A DNA stretch of 64,000 nucleotides from Botryllus schlosseri (taxonomy: Eukaryota): assembly GCA_051294905.1 (NCBI GenBank), contig CM119372.1, positions 496,001-560,000 of the forward strand, read 5' to 3'. The notes beneath the pieces are model-generated. The model was not told the DNA's origin. It ran no database searches and worked only from the letters and a program-made list of their open reading frames with translations. A program made the translations under genes and the position numbers. Below, piece by piece: positions 1 through 64,000 of the stretch (position 1 is the stretch's first letter; each line of letters opens with the position of its first letter).

Positions 1-1877
1 CGAATAAAGCCGCTGCTTTGTACCGCCTTCTTCAAAAAGACGCGAAATTCATTTGGAATACGGACTGTGACGCAGCTTTTCGCATTCTCAAAAACGACGT
101 AATCGACGCTACGCAGTTAGCTCATTATGATGTAAACAAGCAGCTCATTTTGTCAACTGATGCTTCTCAATTCGGAATTGGCGCTGTCCTCTCAATCGAG
201 CACAATGGCGAAGAGAGACCGATCGCGCACGCATCCAAAACACTTTCCGATTCGCAAAAATCCTACTCTCAAATCGAGAAGGAAGCTCTGTCAATCATTT
301 ACGGAGTCACTAAATTTCGTCAATTCTTGTATGGTAGAAAATTTACGCTCGTAACGGACCACAAACCGCTTTTAGCTATTTTCTCGCCAGACAAGAAAAT
401 CCCCGTGATTACAGCGCAACGCTTACAGCGATGGGCACTAACGCTCATGTCTTACCAATACGATATTCGCTATAAACCGACTAATCAGCACGGAAACGCC
501 GACGGTTTATCTCGTCTACCAAAGGGTCCAGACCCTGAGTTTGACGAACTGGAAATTCGTGAAAACGCGGAGATCGTTCACGCTATTAATATGGCATTCG
601 ATGGCTTACCGTTAACTCGCAATGAAATTCGCGACGCGACGCTGAAAGACGAAACCATGAAACTAGTAAAATTATCTGTCACTCATGGTAATTGGAATCC
701 AAAGACGCAAATTGATGATTTTTCTTGGTTTTCGACTCGCAAACATTCGCTTTCTCTGCACGAAGACATAGTCATACTCAATATTGATGGTTTTCAGCGC
801 GTAGTAATTCCGCAGTCACTTCGCTCGCGAGTCTTATCATTGTTGCACGAAGGACTTTGGGGTATCGCGAAAATGAAGCAGATGGCTCGACGTTACATCG
901 CATGGCCTTCCATTAATCGCGACATTGAAAATCTCGTGAAGAGTTGCAACGCTTGCCGCAAGGTAATGAAAGCGCCTGATCGTCAGTATCGCGAATGGCC
1001 TAAAACTTCTGAAAGCTTTGAACGAATTCACTTGGATTTCGCAGGTCCAATAAACAATAAGATGTTTCTTGTCATCGTCGATGCGCATTCGAAATATCCT
1101 TTCGTTAAAGTAATGAATGTCGGTTCTACCACAACCTTGTGTGTGGTCAACGCTTTGAGGGAAGTCTTCTCTATCGAAGGCTTGCCCATAACAATTGTCA
1201 CGGATGGCGGGCCGCAATTCACATCGAATGAATTCGATACGTTTTGTTCTAATTTGGCAATCAGCCATATCGTATCACCGTCTTTTCACCCTGCCTCGAA
1301 CGGGGAAGCGGAGCGTTTCGTCCAGACTTTGAAAGCTGGATCAATAAAAAATTGCGACGGGGGAAAAGATCTCAACTTCGCGCTCCAAACACTTCTCGCT
1401 ACGTACCGATGTGCACCGCACCCGGGCATAGACTGGAAAACGCCTGCCGAGATTTTACATGGTCGACAGCCGCGCAATTTGTTAAGTTTGTGCTCGCCCT
1501 TCGACAAATCAAAACCCGTTACGCCTGGACAATCAGTCACTCATTTCGAGATTGGTTCCGCGGTTTACGCTCGCAGTTACCGAAGCGGACCAAAGTGGGT
1601 TGCTGGCGTGGTGACGGAAATACTGGGGCGTGTTGTGTACATTATAAGAACAGATCATGGGTATTGGAGAAGGCATAAAAACCAACTCCAACCACGCTTG
1701 ATTTCCACAAGTAATGATACAGCCACACAGGAAGTTGCTCAGCCTCAACAGTCCCAAGCTGAGCAACCATTGGTCAGGAATAGGGCACAACGCCCTGCAG
1801 CTAGTCCTGCCCGTACGTCGGGTAGACGTTATCCTCTCAGGAACAGAAAGCAAACCGATTTCTACAGACCTACGTAA
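1..1877 (+). CDS. Ty3/Gypsy LTR retrotransposon pol, 5'-truncated by the window edge (RT connection, RNase H, integrase)
   Basis: 619-aa open frame with RNase H motifs (TDASQFGIGAVL, YSQIEKEALSII, TDHKPL, NADGLSRLP) and integrase DDE core (HLDFAG, TDGGPQF, NGEAERFVQT). No obvious chromodomain. Confidence 0.95.
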   Translation, partial: NKAAALYRLLQKDAKFIWNTDCDAAFRILKNDVIDATQLAHYDVNKQLILSTDASQFGIGAVLSIEHNGEERPIAHASKTLSDSQKSYSQIEKEALSIIYGVTKFRQFLYGRKFTLVTDHKPLLAIFSPDKKIPVITAQRLQRWALTLMSYQYDIRYKPTNQHGNADGLSRLPKGPDPEFDELEIRENAEIVHAINMAFDGLPLTRNEIRDATLKDETMKLVKLSVTHGNWNPKTQIDDFSWFSTRKHSLSLHEDIVILNIDGFQRVVIPQSLRSRVLSLLHEGLWGIAKMKQMARRYIAWPSINRDIENLVKSCNACRKVMKAPDRQYREWPKTSESFERIHLDFAGPINNKMFLVIVDAHSKYPFVKVMNVGSTTTLCVVNALREVFSIEGLPITIVTDGGPQFTSNEFDTFCSNLAISHIVSPSFHPASNGEAERFVQTLKAGSIKNCDGGKDLNFALQTLLATYRCAPHPGIDWKTPAEILHGRQPRNLLSLCSPFDKSKPVTPGQSVTHFEIGSAVYARSYRSGPKWVAGVVTEILGRVVYIIRTDHGYWRRHKNQLQPRLISTSNDTATQEVAQPQQSQAEQPLVRNRAQRPAASPARTSGRRYPLRNRKQTDFYRPT

Positions 1878-1901
1878 ATGTGGGCAACCCTCTCAACTTA
1901 T

Positions 1902-1910
1902 AGGGGAGGA
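1902..1910 (+). promoter_or_regulatory. Polypurine tract of the Gypsy element
   Basis: AGGGGAGGA immediately before the TG start of the 3' LTR. Confidence 0.85.
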
Positions 1911-1911
1911 C

Positions 1912-2166
1912 TGTTATGTTCGTGCATTTACGTTTTAGTGTCGTACAACTCTTTCGTTCTATTGGATTAGTAATTACAGCCAATCATTATTTCCTCGTGT
2001 GTCGTGCTTGTATTTATACCCTGTGTTCTGTTGTCTCGTGGTCTTTCATTTAACTGAACTCTGGACCGTGTCGCTGCCGTTAAGTTATTCTGCTGATAAT
2101 ATACTGATTCTGTATTGCAACCTCGTCGCATTGAGTTATTGTTCAAACAAGATCAAGAACATAACA
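1912..2166 (+). mobile_element. 3' LTR (255 bp) of the Gypsy element
   Basis: Starts TGTTATGTTC and ends GAACATAACA (10-bp inverted termini); follows the PPT and the pol stop. Confidence 0.85.
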
Positions 2167-2789
2167 ATAACGACTTGGACTCGTACTAAACACTATGACT
2201 CGGACTCAACCCTATACTAGCTGACTTGGACTCGGACTTGACTCGGAGGGAACTGAAAATGACTCGACTTGACTCGAGTCAAAACTATAAAAGTGAGATT
2301 GACTTGTGACTCGGAACGTTGTGACTTTGGTTACAACCCTACCAATCCCAATGTTTGGAGTGCGTGACGAATTGCTGTTTTGGTCCTGATTGTACCTGCA
2401 ATCCACGCAAACATGGTGTACAAGCGGATGGCTATGGCGACAGGTAGACAGGTATAAATGTCGAGTGAAGAATTGTGAAATAAGGATTGGCGCCCGTTCC
2501 AAGTAGAGTCATATGAGAATAAGAAAAAGTGAACTTAATACAGATACTGAAAGCTGCCGTCACTAGAAACGGCAAAGAACGGCTCGGTTACGATACATAT
2601 CAGCAGCTGTTGATTTTAACCATCGTAATGTATTATTTGACGAGTACAAAATTTCAAATCTTTGTCCGGTGTACGTAGGCCTACAATACATACGTATACC
2701 ACATAGATAGGCCTACTGCTCGCCAAGCAGCAACGGTCAAACTGTGTTTAACTAAGCAGAACCAAACATCAATTACTATTTGAAACTAG

Positions 2790-4636
2790 ACGGCCGTAAA
2801 CCAAACTTTACGCTGATTGGTCGAGAGACAATGGCCGTGGATACGACGCAGCAACGGAGGACGCTGCATTTACTTCAACATGTAGTCGGCACTACGATGT
2901 ATTCCTATAGCCGTGTAGACTGTATAAAAACGACAAGATTACAGTTAAATGTTTATTTCTTCATCAATAATGAAATTAGGAAAGGAAATAAAATATTTAA
3001 TAACATATACTGAAATATAATGCCGAAATACTACTGTGTTTATGAATGCAGTGCCACCAATGGCAATGAACTGGGGAAGAAAAGATTTTTCCATTCATTT
3101 CCTTCCAACGCAAAGGTCAGGAAGGCTTGGGAAAGCAGAGTAAGAAGGCAGGATTTCAAGCCTACTTCCACAAGCTTCATTTACTCCTCATCGCCGACCT
3201 CACTGCAGTTGCACTGACTTAAAAAGCCCAGAAATCACAGTGAGGCGAGCTACAAGTCGGCAGCTAAAGAGCCGATGAATCGCGAGCCGATGCATGAGAG
3301 AGTGGAAAGAATGTCAAAGACAAGAATAAATGCATTGATCAGTTCGAATACTGTCATGTCGTGGAGCACAAAGCCTTAAACAGGCTAAAAGCACCACAGT
3401 TGTGTACAATAATAATAATAATAATAATTTGCTCCTACCAATTTTGCAAGGAAGATTTTGCTGCTAGTGCATTATAGATATACCAATACAGTCACGTCTA
3501 AAGAGAGGTGCGATTCCCAGTCGCAATCTCCGTGGTGAAGCAGAAGATTATGCGCATTGCAAAGAGGCGGACCCTGAACTCCATGCCGTGTCAACTGTCT
3601 TCCTGCAATGTTGTGGATGCTGCACATGCAAATCTGATATTGTCATCTGGTGATCCTGATCTAGAATCGCCATCGTGTAGCCTTGAAATGGAATCTTCAA
3701 ATCCATCACCTGAATCTTAGGGTGAGAAGCCAACGAAGTCAGTCATATGCAGATTAGCTACCTAAGCCCACAGAACATCAGAACAGAGAGGATGTGCAGA
3801 ATGGGGTAAATACATAGGGCTCTTCGACTCACAAGTAGCAATTTTGGTAGGATTTTGGACTGCTTTGAGGGGAACAAGACAGCATGTACTCCATATGCAA
3901 CATCTCTTTTCAAATCACTTCAATGACAGTACAGTATCAACTGGTATTCAATATTGTGGGGGTTATTGCACGAAGAAAGCGCCATTCAAGACTACTAAGC
4001 ATCACGCATGTGAATGTAGCAAAGATTGGTCATGTTCTTTTTCCATATGGATATCTGGGTGCTTCACATGATAGAGTGATTCTAGCTGAGCAGACCTCAT
4101 CTGCACTGGTGTGCTTGAGGTATCGTAACAGCACATGCAATGAGTTCATGAAATTTGAACTTGGGCAGAAATCACAGGAAAGTAGTTTTTATTTGACTGC
4201 TGCTAGATAATTACAAGTAAATCACTCTTATTGGCATCAAATTCAGGCCCAAATGTATGCCACAAATAGTCCTGCCTTCTTATACTCTGCCTTCCCAAGC
4301 CTTTCTGTCCTTTGCGTTGGAAGAAAATGAATGGAAAGATCTGTTCTTCCCCAGTTCATTGCCATTGGTGGCACTGCATTCATAAACACAGTAGTTTTTC
4401 GGCATTATATTTCAGTATATGTTATTAAATATTTTATTTCCTTTCCTAATTTCATTATTGATGAAGAAATAAACATTTAACTGTAATCTTGTCGTTTTTA
4501 TACAGTCTGCACGGCTATAGGAATACATCGTAGTGCCGACTATATGTTGAAGTAAATGCAGCGTCCTCCGTTGCTGCGTCGTATCCATGGCCATTGTCTC
4601 TCGACCAATCAGCGTAAAGTTTGGTTTACGGCCGTA
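2790..4636. mobile_element. Foldback THAP-domain DNA transposon derivative with ~365-bp inverted arms
   Basis: 2790-3153 is the reverse complement of ~4270-4636. Both arms carry a THAP N-terminus (MPKYYCVYECS...FHSFP...RKAWESRVRR). The empty site AAACTAGGCAGAG at ~13654 implies a TA/TAG duplication. Confidence 0.85.
3020..3217 (+). pseudogene. Truncated THAP zinc-finger ORF (transposase N-terminus)
   Basis: MPxxxCxxxC...FHSFP...W pattern; the C-terminal C/HF part is lost or frameshifted. Confidence 0.75.
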
Positions 4637-6235
4637 TAGGCAGAGTGATGATTATTGTCTTACTGCGAGGTAGTGGCGTCTGGAGTGTATTGATAACCTG
4701 ATATACAGCATGGCTTACTCTGTTCTAACAATCACGCAACAATGTACAATGTACATCGAATATATATTTACTACGTGTGGATACTTCTTACGCAAGGAAT
4801 AGCAAAGCTAATTCTTCTGACGTAATAATGAGCAGTGGCGTTTGAAAATCAACCGTTTGCGATATCAATAACCTGGTATAATTATAGAGACTGTAGGATG
4901 GAGCGACGACCCATTGTTCTAAGTTCAGATCCGTCACGCTTGACTTTGCATTCGCGAAAGTCCGATTGTCCTATTTTACATGTAAAAGTATACGCGATTT
5001 CGGAAATGCATGGACGAATTTGAGTGCCGAAAAAGGGTGGAAATATTCTGGCTAGACGGCTCAAATTTTGCATGTCACGAGGAAGCATCAATATGTTCTC
5101 ACTAAAATAATTTCACAACTGTCCTCCACCCAGAACACGTTTAAAATCAATTTCCCGCAATGCCTTATTCAGTGATAAGTTCTCCGCGGCCGAATCCCGT
5201 AAACTCGTAGACAATGCTATAATTGATAAGGCTTTATGCGGTAATAATTGAGTGGCCGTTGAAAGCCGCTGATACCGATACCAAACTATTTTCTGTGCAT
5301 AAGCAACCGATGAAAAAACGAACAGCCTACACGAAAAGCGGATGAAAAAGAGCTACGAAAAGATTATCGATGCATCCAAAAGATCAATATCGTACACTGT
5401 TTCATCGGGCATTAGGCCTATGTTACAGTCTCCTTCTTTCCATCAGGGACCCCTCAAAAGGAGATCGTATCAAGACGTTGCTCCATAAGGAGACGTAAGT
5501 AAAGCAGCTGTCTCAACTTCAACAAAATTAACAGAGTAATTTATAATAGAGCCGCAATCTGCGAAAATCATTTTGAGGAGAGCGATATCATTCAGCTCAA
5601 AACCAGAAAGCAACTCAAAGTGGGAGCTCTGCCTAAGCTAAATTTGCCTTAAAGATGTAGCACAATCATAAAGGTATACCGGGTATCTCTCACTCAGATC
5701 AAGAAACCAATGCACCAAACGATTTCAATTGATATATTTATTCATATAGAAGGCCGGCACACGGAACTAGAATATTGATTGGTCTGCTATTAAATTTCAT
5801 TATTAACACCACACATTCAACAGAATTGCACAATATACCATTCCCTGCTATTGATACCAGACATTCTTGCAGTGGAAACTTTTTCCTCAGCTTGAACAAG
5901 TGCATCAACAATCTTCACGAGCAAAGATGCAGCAAGAAGCTGATGCTGCAGTCCAAGAAGTTTGCTTGCCTGCTGGCAAATGTTGGAGTAGTATTGATAA
6001 ATACCATCAGTACCAACGTCACAGAACACAGCATTCAAGCGTTTGACAGGTGGAAAAATAAGATTTAAATCCAATTCCTCAAATCGTGGTCCACACCTGG
6101 AAATAGAATGACAATTACGGCAAGCAATCTTCAAAATGTTCATTACTCGGTCGATGTCAATTTGCTCAGTTGGTGACGGGAGCTTATGCACTTTCCCGCG
6201 CTTCTTGAGTTCCCTTACAGTGGGAAATATGGCTT

Positions 6236-6512
6236 TGTAGCTGCACATAATACACCTACAAACTATATCCAAGCGATCGCGACTCGTAAATGTATTACGC
6301 TTATTCCTGACGCGTTACCGTTCGAATATTAACATTCTGATACATTCGTACCGCTCTGACTTGCACGCTCAAAAGGTGCCAGTCAGAGAGCATGTTCATA
6401 TTATTGTTGTTGTGATTACAGATTGAGTGTAGCTATACTTGTCTGGTGTTCTCAGTATCGAAATGAGAGTTACGTAGTTAGTTAACTACTCAGTAGGAAA
6501 CGAGTTCCTACA
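6236..6512. mobile_element. Solo LTR (277 bp)
   Basis: TGTAG...CTACA termini, 4-bp TSD GCTT; absent from the paralogous site at ~25360 (ATATGGCTTCACA). Confidence 0.7.
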
Positions 6513-6782
6513 GCTTCACAAACGTCACAACTTATTCCACTCCACTCATCCAATCCTTCGAAGCATTGGGAAATTTCCTCCTCGGTGATGGATTCCCAAT
6601 CCTCCCACAATGATTCTTCGGCCATAACTTTTACGAAAAAGTATCGGTTATAAAGGAATCAAAATTTCTGTGAAAGCATAATACTCAGAATTTTATTTCC
6701 GTTTTGCCGTTTCATTTTCATAGCTTGCCCTTTTATTGTTATCTTCTATCATCATATAATACGCCACTATAATAGCTATTAT

Positions 6783-9600
6783 CAGTGGCGGCTCGTCCTA
6801 TAGGGCAACTGGGGCATTGCCCCACCTAAAATTCCGTTCAATAACAATTCTTTACCATTTATAGACGCACAACAATCTATATGTACCGAAATCCCAGCGA
6901 AAATCGTATTCTTCTTGTCCTTTCGCTTGTAAATGCCCATGTATAGCGAAGTCTCTGCGAAAATCGAATTCTCTTCCGTTTTTTCGCTTTGCGAATGCCT
7001 AGCCGGGGCATGCCCAGGTAGCGCTCATAACAAGCTTTCACTGCCTATTCTCTCAAAGCCGCGCACAATAAAGAAACAGTGATTTACTCTCTCCTATTCA
7101 TAAAATTACCGAGCAGGTAGGGCAACATAGCATGGTTGCCCCTAAGGTGTGATATAACAATCGTATCTATATCTGAACTCGGTTACCGTCATATGCGTTT
7201 AGTCGACATTTGCTGGTATAGGTCGATTTTGATGGTGTTTCACACTATGATAATTCTTGAAACTTGGTATGTCATGTCGTGATGGTGGTATTTAACACTG
7301 TCCTAAGTTTCAGGGTTTCTACTCAAAGTTTAGGGTAGTAATTCTGTTTCCAAAGTTGATTGTGTGCTGATCCGTTATGTATCGCAAACAGATTTTACTC
7401 AAAAGCCGGTATTGGTATCCATTGATTTTGACGATGTTCCATACCGAGATCGGTCATGACATTTGGTACGGTAAGTCTTAATGTTAGTATCGAACGCTGT
7501 ACCAAGTTTCAAGTTTGACACTGAACTATGTTGGTGGTAATTTCGTTTCCTAAGTCGAGTGAGAGCTGACTCGTCATTTATCGCAAACATATTTTACGCG
7601 AAGCCGGTACTGGCCTCCATTGATTTTAACGATGCTCCTTAGCTAGATCCGTCATGAGCTTTTACATGGTATGTCTTGATTTTAGTATCCAACGCTGTGC
7701 CAAGTCTCAAGGTTGTCACTCAATGATTAGGGCAGCAATTTCGTTATCAAGGTCGAGTATGGTAGAGATGTGAGCTGATCTGACACTTAGCCTACCTAAC
7801 GCATTGCGGATTTCACGCAAAAGCCGGTGTATCTGTATTAACGCTAACTGTGTTCCATACTGAGATAGTTGATGAGATGATGATATCATGAAACAGTTTA
7901 CTAACATCCTCGGTTTGCATTCAAATATTTAGTTTTATTTTATATTCTTCAATGTCAATTTCACCGTGAAATTGTGGCCTTCAGGCCATTTGCTTACAAT
8001 TACAACCCCTGTCAAGCGCGATAGCTGTTTCGTTTTCGATGGCGGCTAACAGCTGATCGCTTGATCAGCCTATTCCTCAGTAAATTTTACGCAAAATTCG
8101 CTGTTGATCTGTTCATATTGATTTTGACAGTGTACCATACCGAAAACGGTCATGAGGCTACTTCTCGATGATTTCATGTAACAGTGTACCAAGTTTCCGG
8201 CTTTCAATCACGTATTTATTCGGTAATATATTTTCCAAAGGCGATTTTGCAGCAGACATGGACACTATAGACCGTAAGCTGTATGTCCGTGTGACAGTCT
8301 CCAGCCTCAAGGCCAAAATCCCCTATGCTGTACCGGGACCGAATTTCCGAGGCTGCTATCCGTAGTTCTTCAGAATCATGTTTTGTATTCAATATGACAT
8401 GTCCAATCTATGAGATAACAATTGCGTTTGTGTCCGAACTCGTTGACCTTTCCAGTTACGCTTACGCAATCTCTCGAGTTATAGTCATTTCCATTTCTGC
8501 AGATAATTAGTCAGGTGTTGGGGCGAACATGAACCGTGTCGAATCTTTGTTCCAGACTTGGACAACTAGAAAATTTTCAGCTTTGCTGAATTAGATTAGA
8601 ACTAGAATTAGAGCTCTACAGTTTTTTTCAAACTAGATTAGAATTAGAATTGGAGCTGCACAGTTTTTCCAAATTAGATTAGAATTAGAATTAGAGCTAC
8701 TAAGCTTTTTCCAGATTAGATTAGAATTAGAATTAGAGCTATACTTAGTTCGCAAAAACTTGGAAATCGAATGAAATTGTATATGGGATTTGAATACAGC
8801 AAAATGCAGTTCACATCAAATCACAGTGCGTGGTGCAAAAGGCCGCGAGGCGATATGCGCCACATATTTTTGTTTAATAAACAACAACAACAGTGCATTC
8901 CTATAAACATGAGAATGGTGAACTTCTGTACACCAAGCTTGGCTCGATTTTTACTATACTTTCATAAAATATTACTTCTTTTATGGTAACCGTGGGCATC
9001 GCCCATGTTAGTCAGAATGGCGATGTACTAACGTAAAGTTTTAGAAACTAGAGTGTTGTTCGCAGACTACAAGCTACTCTAGCAGGCTATATTCGTCATA
9101 ATATCTACTATTACTGCACGTGCACGGTATAAGTAAGGCGATGGCGGCTTGGCACTGGATTTCCCTGCGCAAGCGGAATATTCTTTTTAACTCACTGCAA
9201 TATGCCTCGGACAAAGAGGAATTTTCAGGAAAACAAAAATTAGATTAGAACTAGAATTAGAGCATATGAACATTTCACAAATTAGATTAGAATTAGAATT
9301 AGCGCATGGAAGCATTTCACAAATTAGATTAGAATTAGATTACTGGCATTTCGCTCTAATTTAGTGAAATTAGACAACTAGAATTATCTAGTTGTCCAAG
9401 TCTGCTTTGTTCCGCACTTCGTTTACGCAGTTACCACACTTCAAGTCACAGCTCACCAGAAGACCTCTCGCGGCACATACGTTAAAATCACTGTTGTCGT
9501 TACCGTACTACCAAGTTACTTGTTTACTTTGACGTCATCTTGATAAAAAGTCGCTTGCAGCCCTTGCCCCACCACCCGATATTGTCACGAGCCGCCCCTG
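6783..9600 (+). mobile_element. hAT element family B, copy 1 (non-autonomous)
   Basis: TIR CAGTGGCGGCTCGT / ACGAGCCGCCCCTG; near-identical to 22172-27260; empty site at ~25625. The right TSD is not intact. Confidence 0.85.
8553..9404. mobile_element. hAT-type MITE with (TTAGAA/ATTAG)n subterminal arrays
   Basis: TIR CAGACTTGGACAACTAGA / TCTAGTTGTCCAAGTCTG; perfect 8-bp TSD CTTTGTTC; inserted in the MNRVESL start of the family B ORF. Confidence 0.85.
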
Positions 9601-10908
9601 GATCATAAATCATCGCTGGTATTCACCGACCGTGCGCATTGCGCAGCGATATACCGGCATATTCATCGCTTCGTACGGCAACAAGCGCAAGACCGTCACG
9701 CAAGTATCCAAGATATTCACTAATCAGGCCAAAGATATTAGGACGTCCAATTAGTCACAGAGTCCGTTATAAGTATTCAACCTCCAATACTCCGACCCAC
9801 TCCCATCGACAACCATGCATTAAAGAACAAAAACTCAACTTTCCACCGTCTGAATTGCATGTGGGATTAATAGTGGTACACGTAACAATGGGTAGCTCCC
9901 TACGCAAAGCGGAGCGTGACCGATCTAAAGGGAGTTGAAAATATTATTGCGCGCAGTGTAAATAGAGTAGTTCAACTTATATAGATATTTCGGTATATCA
10001 ATGCACTAATACCAGTATAATATAAAATATTTATAGTAATATGGGCAATAATACCATAAATATTCATTTTTACAAGATAATTGCTGCAAAACCATGCACA
10101 CAAAATATGTTGCGGATGAATATTAATTAGGCATTTAAATCAGTCGTCACTCCATCCTACAGTCTCTATAGTATAATATCTCTTCCTTGTTCACGAATGT
10201 TCGGTTATGTCATATTAATTGTACAAATAAAAAGTAATCGTTCTTTCACAAAGAAATCGATTAGATATGTGAAGTAGTCGATTACGATTACGATTACTTT
10301 GGATTTTTTTCGAATGTAATCGATTGCTATTACGATTACTTGAAAATGCTGTAATCGTCGTAATCGATTACGATTACTAATCGCGATTACCCCATGTCTG
10401 GTTCTTTCCATTCCTTTTGAGTGCTTTCTTTCTTTCTCCGGGTCTTTTTAGTCGCCGGAAGAACAGCAACGGCGTGGGAAGAGGAGCCCAGATAAACCAC
10501 CGACGGAAATCGAACCGGCTCCGCCAGATTTGTAGGCGCTTTTATCGTCACCACTACGCTATATGTCCCCCGCCCAAAGGTCTCTCGGCTACAACTATGT
10601 TCAACCGTTCATGATATGTTCAAATAACGAAACGGTATAATGTTTTGTCAGCCACGCCCCAAAAAACGCTGATACTGGACTTCCATCGGGTTATTTCCAT
10701 GGTTAACTTCGTCACTATCAGATTATGCAGAAGAAATCACCCAATCTGTCCCATAGGAGAGCCTATAATAATCTTGTATAGGTTCTGTTATAATTGCGAA
10801 TACGGATAAGGAGTCATCACCGTAAATTACGGGCATTTTTTTAGAAATGTTTGCATATCCTGGCAGATGTGATAATCACACACACACACACATACAATAC
10901 AAATATAT

Positions 10909-10988
10909 ACACATACTAAAATTGGAATGATACAGAGTAGAAGAGCATGGCCTGCACAAGGATGGCGCGTAGAATCGTGAAGCGTCCA
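10909..10988 (+). pseudogene. U6 snRNA pseudogene/fragment
   Basis: ATACTAAAATTGGAAtGATACAGAGtAGAagAGCATGGCC-TGCaCAAGGATGgCgCG...TCGTGAAGCGT matches U6. The ACAGAGA box is mutated, the 5' stem is replaced by (CA)n and there is no oligo-T terminator. Confidence 0.85.
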
Positions 10989-11682
10989 ATAAATCACACC
11001 CAGCTCGAAGAAATTTTTAAGTTTGGTATATCTGCCGACAAATATTATACTTTAGGTTTATTTGCGAAATTATTTTAGGCTTCCTTCCAGCTTGGACCCT
11101 TTCAAATTATGGGATAGCGGGGCGAGGCAATCACGATCCCATTCACAAAGGGTTAAAGATGCAAGATCTTTAAATTAAAATTATGCTCGATTTTACATCG
11201 ATAATGGAATAAGATTCGAAAGCAGACAGTTAAAAATATAATTTTTAAAACGGGTCCTTTCGTATATCAATGATCTGTTCTTCTTCTTCAAAAAGATTGG
11301 ATGTTTTATTGCTATACCTATGCTCAAAGATGGTAACAGCAGATACTGGGAAGTATCGCTGCAGTGCCCACAGTTTGGGAATCACTGCTCTTCATAGGGG
11401 CAATTTCATGGTTAGGTTACGTCTGAAGGTAATCCAAAATCGTAATAAAGAGTAACTGCCTTGTGTAAATGGCCATTCTAGCCGATATCCAAAAGATACA
11501 GCATGTAGCTTCATACTCATTTCCAAAACGTCAAAGCATGTATATGAACACGTCAACAACCGTTGCAACACTTGCGCATGAAATAAATTTTTGAAATACT
11601 GCATCTGGGCACTTGCAAGCTATCAAATTAGATCGATATCCCCAATCTAGCAGTCGCAGGTTATATTTCTGTCACTCCCCAC

Positions 11683-14126
11683 CAGCCACGGGGTGATTAC
11701 TTCATGAATGTAATCGATTGCGATTACGATTACTTCTGAATGACGCGATTACGATTACGATTACGATCACAGCAAAATCAGGAAGTACTCGATTACGATT
11801 ACGATTACATTGGAAAAGTAATCACGATTACTCACGATTACATTTATTTTGCATCTTAGAAGTTATATTGGAAGACAATATATGGATTGCGCTGAAAAGG
11901 CCTGATGAGATAACAGACTTCCTTTAAAAAGATGCGTCATTTTCTTGTTACGTCATAATGTACCAATTGCCCATTTTTATAAAGGACGATTTATCGCACC
12001 CAACGATTTACATTTTTGCCAGATCCATGACTGCCGCACCCCAAATTTCCCAATAGGGTGGGAACGAGCACGAACTGTACTCAAAAGTATTTCGTAAACC
12101 AACATAACTTATAGAGTATTTTCGAGAGATTTAATTAAGTTGAAAATTCTCTCTACATAGCTTGATTTTGAAATGCATATGTCTCCCTTTCAAGAAAGAA
12201 AGCATCATACATAATTTATAGTAGTGTAGTATTTAAAACAAATAGTTGTTTAAAACACTCTGTTTGAAACATGTTTTAAACAGTGTTTTAAACAAAGGCA
12301 TTCAAAAAACCTAAATTGTGTTTTTTTAAGTAGCAAAATTATGCCATAATTGTGTAAATACTTTCCAAAAAACATTTTGTATGAGCCTACGGACAATTAC
12401 CACCCGATTTAGCCGACGTACATCGATGTGGGATTGTTGGAACCCTCAAAATAGTCTGTTCAGCAGTTATACTACAGATATTTCGTCAAAGGAACTATAT
12501 TGACCAATGTATTTTCAATTGTCAATGTCAATCCACTATGACGTCCCGAATGAATATTCGTGACGTCATGGCTTAACAAAACATGTTTTAAGCAAGGGCC
12601 TTGTTTCATACATGTTTGCTTTAAATTGCTTTTTGTTTTAAATGCAACCCTAATTTATAGTAATTTTAGGCATTTACGTTCCAGCAGTCAATATCGTGCC
12701 ACGACACACCAAAATACACATTCAGTTTCGACCAACACGCGACTTAACGAAGTGTGCTACTAAAGAAAGAACTAGGGCGAAACTTAGGGTATGTGTCCAT
12801 TGTCAATAGCCGCGCTGGGTGGGAGTGACTAATCGTCAGATCCTTCCAATCTGAGCCCACTATGCAGATGCCACCAGGGCACGCACAGAGCATTAAAGAC
12901 ATGACAATTTGTGTGTGCGTCTCACAAAAGTTTTTCTTTCAGTCTGCTACGTTCGGCATACAACAATATCTGTTGATTATGTAACAGACCGGAGGTCACG
13001 AATTAACAACATACATTAAAGTAATATAAACAAGATACCAGATATTATAATTATGAATTAAGTGCCCCCAGCTCTACAGGTAAATCTCACCATCGGGTGC
13101 TGAGAGATGATTAAAAATTAATAGTAATATAATGCAATTACCAATATTATTGACGAAATTCAGTCTTCAACTCTAAAATACCACCCTATGGGGGCCAAAG
13201 ACCAACGTTTGGAATGGCGGACGAATTGTTGTTTTGGCACTGATTCTATAGCTACAGCCCACGCTAACATGGTATACAAGCTCATGGCTATGGCGGCGGG
13301 GCCCAATGTTGAGTAAGAATTGTGAAATAACGATTGGCGCCCGTTTCAAGTAGAGTCATATGAGAATAAGATGCAGAGAACATAAAATTCTGTCTTCAAC
13401 TTGTTGCAGATAATGTGCTCCAAGCTGCCATTACGAGAAACTAAAAAAACGGCTCGGTTATGATATATATCAGCAGCTGTTGATTTTTAATGCTTCGTTG
13501 TGGAAACCGTTATGTTTTATTTGACGAGTACAAAATTTCAAATCTTTGTCCCTTGTACGTACGTACTACATAGGCCTACTGCTCGCCAAGCTGCAACGGT
13601 CAAACTGCGTTTATCTATGCATAACCAAACATCAATACGCAAGTTACCATTTTAAACTAGGCAGAGTGGTGATTAATTATCCTGCTGCGAGGTAGTGGTG
13701 TGTGGAACGCGTTGATAACCTGATAAACATGACGGTGGGTGTTCATACAATCACACTAATGTACGTACATTCGTACATCGAATATCTATTTACTGTGGAC
13801 ACTTCTTACGCAATGACGAGCAAAGCTAATAGGCTACTTTTGACGTAATAATGAGCAGTGGCGTTTGAAAATCACATGTTTGTGCCATCACCAAACTGGT
13901 ATCCATGTTCACGAATGTTCATTGTTCAGTTTATGTCATAGTCCTTGTACAAATATAAAGTAATCGTTCTTTAACAGAGAAATCGATTAGATATGGGAAG
14001 TAGTCGATTACGATTACGATTACTTCGGAATTTTTTCGAATGTAATCGATTGCGATTACGATTACTTGAAAATGCTGTAATCGTCGTAATCGATTACGAT
14101 TACTAATCGCGATTACCCCATGTCTG
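11683..14126. mobile_element. hAT-type non-autonomous element with (GATTAC)n subterminal arrays
   Basis: Termini CAGCCACGGGGT / ACCCCATGTCTG; perfect 8-bp TSD CTCCCCAC. Its right part recurs, split by insertions, at ~2340-2789, 4637-4882 and 10178-10399. Confidence 0.8.
12222..12652. mobile_element. MITE with (AAAACA/TGTTTT)n subterminal arrays
   Basis: TAGTGTAGTATTTAAAACA ... TGTTTTAAATGCAACCCTA; 8-bp TSD ATTTATAG. Confidence 0.7.
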
Positions 14127-14164
14127 CTCCCCACTATGATGTTGTGACATCACCAAAAGTGAAG

Positions 14165-15110
14165 TAGAGTCACCAAAAAATCGTGACTCGAGTCGAGTCA
14201 TGAGTCGAGCGACATAAAGTTCTACGAGATTAAAAAAATCGAGGAGTCTGCACTTTTATTCACACCCAAAGGGTGGTCCTCGAAAAGATAACCTAATCAG
14301 AATCCCATCACGGCTATAAATCCCACGTTCCTACGTGTAAGCATCATTTGGATTAAAATGTTGTGGTGTAAGTCTGAGTTAGATTATGGTTTCGTTTATA
14401 AGGGGTGTATATATTCACACCCTCACATCACGGGGGCACACTGGTGTGAATACACGCTATTTTCGACAAGAGTGCAGACTCCTCGATTTTTTTAATCTTG
14501 TTAAACATTACGTCGCTCTACTCATGACTCGATTCGAGTCCAATTCTAGTCACGATTTTATGGTGACTCGGCTTGACCCGATTCATTTTTTCAAATGCAT
14601 AACATAACTCTACTCGACTCGAGTCAATTTGGGTATTGACTCTACTTGCACTCGAGTGATTGTGCATGACTCGAATCAAGTCATATGACTCGATACTAGG
14701 ACTGCTAAGACAAACATTTCATTGTAACTTCGAAGAATAGTAAAGTCACCACATGATTGGTATTTCGTCTATCAGTCCTTCTACTCGGAAAATAGGGCCA
14801 GAATCTGTTAGGACTGAGGAAAATGACGATATTATGAATGCGAGCCGTTCTATATCACTCGAGCAGAGTTGAAAAAGGGGGTTTGAACCGGATTGAACTC
14901 GAAACTGAACAGTGAACACGGTGAGTTGGACTCGGACTCGAGTCACTTCACTATGACTTGGACTCGACCCTCTACTAATTGACTTGGACTCGGACTCGAG
15001 TCACTACACTATGACTTGGACTCGACCCTCCACTAATTGACTTGAACTCGGACTTGACTCGAGTCAAAACTATAAGACTGACTATGACTTGTGACTTGGT
15101 TACCACCGTG
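14165..15110. mobile_element. MITE with (GACTC/GAGTC)n arrays, containing a nested palindromic MITE at ~14224-14501
   Basis: GACTCGAGTC arrays shared with 2170-2340, 37091-37625 and ~63600-63710. The nested element has a ~30-bp TIR, GAGATTAAAAAAATCGAGGAGTCTGCACT. Confidence 0.65.
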
Positions 15111-16304
15111 GTAGTCAAAAAAAATATGAATCACAAAAAACAACCAACCGAAATCTGTGTAAGGGATTTCAAGTTAAATCATGACGTAGTGTGTCGACAG
15201 TCGGTTGATCACAAATTTCATTTATAGGGCACAGTTCAGCTACAAAAATTCATTGAAAATAACCGTTGACCAATAATGCTAATTTACCGGATTGCTGATC
15301 TCAAATAATATAGTGATACGGTTCTATAGAACCGGTGAGAACCATCACCTGGATCTGACAACTGGTCAAAGGGGGTCAAAGTAGTCATCGTCAAGTAGAA
15401 GTAGAAAATCTACTTGAAGCACTTCAAAAAGGAGAAATACTCGTTACTGACCACCCATGCAACTGTTTTACGGTCAAATTGAGCAAAATCGTCTTCGCAT
15501 TCCCAAGAGATTTTCCTCCCCTGCCCGCAGGTTAAGGTAAACAACTTGTGTAACTGACGACAAATAACGGTTATATCAAACACCTATATAGGCTTCCGTT
15601 AAATGTTACAAAAATTACGCGATACTGCATCGGAGGAGACCTCATTCATATCTATAAATTTTACTTGACCGAAAAACTATTTCAAAAAACACCAATATAA
15701 AGATATGACGACACTGATGTGATTCGCCGTGACGTCATAACCGTAAGTTTAAGTAGCAAGAACGGTCTGGCGAACTTGTAACATCGAACATATGGAAAAT
15801 AAGCGCAATGTGCTATTTTCAGATGATACATGAATTCCTGTTGGTGGATTTCGACAAAAGTCGACTTGAAGGCATTTTTCTGCTTCGATTATTCGAATGT
15901 TGACGCCGTCATATCAGGTGATGTACGATTGTTGATATGCAAAGTTCTTTCCAATTCTGCTGAAGATTGCACCTGACGAGTGTCGGCCGAAAATATTCTG
16001 GTTTATTTCAACATTAATATATTATTCAACTCTCATTGATTTTGGCCACGATGACCTCCCTCGCGCCATCAGTTCAAATGGAATAAAGCTCATCTCATGC
16101 TGTGAACTTGCTATAACTTCCAATCTTTTCATTGTATGGCAATCTTATGGAGGTTTTAAAAGGATAAAATAATTGAAACTCAAGTCATCCAAGAAATTAT
16201 ACCTAACCAAGATGAATATTTCTATAGATACTGTTGCGACCTTTCTTTCTGTATCATAACGTGGAAACATTTCACGAAACGCATCGTGGGCGCAACTTGA
16301 TCCG

Positions 16305-16310
16305 TTTATT
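16305..16310 (-). terminator. Polyadenylation signal of the peptide gene
   Basis: AATAAA on the minus strand about 70 nt after the stop codon. Confidence 0.6.
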
Positions 16311-16378
16311 GAATCCGAATAAAATGATAGAAAATTACGCTACGAAATTTCGTCCTGTGTTACAATTCCCTTCTTCGC

Positions 16379-17549
16379 TCAGCGACTCTCTGAAATATAA
16401 AAAAAAAATCGCGATGAGAAAACGTTTACTCAAACAATAATACATCATTCGTGCCTCCCGGACATATATACCTGCGAAATCTCGGAGCATCTCCGCGTCG
16501 AAATCTGCGAATTGCTCGAGGTCGGCGAGTTCTTTTTCGATTTCCTGCAGATGAGAAAACATGACCTTTAACGAATCCGGAAATGATAAAACTAGCGTTC
16601 ACTTGGATTAGGGATAGGAATTTTATTAAAAGGTTTGCGTTCACACGATCCAGAACCTTTCAAGGGTTGGTTATATTAAACATAGTTGGTCTACTCCATA
16701 GAACATTGTAAACGACATTAGGTGCATTCATTATTGGATAAATACACAACATTCCACTTGTGGATTTCAAGTGTAGCCGGGTCCGACTCAGTTCTCTGTA
16801 ATAGTAAAAATCTTAAAAGTTCAATAATACGACCACGTCTAAATTACGGTCGACTTTACGATTGTACTCACTTCATCGCCATAGTGATGCACCTTTCCGT
16901 AGTTGACAACGTAGCCCCTGAGGAGATTCCTGAACGGAAAAGAAATTAGACAGAATGTGTCGGACTTGGTATTGGGGTTGAAACCCCTCTCATTTCAAAC
17001 TTGTATTAGAGTTGATGTGAAAAACTTATGCGATTCCGATAAATTATTAGTTGATGAGTTGCTACGGAATTGAATCGAGTTATACTTCTGTTTTAGTTAG
17101 TTTCATATTTAAAAGACCGTTAGTTCTATAGTCCTAGTTGCTAGTTTTGAAAAGTGAGTAGTGCTAGTTCTAGTTGTGAAATTTGAAAAGTGAGTATAGT
17201 TCTAGTGCTAGTTACTAGTTTTGGAAAGTGTGGTTCTAGCTCTAGTTTTAATCGCTCACTGTAAAAATTCATTAGTAGTAGTAGGCCTAAGCTTGTATAA
17301 TTTAGAAAATCTAGGCCTACAAGTCTATAAGAGTCCAGACAATCGGGGCATCCTATCGATTTCTCACCTAAGATTCGTGGCGTACGTTCTGATGATCTTA
17401 TTGTACGCCTTGATCTGTACGGCGTACGTGTTGAATGGAGCCACCCACGCGGACATAGTGTAGGCGTTGTAGGTCGCAGGCTTGTAGACAGCCTCCGCCG
17501 GAACCCAAACCGCCACGAGGGCTAGGAGAAGCACGAGCGATATCCTCAT
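16379..17549 (-). CDS. Secreted 107-aa prepropeptide (signal peptide, Tyr-rich cationic peptide, acidic tail); candidate styelin/clavanin-type host-defence peptide
   Basis: Coding exons 17549-17368, 16929-16872, 16544-16472 and 16389-16379, all GT-AG, phases 2/0/1 consistent. Translation: MRISLVLLLALVAVWVPAEA-VYKPATYNAYTMSAWVAPFNTYAVQIKAYNKIIRTYATNLRNLLRGYVVNYGKVHHY-G-DEEIEKELADLEQFADFDAEMLRDFAESR*. AATAAA at 16310-16305. The last acceptor could shift by 2-4 nt (tandem AGs). Confidence 0.8.
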
Positions 17550-19882
17550 ATCTGCAAGACAACGACTGACACTCTGAAGCCAGTTGGCAGCTTCTCAAAG
17601 TAGAAATCCAGGGATGGATTGAACTAAGCAATCACTAGTCGTGGCGTTATAACAGCAGTATGAAAAGTGTGGCAAGTTCAACTATGCATCTTCTCTGCAA
17701 CCGCAATGAATATTATGCCAGTTCTTCATTACATTAAAAATGCTGTGGTATTTTTTTCGATCATGCTCATTTCATTAACATTTACTGGCAATGCGTAGCT
17801 TTGTACTACATGTTCCGTAGGCTGCGATACGACCAATCGAGGTTTTGTGGCTTACACATTGTAAAATAGTATCGAAAATACGTATAATTCTCGTTCATAA
17901 ATCAACTCTTAGTCACTATAGGAGCGTATCATTACAGGGCTCGAAAAAAAATCATGTCTACCTACTCTTCTCGAATCATTAAAATTAATAGGCCTACACG
18001 ATTACCATTTGAATACTCAAATTATTGTGCTCCAGTAATAATACAGTATGATTGAAACTTCACAGCTATTATCGTACTCTGTAGCTGTCATGGTTTGCAA
18101 CATGACAGAAGGTCTTCAGCAATGCAACTAGGACCTGGATGCAATTATCTTTGCCACAGTGGCAGCGTCCTCATCGTAAGGCCGTCTTGATACGTCAAGT
18201 CCCGCGAAGGCTAAAAAATCAACCCTCGGCTTTTCGACACCTCGATATTTTTGAAAATTTGAGTCACTACGTATATATGCTACCGTTGTATACCACTGTG
18301 GACTACAAATACAAATTAGAGAGCACTTTCACATGCGACGTGACATCATGTCCACTATAACCTTTACTGTAGCCAGAAAACGTAATGTGGAACAAAATAG
18401 CTCTTTTGTCTATAGGCCTACTTCCTTGCTACTGAAATCCGTATTCTATCCAATATTTTATCGTAAATCCTCTCACCTTATTATCGAAATTTGCGCCCTA
18501 CAAGTGCGGACCTTCTGGATAACTGAGTTGCGCTCGATGAGTGTAAAAGTGAGTCGATGAATTGCCGCCAGATGGGGCGTAATGACATCCGCTGTTTATG
18601 TTTGGGATTCATCGGATATAGCCGTTTTCATTTGCGGAAGCGACTTTCAGCGCAATTAAGTTCTTGGGGAAATGAGTTTAAACGCGCATGCGGTTTCTGT
18701 TACAGTGTTTACGACTTTTGACACGAAGTTAACGATTTTGATTTTGCGACACACCGACGCGACCAATCCTACCATAGCCTTCACAAAGGCTACGATTGGA
18801 TATAGTTATATAAAGGCGGCCTGGTTGCAAAGAATCTAACAAGGTGCCAGTAGAGGTTGGCATTGAATTCGTAAGCATCGAGTGCACTGTGGCTGTCTAT
18901 GATCGAAAGACTACACAAACTCGTTCCGCCTCCAGCCTATCTTTTCATATTATTGCAATCTTGTTGTGTCTTGAAGTGATAAAAATGAGCTGAACTGAAC
19001 ATTTCTTATCTTACAGCTGGTCTGCCAATATTCTACGTTCAGTATCAGTATCAATATCTAATTGTCATTTCAAAATCCACAAGACTGCGATCTAATCAGA
19101 AGAAGAAATAGAAAGGTGTCGAAACGTTTTGGAGTAGTCTTTGAAATCAGATACCCACCAGGGCCAGCTAGACGATTGTTGCACAATATGTGTATCAATT
19201 TTCGACAAAATTCATCTTTATGTCAATACTGAGAAATTTCGAAGGCATCATGCGTCTATAGAGACTGTAGGCAGAGGTGGTCAGTAACGAAGTACGTCTA
19301 CTTTTTCGAAGTACTCAAGTAGTTTTCCTCTACTTCTGGTACTTACTCAAGTAGATCTGATTTTCGCTACTTCTACTTCTACTTCATAATATTTTGTGAT
19401 CTACTTACTTACTTTTCGCTATTTCCAGCTTGTCAAGTAGAAGTAGTTCAATCTTCCAATCAGGAAGATAGCCTGAGGATTTTCGGGGCTGTTTTCATGG
19501 AGTATCAACATTAAATTTTCATAAAAGTTGAGTAAAGTCCAGAATTTTCGTCGCGCTTCGCGCGTAGTGCTGGATACGGAGTGACCAGTATGATTTCACG
19601 AAAGTATCGGCGAATGTAATTTAGGTAGAGGATTGACGTGGTTCCGTCCACACCACATTGTCACCCTTCGTCCATATCAAATAATTCATCACAGTATATA
19701 TGGCTCATCATAACGTTTGAAACTGATGTTTCACAATCCAGCATTTACTTGTCATATCGTAATCTAGCATGTCCATGGCGTGTCCAAATCTGGAAAAGTG
19801 GAGTCTAACTGTTTTTTCAGTTTTAGAGCTGTTTTAGCATACCACCTTTGAAACTTTCTGGATTAAAAACATGAAATACATG

Positions 19883-20275
19883 TCATCATCATCATCATTG
19901 GTTTATTAGCAATTTTATCAGTTCAATACACCACAAAAATGCGATACAATGAAAAGACAGGAAGATGTCGAAGCGACAAGGAGTAGTCTATGGAATCTGA
20001 CACCCACCTTGGCCTAGGCGATGTAAAGAGCATGCACACTGAATGAAGGTAAAGAAGATAGTATAGAAAAAGAATGCGACAAGAAATAGGGCGGCATGTC
20101 ATGGGAAGCGAGATCGATAGGTCAGTCGTGGTCCGGTAATCTTGAGGATGGACTGTATTTATTTAGTAGTAATTGCTTGTATTTCGACTTGAATGTGGAC
20201 ATGCTCGTCGACTGTCGGATGGCCGGCGGGATACTGTTCCACACATCAGGTCCGGCATATTTGATGGATATTTGA
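19883..20275 (-). mobile_element. LINE (L2/Crack-like) 3' end fragment
   Basis: Reverse complement of ~32015-32670 without the SINE; AATAAA plus (ATG)n tail. Confidence 0.8.
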
Positions 20276-20644
20276 TGTTCTGCTTTTAGAAGTAGTATTT
20301 ATATTTCACTTTCAATTCCCAGTATAATATACTTTGAGTTATAATTACTATCAGTTCTTTTGTCTGGATAACGTACATGCTGAAGAATATAAGCAAGTGT
20401 AGTAATGACTTTAATTTCTGGAAATAAAGCTACACAATATGGAATTTTTACGGTCCACGATATTTTTTATTCAAGTTTACTAATCGCGTAACGTGTTTAC
20501 ACCGTATCCTATACAACTTCTCCGTATTGCTCTTCGACTAAACTACGGGCCTTATAATATGGGGAATGACGCCATACCATGATATTTTCTAAAACGTGCT
20601 GTTCGAGAAAACAGAGGATTAGCATCGCATTTCAATATCAATAC

Positions 20645-22107
20645 CAGAGTTGGATCAATTACATTATTTCAGTTCAATTACAATTACAATTACTTTCATG
20701 CATGTTTCAATTACATTACAATTACAATTACGTCATGCTAAAAATATCAAATTACAATTACAATTACAATTACTCCTTGCATGCTTCAATTACATTACAA
20801 TTACAATTATAATTGCTGCTGTTGAACATGTAATTGAATAATCATAAATTCAACCGTGCTCCTTGACAACCGTAGCGTCGTAATTAACAACAATTCAAGT
20901 ATTCATGTTTCATTCATGATGCACAAATACCCGTTAATTAATAAAAAGAAAAAACGTTTTCGAACTATTCCAGTATGCAGTATGTCGTTGAAAAAAGTAT
21001 TATAATATATGCACGTGTTGGATTTGCGTATATAGTATATAATTAAAGAAATATTATTATTTTTATCGAGGGACGTAGGAATTAGGATGAGGAGTAAAAA
21101 CAAAACCGTGCTTTGTCAGATAAGACGTTATATAATATCCAGTGGTCTGGTTAGTTAGCCAGACGAATTAACGATGCAGCATCGTGATCTGAAATCGTAT
21201 TGTAGATTGCCAACCCACGGATAGATGCGCAAGATGTGAGTCACGGATGAATGCACCGACAAACGTACTGCAGAGCCGGCGAAAAGCAGCAAACTTTGTA
21301 GTCCTAGAGCTGGCGATCCAAGCGTCCAAATTTGATGCATCTGGTCTTTATCGTAAGCTATTGATGCACTAATTCCGAAAATACAAATTAAAATCTCGTC
21401 AGGGCAATGTAACTGCTCCAAAATAGCCGTTTAAGGCCGACTGTTCTGAAAAGTGAGAGCGCCGCAGCACCATGACCACAACAATGACCAATTACGCCCA
21501 GCGATTGTTCAGAACAATGCCGATTCCCTGACTTGACTTTCACGACTATTTTGGGATGGTACCATTGCCTGGAAATATACTTTTATTGCGGAATCAGTGC
21601 GATTAGGACCATACATATCAAATTTCGACGCTTGGATCGCCAGCAATTGGACTATCAATTCTGCTGCTTTTAGCCGGCTCAGCAGTTCGCTTCTCGGCGT
21701 ATTCAATCGTGAGTCATGTGTTGCGAATCCATCCGTTGGTTAGTAATCTAATAATTGTATACAATGGCAGCCGAGGCCAGCATAGCGGTAAAAATAAAAA
21801 ACTTCGCCTGCAAGGGCGCAGTCAAGGGCTTCCGCGAATGGATCCATCAAATTCCTTGTCGACATTTTCCTTGTCGACATTTAAAGAGAATGCATTATAA
21901 GTCAATTATTTTATGTTGTGCTTGTCAGGTCTGAATAGCAATTTAATGTAATTAAATTGTAATTGAGCAAAATTTTTGTCAAATTACAATTACAATTACA
22001 ATTACACAAAATGAAAATGCTTCAATTACAATTACATTACAATTACATTGAGAAATGTAATTAATTACATTCAATTACAATTACAAATTACAATTGATCC
22101 AACTCTG
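20645..22107. mobile_element. hAT-type MITE with (CAATTA)n arrays
   Basis: TIR CAGAGTTGGATCAATT / AATTGATCCAACTCTG; perfect 8-bp TSD ATCAATAC; single-copy empty site in the E paralogue at ~50047-50054. Confidence 0.88.
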
Positions 22108-22952
22108 ATCAATACTATCATTTTCATGCCATGATGTGGACGATTGCTATCGAAAATTGGATACCTGCTGCCAGTGGCGGCTCGTCCTATAGGGCAACTG
22201 GGGCATTGCCCCACCTAAAATTCTGTTCAATAACAATTTAACCATTTATAGACGCACAGCGCTCAATATATACCGAGATCACAGCGAAACCCGCGTTCTT
22301 CTTGTGCTTTCGCTTGCAAATGCCCATACATAGCGAAGTCTCTGCGAAAATCGAATTCTCTTCTGTGTTTTCGCTTTGTGAATGCCTAGCCGGGGCTTGC
22401 CCCGGTAGCGCTCATAACAAGCTTTCACTATCTATTCTCTCAAAGCCGCGCACAATTAAGAAACGGTGATATACTCTCTCCTATTCGTAAAATGGCCGAG
22501 CAACCGGGGCATATATGCCTGTCGCCCCTAAGGTGTGATGTAACAATCGTATCTATGTCTGAACTCGGATACCGTGATATGCGTTGAGTCGACCTTTGCT
22601 GGTATAGGTCGATTTTGATGGTGTTTCACACCATGATAATTCTTGAAACTTGGTATGTCATGTCGTGATGGTGGTATTTAACACTGTCCTAAGTTTCAGG
22701 GTTTCTACTCAAAGTTTAGGGTAGTAATTCCGTTTCCAAAGTCGAGTGTGTGCTGATCCGTCATGTATCGCAAACATATTTCACGCAAAGCCGGTATTGG
22801 TCTCCATTAATTTTAACGATGCTCCTTAGCTAGATCCGTCATGAGCTTTTACATGGTATGCAGTGGCGTAGCAGCCACCTGGCGGTTCTGGCTCTGCGCC
22901 AGGGGCGGCAGGCTTCAAGGGGGCGGCAAAATGAGGCTGCACACTGCACAGT

Positions 22953-23187
22953 GAGAGAGATGCCTACATCATCGTGATGGTTTGAAGACGGAGATGCGAT
23001 AAGGACTTTATAGTAAGGTCATCTAGTCTGCACCCCGTTTTTTTTCTCCTCCGTGATTGCTGGGCGTCTAGCGGGATAACCGCGGATACCAGTTTTCGAG
23101 TCTTCGGTCTGACCCGGCCGGGGATCGGGCCCACAACCTACCGATCAAGAAGCCGGACGCATGACCATTACACTATCTCGCGCGGCG
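22953..23187 (-). mobile_element. tRNA-derived SINE
   Basis: Reverse-complement copy of the SINE at 32030-32300; absent from family C copy 2. Confidence 0.8.
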
Positions 23188-23725
23188 TGTAGACAGCCGG
23201 CTAAAAGAAGAGTGCTTGGTAGTCCTATAGCTGGCGTCCCGTCAGCTAAAATTTAATCAAACAGGTCTCAATCGAAAGCTAGTGTCGCGCTGATTCCGAA
23301 AACACGAATTAATATGTTAACATGGCGATGGAATCACTCCGAAATAGCCGTCACGGCCGATTGTTCGGAGAGTTCGCAGAAAAAGGAGAATGTCTGGCGA
23401 ACAAACAGAAGATGCTGGCCTCAGTGTTGTTGAAGAATTTAGACGATGCATGTTTCAAGCACAGGACAGATTTAAACTTGAAGCTGAAACTAGGTTTACC
23501 GGCATTCACCACATAAATGATATATTTGGATTTTCGAATTCCCACGCGCTGCTGCAAAGCGAAAGTCACAATTTATTCACCAGCGCTTTTAGAAGCACTT
23601 ATGACGACGAGGTGGACTTTTTGGAGTTAGCTGCGAAAATTGTCATGCCTTATACCTCGAATTAGGGATCATATAAAGCAGAAGATTGCTAGCTTTTCGT
23701 ACAAACTAATATGAGGCCTCTAGGA

Positions 23726-24045
23726 CAGGGGTTCTCAACCTGGGGGGCGCGCCCCCGTTGGAGGGGGGCGTGCAAGCATCTTAAGAGGAGGCGCGAAGAA
23801 TCGGTCAAATGAATTTTTTTCGCGCTATGCGCGATTTACCTCCAATTCACGCGTGTTTCTCTATATATAGACCCAGTTTCTTATTTTTGAATTCTCTCAT
23901 CAACAGTCATAACCTTCCATGCCATCAAACAATCTGTCAGGGTTGCTAGCATCCCGGTTGGATCTTGTAATATGACGATACGAGGGCGCGGAATTTTTCA
24001 CTATCCTAAAGAGGGGCGTGTCTAAAAAAAAGTTGCGAACCACTG
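23726..24045. mobile_element. hAT (Charlie-type) MITE
   Basis: CAGGGGTTCTCAACCT ... AGTTGCGAACCACTG; 8-bp TSD CTCTAGGA. Confidence 0.85.
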
Positions 24046-25175
24046 CTCTAGGAATAACACAAATTAAGTTATAATCATATGAAGTTGTTCAACTTGGGAT
24101 TTTAAAAGGGTTAAGAGGCTGGTGCGGAGCAGTGAAACCACGTTTGATCGTAGTGCAACAACGTTTGATGTTTTACAGTGGTTGTTTAATGCAAAGCTAC
24201 TTGATTCGACACCGTATTTATGCTCGTGTCTGAAACTTTATCTGAACATTGGTGTTTCAACTGCGAGCTGTGTGAGGAGCTTCTCAAAGCTCAAACTGAT
24301 CAAGTCTTATATAATTAGTTCTATCATGATTCATGAATAATGATCGGCTATCAGCTCCATCCATTCTGTCTGTAGAAAGAGACTACGTTCAAAAACTTGA
24401 ATTTGAGGATATTATCGCTGCTTTTGCTTTGAGGCGGCCATTGATTTTCTATTTGTACAATACATTCGTTCGCTATTTCTTGTTTTTATTATTTTTGGCG
24501 TCATTAACGTCGAGACGGTGAAGCTGAGAAGCGGCATATTATTTGTAATTATTCCTATTGACAAGATTACTTGAACATCAATCTATGTCGAAATTTGATG
24601 CGGTCTACCTAGGGGGCGGCATTTTCAAGAGAGCCAGGGGCGGCAGCACATGCTGCTACGCCAGTGATGGTATGTCTTGATTTTAGTATCGAACGCTGTG
24701 CCAAGTCTCAAGGTTGGCACTCAATGATTAGGGCAGCAATTTCGTTATCAAGTTCGAGTATGGTAGAGATGTGCGCTGATCTGACACTTAGCCTACCTAA
24801 CGCATTGCGGATTTCACGCAAAAGCCGGTGTATCTGTGTTCCATACTGAGATAGGTGATGAGATGATGATATCATGAAACAGTTTACTAACATCCTCGGT
24901 TTGCATTCAAATATTTAGTTTTATTTTATATTCTCCAATGTCAATTTCACCGTGGAATGGTGGCCTTCGGGCCATTTGCTCACAATTACAACCCCTGTCA
25001 AGCGCGATAGCTGTTTCGTTTTCGATGGCGGCTAACAGCTTATCGCTTGATCAGCCTATTCCTCAGTATATTTTACGCAAAATTCGGCGTTGATCAATTC
25101 GTATTAATTTTGACAGTGTACCATACCGAAAACGGTCATGAGGCTACTTCTCGATGATTTCATGTAACATTGTAC

Positions 25176-26199
25176 TATAGAGACTGTAGGATTTTAAATC
25201 CAATTCCTCAAATCGTGGTCCACACCTGGAAATAGAATGACAATTACGGCAAGCAATCTTCAAAATGTTCATTACTCGGTCGATGTCAATTTGCTCAGTT
25301 GGTGACGGGAGCTTATGCACTTTCCCGTGCTTCTTGAGTTCCCTTACAGTGGGAAATATGGCTTCACAGACGTCACAACTTATTCCACTCCACTCATCCA
25401 ATCCTTCGAAGCATTGGGAAATTTCCTCCTCGGTGATGGATTCCCAATCCTCCCACAATGATTCTTCGGCCATAACTTTAACGAAAAAGTATCGGTTATA
25501 AAGGAATCAAAATTTCTGTGAAAGCATAATACTCAGAATTTTATTTCCGTTTTGCCGTTTCATTTTCATCGCCTGCCCTTTTATTGTTATCTTCTATCAT
25601 CATATAATACGCCACTATAATAGCTATTATATCATAAATCATCGCTGGTATTCACCGATCGTGCGCATTGCGCAGCGATATACCGGCATATTCATCGCTT
25701 CGTACGGCAACAAACGCAAGACCGTCACGCAAGTATCCAAGATATTCACTAATCAGGCCAAACATATTAGGACGTCCAATTAGTCACGGAGTCCGTTATA
25801 AGTATTCAACCTCCAATACTCCGACCCACTCCCATCGACAACCATGCATTAAAGAACAAAAACTCAACTTTCCACCGTCTGAATTGCATGTGGGATTAAT
25901 AGTGGTACACGTAACAATGGGTAGCTCCCTACGCAAAGCGGAGCGTGACCGATCTAAAGGGAGTTGAAAATATTATTGCGCGCAGTGTAAATAGAGTAGT
26001 TCAACTTATATAGATATTTCGGTATATCAATGCCCTAATACCAGTATAATATAAAATATTTATAGTAATATGGGCAATAATACCATAAATATTCATTTTT
26101 ACAAGATAATTGCTGCAAAACCACGCAAACAAAATATGTTGCGGATGAATATTAATTAGGCATTTAAATCAGTCGTCACTCAATCCTACAGTCTCTATA
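25176..26199. mobile_element. P-like family A, copy 2 (internally deleted)
   Basis: TIR TATAGAGACTGTAGGAT / ATCCTACAGTCTCTATA; 7-bp TSD ATTGTAC; empty site at ~8180; carries a C2H2 ORF on the minus strand. Confidence 0.9.
25194..25473 (-). pseudogene. Transposon-borne ORF fragment: acidic N-terminus plus C2H2 zinc finger
   Basis: MAEESLWEDWESITEEE...CDVCEAIFPTVRELKKHGKVH. A longer copy interrupted by the solo LTR lies at ~5817-6626. Confidence 0.6.
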
Positions 26200-27542
26200 A
26201 TTGTACCAAGTTTTCGGCTTTCATCCGCGTATTTATTCGGTAATATATTTTCCGAAGGCGATTTTGCAGCAGACATATAGACAGTAGACACTATAGACCG
26301 TAAGCCGTATGTGTCGTGTGACAATCTCCAGCCTCAAGGTCAAAATCTCCCAAGCTGTACCGGGACCGAATTTCCGAGGATGCTATCCGTAGTTCTTCAG
26401 AATGATGTTTTGGATTCAATATGACATTTCCTTGTCCAATCTATGAGATAACAATTGCGTATGTGTCCGAACTCGTTGACCTTTCCAGTAAGGCATACGC
26501 AATCTCTCGATTTATAGTCATTTCCATTTCTGCAGATAAGTAGTCAGGTCAAGTGCGAACATGAATCGTGTTGAATCTTTGCTCCGTACGCCGTTTAGCC
26601 AGCTGCCTTTAGAGCAAAAATTAGAGGTAAAGCGACTAGGTCCGTATCAGCCTAGAAATTGCCCATTGGTCCAATCGTACGCCGGAGGAAAACGCACTCG
26701 TGCCTTTTCTTCAGCGCATTTCGATAAAAATGAATGGCTTACTTATGGCGAGGATAAAAACGCCTTGTTTTGCTCGCTTTCGGGACGAGAATCCTACCAT
26801 ATACAAATCGGGTCGGAGGCGCTGCAGCACTTTACAGAATTGCTGAGCATGGAACGATTAAAACACCACAAGGTGTCATGCGAATGCTCTTTGTAGGTAG
26901 TTGGTCTGTGTATTTTTTGGTATAGTCTTACTCGGCGCTTGCGTAATCTCTACCACGAAATCATAACGCATGCTACTAAGGATACCCTGATGATTGATTC
27001 GTGGCATGGGAACGATTCTTAGTTCGCGTACATTTTGTAAAATAATCATTTGAATAAAAAACAATGAATAAAACATTTGTTACCGCACTTCAAGTCACGC
27101 CACCGGCAAACCTCTCGCGGCACCTACGTTAAAAATCATTGTTTACGGGAAATTCATGTGACCATCATGAACGTTGAAAAACGCTACTGTGACGTCATAT
27201 TGATAACAAGTCGCCTGCGGCCCTTGCCCCACCACCCGATATTGTCACGAGCCGCCACTGCCTGCTGGTATGCATCAATATGAATCAAGCTCGTCACCTA
27301 TCGCATAGCTCAATTTGCACCTTTTTACAATTCATGTGAACGGATTAGGATCGTTTTCATAACTACTTACTTACTTGAGTACTTTTAAAGTCAGTAAATT
27401 CTACTTCTACTTCAAGTAGTTTCAGGTTGCTTATGGAGGAAGTACTTCTACTCGTACTTGAGTAGATATTTTCGTCGCTACTTCTACTTCTACTTGAGTA
27501 GATTTCTTGACTACTTTGACCACCTCTGACTGTAGGTCTAAT

Positions 27543-30500
27543 CACTGGCGTAGCAGCCACCTGGCGGTTCTGGCTCTGCGCCAGGGGCGGCAGGCTCGAA
27601 GGGGGCGGCAAAATGAGGCTGCACCAGCCGGCTAAAAGCAGCGTTATTGGTAGTCCTATATCTGGCGTCCCGCGAGTTGAATTTAATCAAACTGGTCTCA
27701 ATCGAAAGCTAGTGTTGCGCTGATTCCGTAAACACGAATTAATAAGTTAACATGGCAATGGAACCACTCCTAAATAGCCGTCATGGCCGGTTGTTTTTAA
27801 CAATCGCAACACAATGACCAATTGGCCATGATAATGGAAATTATATCGAGCGATTATTCGGAACTACGCCGATTTTGAGACTAGCATTTAAATTGTATTT
27901 CCGGAATCAGGCCACCAATAGCTTTCGATGAAGATCAGTATTGTTAAATTTGAGCACTCGGAGGGCCTTGTCAACTACAGGATGACTAAGACCAATTAAT
28001 TATGCTGCTTTTAGCTGGCTCAGCAGTACGCTTGTCTGCGTATTCAAGTGTGAGAACTAAGTTGCGCAATGCGCATCTATTCGTAGGTTAGTGGTCTATA
28101 CTCCGAGTTACGATTTGGTACAGCAGACCGAGATAGCTGTGAAGGTAAACCAGTCCTAGGAATTGCTTAAGTTGGTAATAAATGTCAGATTGACAGATTG
28201 TGCTTAAATTTATACAAGTGTTAATTAAGACTCGAAAATAAAACGTGTCAAGAGAGTGGAGCTTTCTTTAGAAAGAAGAAGAAAGCAAGACAAACAGAAA
28301 TACAGAAGCAGATTTAAACTTGAAACTGAAACTAGGTTTACCGGCACACACCACTTAAATGATATGTTTGGATTTTTACTCCCCAGGCGCTGCTGCAAAG
28401 CGAAAGTCCCAATTTATTCACCAGCGCTTTTAAAAGCACTCATGACGACGAGGTGGACTTATTGGAGTTAGCTGCGGAAATTGACAGATTTAAGACGCTG
28501 GTGCGGAGCAGTGAAACCAAGTTTGATCATATAGTGCAGTGCTTTTCAACCTGTGTGACGGTTCGCACTTGTGCGAATGAAAAAAATTGCAGTGCGAATG
28601 ACGAACATGGTGCGAACGGTGCGAATGAAAATCACGGATGAGTGCGAATGACGAAGGTGGGGCGAACGGTGCGAATGAAAATCCCCGATGAGTGCGAATG
28701 AAAATCGTGAATAATAATTAATTTGTCTGACCTGGAATAATTCAAATAAACCTTATAGGAAATTCAAGGGCAGTGTAACTTTTGTTGTTGCGACGCAATT
28801 GTATAAACTTGTTTAACCTACGACGCACCTATATAGTCGTAGCTCTCACAAGCCGTACTATTTTCGCACTATAATTATTACGTAACCAAAAGCCTGGTTT
28901 GTAAGCTGGGGTAGTGGCAGACATACTGTATATCAGCCCATCTGAGCCTGCGACAGGCTTGGGAAAATGACGTTAAATTGACTTTCTGCTTACTTTCGCT
29001 AAACAATCATCATATTCCGTAACACCTGTTCGATTAGTTCGAGGCACTAGGATAGTAGTAAATACCATCATCACAGACTCCCATTTGCAGGTAACCGTGA
29101 CGCAAATTTTGCCCCTTCAAGCGTTATTAAATTATGAACTGCAAAAGGTATAATTTTGGGTCGACACGGTGTCAGAGCTATCTGTTAATATCTATGTAAT
29201 ATTTGATGAATTTATAGCAAAAATCCTGCGATAGTTTTTACAAATCTAAGGTCACGGTCGTTCGGATGAACTAGTGTAGGTGTGTGCAACGAGCGGGTTC
29301 AGGCCTATGAGACTCATTAATTTCGAGGCAAACCCTTCTGCGTCGGGTCACATGAAGACGAAAAGTTTTGGCCAACAAACGGCTGATAAAATACGGTGCC
29401 AAAACATAAGCGTCGACAAAACCTTGGCCAAAGAATGACCGATACTGGATGGCAAAACCATTCGATATGGATACGCTCCATTGTCGGCACGGAATAGTCC
29501 CGTTCTTGCAATCTGAGTATAGAGTACACAGTAGTACAACTGCGACAAGCAAAGGAAATTAATTCACCCTAATTTGAAATCACGTGCGTCAGAAATTTTG
29601 TAGAGCTGCGTTGGATAGAATTGTGGTGTGCGCGTTCGGTATGTCATGCATGTCCGTAAAGTCATAGTATACTACTGTAATATTAAAAATGAATTCCTTT
29701 TCATGGGCGAGGCTCAGGTTGCGAGATGCTACAGAAACTCAGATTTTGGTGGTAGTCTAAAAAACTGTTTTAACGTTATTAAACTGTCATGAATTCTCAA
29801 GTTAGATTGAGCTAAAGAACAGAACACACAGAATCGAGAGTTTATTTGCTCTTACCACATACTCGCGGAACAGAAAATCGGAAATCGAAAACAGTTGGAG
29901 CAACGTATCATAAGGTAGCGAGCTTTAATGTGCCTAATTTCCTTGATCATAATGGATCTTATTTTCCAAGACAAAGGCAAAAGCCTCAACACAAACAAGT
30001 GGGTTTTTCACCCTTTCGACATACTGGAGCCTCCTAGACCTTTGTGTCAGCTCTCAAAATCGATTTTTTTTCAGCAAGCATTTTTCTCTCGTGAACAAAT
30101 ACGGTGTATGTTGGATAGGAGTGCAGAACAGACTTCAAGACCTGGCCATCCAAGCACTAGTGGAAGGGTTATAGTGAAATAGTTAAAATCAAAACGAGCG
30201 AAAATACAGTAACCTTTTTAACGAGACACTTAATAGCTCAAGATAGGCCTACATAGTAGCCAATTTGTCGCACATTTGATCAAATAAATGTTGCATTTTC
30301 ATGTTCTTTTTGTGTAACAATATTCGGTTAGTTTGTGCGAATGAAATTTATTTTACAAAAAAAGTGCGAATGAAGCTCAAAAAGGTTGAAAAGCACTGAT
30401 ATAGTGCAACGGCGTTTGATGTTTTACAGTGGTTAGTTAATGCAAAGCTACTTGATTGGACACCGTATTTATGCTCGTGTCTGTAACTTTATCTGACCAT

Positions 30501-31728
30501 TGATGTTTCAATTGCGAGCTGTGAGAGGAGCTCCTCAAAGCTCAAACTGATGAGGTCGTATTTACGTTCTGCCATGAATGATGATCGCCTATCAGCTCTA
30601 TCCAATCTGTCTATTGAAAGAGACTACGTTCAAAAACTTGAATGTGAGGATATTATCGCTGATTTTGTTTCGGCGAAAGCCCGAAATGTTATGTTTTGAG
30701 GCGGCTATTGATTTTCTATTTGCACAATATTATTATTATATTCTTTATTCACAGTAAAACTGGTAGATACACACATAATCCGGGGAGCAACCTGCCCCCA
30801 AAGGAAAATGGCGAGATTGGAGTAAATTTTTAAAATTTCAGTAATACATTCAAATTGTTATTCCTATGCAATACACGGAGAAGTCAGATTACAGAATTGC
30901 AGCAGATGAAGAATTGGCAAGGGTTACAGAGCAGAGGTAGAGATGATTGAAGATGAAGAATCGAAATTACAGAAATTATGCTGTGATTCACAAGTGTAAT
31001 TTTAGTCCAGTGGCGCATTCAAGGCCTTCCGAAGAATGTGCACAGTGCCCAATAATGTGATTTTCTGGATCATGTCGAATCGAACGTTACCCGAACGTTA
31101 TTATTATTATTAGTATGAATTCAAGGCATTTCAATGACGCCTGTTAGGCCTTGCGCATCACGACATGGAAACTATACAGTTCAGTGTCATTGTCTTTTTA
31201 AGTATCGTTGATATTTGCGTCTTTCTTCAAGCGCTTCGCGATCGTTCACTTTCATTTCACTATTCACTTTTCATTTCACTCCCCCATGTATTCAACTTCT
31301 GGTCTCGCATGCCGACTTTGTGCAGCGTGGCTTATTGTGTTTCTGGGTCTTTTCAAGACAGCACTGTTAGTACAACGGGATCAGCGATGAAGAGCCCAGA
31401 TAAACCTCCGACACATAGAAACTAGCTTGAGCATGGGTTCGGACTAACCACCATTGGTGCCGCAGCACAGTTGATTTACACACTGCGTCACTCGTCGCCT
31501 CCCCTATGTGCACAATACATTCGTTCGATATTTCTTGTCTTTATTATTTTTTACCTTATTAACGTTGAGACGGTGACGCTGAAACGCGGCATATTTTTAT
31601 TTTTTTTAATTATCTTTATTGACAAGATTGCTTGAACAGGAATCTATGTCGAAATTTGCTGCGGTCTGCTTAGGGGGCGGCATTTTTATCGAGAGCCAGG
31701 GGCGGCAACAGATGCTGCTACGCCAGTG
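27543..31728 (+). mobile_element. hAT element family C, copy 2
   Basis: TIR CACTGGCGTAGCAGC / GCTGCTACGCCAGTG; perfect TSD GGTCTAAT; hAT dimerisation remnant at ~30470-30700. Confidence 0.9.
28537..30398. mobile_element. hAT MITE with GTGCGAATGA subterminal repeats
   Basis: TIR CAGTGCTTTTCAACCT / AGGTTGAAAAGCACTG; perfect TSD ATATAGTG. Confidence 0.9.
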
Positions 31729-31789
31729 GGTCTAATGCGTCGACCGACCCGTAATTTAATATGTCGACATGTCAAAATGAACGAAGTGA

Positions 31790-32670
31790 CACTCTGTTGT
31801 CCAATCCATCCAATAAGTCGCTGATGAAGAGATTCGGCGTCCTAAACATAGAAGATATGCGGAAACTAGAAATCGCCAAGTTTATGTATCAGTTTCACTG
31901 CGGTCGTTGCCCCGAATACTTCAATGACTTCTTTACCTTTGAATCGAAAGCGCACAAGTACAACACGCGCGTCCACGTCGTCCAAATATCATATGACCGA
32001 AAAGATCATCGCTCTATCAAATATGCCGGATCGAGCGAGATAGTGTAATGGTTATGCGTCCGGCTTCTCGAGCGGTAGGTCGTGGGTTCGATCCCCGGCC
32101 GGGTCATACCAAAGACTCGAAAAATGGTATCCGCAGCTATCCTGCTAGGCGCTCACCGCTCAGCAATCACGGATAGCATGGAGGAGAAAAAAAAACGGGG
32201 GCGCAGACTAGATGACCTCATGGGGCCGTATCGCAACTCCGTCGCCAAAGCATCTCGATGGTGCAGGCGAGAAAGAATATCATCTCTCTCTCTCTCTCTC
32301 TGATGTGTGGAACAGTATCCCGCCGGCCATCCGGCAGTCGACGAGCATGTCCACATTCAAGTCGAAATACAAGCAATTACTACTAAATAGATACAGTCCA
32401 TCCTCAAGATTACCGGACCACGACTGACCTATCGACCTCGCTTCCCATGACATGCCGCCCTATCTCTTGTCGCTTCCTTTTTCTATACTATCTTCTTTAC
32501 TTTCATTCAGTGTGCATGCCTCCTCTTTACATCGCCTAGGCCAAGGTGGGTGTCCGATTCCATAGACAACTCCTAGTCGCTTCGACATCTTCCTTTCTTT
32601 TCATTGTATCGCATTTTTTGTGGTGTATTGAACTGATAAAATTGCTAATAAACCAATGATGATGATGATT
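31790..32670 (+). mobile_element. 5'-truncated LINE (L2/Crack-like), ORF2 C-terminus plus 3' UTR
   Basis: LEIAKFMYQF...HKYNTR...RSIKYAG/DVWNSIP...STFKSKYKQLL, ending AATAAA-(ATG)n. Further fragments at ~41763-42060 and ~42535-42900 (-). Confidence 0.8.
32030..32300 (+). mobile_element. tRNA-derived SINE inserted in the LINE
   Basis: A box TAGTGTAATGG, B box GGTTCGATCCC, central GGTCATACCAAAGACT...AAAAATGGTA domain, (CT)n tail. Copies at 22953-23187 and ~63200-63275. Confidence 0.85.
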
Positions 32671-32718
32671 GTCTCTGGTGTACACAAGCACCTATCCGGA
32701 TACGATTCAACTCCGGTG

Positions 32719-32732
32719 GTCGCCACGGACGC
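32719..32732 (+). promoter_or_regulatory. Possible degenerate X-box (RFX site) in the LZTFL1 promoter
   Basis: GTCGCCACGGACGC about 105 nt upstream of the ATG. One good half-site only; RFX sites are typical of ciliary genes. Confidence 0.3.
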
Positions 32733-32837
32733 GAATGCTGAAACCTACCAATCGTTGATATTTATTCGTCTGTCGCCTTTCGTAAAATTGGATGAATTCC
32801 TGATCGAATCTTTTGCGTTGAAAACGAGAAATACGCT

Positions 32838-35800
32838 ATGGTGAGTGAATCAAGCATAGACCGAGTTACCTGAATAAATACTAGCTGCGTTTCGATCACT
32901 GGATCGCTCTTGATGACCCATTTCGCTCAACAGTATACATGATGATGGCTCAGCCTCTTACCGACACAAACCATTTCATTTTGACAATTTTATGCCATCT
33001 TTCTGTGTTTCTCATTCGATGTGCATGTGTCCTAACAATAGCCGATATCCATATTGCTACCAGTATGTCAACGTAACGAACTGAACTGAAATGCAAAATT
33101 GAAACGTACCGTACATCCGTCTTGAAATGAACCTGAATATTTTTATCTGACACTCGTCAGGGGTAATGGTCATGTACTAGTAGAGAATTGGAAAGAACAT
33201 CGTATATCAGCAATGCAAAAGGTAGACGCCTCGGTAATAGAGTGCAGTAATTACACAATGCATAGGCTATATGCATTACGCTAATTTCTCATTATCGAGA
33301 GATCACATAAACTTGTTATTCTCTAATATTACCATAGACTAATTTCATATATACCTACTCCAGTTAATAATATACCTGTTTCAAGCCAAGTTTGCTCAAA
33401 AAGATTTGACATGCTTTGCCTCCCTACGAATCTTAAACCCCCTTGTCTCACCAAATCACACACTTTGAAAACTACTACTGTAGAGAGTGGGGTCTTAAGG
33501 CACTAATACCCTCTCCATATTTATGAAGTTGGCATTATAATGTGATTGTTTTCACTTCTCCACAATAGATATGTATCACGTCACATTATAATTAAAAAAT
33601 CTTGCCCTCAGATTCATTTAGAGAGAGTCAATAGGAGATGGTAAAGCTGTCGCTCTCACCTGATTGAAAATTTGAAATTGTAATCGGCAATATGATTCAA
33701 TGCAGACTTTCACAACTAGAGGATTCTGATTGAGTAGTTAGACTAACTAGTGCGAAATGCAAGTAATCTAATTCTAATCTACTTTGTGAATTGTGTCTAT
33801 TCTTTCATTTTAATTCTAATCTAGTTACTGGTTTTTCTGAAATAGCTGCTGGAGAAATGTATCGTGCGAAACGAGCCTTGTTGGGTGTACAGATATTTGT
33901 CATTCTTGTGCTCATGAAACTGAACTCTAATTTGATATTAAGTGAACTTGATTTTTGTTGTATTTCTTTATATTGAGGAATTTAATTAAATTTCCAAATT
34001 CCTTCAAATTCAGTGGTTCTAATTTAAATCTAATTTGGAAAAGCTGAAAATTATCTAGTTGTCTAATTATCTCCTTCAATGCAATGACTGTGAAATTTTT
34101 TTTTTGCTTCCCGCAGTCTGCCCTTGGATTAAACGAGCATCATCAGGAACAAGCCTTGAACGTGATTCGGTTCAACCGATACAAACGTCTTCAGACGTTG
34201 AAAGAATTGGAGCATTGGTTTCGAGATCTCAAAGAAAGCAGGTCAGTTATACTTGGCTCCGCCCAAATTGGACTTGCGCGAACTGCCAATCTATTTGGTT
34301 GACGGCCAACTAAGTGCCGGTACTGCTCTTCAGTAGTTCCAGTTCTAGTTGAGGTTTTTGAAAACTGAGTAGTTCTATCTCTAGTTTTTTAATGTGAATA
34401 GTTCTAGTTATAGTTCCGCATTTTTAAAACTGAATAGTTCTGGCTCTAGGTGCGAGTTTTTAAACGTGAGTGGTTCTAGTTCCAGTTGCCAGCTTGGAAA
34501 AGTGAGTAGTTCTAGTTCATGTTGTGCGTTTTGAAAAGTAGGTCTAGTTCTACTTCCAGCTGCGCACGTAAAAATATTAGCAACTAGAAAACATGCGTCC
34601 TAGTTTGGCGTGAATCCTGATGCCGGTGTTCTGTTGTGTTATGTTCTTGCAGCCATTGCTAGGTCAGAGTCGTCACTACTAACACTGGCGTAGTCAGGGG
34701 TGGGTTTTGGGGTCGAGACCCAGTCCTGTTATAATACCGATTGAATCTAGTAAGTTAGTTCCGAATCTTTAAAAGTTGTTAGTTCTAGTCAAGAGTTTTG
34801 AAAAGTGAGTAGGCTCATTATAATTCTAGTTACGCGTTTTGATCCAGTAGCAGGCCTATATGCGATGGGGTTGTTCCAAGATTACCTATTTTCTTCAAAT
34901 TTTGCTGGTATACATTTGATAGAATTGTTAGGAGGACTAAAACACGTTGCACACCAAATTTGGCTCAATTTCAACCCGTAGCATCAAAGCTATTGGAGTT
35001 TGTAGACAATTTTACAGGCGAAGCTATCGGAGACAATTTTGAATTTAATAAATAAAAATGAGTTTTTTTATTCACATTTTACTGGCAACGTCATGAAATT
35101 GTTCAGTCGTCTAACAAACTGATCCATTGCAAATTTGGTTGAATTTCAACAGGTAAAAGCGAAGTTGCTGGTGTTTATCATTTTAAATTTAAAATAATAG
35201 TATTTACGGTAGGCAGGTCTATTAACTTTATTAATTAAAATTTTCCACCGTAAATACTATTTTTGCAAATCCAAAATTTCAAACCCCAACAAGTTTTATA
35301 TTTTTTCAGGTTGTACGAAGACACGTTCACTGTTGACGAAGTCAAGGAGATGATCGACGGGCTTTTGACGGTATCTCGCAGCGAAATGGAAATCGAATTG
35401 TTGAATTTCAGCCACACCAGCGTGCTGTTGATGAGACAGTTATTGACCCAAGCGGAAAAATGGCATCTGAAACTCGAAGCCGACATTTCCGAACTAGAAA
35501 ACAGGTGAGGGATGGATTTTCTCTCAGAGGCAAGAGGGGGTTTGATCTTTGCAACGTACGTGAAACGACCAATGACCCTACAGATGGTCGCAATGTTTAA
35601 AAATAGATTCAGTTCATCTCATACGGGTGATTTTGCATAGTTTTCATTACAATTTTATCTATAAACCTAATGGAAACCTAACCCAAAACTACTTTCCACT
35701 ATGTATTGTTGTTCTTGGTGTTTTTGCGGTAACGCCTAGTAACTCATCATATACAATCTACATACACACGCACATTCACACACGTTCAAAAGTAAATTAT

Positions 35801-38800
35801 TTTCAAATTTTTGCGGCCATTTGATAAAATTGTTAGGTTGGCTAAATAAACGCCGCACACCAAATTTTGCTCAATTCCAACTAGTAGAAACTAAACTATT
35901 GTAGTTGGAAAATGTTGAATTTCTTTAAAAAAAAAAAGAATTTCTTCAAATTTTACTGTGAACCCCATGAAATTGTCTACAAAAAAAACGATGCAAAACA
36001 GATTTGACGCAATTCCAACCCGTTGAAGCAAAGTTAGTTCAGTTTTTCATTCATAATTCTGGGATTACGTATTATCAATGCTATTTTCGCAAATCCTAGA
36101 GTTTTAACTGCAATAATGTCGCTTCTACAGCTTAGAAGTGAGCAGAAATTGTAATGCGTCATAATTTTAGACATTGGGTTGAAAGTGACATTTGAAAAAA
36201 AAAGTCTAAATGTTTTAGTGATAAATTCAAAATTTTAAAGGTCTTTCAACTTCACATCTACCTATTGAGCAAAATTTGGCGTGGAACGTTGGTACTGATA
36301 TTAACATAGCACATAGCCGTAAAAATTTGCAAGATGTTTTGAGTAGAAGTGGAAATAGTAAAAAACTTACACACTTCAGCAAGCGCTGCAAGTAGGCAAA
36401 CCCTACACAGGTACTCTGAAAAAGTAGAACTCACTCTGGCCGCCTTTGCTCAGACATGAACATTTTCAGAGAGCTCCTCGAGCAGATCGCTGAATTTGAG
36501 GAACGTGAGCTCACCCTCGGGGGCAGGTCAAAGAAGGACGAGGGTCTCAAGCCAAAACTGGCCCCCTTGAACGAGACCGGGGGTGCAGCGCTTCTGCAGA
36601 TGGTGGGTTTTGTGTTTTGGGGATTTTGGACGTCCGCATGCAAATTAGAGATGAGTGTACCTAATTAGATTGCTTAGAGCAAACTGCTGACAATCTGATT
36701 CTAATCAAATTTGTGAAATGTTTCTATGCTTTCATTTCAATTCTAACCTCATTTCCGGTTTTCCTGAAAATGCTAAAGGAAAACTGTATCGTTTGAAACG
36801 AGCCAAGCTTGCGGTACAGACATTTGCTATTGTCATGATCTTATATGAACGGAACTTCACTGAATTACCAATTTTTCGCGAATTCAGTAAACTGTATAGC
36901 TGTAACTCGAATGCTAATGCTAGATAGTGGCGTCACTAAAAAGGTAATGAGGGAACTACAGGGATAGATGAGTCGGATGAAAAGACTATGCTATGCTATT
37001 CTGGAAACAACTATTTGGGTTATCGAGTAATGGTAACTGCTACTTTAAGAGGTGAAATGTAATTATAATATGTTATTTTTCACATCTCTCAAGGCTTGTA
37101 ACCAAGTCACAAGGCTCCGAGGCACGAGTCAATCTCACTTTTATAGTTTTGACTCGAGTCAAGTCGAGTCATTTTCAATTCACCACCGAGTCAAGTCCGA
37201 GTCCTTGTAAACGAGCAGCGGGTCGAGTCCAAGTCATTGTGTTGACTGCCCAGTTTCCAGTTAAAGTCTTGTCAAACCCATTTTTTATAACTCTGTTTGG
37301 TGATCGAATGGTTCGCATTTATAATGTACTAATTTTCCACACTTTTAACAGTTTCTGGTCGCATTTTCAAGTACCAGTACCAATAGACGAAATCCCAGTA
37401 GTGCGTTTACTTTACTGTTCTTCGAAATTAAGATTAAATGTCGGTCTTGGTCGTCATAGTGTCGAGTCATATGACTTGCTCCGAGTCATGAGCAATGACT
37501 CGAGTCCAAGTTGAGTCAATACACAGATTGACTCGAGTCGAGTCGTTTTCGTATTTTGAGAAAATGACTCGAGTCAAGTCGAGTCATCATCAAATTGTGA
37601 CTCGAGATGAGTCATTACAACCCTATTTCTCTCACATGCGTGTATATTTCCAGGAGATCCAGAGACTGAAGGAAGAATTGGAGAGCACGAAAGAGCAAAG
37701 TCGCGGGATGGAAGATCGAGTCAATGCGGTGATAAGAGAGAAAAACGCTCTTCAGGAACAAGTGAAGCAGCTCGGCAAAAAACCAGTCGCTACCGTTGTG
37801 AGTAGAATCCGGCCGATTAGACTGGTTTACAGAAAATTAAAAAATATTTGTGGTTTTAACTTTGATATTTAAGTTTTCGGTTTCTGGATACGATGCTGAG
37901 CTCCGATTTGCCCTATCAGGATTTATTGCGATGCATATGGGCTGTTCGAATAGAACTTTTTTTCAAATTTCACTGGATACCCGATGGAATTGTAAGGTTG
38001 TCTAGAAAAACGGGGTGTATAAAATTTGGCGCGATTCCAACCAGTAGAAGCGAAATTATTGCGGTAGAATATTTTGGATTTGAAAATATAGTATTTACGG
38101 TGGTTAAGTCTGTAATAAATAATCTAGGAATTTACACTGTAAATACTATGCCCTAGTGTGCGCGCTTTGCCTAATTTCATTTATTTTTCGAATTTTGGAA
38201 TCGAATTGAAGCCTGTCACAGAATGAGAGAGTTTGCGACTAGCTATAATTCAGTGGTTCTCCATCTATATTCAATCGCTGACCTCTTTTCAAATTTCAAC
38301 AAAATATGTGCACACGTTACTTAGTTACCAACATTATCTTTTTATTTTTTCATCACGAGATGATAGCACGTATTGAAAGAAATATCGGTATCGGCCATGA
38401 GAGGTAAAAAATGAACGGCACTGGTCAACACAGATTTTGGTGCCAAGAAGGTTTCAACGGTTGTAGGGTATTTTTAGGTCGCTGAATCGAAAAATGACAT
38501 TAGTTTTTCTGAATTGGCTCGATTTTTCTAAATATTACATATTTTTGGTTCGAAAAGTGCGATAAATACGTAAATTGTGACATAGGTAAAATGCTCTATG
38601 TATGATACGGATCTTTGTATACTACGGTTTTACGGCGTTCTTATGTCGCTGAATCCGAAAATGACATTCGTTTTTTCCGAATAGACCCTATTCTTTGAGA
38701 TATTCCACATTTTTGTTCGGAAAAGTGCTCAAATACGCAAATTTTGGCATTGGTAAATTTCACTTTATATACTACAACTTCGATGAGTTCACATCTGTCT

Positions 38801-41531
38801 CTTCATGTTTGTGCATCAGGGCTGTTCAAATCCTGAATCTTGCTGGCTACGTGATTAAATCGTGAGGTTGCCTTAAAAAACGATGAATGCCAAATTTGAA
38901 TTCATTCCAACCAATAATCGCGGGTTTCGTACAGTTTGAAAATTTTGAATTTGCCCAAAAATGCAAAAAAAAGTTTTTTTCAAAATTTCCTTTCAACCCC
39001 GTGAAATTGTTGCGCTGTCTTCAAAAACGATGCAAAACAAATTTGACTCAATTCCAGGCTGTAGAAGCGGAGTTATTCAAGTTTTTCGATGATAATTCTG
39101 GAATGATCCATCGAAAAACTGAAATAACTCCACTTCTATGGTTCGGAATTGAGTCAAATTTGTTTTGCATCGTTTTTGAAGAGAGCGCAACAATTTCATG
39201 GGGTTGGAAGAAGAATTTGAAAACAAATTTTTTGCAGTTTTGGGCAAATTCAAAATTTTCAAACTGTACGAAATCCGCGAATATTGGTTGGAATGAATTC
39301 AAATTTGGTGTGCGTCGTATTTCAAGGCAACCTAACGATTTAATCACGTAGCCAGCAAGATTCAGGAAAAAAGGTTATTTTTGAACAGCCCTAGTGTGCA
39401 TACAGTATTGTTCTATTTCTAAAGCGATATCGTTGAAGACGCAATCGCTAACGCAGAGAGCCTTCTATACGCGAGTCCTGTTTCATGTCAAAATCAAGCA
39501 AAAATTATAAAAATTAGGTGATATTGACGGTTAACAACATATTTTTGTAAATCAAAATCAGGCGCCGTCAAAGCCCATACGCTACGTTCAGTAGCGCTCA
39601 AATTTCAGTTATAAAGCTGTCAAAGCACGCTAATCAATCCTCCATTTTCAGTAAAAGCCCTTCGATGTCTTTGCAGTAAAAAAGTTCATCTTGTTGGCTA
39701 AAATACGGAAGTAATTCTTTCTCTCTTGTACGGTAAAATGCTATTCAAGCTCCAGTTCGAGGGCAGTTTTTGTTTTTGAGTCGGGTACTTCCTCATAGAT
39801 CGCCGAGAATATTATAAATATGCGTGATTCCAAGTATTCTACTTACGACGATTAAATGAAATAAATAATAAATAAATAAATAAAAAATATCTCAAAAAGT
39901 AGAGCGAATTCAGAGAAACAGATGTCATTTTCGGACTCAGCAGCCCAAAGACACCTAGAAACCATTAACATATCTTTGGCGCTCAAAAACAATTTTTTTT
40001 TGGCCAGTGTAATTAATTGTTGTTTATTGAAGGACTCGGCCACAGTGTTACAACTCGAGTCGGAAATGAAGAAATTGCAAACTGAATTCAATCAGAATTT
40101 GAGCGAAAAAACGTCAAAAGCGAAGACGTTGGAATCGGATTTGACTGAATCGAAACATCAACTGCTCGCTATCAAGGTGTAAATATTACGCTGCTGTAGT
40201 TTGCGACCCGGGTCGCATACCCTCGTTGTTTTCAGGAACAACTGGAGCTCGCGGAGAAAGAACTGGACAAAAAATTCCGAGAAACTGCCGCTTATCGAAA
40301 TCTCAGAGATATGCTCTCGAAGAAGAACAATCAAATCAAGGAGCTTCGGAAAAATCTCGCAAAGTAATCATCAGATTTATTCTTATTTCACTAATATACT
40401 ACTCAATCCAGATGACGGTCAAGTTACCACACTCAATTAAATTCATAGCAACTAATTCATTCTTATTTTTTTCGATGTCGGATCAACTTTCCGCATGAAC
40501 ATCAATACAAGTTTGAAATGGGAGGGATTTCGAACCTAAAAAGCCCGGCTGCGCCACTGTTAATAGTCATGACTCTGAGCTAGCAATGGCTACAAGAACA
40601 TCACATAACCGAACAATGGTATCACGACTCACACAAGATGACGACACATATTTTTAGTTGACGACAAAAATGAGCAACTGCTCACTTTTCAAAATCCACT
40701 AGAAGTAGAGGTAGAACTAGAATTGAGACAAAATTGGTGTGCAGCGTTTTTTCAGGGAACCCAACATTTTTATCAAGCAGCCAGTAAAATTTGAGAAAAA
40801 AATTTATCAGCGCTGAATGCAAAGGAGAAGCAAAACTAGAACTAGTCACTTTTCATAATACGCAACTAGGACTAGTCAAAAAACGTCAAATAAGTATATT
40901 CCTAGATTGTACAATGTACAAGTCTGCTCACGAAGCACAGTTTTCTATCCAATGAGTCTTGGAGGGTTGCTCTTGGCTGTTGATGGAATGCCAGCGATCC
41001 TGTTATTGATATGATAGCAATTTCATAGGTGTAAATCCTACGCTGGTCTTACATAGGTCTAAAATATGTGTACCTCAATTTTAAGCATGTATGGTTATTT
41101 TCCGAGTAAGAAAATCAAGCCAATCATCCCTAAATGTTGTGATAGTAGCTAACATACGCGTGCTCAACTTTCGTTCATTGTAGGTCGCACGCGTAGATGG
41201 TCAGTAATAATAATGTACTTCTACTTGGCAAAGTACTTTGAGTAGATTTTTCCCACTTGCCCTACTTTCTCGAGTGGCTATGATTTTAGACTATTAATAT
41301 TTCTGCTTGACGGTTTGCAGTTATTCAGGCGAAACTAGTCCTAGAATACTTAACTTTCTTGTTTACTTGTAAATCGAGACTTCTACTTGTACTTGAGTAC
41401 TAACGATGACTACTTTAACCACTCTGGTCGCACGATAAAACTTGCATTACAAGGGGATCTTTGGACGCCCTGACTTACAGTATCTGATTTCGAATTGTTG
41501 ATTTATTTTTAGGTACGAATCCTCAGATTGA
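32838..41531 (+). CDS. LZTFL1: Leucine zipper transcription factor-like 1 (BBS17; BBSome/ciliary trafficking regulator), 296 aa
   Basis: Exons 32838-32840 (ATG|gtgagt), 34117-34241, 35310-35504, 36470-36602, 37654-37797, 40033-40176, 40236-40363 and 41513-41531; all GT-AG, 891 nt in frame. Motifs: LGLNEHHQ, DLKESR-L.EDTFT.DEV, QAEKWHLKL..DISELENRELLEQ, KPKLAPLNE, AEKELDKKF..TAAYRN, KYESSD*. The ATG-only first exon is the least certain. Confidence 0.95.
37091..37625. mobile_element. (GACTC)n-array MITE in LZTFL1 intron 4
   Basis: Termini AAGGCTTGTAA / TTACAACCCTA with a degenerate TSD (CATCTCTC/TTTCTCTC); ends 28 nt before the exon 5 acceptor. Confidence 0.65.
38817..39393. mobile_element. 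Palindromic (hairpin) MITE in LZTFL1 intron 5
   Basis: CAGGGCTGTTCAAA ... TTTGAACAGCCCTA; the two halves are reverse complements almost to the centre; TSD TTGTGCAT/GTGTGCAT. Confidence 0.85.
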
Positions 41532-41715
41532 GGCGATCGGGAGCGACAAAGCCTTTTTGCACATTTTGTATATTGTTTCTACTTTCCGTTCTAACCTTCT
41601 TTGGTATTGTCAGCAATTCACAAATCATTCTAGTCCTTGTGCGCGATACAGCAATTGCAATACCCATCATTGCTGGGTTTTCGGCGATGAATTTTACCTG
41701 GCGATGATATTCACG

Positions 41716-41721
41716 AATAAA
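41716..41721 (+). terminator. LZTFL1 polyadenylation signal
   Basis: AATAAA 185 nt after the stop codon. Confidence 0.6.
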
Positions 41722-43216
41722 ATGTATGTTGTTACATCAGTGGATCAATGGCAGGGTTGAGTTTAGTTTGTTGTTGATAATTCCATCATTTCAAACCGCC
41801 ACAGGACAATGAAAATATAGGAGAGGGGTGTCGAAACGACTTGAAGTATAACCTTTGAAATCAGACACTCACCTGGGCCTAGGCGATGTAAATATGACTC
41901 TGCACACTGGATAAAAAGTAATAGAGACAGCATAAAAGGCAAGCGACAAAAAGGAGGTGGCAAGTGTCGATATGTCAGGTCGAGGTCCGGTAATCTTCAG
42001 TTCTGACTATCAATCACCCAGTAGAACTTGGTTGTATTTCAAGTTGAATGTGGACAGGTCGATCGCAACTAGGTCATTTGATATTGTCCATAACATAACA
42101 GCGTTGAGTTATATTTTTTATCCGAACAAGTCACACACAATGTACATTGCGATTGCGCTGTCATGAACAGATAGGAGGATGTCGAACGACACGTAGCCTA
42201 TCAGTAGCGATGCTTTACTCTAGTAACATCCACCTCGGCCTAGAGTACCCGATGTAACAGTTCTTTTCTATGTTGATCATTTTTGAAGCCGCGGCCCTTT
42301 CTACTAGTTCTTTCCATTCCTTGTGAGTGCTTTCTTTGGTCGGGTCTTTTACTGGGCTTTTTTGTCGCCGTAAGAACGGCAACGGCGGGGTAAGAGGAGC
42401 CGAGATGAACCTCCGACGGGAATCGGCCCGGTCCGTCAGATTGGTAGGCGCTTATCGTAACCAGTCGACTAGCCTTCACAATACGGTTCCACAGTTCCGG
42501 TCCATATCATATCTAGTATAGTGTAATACGTTAGATTCGGTTTATTACCAATTTCATCCGTTCAATGCACCACAAAAATTGCGATACAATGGCAAGGTGT
42601 CGAAACGACACGGAATAGTCTTCGAGATCAGACACCCACCTTGGCCTAGGCCCAGGAGATGTATAGAGGAGGCATGCACATTGCACAGTGCACAAGAAGA
42701 TATTATATAAAACAAAGCGAGCGACGAAATGAGGTGGCATGTCACGTACGGAAGGCGAGATCGATAGGCCAGGTCGTGGTCCTGTAATCTTGAGGACGGA
42801 CTAGTATTCATTTAGTAGAAATTGCTTGTATTTCGACTTGAATGCGGACACAGAACATGCTCGCCGACTACCGGATTGCCGAACATATACTAGTTGGACG
42901 ATGTGGACGCGCGTGCGTGAAAACGCCATTGAATTTTTCTGGGCAGAGACAGCAATAGAACTGATATTCCTATCATTATGTTTAGTTTAGGACACCGAAT
43001 CTCTTGAATAGCGACTTGTTGGTTGCACGACCAGGTGCCTTTGGAAGTGGGACATTACCGACGATGCCGTATCAACAATCTTGTCGTTCACGCAAAGTCG
43101 CCTAGACGCAGTTGACTGAATATGAACATCGAACACTCAACAAGTTTCCTTATAAGGAAGCGTGACGCCGGATGAGAGGTATTAAATTTCGCGTCTCGAG
43201 CGAAAACTGGCTACAG

Positions 43217-45435
43217 GGTTGGTTCGATTGGTTTGAAATAAGGACAAATATGTTAGAAATGAGGTGAGTCTCATGTCAGAAATGAGGATAGTCATGTCAG
43301 AAATGAGGATAGTCATGTCAGAAATAAGGATAGTCGCTATATTCACTATAAAGTCAGTTACAGTACCAGGCACGACTTTCTAGTGCTGCTAACCCAGTCC
43401 GAACACATCCCAGACATGATGTCCAAACACGCCCCAGACACGATGTCCGGGTATCAACACAGGCCGAACACGCCCAAGACACCATGTCCGAATGGCAACA
43501 CAGGCCGAAAACACCCCAGACATGATGTCTGAACACGCCCCAGATACGATGTCCGGGTATCAACACGGGCCGAACACGCCCAAAAGACACCATGTCCGAA
43601 TGGCAACACGGACCGAACACGCCCCAGACACGATGTCCGAGTGTCAACTCAGATCCGAAAACAACCCAGACACCATGCTTGAATAGCCGAACATGTCCCA
43701 GACACGATGTCCGATTGGCAGCACAGGCCGAACACACCACAGACATGATGTCCAAACACGCCCCAGATACGATGTCCGGGTATCAACACAGGCCGAACAC
43801 GCCCTAGACATCATGTGTGAATGGCAGTACAGGCCGAACACCCCCCCCCAGACATGATGTCTGAACACGCCCCAGATACGTTGTCCGGGTATCAACACGG
43901 CCGAACACACCCAAGACACCATGTCCGAATGGCAGCTCAGATCCGAAAACAACCCAGACACCATGCTTGAATGGCCGAACATGCCCCAGACACGATGTCC
44001 GATTGGCAGGACAGGCCGAACACACCACAGACATGATGTCCAAACACGCCCCAGATACGATGTCCGGGTATCAACACAGGCCGAACACGCCCTAGACATC
44101 ATGTGTGAATGGCAGTACAGGCCGAACACCCCCCCCCCCCCATCCAGACATGATGTCCGAACACGCCCCAGATACGTTGTCCGGGTATCAACACGGCCGA
44201 ACACACCCAAGACACCATGTCCGAATGGCAGCACAGGCCGAACACACCCCAGACACAATGTCCGAACACAGCCGAGACACCATGTTTGAATGGCCGAACA
44301 TGCCCAAGACACGATGTCCGATTGGCAGCACAGGCCGAACACACCCCAGACATGATGTCCAAACACGCCCCAGATACGATGCCCGGGTATCAACACAGGC
44401 CGAACACGCCCAAGACACCATGTCCGAATGGCAACACAGGCCGATAACACCCCAGACATGATGTCCGAATACGCCCCAGATACGAAGTCCGGGTATCAAC
44501 ACGGGCCGAACACGCCCAAGACACCATGTCCGAATGGCAACACAGGCCGAACACACCCCAGACACGATGTCCAAGTATCAACACAGGCCGAACACGCCCA
44601 AGACACCATGTCCGAATGGCAACACGGACCGAACACGCCCCAGACACGATGTCCGAGTGTCAACTCAGATCCGAAAACACCCCAGACACGATGTCCGATT
44701 GGCAGCACAGGCCGAACACAACCCATACATGGTGTCGGAACGCCCCAGACACGATGTGCTATTGGCAACACAGTCCCAACACCCCCCAGACACGATGTTA
44801 ATAATTAAGGTTGGTCGTGTTTGAAATAAGGTCAGTCTAGTGTTTGAAATAAGGATAGTCATGTTAGAAATAAGGATAGCCATGTTTGATATAGGGATAG
44901 TCATGTTTGAAATAAGGATAGTCTCATGTTTGGAATGAGGATAGTCATGTCAGAAATGAGGATAGTCATGTCAGAAATAAGGATAGTCGCTATATTCACT
45001 ATAAAGTCAGTTACAGTACCAGGCACGACTTTCTAGTGCTGCTAACCCAGTCCGAACACATCCCAGACATGATGTCCGAACACGCCCCAGATACGATGTC
45101 CGGGTATCAATACAGGCCGAACACGCCCGAGACATCATGTCCGAATGGCATCACAGGCCGAACACACCCCAGACATAATGTGTGAATGGCATCATAGGCC
45201 GACCACATCCCAGACATGATGTCCGAAGTCGCCGCAGACACAATGTCCGAACACAGCCGAGACACCATGTTTGAATGGCCGAACATGCCCCAGACACGAT
45301 GTCCGATTGGCAGCACAGGCCGAACACACCCCAGACATGATGTCCGAACTCGCCGCAGACACGATGTCTGAGTGTCAACTCAGGCCGACACGCCCCAGAT
45401 ATAATGTCTGAATGGCATCATAGGCCGAACACGCC
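43217..45435 (+). repeat. Left arm of the large foldback: 21-bp repeats plus 24/17-bp modular satellite
   Basis: (GAAATGAGGATAGTCATGTCA)n, a fixed spacer, then CCGAACACGCCCCAGACACGATGT and CCGAATGGCAACACAGG / CCGGGTATCAACACAGG units; the whole module occurs twice. Confidence 0.9.
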
Positions 45436-45650
45436 CCAATAACTTCGCTATCTCGTGTCGCAAATTTATAAGGTTGAACTTACTTAATACAGCCATAATG
45501 CACATTTTACCTCATTTTGACGTGTCGCAAGCAATAAAGCACAAGTATGTTTTGGAATGTAATCAAATGTATTGCAAACAAGAATATTCATGAATGCTAG
45601 CTAGGAGAAATCTCAAGATCATGCGTTGTCATGCAAATATTTGTGTAGTC

Positions 45651-46985
45651 CAGTGGTTCCCAACGTGGGCGATATCGCCCCCCGGGGGGCGATTTGTCGG
45701 TCCAGGGGGGCGAAAATAGCCAAGGGGCGATAGGGGGGCGAAAACGGACGAAGGGGGCGATAGGGGGCGATGGCGCGTTGAAATGGCTATATTGGCGTCC
45801 ATGACCGTAACTGCCACACCCAAACCCCAATTGGGATGGGGGCCCGAGATCGAAGGAGGCCCACAATTCTTTCGTGAATGAACAATAATTATTGTGGAAA
45901 TTTAGGCAACTTTTTCAAAAAAATTCCGCGCTGCGCGCCTTTTCTTGGTCTCATATTTCTTACTTATTGGATACCCTTCCTCCAAGAAATAATATGCATG
46001 AGTTATATAAATGGGCATCTCGGCATCAGTCACACCATGTCGCACCAAGAGATATGTATAGTCTCAGGCCATGTAACATGCGACTCCGAGAAGTGGGCCA
46101 GAACGCGAAAACCTTAGGGAAAAGGCCTGCCTTTATGCTGACCGACTTCGATATATATACGATAGACATATTTATTTAATTGTATATATGCGCCTAAATG
46201 GCTGGCGCCAAATGTTCCTGTCCTGGCAATCAGAACCCCACAAAATTATGCCATCTCGCAGAGAAAAATTAATTGCCTGTGCAGACATACCAATTTCAAA
46301 TCGTGTGAATCTTTTAGTTTAGTACGTATGGGCGATTTGAATATCTTTTGGCATAGCAGACAGGCCACAAAATGTCATTACGTAACGAAGTCATTATACC
46401 CACGGGTTCGCCCGAATATGTTAAATTATTATTTACGGGCCCTACATTTTCCAAGACACCTAACTCAGCTTTACCGGTAAATCTGAATACATGAGCAGAG
46501 AGAGGATAAGAAATTGATAGAAATATATATGCAATTCCCGATCATATTGACCGATTCAATCATACCGATGGAAATTTTTCGCGCTTCGCACGAATTAAGC
46601 CGACTAACTAATGAGTCCAACAATTTGTGCTGAGAAGTAGCGGTGAAGAGGTATCGGGGGAGTTGGGTATGAGGGGTGCAGAAGTTTGCTTTATCGCCCT
46701 ATGGAGGGGGGGGTCAAGACCAACGTATTGGGGGCTGACGAAGTGCTGTTATGGTCCTTTTGGAATCAAGTCGGAGAAATCACCTTTTTTGTTACTCAGC
46801 TCACCAAAATTTAGCTGGGAAAGTGAAATTTCGCGGTCGAGCCGAAAAGTTGACCTTTTTTCTTAGTCAACTCGCCGGTGATTTCAGTCTGTATGCCCAT
46901 TCTTCGGTTCCCCATATTTGGGGGGCGATGATCGGCGTGGAGTTTGAAAAGGGGGCGATGAGCCAAAAAAGGTTGGGAACCACTG
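45651..46985. mobile_element. hAT (Charlie-type) MITE with GGGGCGA repeats
   Basis: CAGTGGTTCCCAAC ... GTTGGGAACCACTG; perfect TSD GTGTAGTC. Confidence 0.9.
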
Positions 46986-47059
46986 GTGTAGTCTGTAGGA
47001 GTCGACACCATGCGAGTGCGTTCAACGCTTCCATTTGAAGTATTTCATCAAATTCAGCT

Positions 47060-47420
47060 CCATCTTCCTCGTCTGAATTGATAGATTGTGAAGGCAGAGG
47101 CAGGCTATTGTCACAATTATATTCTGAGGTTCTTCCTTGAATATAGGCAATGCGCGAGATATTTTTTCAACACCCAAAGCAAAAAAAAACAATAGTGACA
47201 TTTTTCGGTCAATGTTCTTGGCCATAATAGTGGCGTGAATAAGTAAGTCCTCAGTGGATAGTCAGCATCTCCAAAAGCATAATCTTCATCATTTAATATT
47301 AATATGCCAAAATGCTGGACAGTTGTGTCTTCAAAAATCGGAATCACAGTCGCACTCTTTCTTCGAATACTTTGCGATAACGTACTGAACATCTGCCAGA
47401 TACTTCCTCGGGGTTCTATT
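47060..47420 (-). pseudogene. PIF/Harbinger (HARBI1-like) transposase remnant
   Basis: GDADYPLRTYLFTP and, after a frameshift, VE...IIVTIACLCLHNL. Confidence 0.65.
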
Positions 47421-47551
47421 CTGATCACCCGTCCGTAAATTTCAACAACTATAGCAATTTCATATTCCTTCACTGCATCGCTTTACTATACAGCATCAGC
47501 AAGCAACTAAAAACAATAACTATCTGGCCACAAATATCCTGCGTTGTAAAC

Positions 47552-48648
47552 CAGGGCTGTCAAACTCAAAATTACGTCGCGGGCCGGATTCAAACATTCG
47601 AAATGCTCGCGGGCCACCGGCTTTGCTTTTCACTTGAACATATTGTTACCAAGCTAGCAAGAATAAGTAGAGCAACACTTTGATCGCGAACAATGAAATT
47701 GACGATGATGATTGGTTGGTTCAATGCACTTATGAACCGCTGCTAAAACAGTCGCGGTAACGACGATACAAGTTCACTTATTTCTATGCTCCATTTACTT
47801 GAGTCGTAATATATCGTTAACCGTATGTATGCGTTGTGAGGATTGATGAATTCCAGAGATTCAACTGTAAACGCGGACTTTTGAATTTGTTGTATTTTAT
47901 TTGTATTATTAAATCACGATTCAGGTTTCTCTACATTACGGGGACCTTTTGAGTCAGAAATGATACAGCACCGCTACCATGCACTGATATTTGTGTAAGA
48001 GTCGTATGAATTGATTTTATCATTGGATTAAAGCTGAAATCGCAGATACTTTGCTGTATAGTACCCCATTCACCAATGTATTGTTCGAAGCTGGTCCAGA
48101 ATGATCATTATTCCACACAACAGTGGAACTAAAGTCCCAATTACACAGTGGATGCCGGGATCTGATCATCGTGTTTCGCGATGCGAATGGAGCAGCGGGC
48201 GATCAGAATAATATTCAGGACTTCTAGCCTATGATCTACGAGGGCTGTAACTGCCACACCGAAACCCCCAATTGGGAGCTCGAAGGGGTCCAATATTATT
48301 TTGTTGGTCGTTTGTTAGTGGATATTTATTCAACTTGGAAAATTCTGTCACGCTTCGCGCGATTTCATGCCCCATTATGCCTAGATTTTAATATCATCAC
48401 TCATCAGTAAAGAAATATGCGCATATTTTAGAGAAATATGCATATCGGCGCTGTCGATTACCACGCAATCAACAGGATTATGACTCTAAGATAAGAGGTG
48501 GGCCAGCGATGTACAACAGGCCCGCAATATAGTCAAATGACAATATTATTGGCCTATGAACTTCAAAAAAATTTCGCGCGGCTAGTGGCCCGCGCGATAA
48601 TTCGTCAATCGAATGTGGCCCGTTAGCTGAAAAGGTTGGCCAGCCCTG
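47552..48648. mobile_element. hAT MITE (CAGGGCTG termini, GCGGGCC subterminal motifs)
   Basis: CAGGGCTGTCAAACT ... AGGTTGGCCAGCCCTG; TSD degenerate. Confidence 0.55.
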
Positions 48649-48949
48649 ATCTAGATGAAACAATTCTGTGTTTCAAAATGAGTCCAATCTGAAATGCAGT
48701 CACACTTGATGCCACAATCGACTTGGTGTGTGTCTCGTTTTATTCCACTCCAGTCTTGTTGCTTGATGGTGTGTAATGTATTGAAATTGTTGAGAGCAAT
48801 ATATATTCAATAACGAGATGAATGGTTGAAATTGGTAGCGGTGATACGTTGCATGAGTCGGACGAGTACACCTTGACAGGTGCCTGCACAGCAGTATTGC
48901 TCTGTAAAATAAACATATTATATATTTTGTGCAGGCTTGATGGATTTCT

Positions 48950-49745
48950 TTTATGAAGCTGCAGAAAGAGGAAGTCGATGGATTAAACGCAAGAAAATCA
49001 AATTTCTGGAAGAAGTATAGAAGCACAAAACAGGAAACTCGTCCAGGAAAATTACAAATTGACGGACAATTATTGCTAGTGAAGTTCAGTTCTCAGAGGA
49101 GCATCATAATGCCAAAAGATGCGGAGAAGCTGAAATTTTATGCTAGACTACATTAAATTCTTTCTGAATTGTCCGACTTATCCTACTGACGTCAAATTTA
49201 TAGTATTGCTGTAAGCATAGTATTAAACCATTGGGTCAGCCACATGTAACTGCTTCATTAAATCGCGATTTGGCCATGTAGATATGTGGTTCTTAAAAAT
49301 GCACCATTTGCATTCATTCATGATTTCTCAAATCTAGAATGATTACTGACTGTCAATAAATGACATACAACTTTGAAAGGATTGATGGATTGGATTGTGG
49401 TACACTTACTTTTGTGCAGGAACTATTCACAGGGATCATTTCAGATCGAAATACTAGTTAAATATGTGGATTCGACAAGGAATGCAAGAAAATGATGGAG
49501 TTCAGCTATGGTGAGCCAGGCAATGCTATCATGGCAGAAAAGGGATTCACCATTGAGTCTGAAATCAAGAAATTGAATCTAGATTTAAATATTCCTTCAC
49601 ATGATTTACACAACGTCAAATGCCTGAGCCAGACTGTTCCACAACAAGAAAGATGGCGAGAGAACGTATTCATATTGAACAGCTGATCGGAAGAATCAAG
49701 GAGTATAAAATTTTGTCCGGTGTCATACTATGCAGCATTGTGTAT
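48950..49745 (+). pseudogene. ISL2EU-type (DDE_Tnp_4) transposase remnant
   Basis: KLKFYARL, IMAEKGFTIE...LNIP and RIHIEQLIGRIKEYKILSG pieces in shifting frames. Confidence 0.65.
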
Positions 49746-51274
49746 CACAACCAGAGGTGGTCAAAGTAGTCAAGAAATCTACTCAAGTAGAAGTAGAAGT
49801 AGCGACGAAAAAATCTACTCAAGTACGAGTAGAAGTACTTCTTCCATGAGCAACCTAAAACTACTTGAAGGTGAAGTAGAATTGACTGACTTTAAAAGTA
49901 CTCAAGTAAGTAAGTAGTTGTGAAAATGATCCTAATTCGTTCACGTGGATTGTGAACAGGTGACGAGCTTGATTCATATTAATGCATACCAACAGGCAAC
50001 AGGTATCCAATTTTCGATAGCATAAGCATTCATTCTCATTATGATAGTATTGATATGGAAATGCTATACTAATCCTCTGTTTTCTCGAACAGCACGTTTT
50101 AGAAAATAGCATGGTACGGCGCCATCCCCCATATTATAAGGCCCGTAGTTTAGTCGAAGAGTAATACGGAGAAGTTATATAGAATACGGTGTAAACACTT
50201 TGCGCAATTAGTAAGAGATCAAGATCAAGAGATCGAGCACACGCAAGGTCGTAGCCAGAAAAACAAATTTTTTTTTTGGGGGGGGGGATTATGGCTTTAG
50301 GGGAGCTCTCCCGTGGGAACATCTCGCAGAACCGTACATCCTGCCATAGGCAATTTCATCACTACCCTTTATACATACGATTCTTAGACGCACACAGACA
50401 CATACCCTATGGAAGCTTCCAGTTGCCAACTATAGCTTATCTATATCGAAGGCTTCGGAATACATGGGTCGGATTTATGGTGGTCAATCATTTCGGGAGC
50501 GCACTTTGCGGAGTAGCATGTAGCATACTTTATATATCTTCGTGTGTCCCGAAACGGTAGCCTAGTTGCCGGAGCTAACAGTTCCCAACCGCCATACTGA
50601 ACTGACACTCCTACAGACTCAATCAACCCAACGACCTCGGGCTACACTAGTGTATCTACTGGTCCTGTTGTATTCTCATAATTGAGAATGCAGCTAAATT
50701 CAATAATGGGTATTTGCGGAATAATTTTTTTTCGTGACACCGATAACAAAATCAAGACATGAACGGACACCAAATCGCGCCAAGCGCGAAGAAAAATTTT
50801 AGGTTGCATACTTTTGCCCCAAAATACTCTAATATCTATTGATTTTACGAAAATTTTCAATAAATTTGGGGGGGGGCAACCGCCCCTTTCGTCCCCCCTG
50901 GCTACGCCAGTGCGTCCAACATCCAACTTCGCATCGGCATTTGAAATTATAGACGTGTAACCAGGAGTCTTCGATATTTATATGTGTGAGCCCCAAATAT
51001 TCCTGTCCTTGTCAAATAAACCCAGCGGCAAACACAGGCGACCCGCAATAAATGCAAGGGACATTAGTATCGGCCGAACTCATAAATTAACTTTGAATGA
51101 AACTACAATTTACCAATACCGATCTTGATCGAAAGCTATTTCGCACATACAATTTTAAAGCTGGCAGGTCAACGGAACCACCAATAAATATAGCCGTCCA
51201 AGTCTGAAATCTGGAAATCGGCATTGTTCCGAATGATCGCTCGATAAAATTCCATTATCCTGGTCAATTATTCA

Positions 51275-54192
51275 TTCGGACATCGTGTCTTAAGCGTATT
51301 CGGCCTGTGTTGATACTCGGACATCGTGTCTGGGGCGTGTTCGGTCCGTGTTGCCATTCGGACATGGTGTCTTGGGTGTGTTCGGCCTGTATTGATACTT
51401 GGACATCGTGTCTGGGGCGTGCTTGGACATCATGTCTGGGGTGTGTTCGGCCTGTGATGCCATTCGGACATGGTGTCTCGGGCGTGTTCGGCCTGTATTG
51501 ATACCCGGACATCGTATCTGGCGCGTGTTCGGACATCATGTGTGGGATGTGTTCGGACTGGGTTAGCACTAGAAAGTCGTGCCTGGTACTGTAACTGACT
51601 TTATAGTGAATATAGCGACTATCCTTATTTCTGACATGACTATCCTCATTTCTGACATGACTATCCTCATTTCTGACATGAGACTATCCTTATTTCAAAC
51701 ATGACTATCCCTATATCAAACATGGCTATCCTTATTTCTAACATGACTATCCTTATTTCAAACACTAGACTGACCTTATTTCAAACACGACCAACCTTAT
51801 TAACATCGTGTCTGGGGGGTGTTGGGACTGTGTTGCCAATAGCACATCGTGTCTGGGGCGTTCCGACACCATGTATGGGTTGTGTTCGGCCTGTGCTGCC
51901 AATCGGACATCGTGTCTGGGGCATGCTCGGCCATTCAAGCATGGTGTCTGGGTTGTTTTCGGATCTGAGTTGACACTCGGACATCGTGTCTGGGGTGTGT
52001 TCGGCCTGTGTTGCCATTCGGACATGGTGTCTTGGGCGTGTTCGGCCCGTGTTGATACCCGGACTTCGTATCTGGGGCGTATTCGGACATCATGTCTGGG
52101 GTGTTATCGGCCTGTGTTGCCATTCGGACATGGTGTCTTGGGCGTGTTCGGCCTGTGTTGATACCCGATCATCGTATCTGGAGCGTGTTTGGACATCATG
52201 TCTGGGGTGGTTGCCCGACATATGAGCATGCGACACATTGGAAAACGACAGTTCAGCATGGAACACATCAGCATGCGTCACTTCAGCATGAGAGTGTATA
52301 ACCCAAAAACTTACCCTAACCCGAAACATAGCCTAACCTAACCTAACCTAGCCTAACCTAACCTAAACCCTAACCCTAACCCAACCATAAACCTAACCTA
52401 ACCTACCCCTAACCCGTAATTTAACCCACATGCTCATGTGTCGCATGCCAAATTGTCGCATGCCAAAGCGTCGCATGCTGTAATGTCGCATGCTCATATG
52501 TCCACGGACCGTCTGGGGTGTGTTCGGCCTGTGCTGCCAATCGGACATCGTGTCTGGGGCATGTTCGGCCATTCAAACATGGTGTCTCGGCTGTGTTCGG
52601 ACATTGTGTCTGCGGCGACTTCGGACATCATGTCTGGGATGTGGTCGGCCTAATGCCATTCACACATTATGTCTGGGGTGTGTTCGGCCTGTGCTGCCAT
52701 TCGGACATGGTGTCTTGGGTGTGTTCGGCCGTGTTGATACCCGGACAACGTATCTGGGGCGTGTTCGGACATCATGTCTGGGGGGGGGGGGGGGTGTTCG
52801 GCCTGTACTGCCATTCAAACATGGTGTCTCGGCTGTGTTCGGACATTGTGTCTGCGGCGACTTTGGACATCATGTCTGGGATGTGGTCGGCCTATGATGC
52901 CATTCACACATTATGTCTGGGGTGTGTTCGGCCTGTGCTACCATTCGGACATGGTGTCTTGGGTGTGTTCGGCCGTGTTGATACCCGGACAACGTATCTG
53001 GGGCGTGTTCGGACATCATGTCTGGGGGGGGGGGGTGTTCGGCCTGTACTGCCATTCAAACATGGTGTCTCGGCTGTGTTCGGACATTGTGTCTGCGGCG
53101 ACTTTGGACATCATGTCTGGGATGTGGTCGGCCTATGATGCCATTCACACATTATGTCTGGGGTGTGTTCGGCCTGTGCTGCCATTCGGACATGGTGTCT
53201 TGGGTGTGTTCGGCCGTGTTGATACCCGGACAACGTATCTGGGGCGTGTTCGGACATCATGTCTGGGGGGGGGGGTGTTCGGCCTGTACTGCCATTCACA
53301 CATGATGTCTAGGGCGTGTTCGGCCTGTGTTGATACCCGGACATCGTATCTGGGGCGTGTTTGGACATCATGTCTGTGGTGTGTTCGGCCTGTGCTGCCA
53401 ATCGGACATCGTGTCTGGGGCATGTTCGGCCATTCAAGCATGGTGTCTGGGTTGTTTTCGGATCTGAGCTGCCATTCGGACATGGTGTCTTGGGTGTGTT
53501 CGGCCGTGTTGATACCAGGACAACGTATCTGGGGCGTGTTCGGACATCATGTCTGGGGGGGGGGGGGGTGTTCGGCCTGTACTGCCATTCACACATGATG
53601 TCTAGGGCGTGTTCGGCCTGTGTTGATACCCGGACATCGTATCTGGGGCGTGTTTGGACATCATGTCTGTGGTGTGTTCGGCCTGTGCTGCCAATCGGAC
53701 ATCGTGTCTGGGACATGTTCGGCCATTCAAGCATGGTGTCTGGGTTGTTTTCGGATCTGAGTTGACACTCGGACATCGTGTCTGGGGCGTGTTCGGTCCG
53801 TGTTGCCATTCGGACATGGTGTCTTTTGGGCGTGTTCGGCCCGTGTTGATACCCGGACATCGTATCTGGGGCGTGTTCAGACATCATGTCTGGGGTGTTT
53901 TCGGCCTGTGTTGCCATTCGGACATGGTGTCTTGGGCGTGTTCGGCCTGTGTTGATACCCGGACATCGTGTCTGGGGCGTGTTTGGACATCATGTCTGGG
54001 ATGTGTTCGGACTGGGTTAGCAGCACTAGAAAGTCGTGCCTGGTACTGTAACTGACTTTATAGTGAATATAGCGACTATCCTTATTTCTGACATGACTAT
54101 CCTCATTTCTGACATGACTATCCTCATTTCTGACATGAGACTCACCTCATTTCTAACATATTTGTCCTTATTTCAAACCAATCGAACCAACC
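51275..54192 (-). repeat. Right arm of the large foldback (inverted copy of 43217-45435)
   Basis: Same modules in reverse complement, ending CCAATCGAACCAACC; extra ~240-bp unit duplications at 52510-53280. Confidence 0.9.
52209..52510. mobile_element. MULE-like MITE with (CCTAAC)n core inserted in the satellite
   Basis: TIR-like GACATATGAGCATGCGACA / TGTCGCATGCTCATATGTC; 9-bp flanking repeat GTCTGGGGT. Confidence 0.7.
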
Positions 54193-55132
54193 TTCCTCAA
54201 AACTGGCGACACGCCGTTCGGCCGTTGTAGCATAGCATGTAGGAAAGGTTGTAGCATAGCAGTTTACGGCCGTAAATTTGTGTGGTTGTGGTTAACTTCA
54301 CTCACCATCATTTTATGGTCATTTTTGCTCTACCAGCAATCTATAATAATATTTTACATAAATCATAATTAGTTTCGTGTATGATACTCATATGGATAGT
54401 CATATTCGCCATGCTGCAAGAAAATTATATTCAACTGCGCCGTTTTATCTTTACCTTTCTTGTTTGCTTCGAGCGGTGTCTCCGCTTTTTATGATATACT
54501 CCATAGTTTGAGCCAAACTTTCACCACTGGTATATTTTTTGTCGATATAGCCTTATTTTATTGGCAAATCCAGTGTTTTGTCACGAAATCTCGAGTGGCA
54601 ACATTGCTCTGAGCAATCTTGTTGGCAATCGGCCACACTGGCGCCGCCAGCTGCTTTGTAGACACAACTGCTCATCAACAATTTTTGTGTGTTATTTTAG
54701 AGAGAGAGAGGGGGAGAGAGAGAGAGTCACTTTATTTTTCATCCAACCGAGAAAGAGTTCAGTTCAGTTTAGGTTAGTTTATTATGAAAAAAATTATGCG
54801 ATCAGCCGATGAAAAGATAGCAAGGTATCGAAGCGTCTAGGAGTATTCTTTGAAATCAGACACCCTTGAGTTGGAGTTGGAGTTAGGCGGTTCTTCAGAA
54901 TTCAGAGTTTCTTGCAGCAATACTGTACTGTGTAATGTGCTGGTCACGTTATATTCCTGTAGTGGCGATAAGAATGGAACGATTGATTATGAGCTCAAAA
55001 TTGATCACAATTAAAGTCGTGTCGTCGCGTAAATGCATAAGGTCACGCTCTGTATGCGCCAGACTTGTATACAATAGGGTTGATCTAATATAACTATTTT
55101 CTTCAAAGTCTTAAATTTTGCTTAATTTCAAT

Positions 55133-57611
55133 GATTTCCAGTAAACTCGGCCCAAGGTAAATTCGGCCCTCGGTGAATTCGGCCGTCGGTAAATTCGGCC
55201 CTCGGTAAATTCGGCCAGGGCCAGAGTAACAATAACAGTTACAATACCATTACCTAACCTGAACCCTAACCCTAATCCTAACCTAACTCTCATCCTAACT
55301 TAACCCTAATCCTAACCTAACCCCAATCTTAACCTAATCCTAACCCTAACCTAATCCTAACCCTAACGCTAATCCTAACCCTAAACCTAACCCCTAACCT
55401 CCAAATCACTTGATAATATACCGATTGAATTCGGCTGTTGGTAAATTCGGCCCCGTAAACATCGGCATATATATATACAATACATATATATATTTACACG
55501 CATACCCTGTTCTCCAAATCACTTGATAATAATATAATTATGAAATTAATTCACATTAATAATTGGTAATACATTTTTATAAAAAATTCTCCGAGGGCAG
55601 AATTGACCGAGTGACGGGACACTGTAAAACCCGCAAAAGCAAGGTATATTCAAGTAATTGTATAGGTATCTTTTACAATATTGTCGCTGTAGGCCTCAAA
55701 AGATATCATGGATTAGTTATGGAATTAAACTGCCGGTAACTATACAGCAGGGTTTTGCGGGTGACTATCAGGGTTTTGCAGTTGGCTACGAGGGTCTTGC
55801 GGTTGTCCAGAAGGGTTTTGTGGGAACCTAACTGGGTCTTGCGAGTGATTAGCAGGGTTTTGCGGTTGTCTAAGAGAGTTTTGCGGGTGAAAAATAGGGT
55901 TTTGCGGTTGTCTAAGATAGTTTTGCGGGTGAAAAATAGGGTTTTGTGGTTGTCTAAGATAGTTTTGCGGGTGAAAAATAGGGTTTTGCGGTTGTCTAAG
56001 ATAGTTTTGCGGGTTAAAAATAGGGTTTTGCGGTTGTCTAAGAGAGTTTTGCGGGTTAAAAATAGGGTTTTGCGGTTGTCTAAGATAGTTTTGCGGGTGA
56101 AAAATAGGGTTTTGCGGTTGTCTAAGAGAGTTTTGCGGGTGAAAAATAGGGTTTTGCGGTTGTCTAAGATAGTTTTGCGGGTGAAAAATAGGGTTTTGCG
56201 GTTGTCTAAGATAGTTTTACTGGTGAAAAATAGGGTCTGCGGTTGTCTAAGATAGTTTTGCGGGTGAAAAATAGGGTTTTGCGGTTGTCCAAGAGTTTTG
56301 CGGTTGTATAGGAGAGTTTTGCGGTTGACTTCCAGAGTTTTGCGGTTGTTAAGTAGAGTTCTGCAGGTAACTAGCAGGGTTTTGAAGGTGACTAGCAGTA
56401 GTCAACCTCAAACTCTCCTATACAACTGCAAAACTCTCTTGGAAAACCGCAAAACTCTAGTAGTCAACCTCAAAACTCTCCTATACAACCGCAAAACTAT
56501 CCTAAACTCTGGTAGTCAACCCCAAAACCCCATTTTTCACCCGCAGAACTCTCTTAGACAACCGCAAAACCATGTTAGGTAACCATAAAACCTTTCTGGA
56601 CAACCGCAAAACCCTCGCAGTCAACTCCAATACCGTACTAGTCACCCGCAAAACCCTCACTGTATAGTTAATTTCATAACTAATCCATGATATCTCGAGG
56701 CCATACAGCGACAATATTGTAAAAGATACTCACAATTACCTGAATATGCCTTGCTTATTGCGAGTTTTGCAAGTTTTGCGGGTTTTGCGGTTGTATAGGA
56801 TAGTTTTGCTGTTGACTACCAGAGTTTTGCGGCTGTATGGGAAATTTTTGCGGTTGTATAGGAGAGTTTTGCGGTTGTATAGGAGAGTTTTGAGGTTGAC
56901 TACTAGAGTTTTGCGGTTGTATACGAGAGTTTTGCATTAGGACACGAGAGTTTTGCGGTTGTATAGGAGAGTTTCGAGGTTGACTACTGCTAGTCACCTT
57001 CAAAACCCTGCTAGTTACCTTCAAAACTCTTCTATACAACCGCAAAACCCTATTTTTCACCCGCATAACTCTCTTAGACAACCGCAAAACCTTATTTTTC
57101 ACCCGCAAAACTCTTTTAGACAACCGCAAAACCCTATTTTTCACCCGCAAAACTCTCTGAGACAACCGCAAAACCCTGCTAATCACCCGCAAGACCCTGT
57201 TAGGTTCCCACAAAACCCTTCTGGACAACCGCAAAACCCGCGTAGCCAACTGCAAAACCCTGCTGTATAGTTACCGGCAGTTAAATTCCATAACTAATCC
57301 ATGATATCTTGAGGCCTACAGCGACAATATTGTAAAAGATACCTACAATTACTTGAATATACCTTGCTTTTGCGAGTTTTGCGGGTTTTACAGTGTCCCC
57401 CGAGTGACCGGTGAATTCGGCCGTCGGTAAATTCGGTCCCCGTGAATATCCGCGCTATCTCCCGTGATTACGCGATCTACGCATACCCTGACATCCAAAT
57501 CACTTAATAATTATTAACGGTTGGTAATACATTTTAATACAATATTCTCGGAGGGCCGAATTTACTGATGTCATGGGCCGAATTTACCTTGGGGCGAGTT
57601 TACTGGCAACC
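55133..57611. mobile_element. TIR MITE with AATTCGGCC repeats and (CCTAAC)n core
   Basis: GATTTCCAGTAAACTCG ... CGAGTTTACTGGCAACC; TSD ATTTCAAT. A related degenerate element lies at ~58643-59784. Confidence 0.75.
55616..57399. mobile_element. Mutator-like foldback element with 21-bp tandem repeats
   Basis: GGGACACTGTAAAACCCGCAAAA ... TTTTGCGGGTTTTACAGTGTCCC; perfect 9-bp TSD CCGAGTGAC; arms built of TTTTGCGG-core 21-mers. Confidence 0.9.
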
Positions 57612-60600
57612 ATTTCAATCTGTAGAAGCTAAGCTATTGGAGTTGAAAAATTTCAATTGTTGTGTACAAAAACGATGCATTTGTTGGACACCGTTGTTTT
57701 AGACAACTTATGCCATTGGGTTGACGATAAAATTTAAAATCTTGAAAATAGTTTATTCATAAATTTATAATTTTTCAACTCTTGTAGCTTTGCGTCTACA
57801 CGTTGGAATTGAGCCAAAGTAAGTATGCAGCGTTTTTGACGCTTCTGCAATAGCAGCCAGACATCAAACAATGTTCACCATGATCACGAATAAATATTTC
57901 TCATGAACACATCCAAATTTGTAAACGTAAGAATAAATTATTTTTCGCGTTTGGATTAGAGACGTGAGTGTTGCGTAAATGGCCAAATGGGTATGTTAGG
58001 GTTGGGGGTGACCCTTTATGGAATCGGTGTCCAGTGCTCACACTACATTTTATTTTTTTATTACGGTATTTTTAATAAATTATTAAAAACTTGGAAAAAC
58101 ATCGCTGCTCACCTGATATATCAGGCAAAACATACCGAGATTCCAGTAGGGCCCGGGTGATGGATATTAGGGCTGGAGGGGGTTAGCGTATCGCCGATAT
58201 GGAATCTCCGTCCTTTTTTTGAAATAAATCCTGCGTGATAGGAGCTTTTTTCGCGTGACAGAGTCAACTTTGCGGCGTGACAAGCAAGGTTACTGACTTC
58301 AAATGACTGTGTTAAGCCAGTGACAGGAGATCAGATGCTAATGGTTAGCAACTGGCAAGGTGCAAGTACTTTACCAACAGACAGTAATCAACAGATCCTG
58401 GCTTGAGGATTAGGTCAAAACATTATATACCACAATACTAACTGGAATATAGCATTTGGGTTGGCTGAGAACATTGACCTTTTTTCAATTTTTTTTCTTT
58501 CATTTTTTATTTAATGAAATCAACGACCCGTGACGGCGTGCAACTGGCGACCAAGTCGGCGTGATCCTGCGTGCCTTGGACACCGATTCCATACTGGGCG
58601 TATCGTATAAGATTAGGTTTGGTGGTGATGGATGATTAGTATGATTACCTGTGAACTCGGCACTTGGTGACTTCGGCCCTTAGAGGAATCGGCACTTGAA
58701 CAATTTTGCATTAGAAATACATTCAATACGAATGAATATTCTCTGGTATATCTCGTAATCTTGGGATGCCCCAACCCTTAGATTGGGATTACCCTAACCC
58801 ACCTCCATTCCTCCAACCCTAATATCTCTCTCCCCCAACCTAACCCTATCCCCCCCTCCTCCGACAGCCCTAGTATCCGTCACCATCTCCAACCGTAATA
58901 TCTTCCTGCCCAAGGTTGTTCAGAATTGACAGACTTTTAAAAAGTGATAGTTTTCGGTCCGATTCCCAATCCTTAATACCATAAGAACATATTCTAGCTA
59001 CTTTTTTTCGTAATTCATCCCTTGCATCTGTGTGCACTGTGCATGTTGACCTAGAAGAATATCGACCAAAAATAGGAGATTCCCCTAAAATTTGAGTGTC
59101 GCGATTCGGCCTAGACTAGTAAATGTCATATATAAGCTGGGTTTATGCAGCTGTTGCGGTTTGGGGTGCTCCATAACCACACTATAGAAAATATTGTCAA
59201 TTCAGAACATCATTTTCATGTCCCACACGGCCACACTCCCTTAGAACCCCTCAAAACTTCCTAAGACTTATAATCATTTTGTTGGATCACTTATCCTACA
59301 CTCCTCAAACCTACCCGAGATTGTTAATCAATTTCCGTGATCACCATGTGCAAGAATACAACTGTAAATGTACCATTCACTCACAGCCACATAATATCCC
59401 TCTCCACCTCCAACGCTAATATCCTTCCTCCTTCGACCCTGATATCCGTCTCTACAAAGGCGAAAAACAATTTATTTTGGTGTCTGCATGGAAAAATTTG
59501 TTGATGTCATGGAGGAACACTGGCTTGTCGTGATTGTAAAGCGAAGAAGCGCCGCTTGATCTCCCAAAACTTCAATCTCACATACGTTGCCAAGATCCAT
59601 CTATTCAAAACTCAAACGTCCGTCACTTGCGCCTTCAAATTACCAATAATGAGCAGACCACGCATGGTCGATATTAATAGTTTATTTATTCATATTGACA
59701 GTTGTTAATACATTCTAATACAAAATTCACCGAGTACCGAGTTCGTGGGGCCAAATTCATCAAGTGCGAAGTTCACTGGCAACCTGATGGATATTAGCGT
59801 TAGGGGTGGGTTAGGGTATCCAAACATTACGATTCTGACTGCTTACCCAAAATCTAATATTACGGTATCCTGACCCACTTTCAACTCCAATAACCCTCTC
59901 CCCAACCCCGATATCCGTCCCCCTAGCTCTAATACCCCTTCCCCAAACGCTAATCTTAGAGTACCCTAACGCTAACCCTCTCCCTAATCCACCTCCAACC
60001 CTAATATTACGATTCCTTAACCCGCCTAACCCTAACGTCCCTAATCCAACCACATTTGAGAAAAATAATTTTCTTAGACGTTTATAGATTTTGACATGTT
60101 CAAGGGAACCATTTATTGGTGATTATGGTGAACATTGTTCAACGTCCGGCCAGTATCTAAGTCCCTGCTTTTTTTCAGTGACCTAACATTTTATCGAATA
60201 GTCAGCAAAATTTGAAAAAAAGGTTGTTTATGTACAACCCTATTATACAAACTAGTACCAATCCGGTTGACTGTAGGGTTACCATACGTCATCCTTTAGG
60301 AGAATTTGCCCTCCTTTTTCAGGTTTTTGAAAATGTCCTCCGAGGACACCTAAATGTCCTCCTTCTTGGCAATTCGTCCTCCTTTATAGCTTTTACAGGT
60401 GAGATAATGGACAGATTCGAGTGTTAACGGGCATAAATGACGCTAAATAGCAAAAACGGACGTTCTAGCGGAAAATACATGGTTCGATCGCAAGTGACAA
60501 CCTTTTTATTCTTGGCAACACCACTAAATTTTAGTAATAAGTGTGTTAATCGGTAGTCGAGCGAAAGTGATATCCCCCTACTATTCGTCGTTTCTTTAAC

Positions 60601-60874
60601 GATTTACCGCAGTATTCAAAACATAAAAAAGGAAAGGACGTAGTTTATATTTGTCCTTGATGTTTTTGCGGCATGTACACCGACTCATCATAGACATACA
60701 CCCGATCTGTGCATATGCATACCATGAGTGCATGATGTGCATATGCCGCTGGACAAGGGAGGTACAGATATTGCCTTGTACGGCTTTCTAAGTCTTGCAC
60801 CACCCCTCCATGCTATCCCAGTAATACAGGAGCGCCAAGCAAGGAAGCCATGAATACCAGTGTTCTAATCACTG

Positions 60875-63192
60875 TAGGGTGGAGTGAAAATGACTTTTTT
60901 TTTTCAAATCAAAAAAGGCCTTCCTCAATCCTGACAAATGACCTAAAACTTCAATTAAAAGTGACTTCAGGGTGTTGCCCCCATTTTCCAGCCGGCAACC
61001 CCCCAATTTCTGCGCGTGGGGTGGTAAAATGGCCCATCTCGGCAACCGCTGGTCGTAGAGTCATGATATATAGCTCAAAATCTGCGGAAGCATCATGTTT
61101 CTATCTGTCTTCTGAGGAAAGTTTTCTCTATTGTGAACGCAAAATGAGTTATAGCCAAAAAACTATATATACGCACACTTTTGTTGAAATTCAGCATTTA
61201 TTCTGACGAATTGTGATCTGCCATTAGTTTTTTTTAAAGTAAAGTAACACACTGGCAATACCGAATATTGGGCCCATATTACAAATATATTCACAACACA
61301 GTCCTTTTAAAATCGGTTCAAAACATCATAATGAAACATTCACATTGAACGTCTTATCTTAAAAATGCATTCTTTTGTCAAGTTTTTTCATCAGTTTACG
61401 AGACTTAATTTTTCGGCGAATGAGGCCATCTCGTCTTTGAAATCCCGAAACGTGCCCTGATGCTTCTGTTACGAGCTTTACATGATGTTCCATGCACTGT
61501 TTGATTGCGGCATGGATGAAACAAAATCAGAGGCTTCTCGCGGCATTCTTTTAACTCTGCATCAGTTAAGTGCTCAATCGCTGGAGAAACTTGTTGATAT
61601 AAGGTTCAATATCAACCAACTCGTGGTATACCTTTGCTTCCAAGTTCAACTTTGAGACGCAGAATAAACGAACAGGACCGCAGTTCAATTGGTTGGAACC
61701 GCTATGACTCTCAATGTCCAGGAGTGAATTTTATTCAGCGGCATGTTTTCGAATCGCCAGCACCTTGGTCACACCCAATTGAAAAAAACTACGTGGAAGT
61801 GTATCTTGTTGGCCAGTTACTCAATTCAAAAAGCTCTCGCCACCACTTATGGCCTTTCAAAAGCTCCCATAGGAAATTGTTAGTGACTTAAGTAAGGACC
61901 AGTTATATGCTTATAAATGTGCTGGGCAATTATTCAAGGAAATGCTGATGATGATCTGGCTTACTTGGAGGTTGGACCACCGGTTGCGCATTCAAGATGG
62001 CTAACTTTAGGATGCAGTGCAGAGTTTTGCGGTATTATGTAACAGTTAATGAACAACCTCTAAACCTGGAGATTCTGGTTCGTTTTTGCCTTGAAGTATA
62101 TTTTCCAACTTGGTTTGAGATCAAGGGAAACAAACATATAACACATGGACCCAGAAACATCTTCAACTTGATTAAACAGGTTTTGAATTTCTCTGACCGA
62201 AACGTTCGAAAAATTGCTCCGAATGTGGTGATAAGAAACGGTTATTCCGCACACCCCGAAAATATTATGATTGCAATGCTGGTAGATGATAATGAAGACA
62301 TACGAAATAAGGGTGTGACCAAGGTGCTTGCGTTTCGAAAACATGCCGCTGAATAAAATTCACTTGTGGACAATGAAAGTCATAGCAGTTCCAACCAATT
62401 GAACTGGGGTCCTATTCGTTTATTCTGTGTCCCAAAGCCAAGGCATACCACGAATTGGTTGATATTGAACCTTATCAACAACTTCCTCCAACGATTGAGC
62501 ACTTAACTGATGCAGAGTTAGAAGAATGCCGCGAGAAGCCTCTGATTTTGTTTCATCCATGCCACAATCAAACAGTGGAACGACATGTAAAGCTCGTAAC
62601 AGAAGCATCAGCACTAGTTTCGGGATTTCAAAGACGAGATGGCCTCATTCGCCGAAAAATTAAGTCTCGTAAACTGATGAAAAAACTTTACAAAAGAATG
62701 CATTTTTAATAAAAGTCGTTAAATGTGAGTGTTTCATTATGATGTTTTGAACCGATTTTTAAAAGGACTGTGTTGTGAATATATTTGTAATATGGGCCCA
62801 ATATTCGGCATTGCCACTGTGTTGCTTTACTTTAAAAAAAACTAATGACAGATCACAATTCGTCAGAATAAATGCTGAATTTCAACAAAAATGTGCGTAT
62901 ATATAGTTTTTTGGCTATAACTCATTTTGTGTTCACAATAGAGAAAACTTTCCTCAGAAGACAGATAGAAACATGATGCTTCCGCAGATTTTGAGCTATA
63001 TATCATGACTCTACGACCAGCGGTTGCCGAGATGGGCCATTTTACCCCCCACGCGCAGAAATTGGGGGGTTGCCGGCTGGAAAATGGGGGCAACACCCTG
63101 AAGTCACTTTTAATTGAAGTTTTAGGTCATTTGTCAGGATTGAGGATGGCCTTTTTTGATTTGAAAAAAAAAGTCATTTTCACTCCACCCTA
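60875..63192. mobile_element. hATm-like element derivative with ~900-bp inverted arms
   Basis: TAGGGTGGAG ... CTCCACCCTA; 60875-61776 is the reverse complement of 62311-63192. Confidence 0.85.
61980..62709 (+). pseudogene. hATm-type transposase C-terminal remnant
   Basis: HSRWLT, VYFPTWFEIK, NGYSAHPENI and PCHNQTVERHVKLVTEAS...RRDGLIR motifs, with a stop and frameshifts. Confidence 0.75.
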
Positions 63193-64000
63193 CTAATCAG
63201 GTCTTTGGTATGACCCGGCCGGGGATCGAACCCACGACCTACCGCTCAAGAACCCGGATGCTTAACCATTACGCTATTTTGTTGGTTTGTTATGAATTAC
63301 TCCCAACAGCATCTTACAAAACTTTTCTTTGATATGAGCTCACACCAAGATTGTAATGACCCAAGTTGAATGTTTCTTAAATGACTCGACTCAACTTGTA
63401 AAAAAGTAAGTATTCTAGGTCTAGTTTTGTCTTAAAAAACTTGAAACTGAAGTAGAAATAGTCAAATGTCGTAACCGCTAATGGAAGTAGTGCAAGTAGG
63501 CAAAACCTACTTGAGTACTTTAACAAAGTGGTTAATAGCGAGACAAATAAATATATTAAGGGTGCGAGAGATTAATTTAACCCGAGCAGAGTTATAAAAT
63601 AATAAGTATGACTTGGAGTTGAGTGTCAACTCTGTGACTCGGACATAAATTGAAAAATGACTCTAGTCAAAACTACGAAAGTACGATTGCCTTGTGACTT
63701 TGCTAACACCAAGGTTTGTACACATGTACAATACGGTTGTTTAGAATTCACCGAAAAAAAAGTCATGGTTTTCAGTCCATTTCCCATGCCTTATCCCCTA
63801 AAAACATATTCTAGCTACTTTTTTCTGTAACTCATCCCTCGCATCTGTGTGCATGTTGAGCTGGAAGAATATCGGCTGAAAATGAAGGATTCCCCTAAAA
63901 TTTGAGTGCCGCGATTTTACCTAGCCTACTAAAATGTCATTTATGTCAGGGTTTAAGCAGCTGCTGTGGTTTGTGGGGATGCAAAACCTCACTATATACA

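Follow-up and report, generated by a model that had tools for sequence, protein, structure and literature searches.

Gene structure and transcription

The window analysed here, a stretch of 64,000 nucleotides from the Botryllus schlosseri assembly GCA_051294905.1 (contig CM119372.1, positions 496,001 to 560,000), carries on its minus strand a small spliced gene whose four coding exons lie at 17549-17368, 16929-16872, 16544-16472 and 16389-16379 and join in frame into 324 nt, i.e., 107 codons followed by TGA. Each intron between the coding exons starts with GT and ends with AG. As remarked in the preliminary description, the open reading frame track shows this gene as fragments only (stop-to-stop lengths of 76, 51 and 87 aa), and the in-frame four-exon GT-AG model proposed there is borne out by a check of the sequence as well as by RNA reads. 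Raw reads of run X23, a bulk RNA-seq run sampled at about 6 reads in 100 and one of four runs mapped, cross all three predicted junctions: 120 reads at 16929/17368, 93 at 16544/16872 and 68 at 16389/16472. These junctions appear as CT..AC on the plus strand, that is, GT..AG on the strand of the gene. A single 509-nt contig from run X3 likewise crosses the three coding-exon junctions, while a contig from run X2 crosses two of them (introns 2 and 3). More broadly, 20 of the 24 public sequencing runs listed for this stretch contain part of it, the typical share in the runs being 0.2-0.36 of the sampled words, which is about what would be expected from exons alone.

The transcript reaches further than the coding exons. 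Past position 17553, 189 X23 reads continue into non-adjacent letters that correspond, with one mismatch, to 18479-18508; the X3 contig also extends past 17553 into this upstream exon, whose end reads ...ATAAG and is followed on the genomic DNA by GTGAGA. The gene therefore has a fifth, non-coding 5' exon (18477..18567, minus strand) of about 91 nt, devoid of ATG, its 5' end being a minimum taken from the end of the contig, and a 5' UTR intron of 925 nt (intron 0, 17552..18476, minus strand, GT..AG) seen in X23 reads and in the contig. Spliced-leader trans-splicing was considered for the 5' end and rejected, since the extra letters are an ordinary upstream exon with a GT donor, as in cis-splicing. 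The gene extends from about 18567 to 16287, beyond the limits of 17549 and 16379 that had first been given to it, and its exon lengths (91 + 184 + 58 + 73 + 103) add up to 509 nt, the exact length of the X3 contig.

All the following features lie on the minus strand. Exon 1 (17368..17551) brings together 2 nt of 5' UTR, the start codon at 17549-17547, the predicted 20-aa signal peptide (17490..17549, delimited by eye) and residues 1-41 of the putative mature part. It is followed by intron 1 (16930..17367; 438 nt, GT..AG, 120 junction reads). Inside this intron we noted a 38-bp tandem repeat at 17129-17230. Exon 2 (16872..16929) encodes the last part of the basic stretch rich in Tyr (...GKVHHY), a Gly codon at 16880-16878 and Asp-Glu. 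Intron 2 (16545..16871; 327 nt, GT..AG) was found in 93 junction reads and in the X2 and X3 contigs, and so was intron 3 (16390..16471; 82 nt, GT..AG), with 68 junction reads. Exon 3 (16472..16544), lying between them, provides the acidic tail with 24 codons plus 1 nt, and exon 4 (16287..16389) holds the last three codons, the TGA stop at 16381-16379, the 3' UTR and an AATAAA signal at 16310-16305. Its end is given by the contigs, which stop at 16287-16290, 15-20 nt past the AATAAA.

The X23 depth, both read directions being summed, reaches about 100-270 over the coding exons, with about 230 over exon 1, while most bins of introns and flanks show 0 to about 1 and the interval 17554-17750 shows 0; values of about 1-3 occur at the intron 1 repeat and just downstream of the gene. 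The gene is therefore a transcription unit of its own, lying outside any host gene expressed in the X23 sample.

Properties of the predicted product

The composition originally reported is exact: a 20-aa leader, 57 aa from which Asp and Glu are missing and in which 9 Tyr, 7 Lys/Arg and 2 His occur, then one Gly, then a 29-aa tail with 12 Asp/Glu. Examined by eye, the leader is made of Met-Arg, a 14-residue apolar core and Pro-Ala-Glu-Ala, with small residues at positions -3 and -1. The product stripped of its leader weighs 10.2 kDa and is mildly acidic (pI 5.6), the 57-mer having a pI of 9.9 and a charge of +6.9 and the 29-residue tail a pI of 4.05 and a charge of -9.2. There is no Cys in the 107 aa, nor any KR, RR, KK, RK or RXXR site, and two Tyr-Gly sites (Y-G-K and Y-G-D) are potential amide donors.

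Within the 57-mer, the first 16 residues are nearly neutral and aromatic and include two Pro, and a strongly amphipathic stretch runs from about residue 17 to residue 57. The Eisenberg hydrophobic moment peaks at 0.71 at mature residues 28-45, a value attained by 2 of 2000 shuffled sequences. It had been pointed out that the tyrosines at mature positions 22, 29 and 36 stand in heptad register; the spacing of seven is correct, but taken alone it does not exceed chance, being found in 10.7% of 20000 shuffles. These three residues form one strand of a wider ladder with steps of 3 and 4, namely 22-26-29-33-36-40-43-47-50-54-57 in mature numbering, which reads Y-I-Y-I-Y-L-L-Y-N-V-Y. The best 3-4 ladder has large apolar residues at 11 of 11 positions, a score reached by 3 of 5000 shuffles. 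An AlphaFold2 model computed for exon 1 only, from a two-sequence alignment, is all-helical at low confidence (mean pLDDT 66.7), and the best confidence is found at residues 41-60 (block means 74-79).

Relatives, copy number and selective constraint

The preliminary description recognised no homologue of the mature sequence. This is nearly right, in that no named relative was found; one unnamed relative does exist. Queried with the 60 residues of exon 1, an exhaustive HMMER search across 1.84 billion representative proteins returned, as the sole relative at E <= 0.001, a protein of 59 aa referred to here as P0001 (E 2.9e-7, 44% identity), the unnamed product of one 2.6-kb Logan contig. P0001 evidently represents the opening exon of a related gene, translated as far as the next stop. 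The alignment spans the whole of exon 1 with 25 identical columns, and P0001 has kept five of the six Tyr of exon 1, including all three of the heptad-spaced ones, along with a Pro-Phe pair, a Trp and the W-x-P-x-E-A with which the leader ends; its Tyr content is even higher than that of exon 1. Identity is about the same in the mature part (17/40) as in the signal peptide (8/20).

Other searches brought little more. A word-index protein search with exon 1 gave no candidate, and with the two-sequence profile P0001 was the only useful one of 3 candidates; the ESM Atlas yielded no usable match, the three exon pieces and P0001 matched no Pfam family, and the best E value among PDB sequences searched with the profile was 0.6. 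A scan of JGI metagenomes produced 106 pattern matches, and the one that passed tblastn was rejected as a 12-residue chance match in an unrelated open frame. In the literature text searched, a 10-residue motif of the product did not occur, and the gene is not described there.

Exons 1, 2 and 3 are each single-copy in the assembly (495.5 Mb, 219 contigs). Searching the assembly with these exons and with P0001 recovered the gene itself and one stop-riddled match at E 0.7, and within the window tblastn with the joined product found, besides the gene, nothing below E 0.9. Ten coding variants were seen in X23 at shares of 0.10-0.90: five are synonymous and five are replacements (V>I, A>T, R>K, L>V, R>L), four of the latter conservative and none affecting a Tyr. 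Set against 71.7 synonymous and 249.3 non-synonymous sites, these counts give a replacement-to-silent ratio of about 0.29, a value that rests on small numbers and to which variants of a second copy may contribute. We take these as signs of purifying selection on the coding sequence.

Second transcript version and genomic neighbourhood

Many X23 reads leave one exon and enter letters that are like, yet different from, those of the neighbouring exon (agreement within the consensus strings 0.57-0.72); 118 loose ends exist beyond the divergent read ends shown. A junction variant, 16391/16475, was found in 15 X23 reads. Read in frame, the divergent fragments seem to keep HHYGDE and the start of the tail and differ before and after, and one divergent 30-mer was absent from the assembly. 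This second transcript version has the look of either a paralogue that is missing from the assembly or a second, very divergent haplotype.

The surroundings were scanned with Pfam in 126 of the 173 stop-to-stop frames of at least 60 aa, between 2 and 43 kb, the omitted frames being 8 that overlap the gene and 39 beyond 35.6 kb. The only domains above the cut-offs were one THAP and two hAT dimerisation domains, and a retrotransposon pol lies at the start of the window. The gene stands alone among transposon remains.

Fit to the ascidian antimicrobial precursor class

In the parts of PMC7387483 that bear on precursor design, the linear cationic antimicrobial precursors of ascidians have a signal peptide, a cationic helix and an anionic C-terminal helix in that order. 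They do without the basic processing motifs of the frog type and carry Asp or Glu at the boundary, the cut being made N-terminal to D in styelins and to DD in clavanins (PMC7387483). The division into signal, cationic helix and acidic tail earlier ascribed to our product was right, and that source confirms that the class is built in this order. The boundary ...HHYG|DEE is consistent with the ascidian rule because an acidic residue follows directly and no basic motif is present.

The same work sets limits for 18-residue windows: hydrophobicity 0-0.6, hydrophobic moment 0.1-1.0 and charge 3-10 for the cationic amphipathic helix, and a net charge of -3 to -10 for the anionic helix (PMC7387483). 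With hydrophobicity and moment computed on the Fauchere-Pliska scale, 24 of the 70 windows of our product fall within the cationic-amphipathic limits (mature 17-34 and 36-41), with a peak moment of 0.62. Within the anionic limits are 23 of the 70 windows, namely 23 of the 25 that start at mature 46-70, helicity being presumed there. Like the class as delimited in PMC7387483, the product contains no Cys, and the only number to fall outside the published limits is its length, 107 aa against 50-100 aa (PMC7387483). We note that the latter limit is a convenience of the search and marks no biological boundary. The limits are loose, and the authors themselves caution about false positives (PMC7387483).

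Interpretation

The reading that we favour, and to which we would give roughly two chances in five, is that the gene encodes a lineage-restricted propeptide of the host-defence type in a botryllid or styelid sea squirt. The 20-aa signal peptide would route the product for secretion; the 57 residues that follow (pI 9.9, net +7) would end in an amphipathic helix of about 40 residues with an apolar 3-4 ladder of Tyr, Ile and Leu; and the 29-residue tail (net -9) would form a second helix that neutralises the basic one during storage. On release, the tail would be removed N-terminal to Asp, as for styelins and clavanins, to free a basic, Tyr-rich, membrane-active host-defence peptide, the C-terminal Gly possibly serving for amidation. 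That the product is secreted, stored as a pair of helices, cleaved, amidated, modified at Tyr and antimicrobial is proposed here as a set of candidate features that we infer.

Several observations argue for the host-defence reading. The gene is independent, spliced and strongly transcribed; the product fits most of the numeric limits of PMC7387483; the hydrophobic moment and the periodicity of the ladder are significant; the boundary ...HHYG|DEE is like that of ascidian precursors and of the botryllin encoded in the same genome; constraint is suggested by the conservation in P0001 and by a replacement-to-silent ratio near 0.29; and AlphaFold2 models exon 1 as helix over its whole length. Against this, the product is related in sequence to no known antimicrobial family among those compared (botryllin exon 1, Pfam, PDB), the limits used are loose and the precursor exceeds the one of 50-100 aa, the putative mature part is long, with a low charge density and a nearly neutral stretch over its first 16 residues, and the uncut product, with a pI of 5.6, is not cationic at all. 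The AlphaFold2 model itself is of low confidence and was built from an alignment of 2 for exon 1 only. One may also object that in P0001 the mature part shows the same degree of conservation as the signal peptide; the classical view, from work on amphibians, is that the signal peptide diverges more slowly than the antimicrobial region.

This equal conservation of the basic part and the signal peptide would be at home in a protein that is never cut, which we regard as possible though rather unlikely. The gene would then encode a small secreted helical protein whose basic and acidic helices pair as an antiparallel hairpin or in an interchain coiled coil, and the 87-aa product would act whole, for instance as a component of plasma or matrix, a carrier or a binding protein, with no antimicrobial role. 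A 3-4 ladder over some 36 residues is what coiled coils typically show, the charges of the two halves are opposite and matched (+6.9 and -9.2), the boundary bears no recognised protease motif, and replacements are moderately constrained over the whole coding sequence including the tail. Ascidian precursors of the same layout, however, are cut before Asp or Glu despite having no protease motif either, according to the sections of PMC7387483 cited above; moreover, no fold or family match speaks for a structural or carrier role, and the hairpin itself is conjectural.

The tyrosines themselves invite another explanation, already raised in the preliminary description; the idea of DOPA modification rests on the Tyr content together with ascidian blood-cell precedents (styelin D, plicatamide, tunichromes and the phenoloxidase of morula cells), an association that may or may not extend to this gene. 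The product might be a tyrosine donor, that is, a substrate of morula-cell phenoloxidase in which Tyr is converted to DOPA or TOPA and then cross-linked or metal-binding, in clotting, extracellular nets, tunic repair or adhesion; or its ...HHY end might be trimmed into a compound like plicatamide or the tunichromes. We hold this to be unlikely, even though nine Tyr occur in 57 residues, five of the six that can be compared are conserved and P0001 is richer still in Tyr. The fragments of the second transcript also appear to keep HHYGDE, at a consensus agreement of only 0.57-0.72. A share of 16% Tyr in the basic part is modest beside that of known DOPA proteins, ferreascidin for example being mostly aromatic, and the Tyr line the apolar side of the helix, where ordinary helix packing or insertion into a membrane would suffice to account for them. 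As to precedents, ascidian blood cells contain DOPA/TOPA peptides, among which plicatamide has a comparable end (PMC3039461), and Botryllus morula cells release both phenoloxidase and polyphenols (PMC9966394).

It is tempting, albeit with less assurance, to combine the latter reading with the favoured one. We would then be dealing with the founding member of an undescribed family, restricted to botryllids or styelids, of long "tyrosine-ladder" peptides of about 57 residues, each neutralised by its tail, cut before Asp and amidated at ...HHY, whose conserved row of Tyr would become DOPA and be oxidised by morula-cell phenoloxidase, so that one product would both permeabilise microbes and cross-link into Botryllus nets and clots. 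We consider this scheme improbable.

More doubtful again is the view that we are looking at a young, lineage-restricted gene with no settled function, transcribed and translated, which would owe its resemblance to an antimicrobial precursor to composition alone. The single relative among 1.84 billion representatives, the surrounding transposon remains and the single copy would suit such a gene, whereas a relative with 44% identity that shares the key residues makes it older than one species or implies a deep split between paralogues, and the replacement-to-silent ratio of about 0.29, the strong expression and the precise splicing of four introns all speak against recent birth. Finally, a neuropeptide or hormone precursor giving amidated peptides such as ...NY-amide (from Y-G-K) and ...HHY-amide (from Y-G-D) would agree with the signal peptide, the small size and the two Tyr-Gly sites, yet it is very improbable given that no dibasic site occurs in 107 aa, that a long amphipathic helix with an acidic tail is foreign to such precursors and that the high depth in bulk RNA would be unlike that of most neuropeptide genes.

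If the peptide predicted by the host-defence reading is released and active, it would enlarge the small set of known ascidian host-defence peptides by a new sequence family unrelated to them, with the unusual features of its length, an apolar face made of tyrosine and a His-His-Tyr-Gly end, in an animal that serves as a model colonial chordate for allorecognition and innate immunity. Should the tyrosine-ladder scheme be true, the gene would provide the first genetic handle on how the Tyr-derived DOPA peptides of ascidians are encoded; should the product be an uncleaved helical protein, this would be an ordinary lineage-restricted gene. In any case, small multi-exon genes for secreted peptides are still absent from protein collections, as illustrated by the lack of both this product and any full-length relative among 1.84 billion representatives, and splice-aware reading combined with RNA evidence is able to recover them.

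Comparison with known ascidian peptides

The same genome also holds a gene of the botryllin type, botryllin being the styelin-like antimicrobial peptide of B. schlosseri. A 19-nt qPCR primer for botryllin (PMC9966394, Table 3) has one exact match in the genome and a one-mismatch match 55 kb away. The exon at this site codes for a signal peptide and for a basic peptide; the latter includes the beginning of the published N-terminal epitope, the remainder of which lies in the next exon together with a near-match to the second one. These matches point to B. schlosseri or a very close relative as the animal. At the published boundary (PMC9966394, Table 4), the botryllin gene of this genome reads ...KKWKK followed by DSDKEL. 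As in our gene, exon 1 of botryllin encodes the signal peptide together with the beginning of the mature peptide. The two genes lie on different chromosome-scale contigs (C2 for ours, C11 for botryllin).

A kinship with styelins, whose architecture the preliminary description had likened to that of the product, did not hold up. The family was compared through the first exon of botryllin of the same genome only, and BLASTP aligned no part of exon 1 (60 aa) with this botryllin exon (50 aa) at E values up to 100. Members of the styelin family share 30-37.5% identity and a conserved KHK (PMC9966394), a motif that is absent from our product. Nor is the putative mature part of styelin size, with 57 aa against 32 in styelins (PMC3039461) and 37 in botryllin. 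Botryllin, moreover, concentrates a net charge of +11.2 in 37 aa, compared with +7 in 57 here, and its precursor counts 158 aa instead of 107 (PMC9966394). What remains in common with styelins and botryllin, as far as these sources describe them, is the animal family, the overall layout with an acidic C-terminal propiece that is cut, or in our product would be cut, before Asp, and basic helices that contain Tyr.

The likeness to clavanins concerns the ends of the peptides. In clavanins, a Gly precedes the acidic C-terminal extension and the peptides are amidated. Our product shares the Gly before an acidic extension, and with it the potential for amidation, and has a pair of His near its C-terminus. 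Clavanins are peptides of 23 residues rich in His and Phe (PMC2866484).

As for Tyr-derived compounds, we know of no published precursor gene for plicatamide, morulin Pm or tunichromes. These are either very small peptides (2 to 8 residues) or a chemically defined polypeptide, and in this they are unlike our product. Peptides containing DOPA and TOPA are present in ascidian blood cells, and plicatamide, from the stolidobranch Styela plicata, ends in His and a modified Tyr-derived residue (PMC3039461); the C-terminal His-His-Tyr of our product recalls the His-Phe-His-(modified Tyr) of plicatamide, the one being Tyr-rich and the other Tyr-derived. The substrates that Botryllus morula cells release along with phenoloxidase are polyphenols (PMC9966394).

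A match in overall layout exists with the Ci-MAM and Ci-PAP families of Ciona and the further candidates of PMC7387483, which display, in the sections concerned, the same order of parts, no Cys, no basic motif and an acidic boundary. By eye, E-I-E-K-E-L in the tail even resembles E-I-E-D-E-L, the start of the anionic helix of Ci-MAM-A (PMC7387483, Table 1), a low-complexity acidic look-alike. In the protein and Pfam searches our product showed no detectable sequence homology with these Ciona families; its basic part spans 57 aa and begins with 16 near-neutral, aromatic residues, and its apolar face is mostly Tyr where the Ciona class uses Leu, Val or Trp. Standing outside every named family, the gene is, on the evidence of its sequence, built like an ascidian antimicrobial precursor.

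Mobile and repetitive elements around the peptide gene

Our survey of the window reveals the traces of several mobile elements in the vicinity of the Tyr-rich peptide gene. A 624-aa open frame of an LTR retrotransposon, encoding RNase H, integrase zinc-binding and integrase core domains, occupies positions 3-1874 of the plus strand and extends past the window's start. DNA transposons have likewise left remains, namely a THAP domain and two hAT-transposase dimerisation domains (3014-3214, 24083-24337 and 30487-30696, all on the plus strand). On the minus strand, the frames 5820-6314 and 25147-25506 have in common a long, near-identical peptide, so that both belong to one element present in two copies.

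Two GC-rich repetitive blocks, located at about 43350-44820 and 51260-54060, reach a GC content of up to 55% and stay open in more than one frame on each strand. They share peptide-like repeats, which run in opposite orientation in one block relative to the other; the two blocks thus resemble one satellite-like array present as a large inverted pair. Further tandem repeats are found at 55706-57270, where three frames stay open across about 0.7 kb, two times, and where a Pfam search returned no meaningful match.

Within intron 1 of the peptide gene itself lies a tandem repeat made of 2.8 copies of a 38-bp unit (17129-17230). Words of this repeat reach a depth of 336-526 in two public sequencing runs (X1 and X2), although no such signal comes from the surrounding intron, which is silent. 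The repeat must accordingly be dispersed and transcribed elsewhere.

Sequence versions of the peptide gene and of botryllin

RNA reads of the bulk run X23 (window 16379-17551) contain a second, divergent transcript version of the peptide gene, in which the end of exon 2, the start of exon 3 and the 3' UTR differ and the HHYGDE boundary is apparently retained. This version was not found in the assembly and represents either a divergent haplotype or a paralogue missing from it.

The question of whether the three transcript variants of the styelin-like botryllin are paralogues or isoforms is left undecided in section 12 of PMC9966394. In the assembly, matches to the 19-nt botryllin primer place two copies of the gene on the same contig, 55 kb apart (G000:C11:9117417-9117435 and G000:C11:9172179-9172197). 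Their exon-1 peptides differ by a few residues, and the second exon departs slightly from the published epitope. The presence of two loci favours a history of one or more tandem duplications of botryllin.
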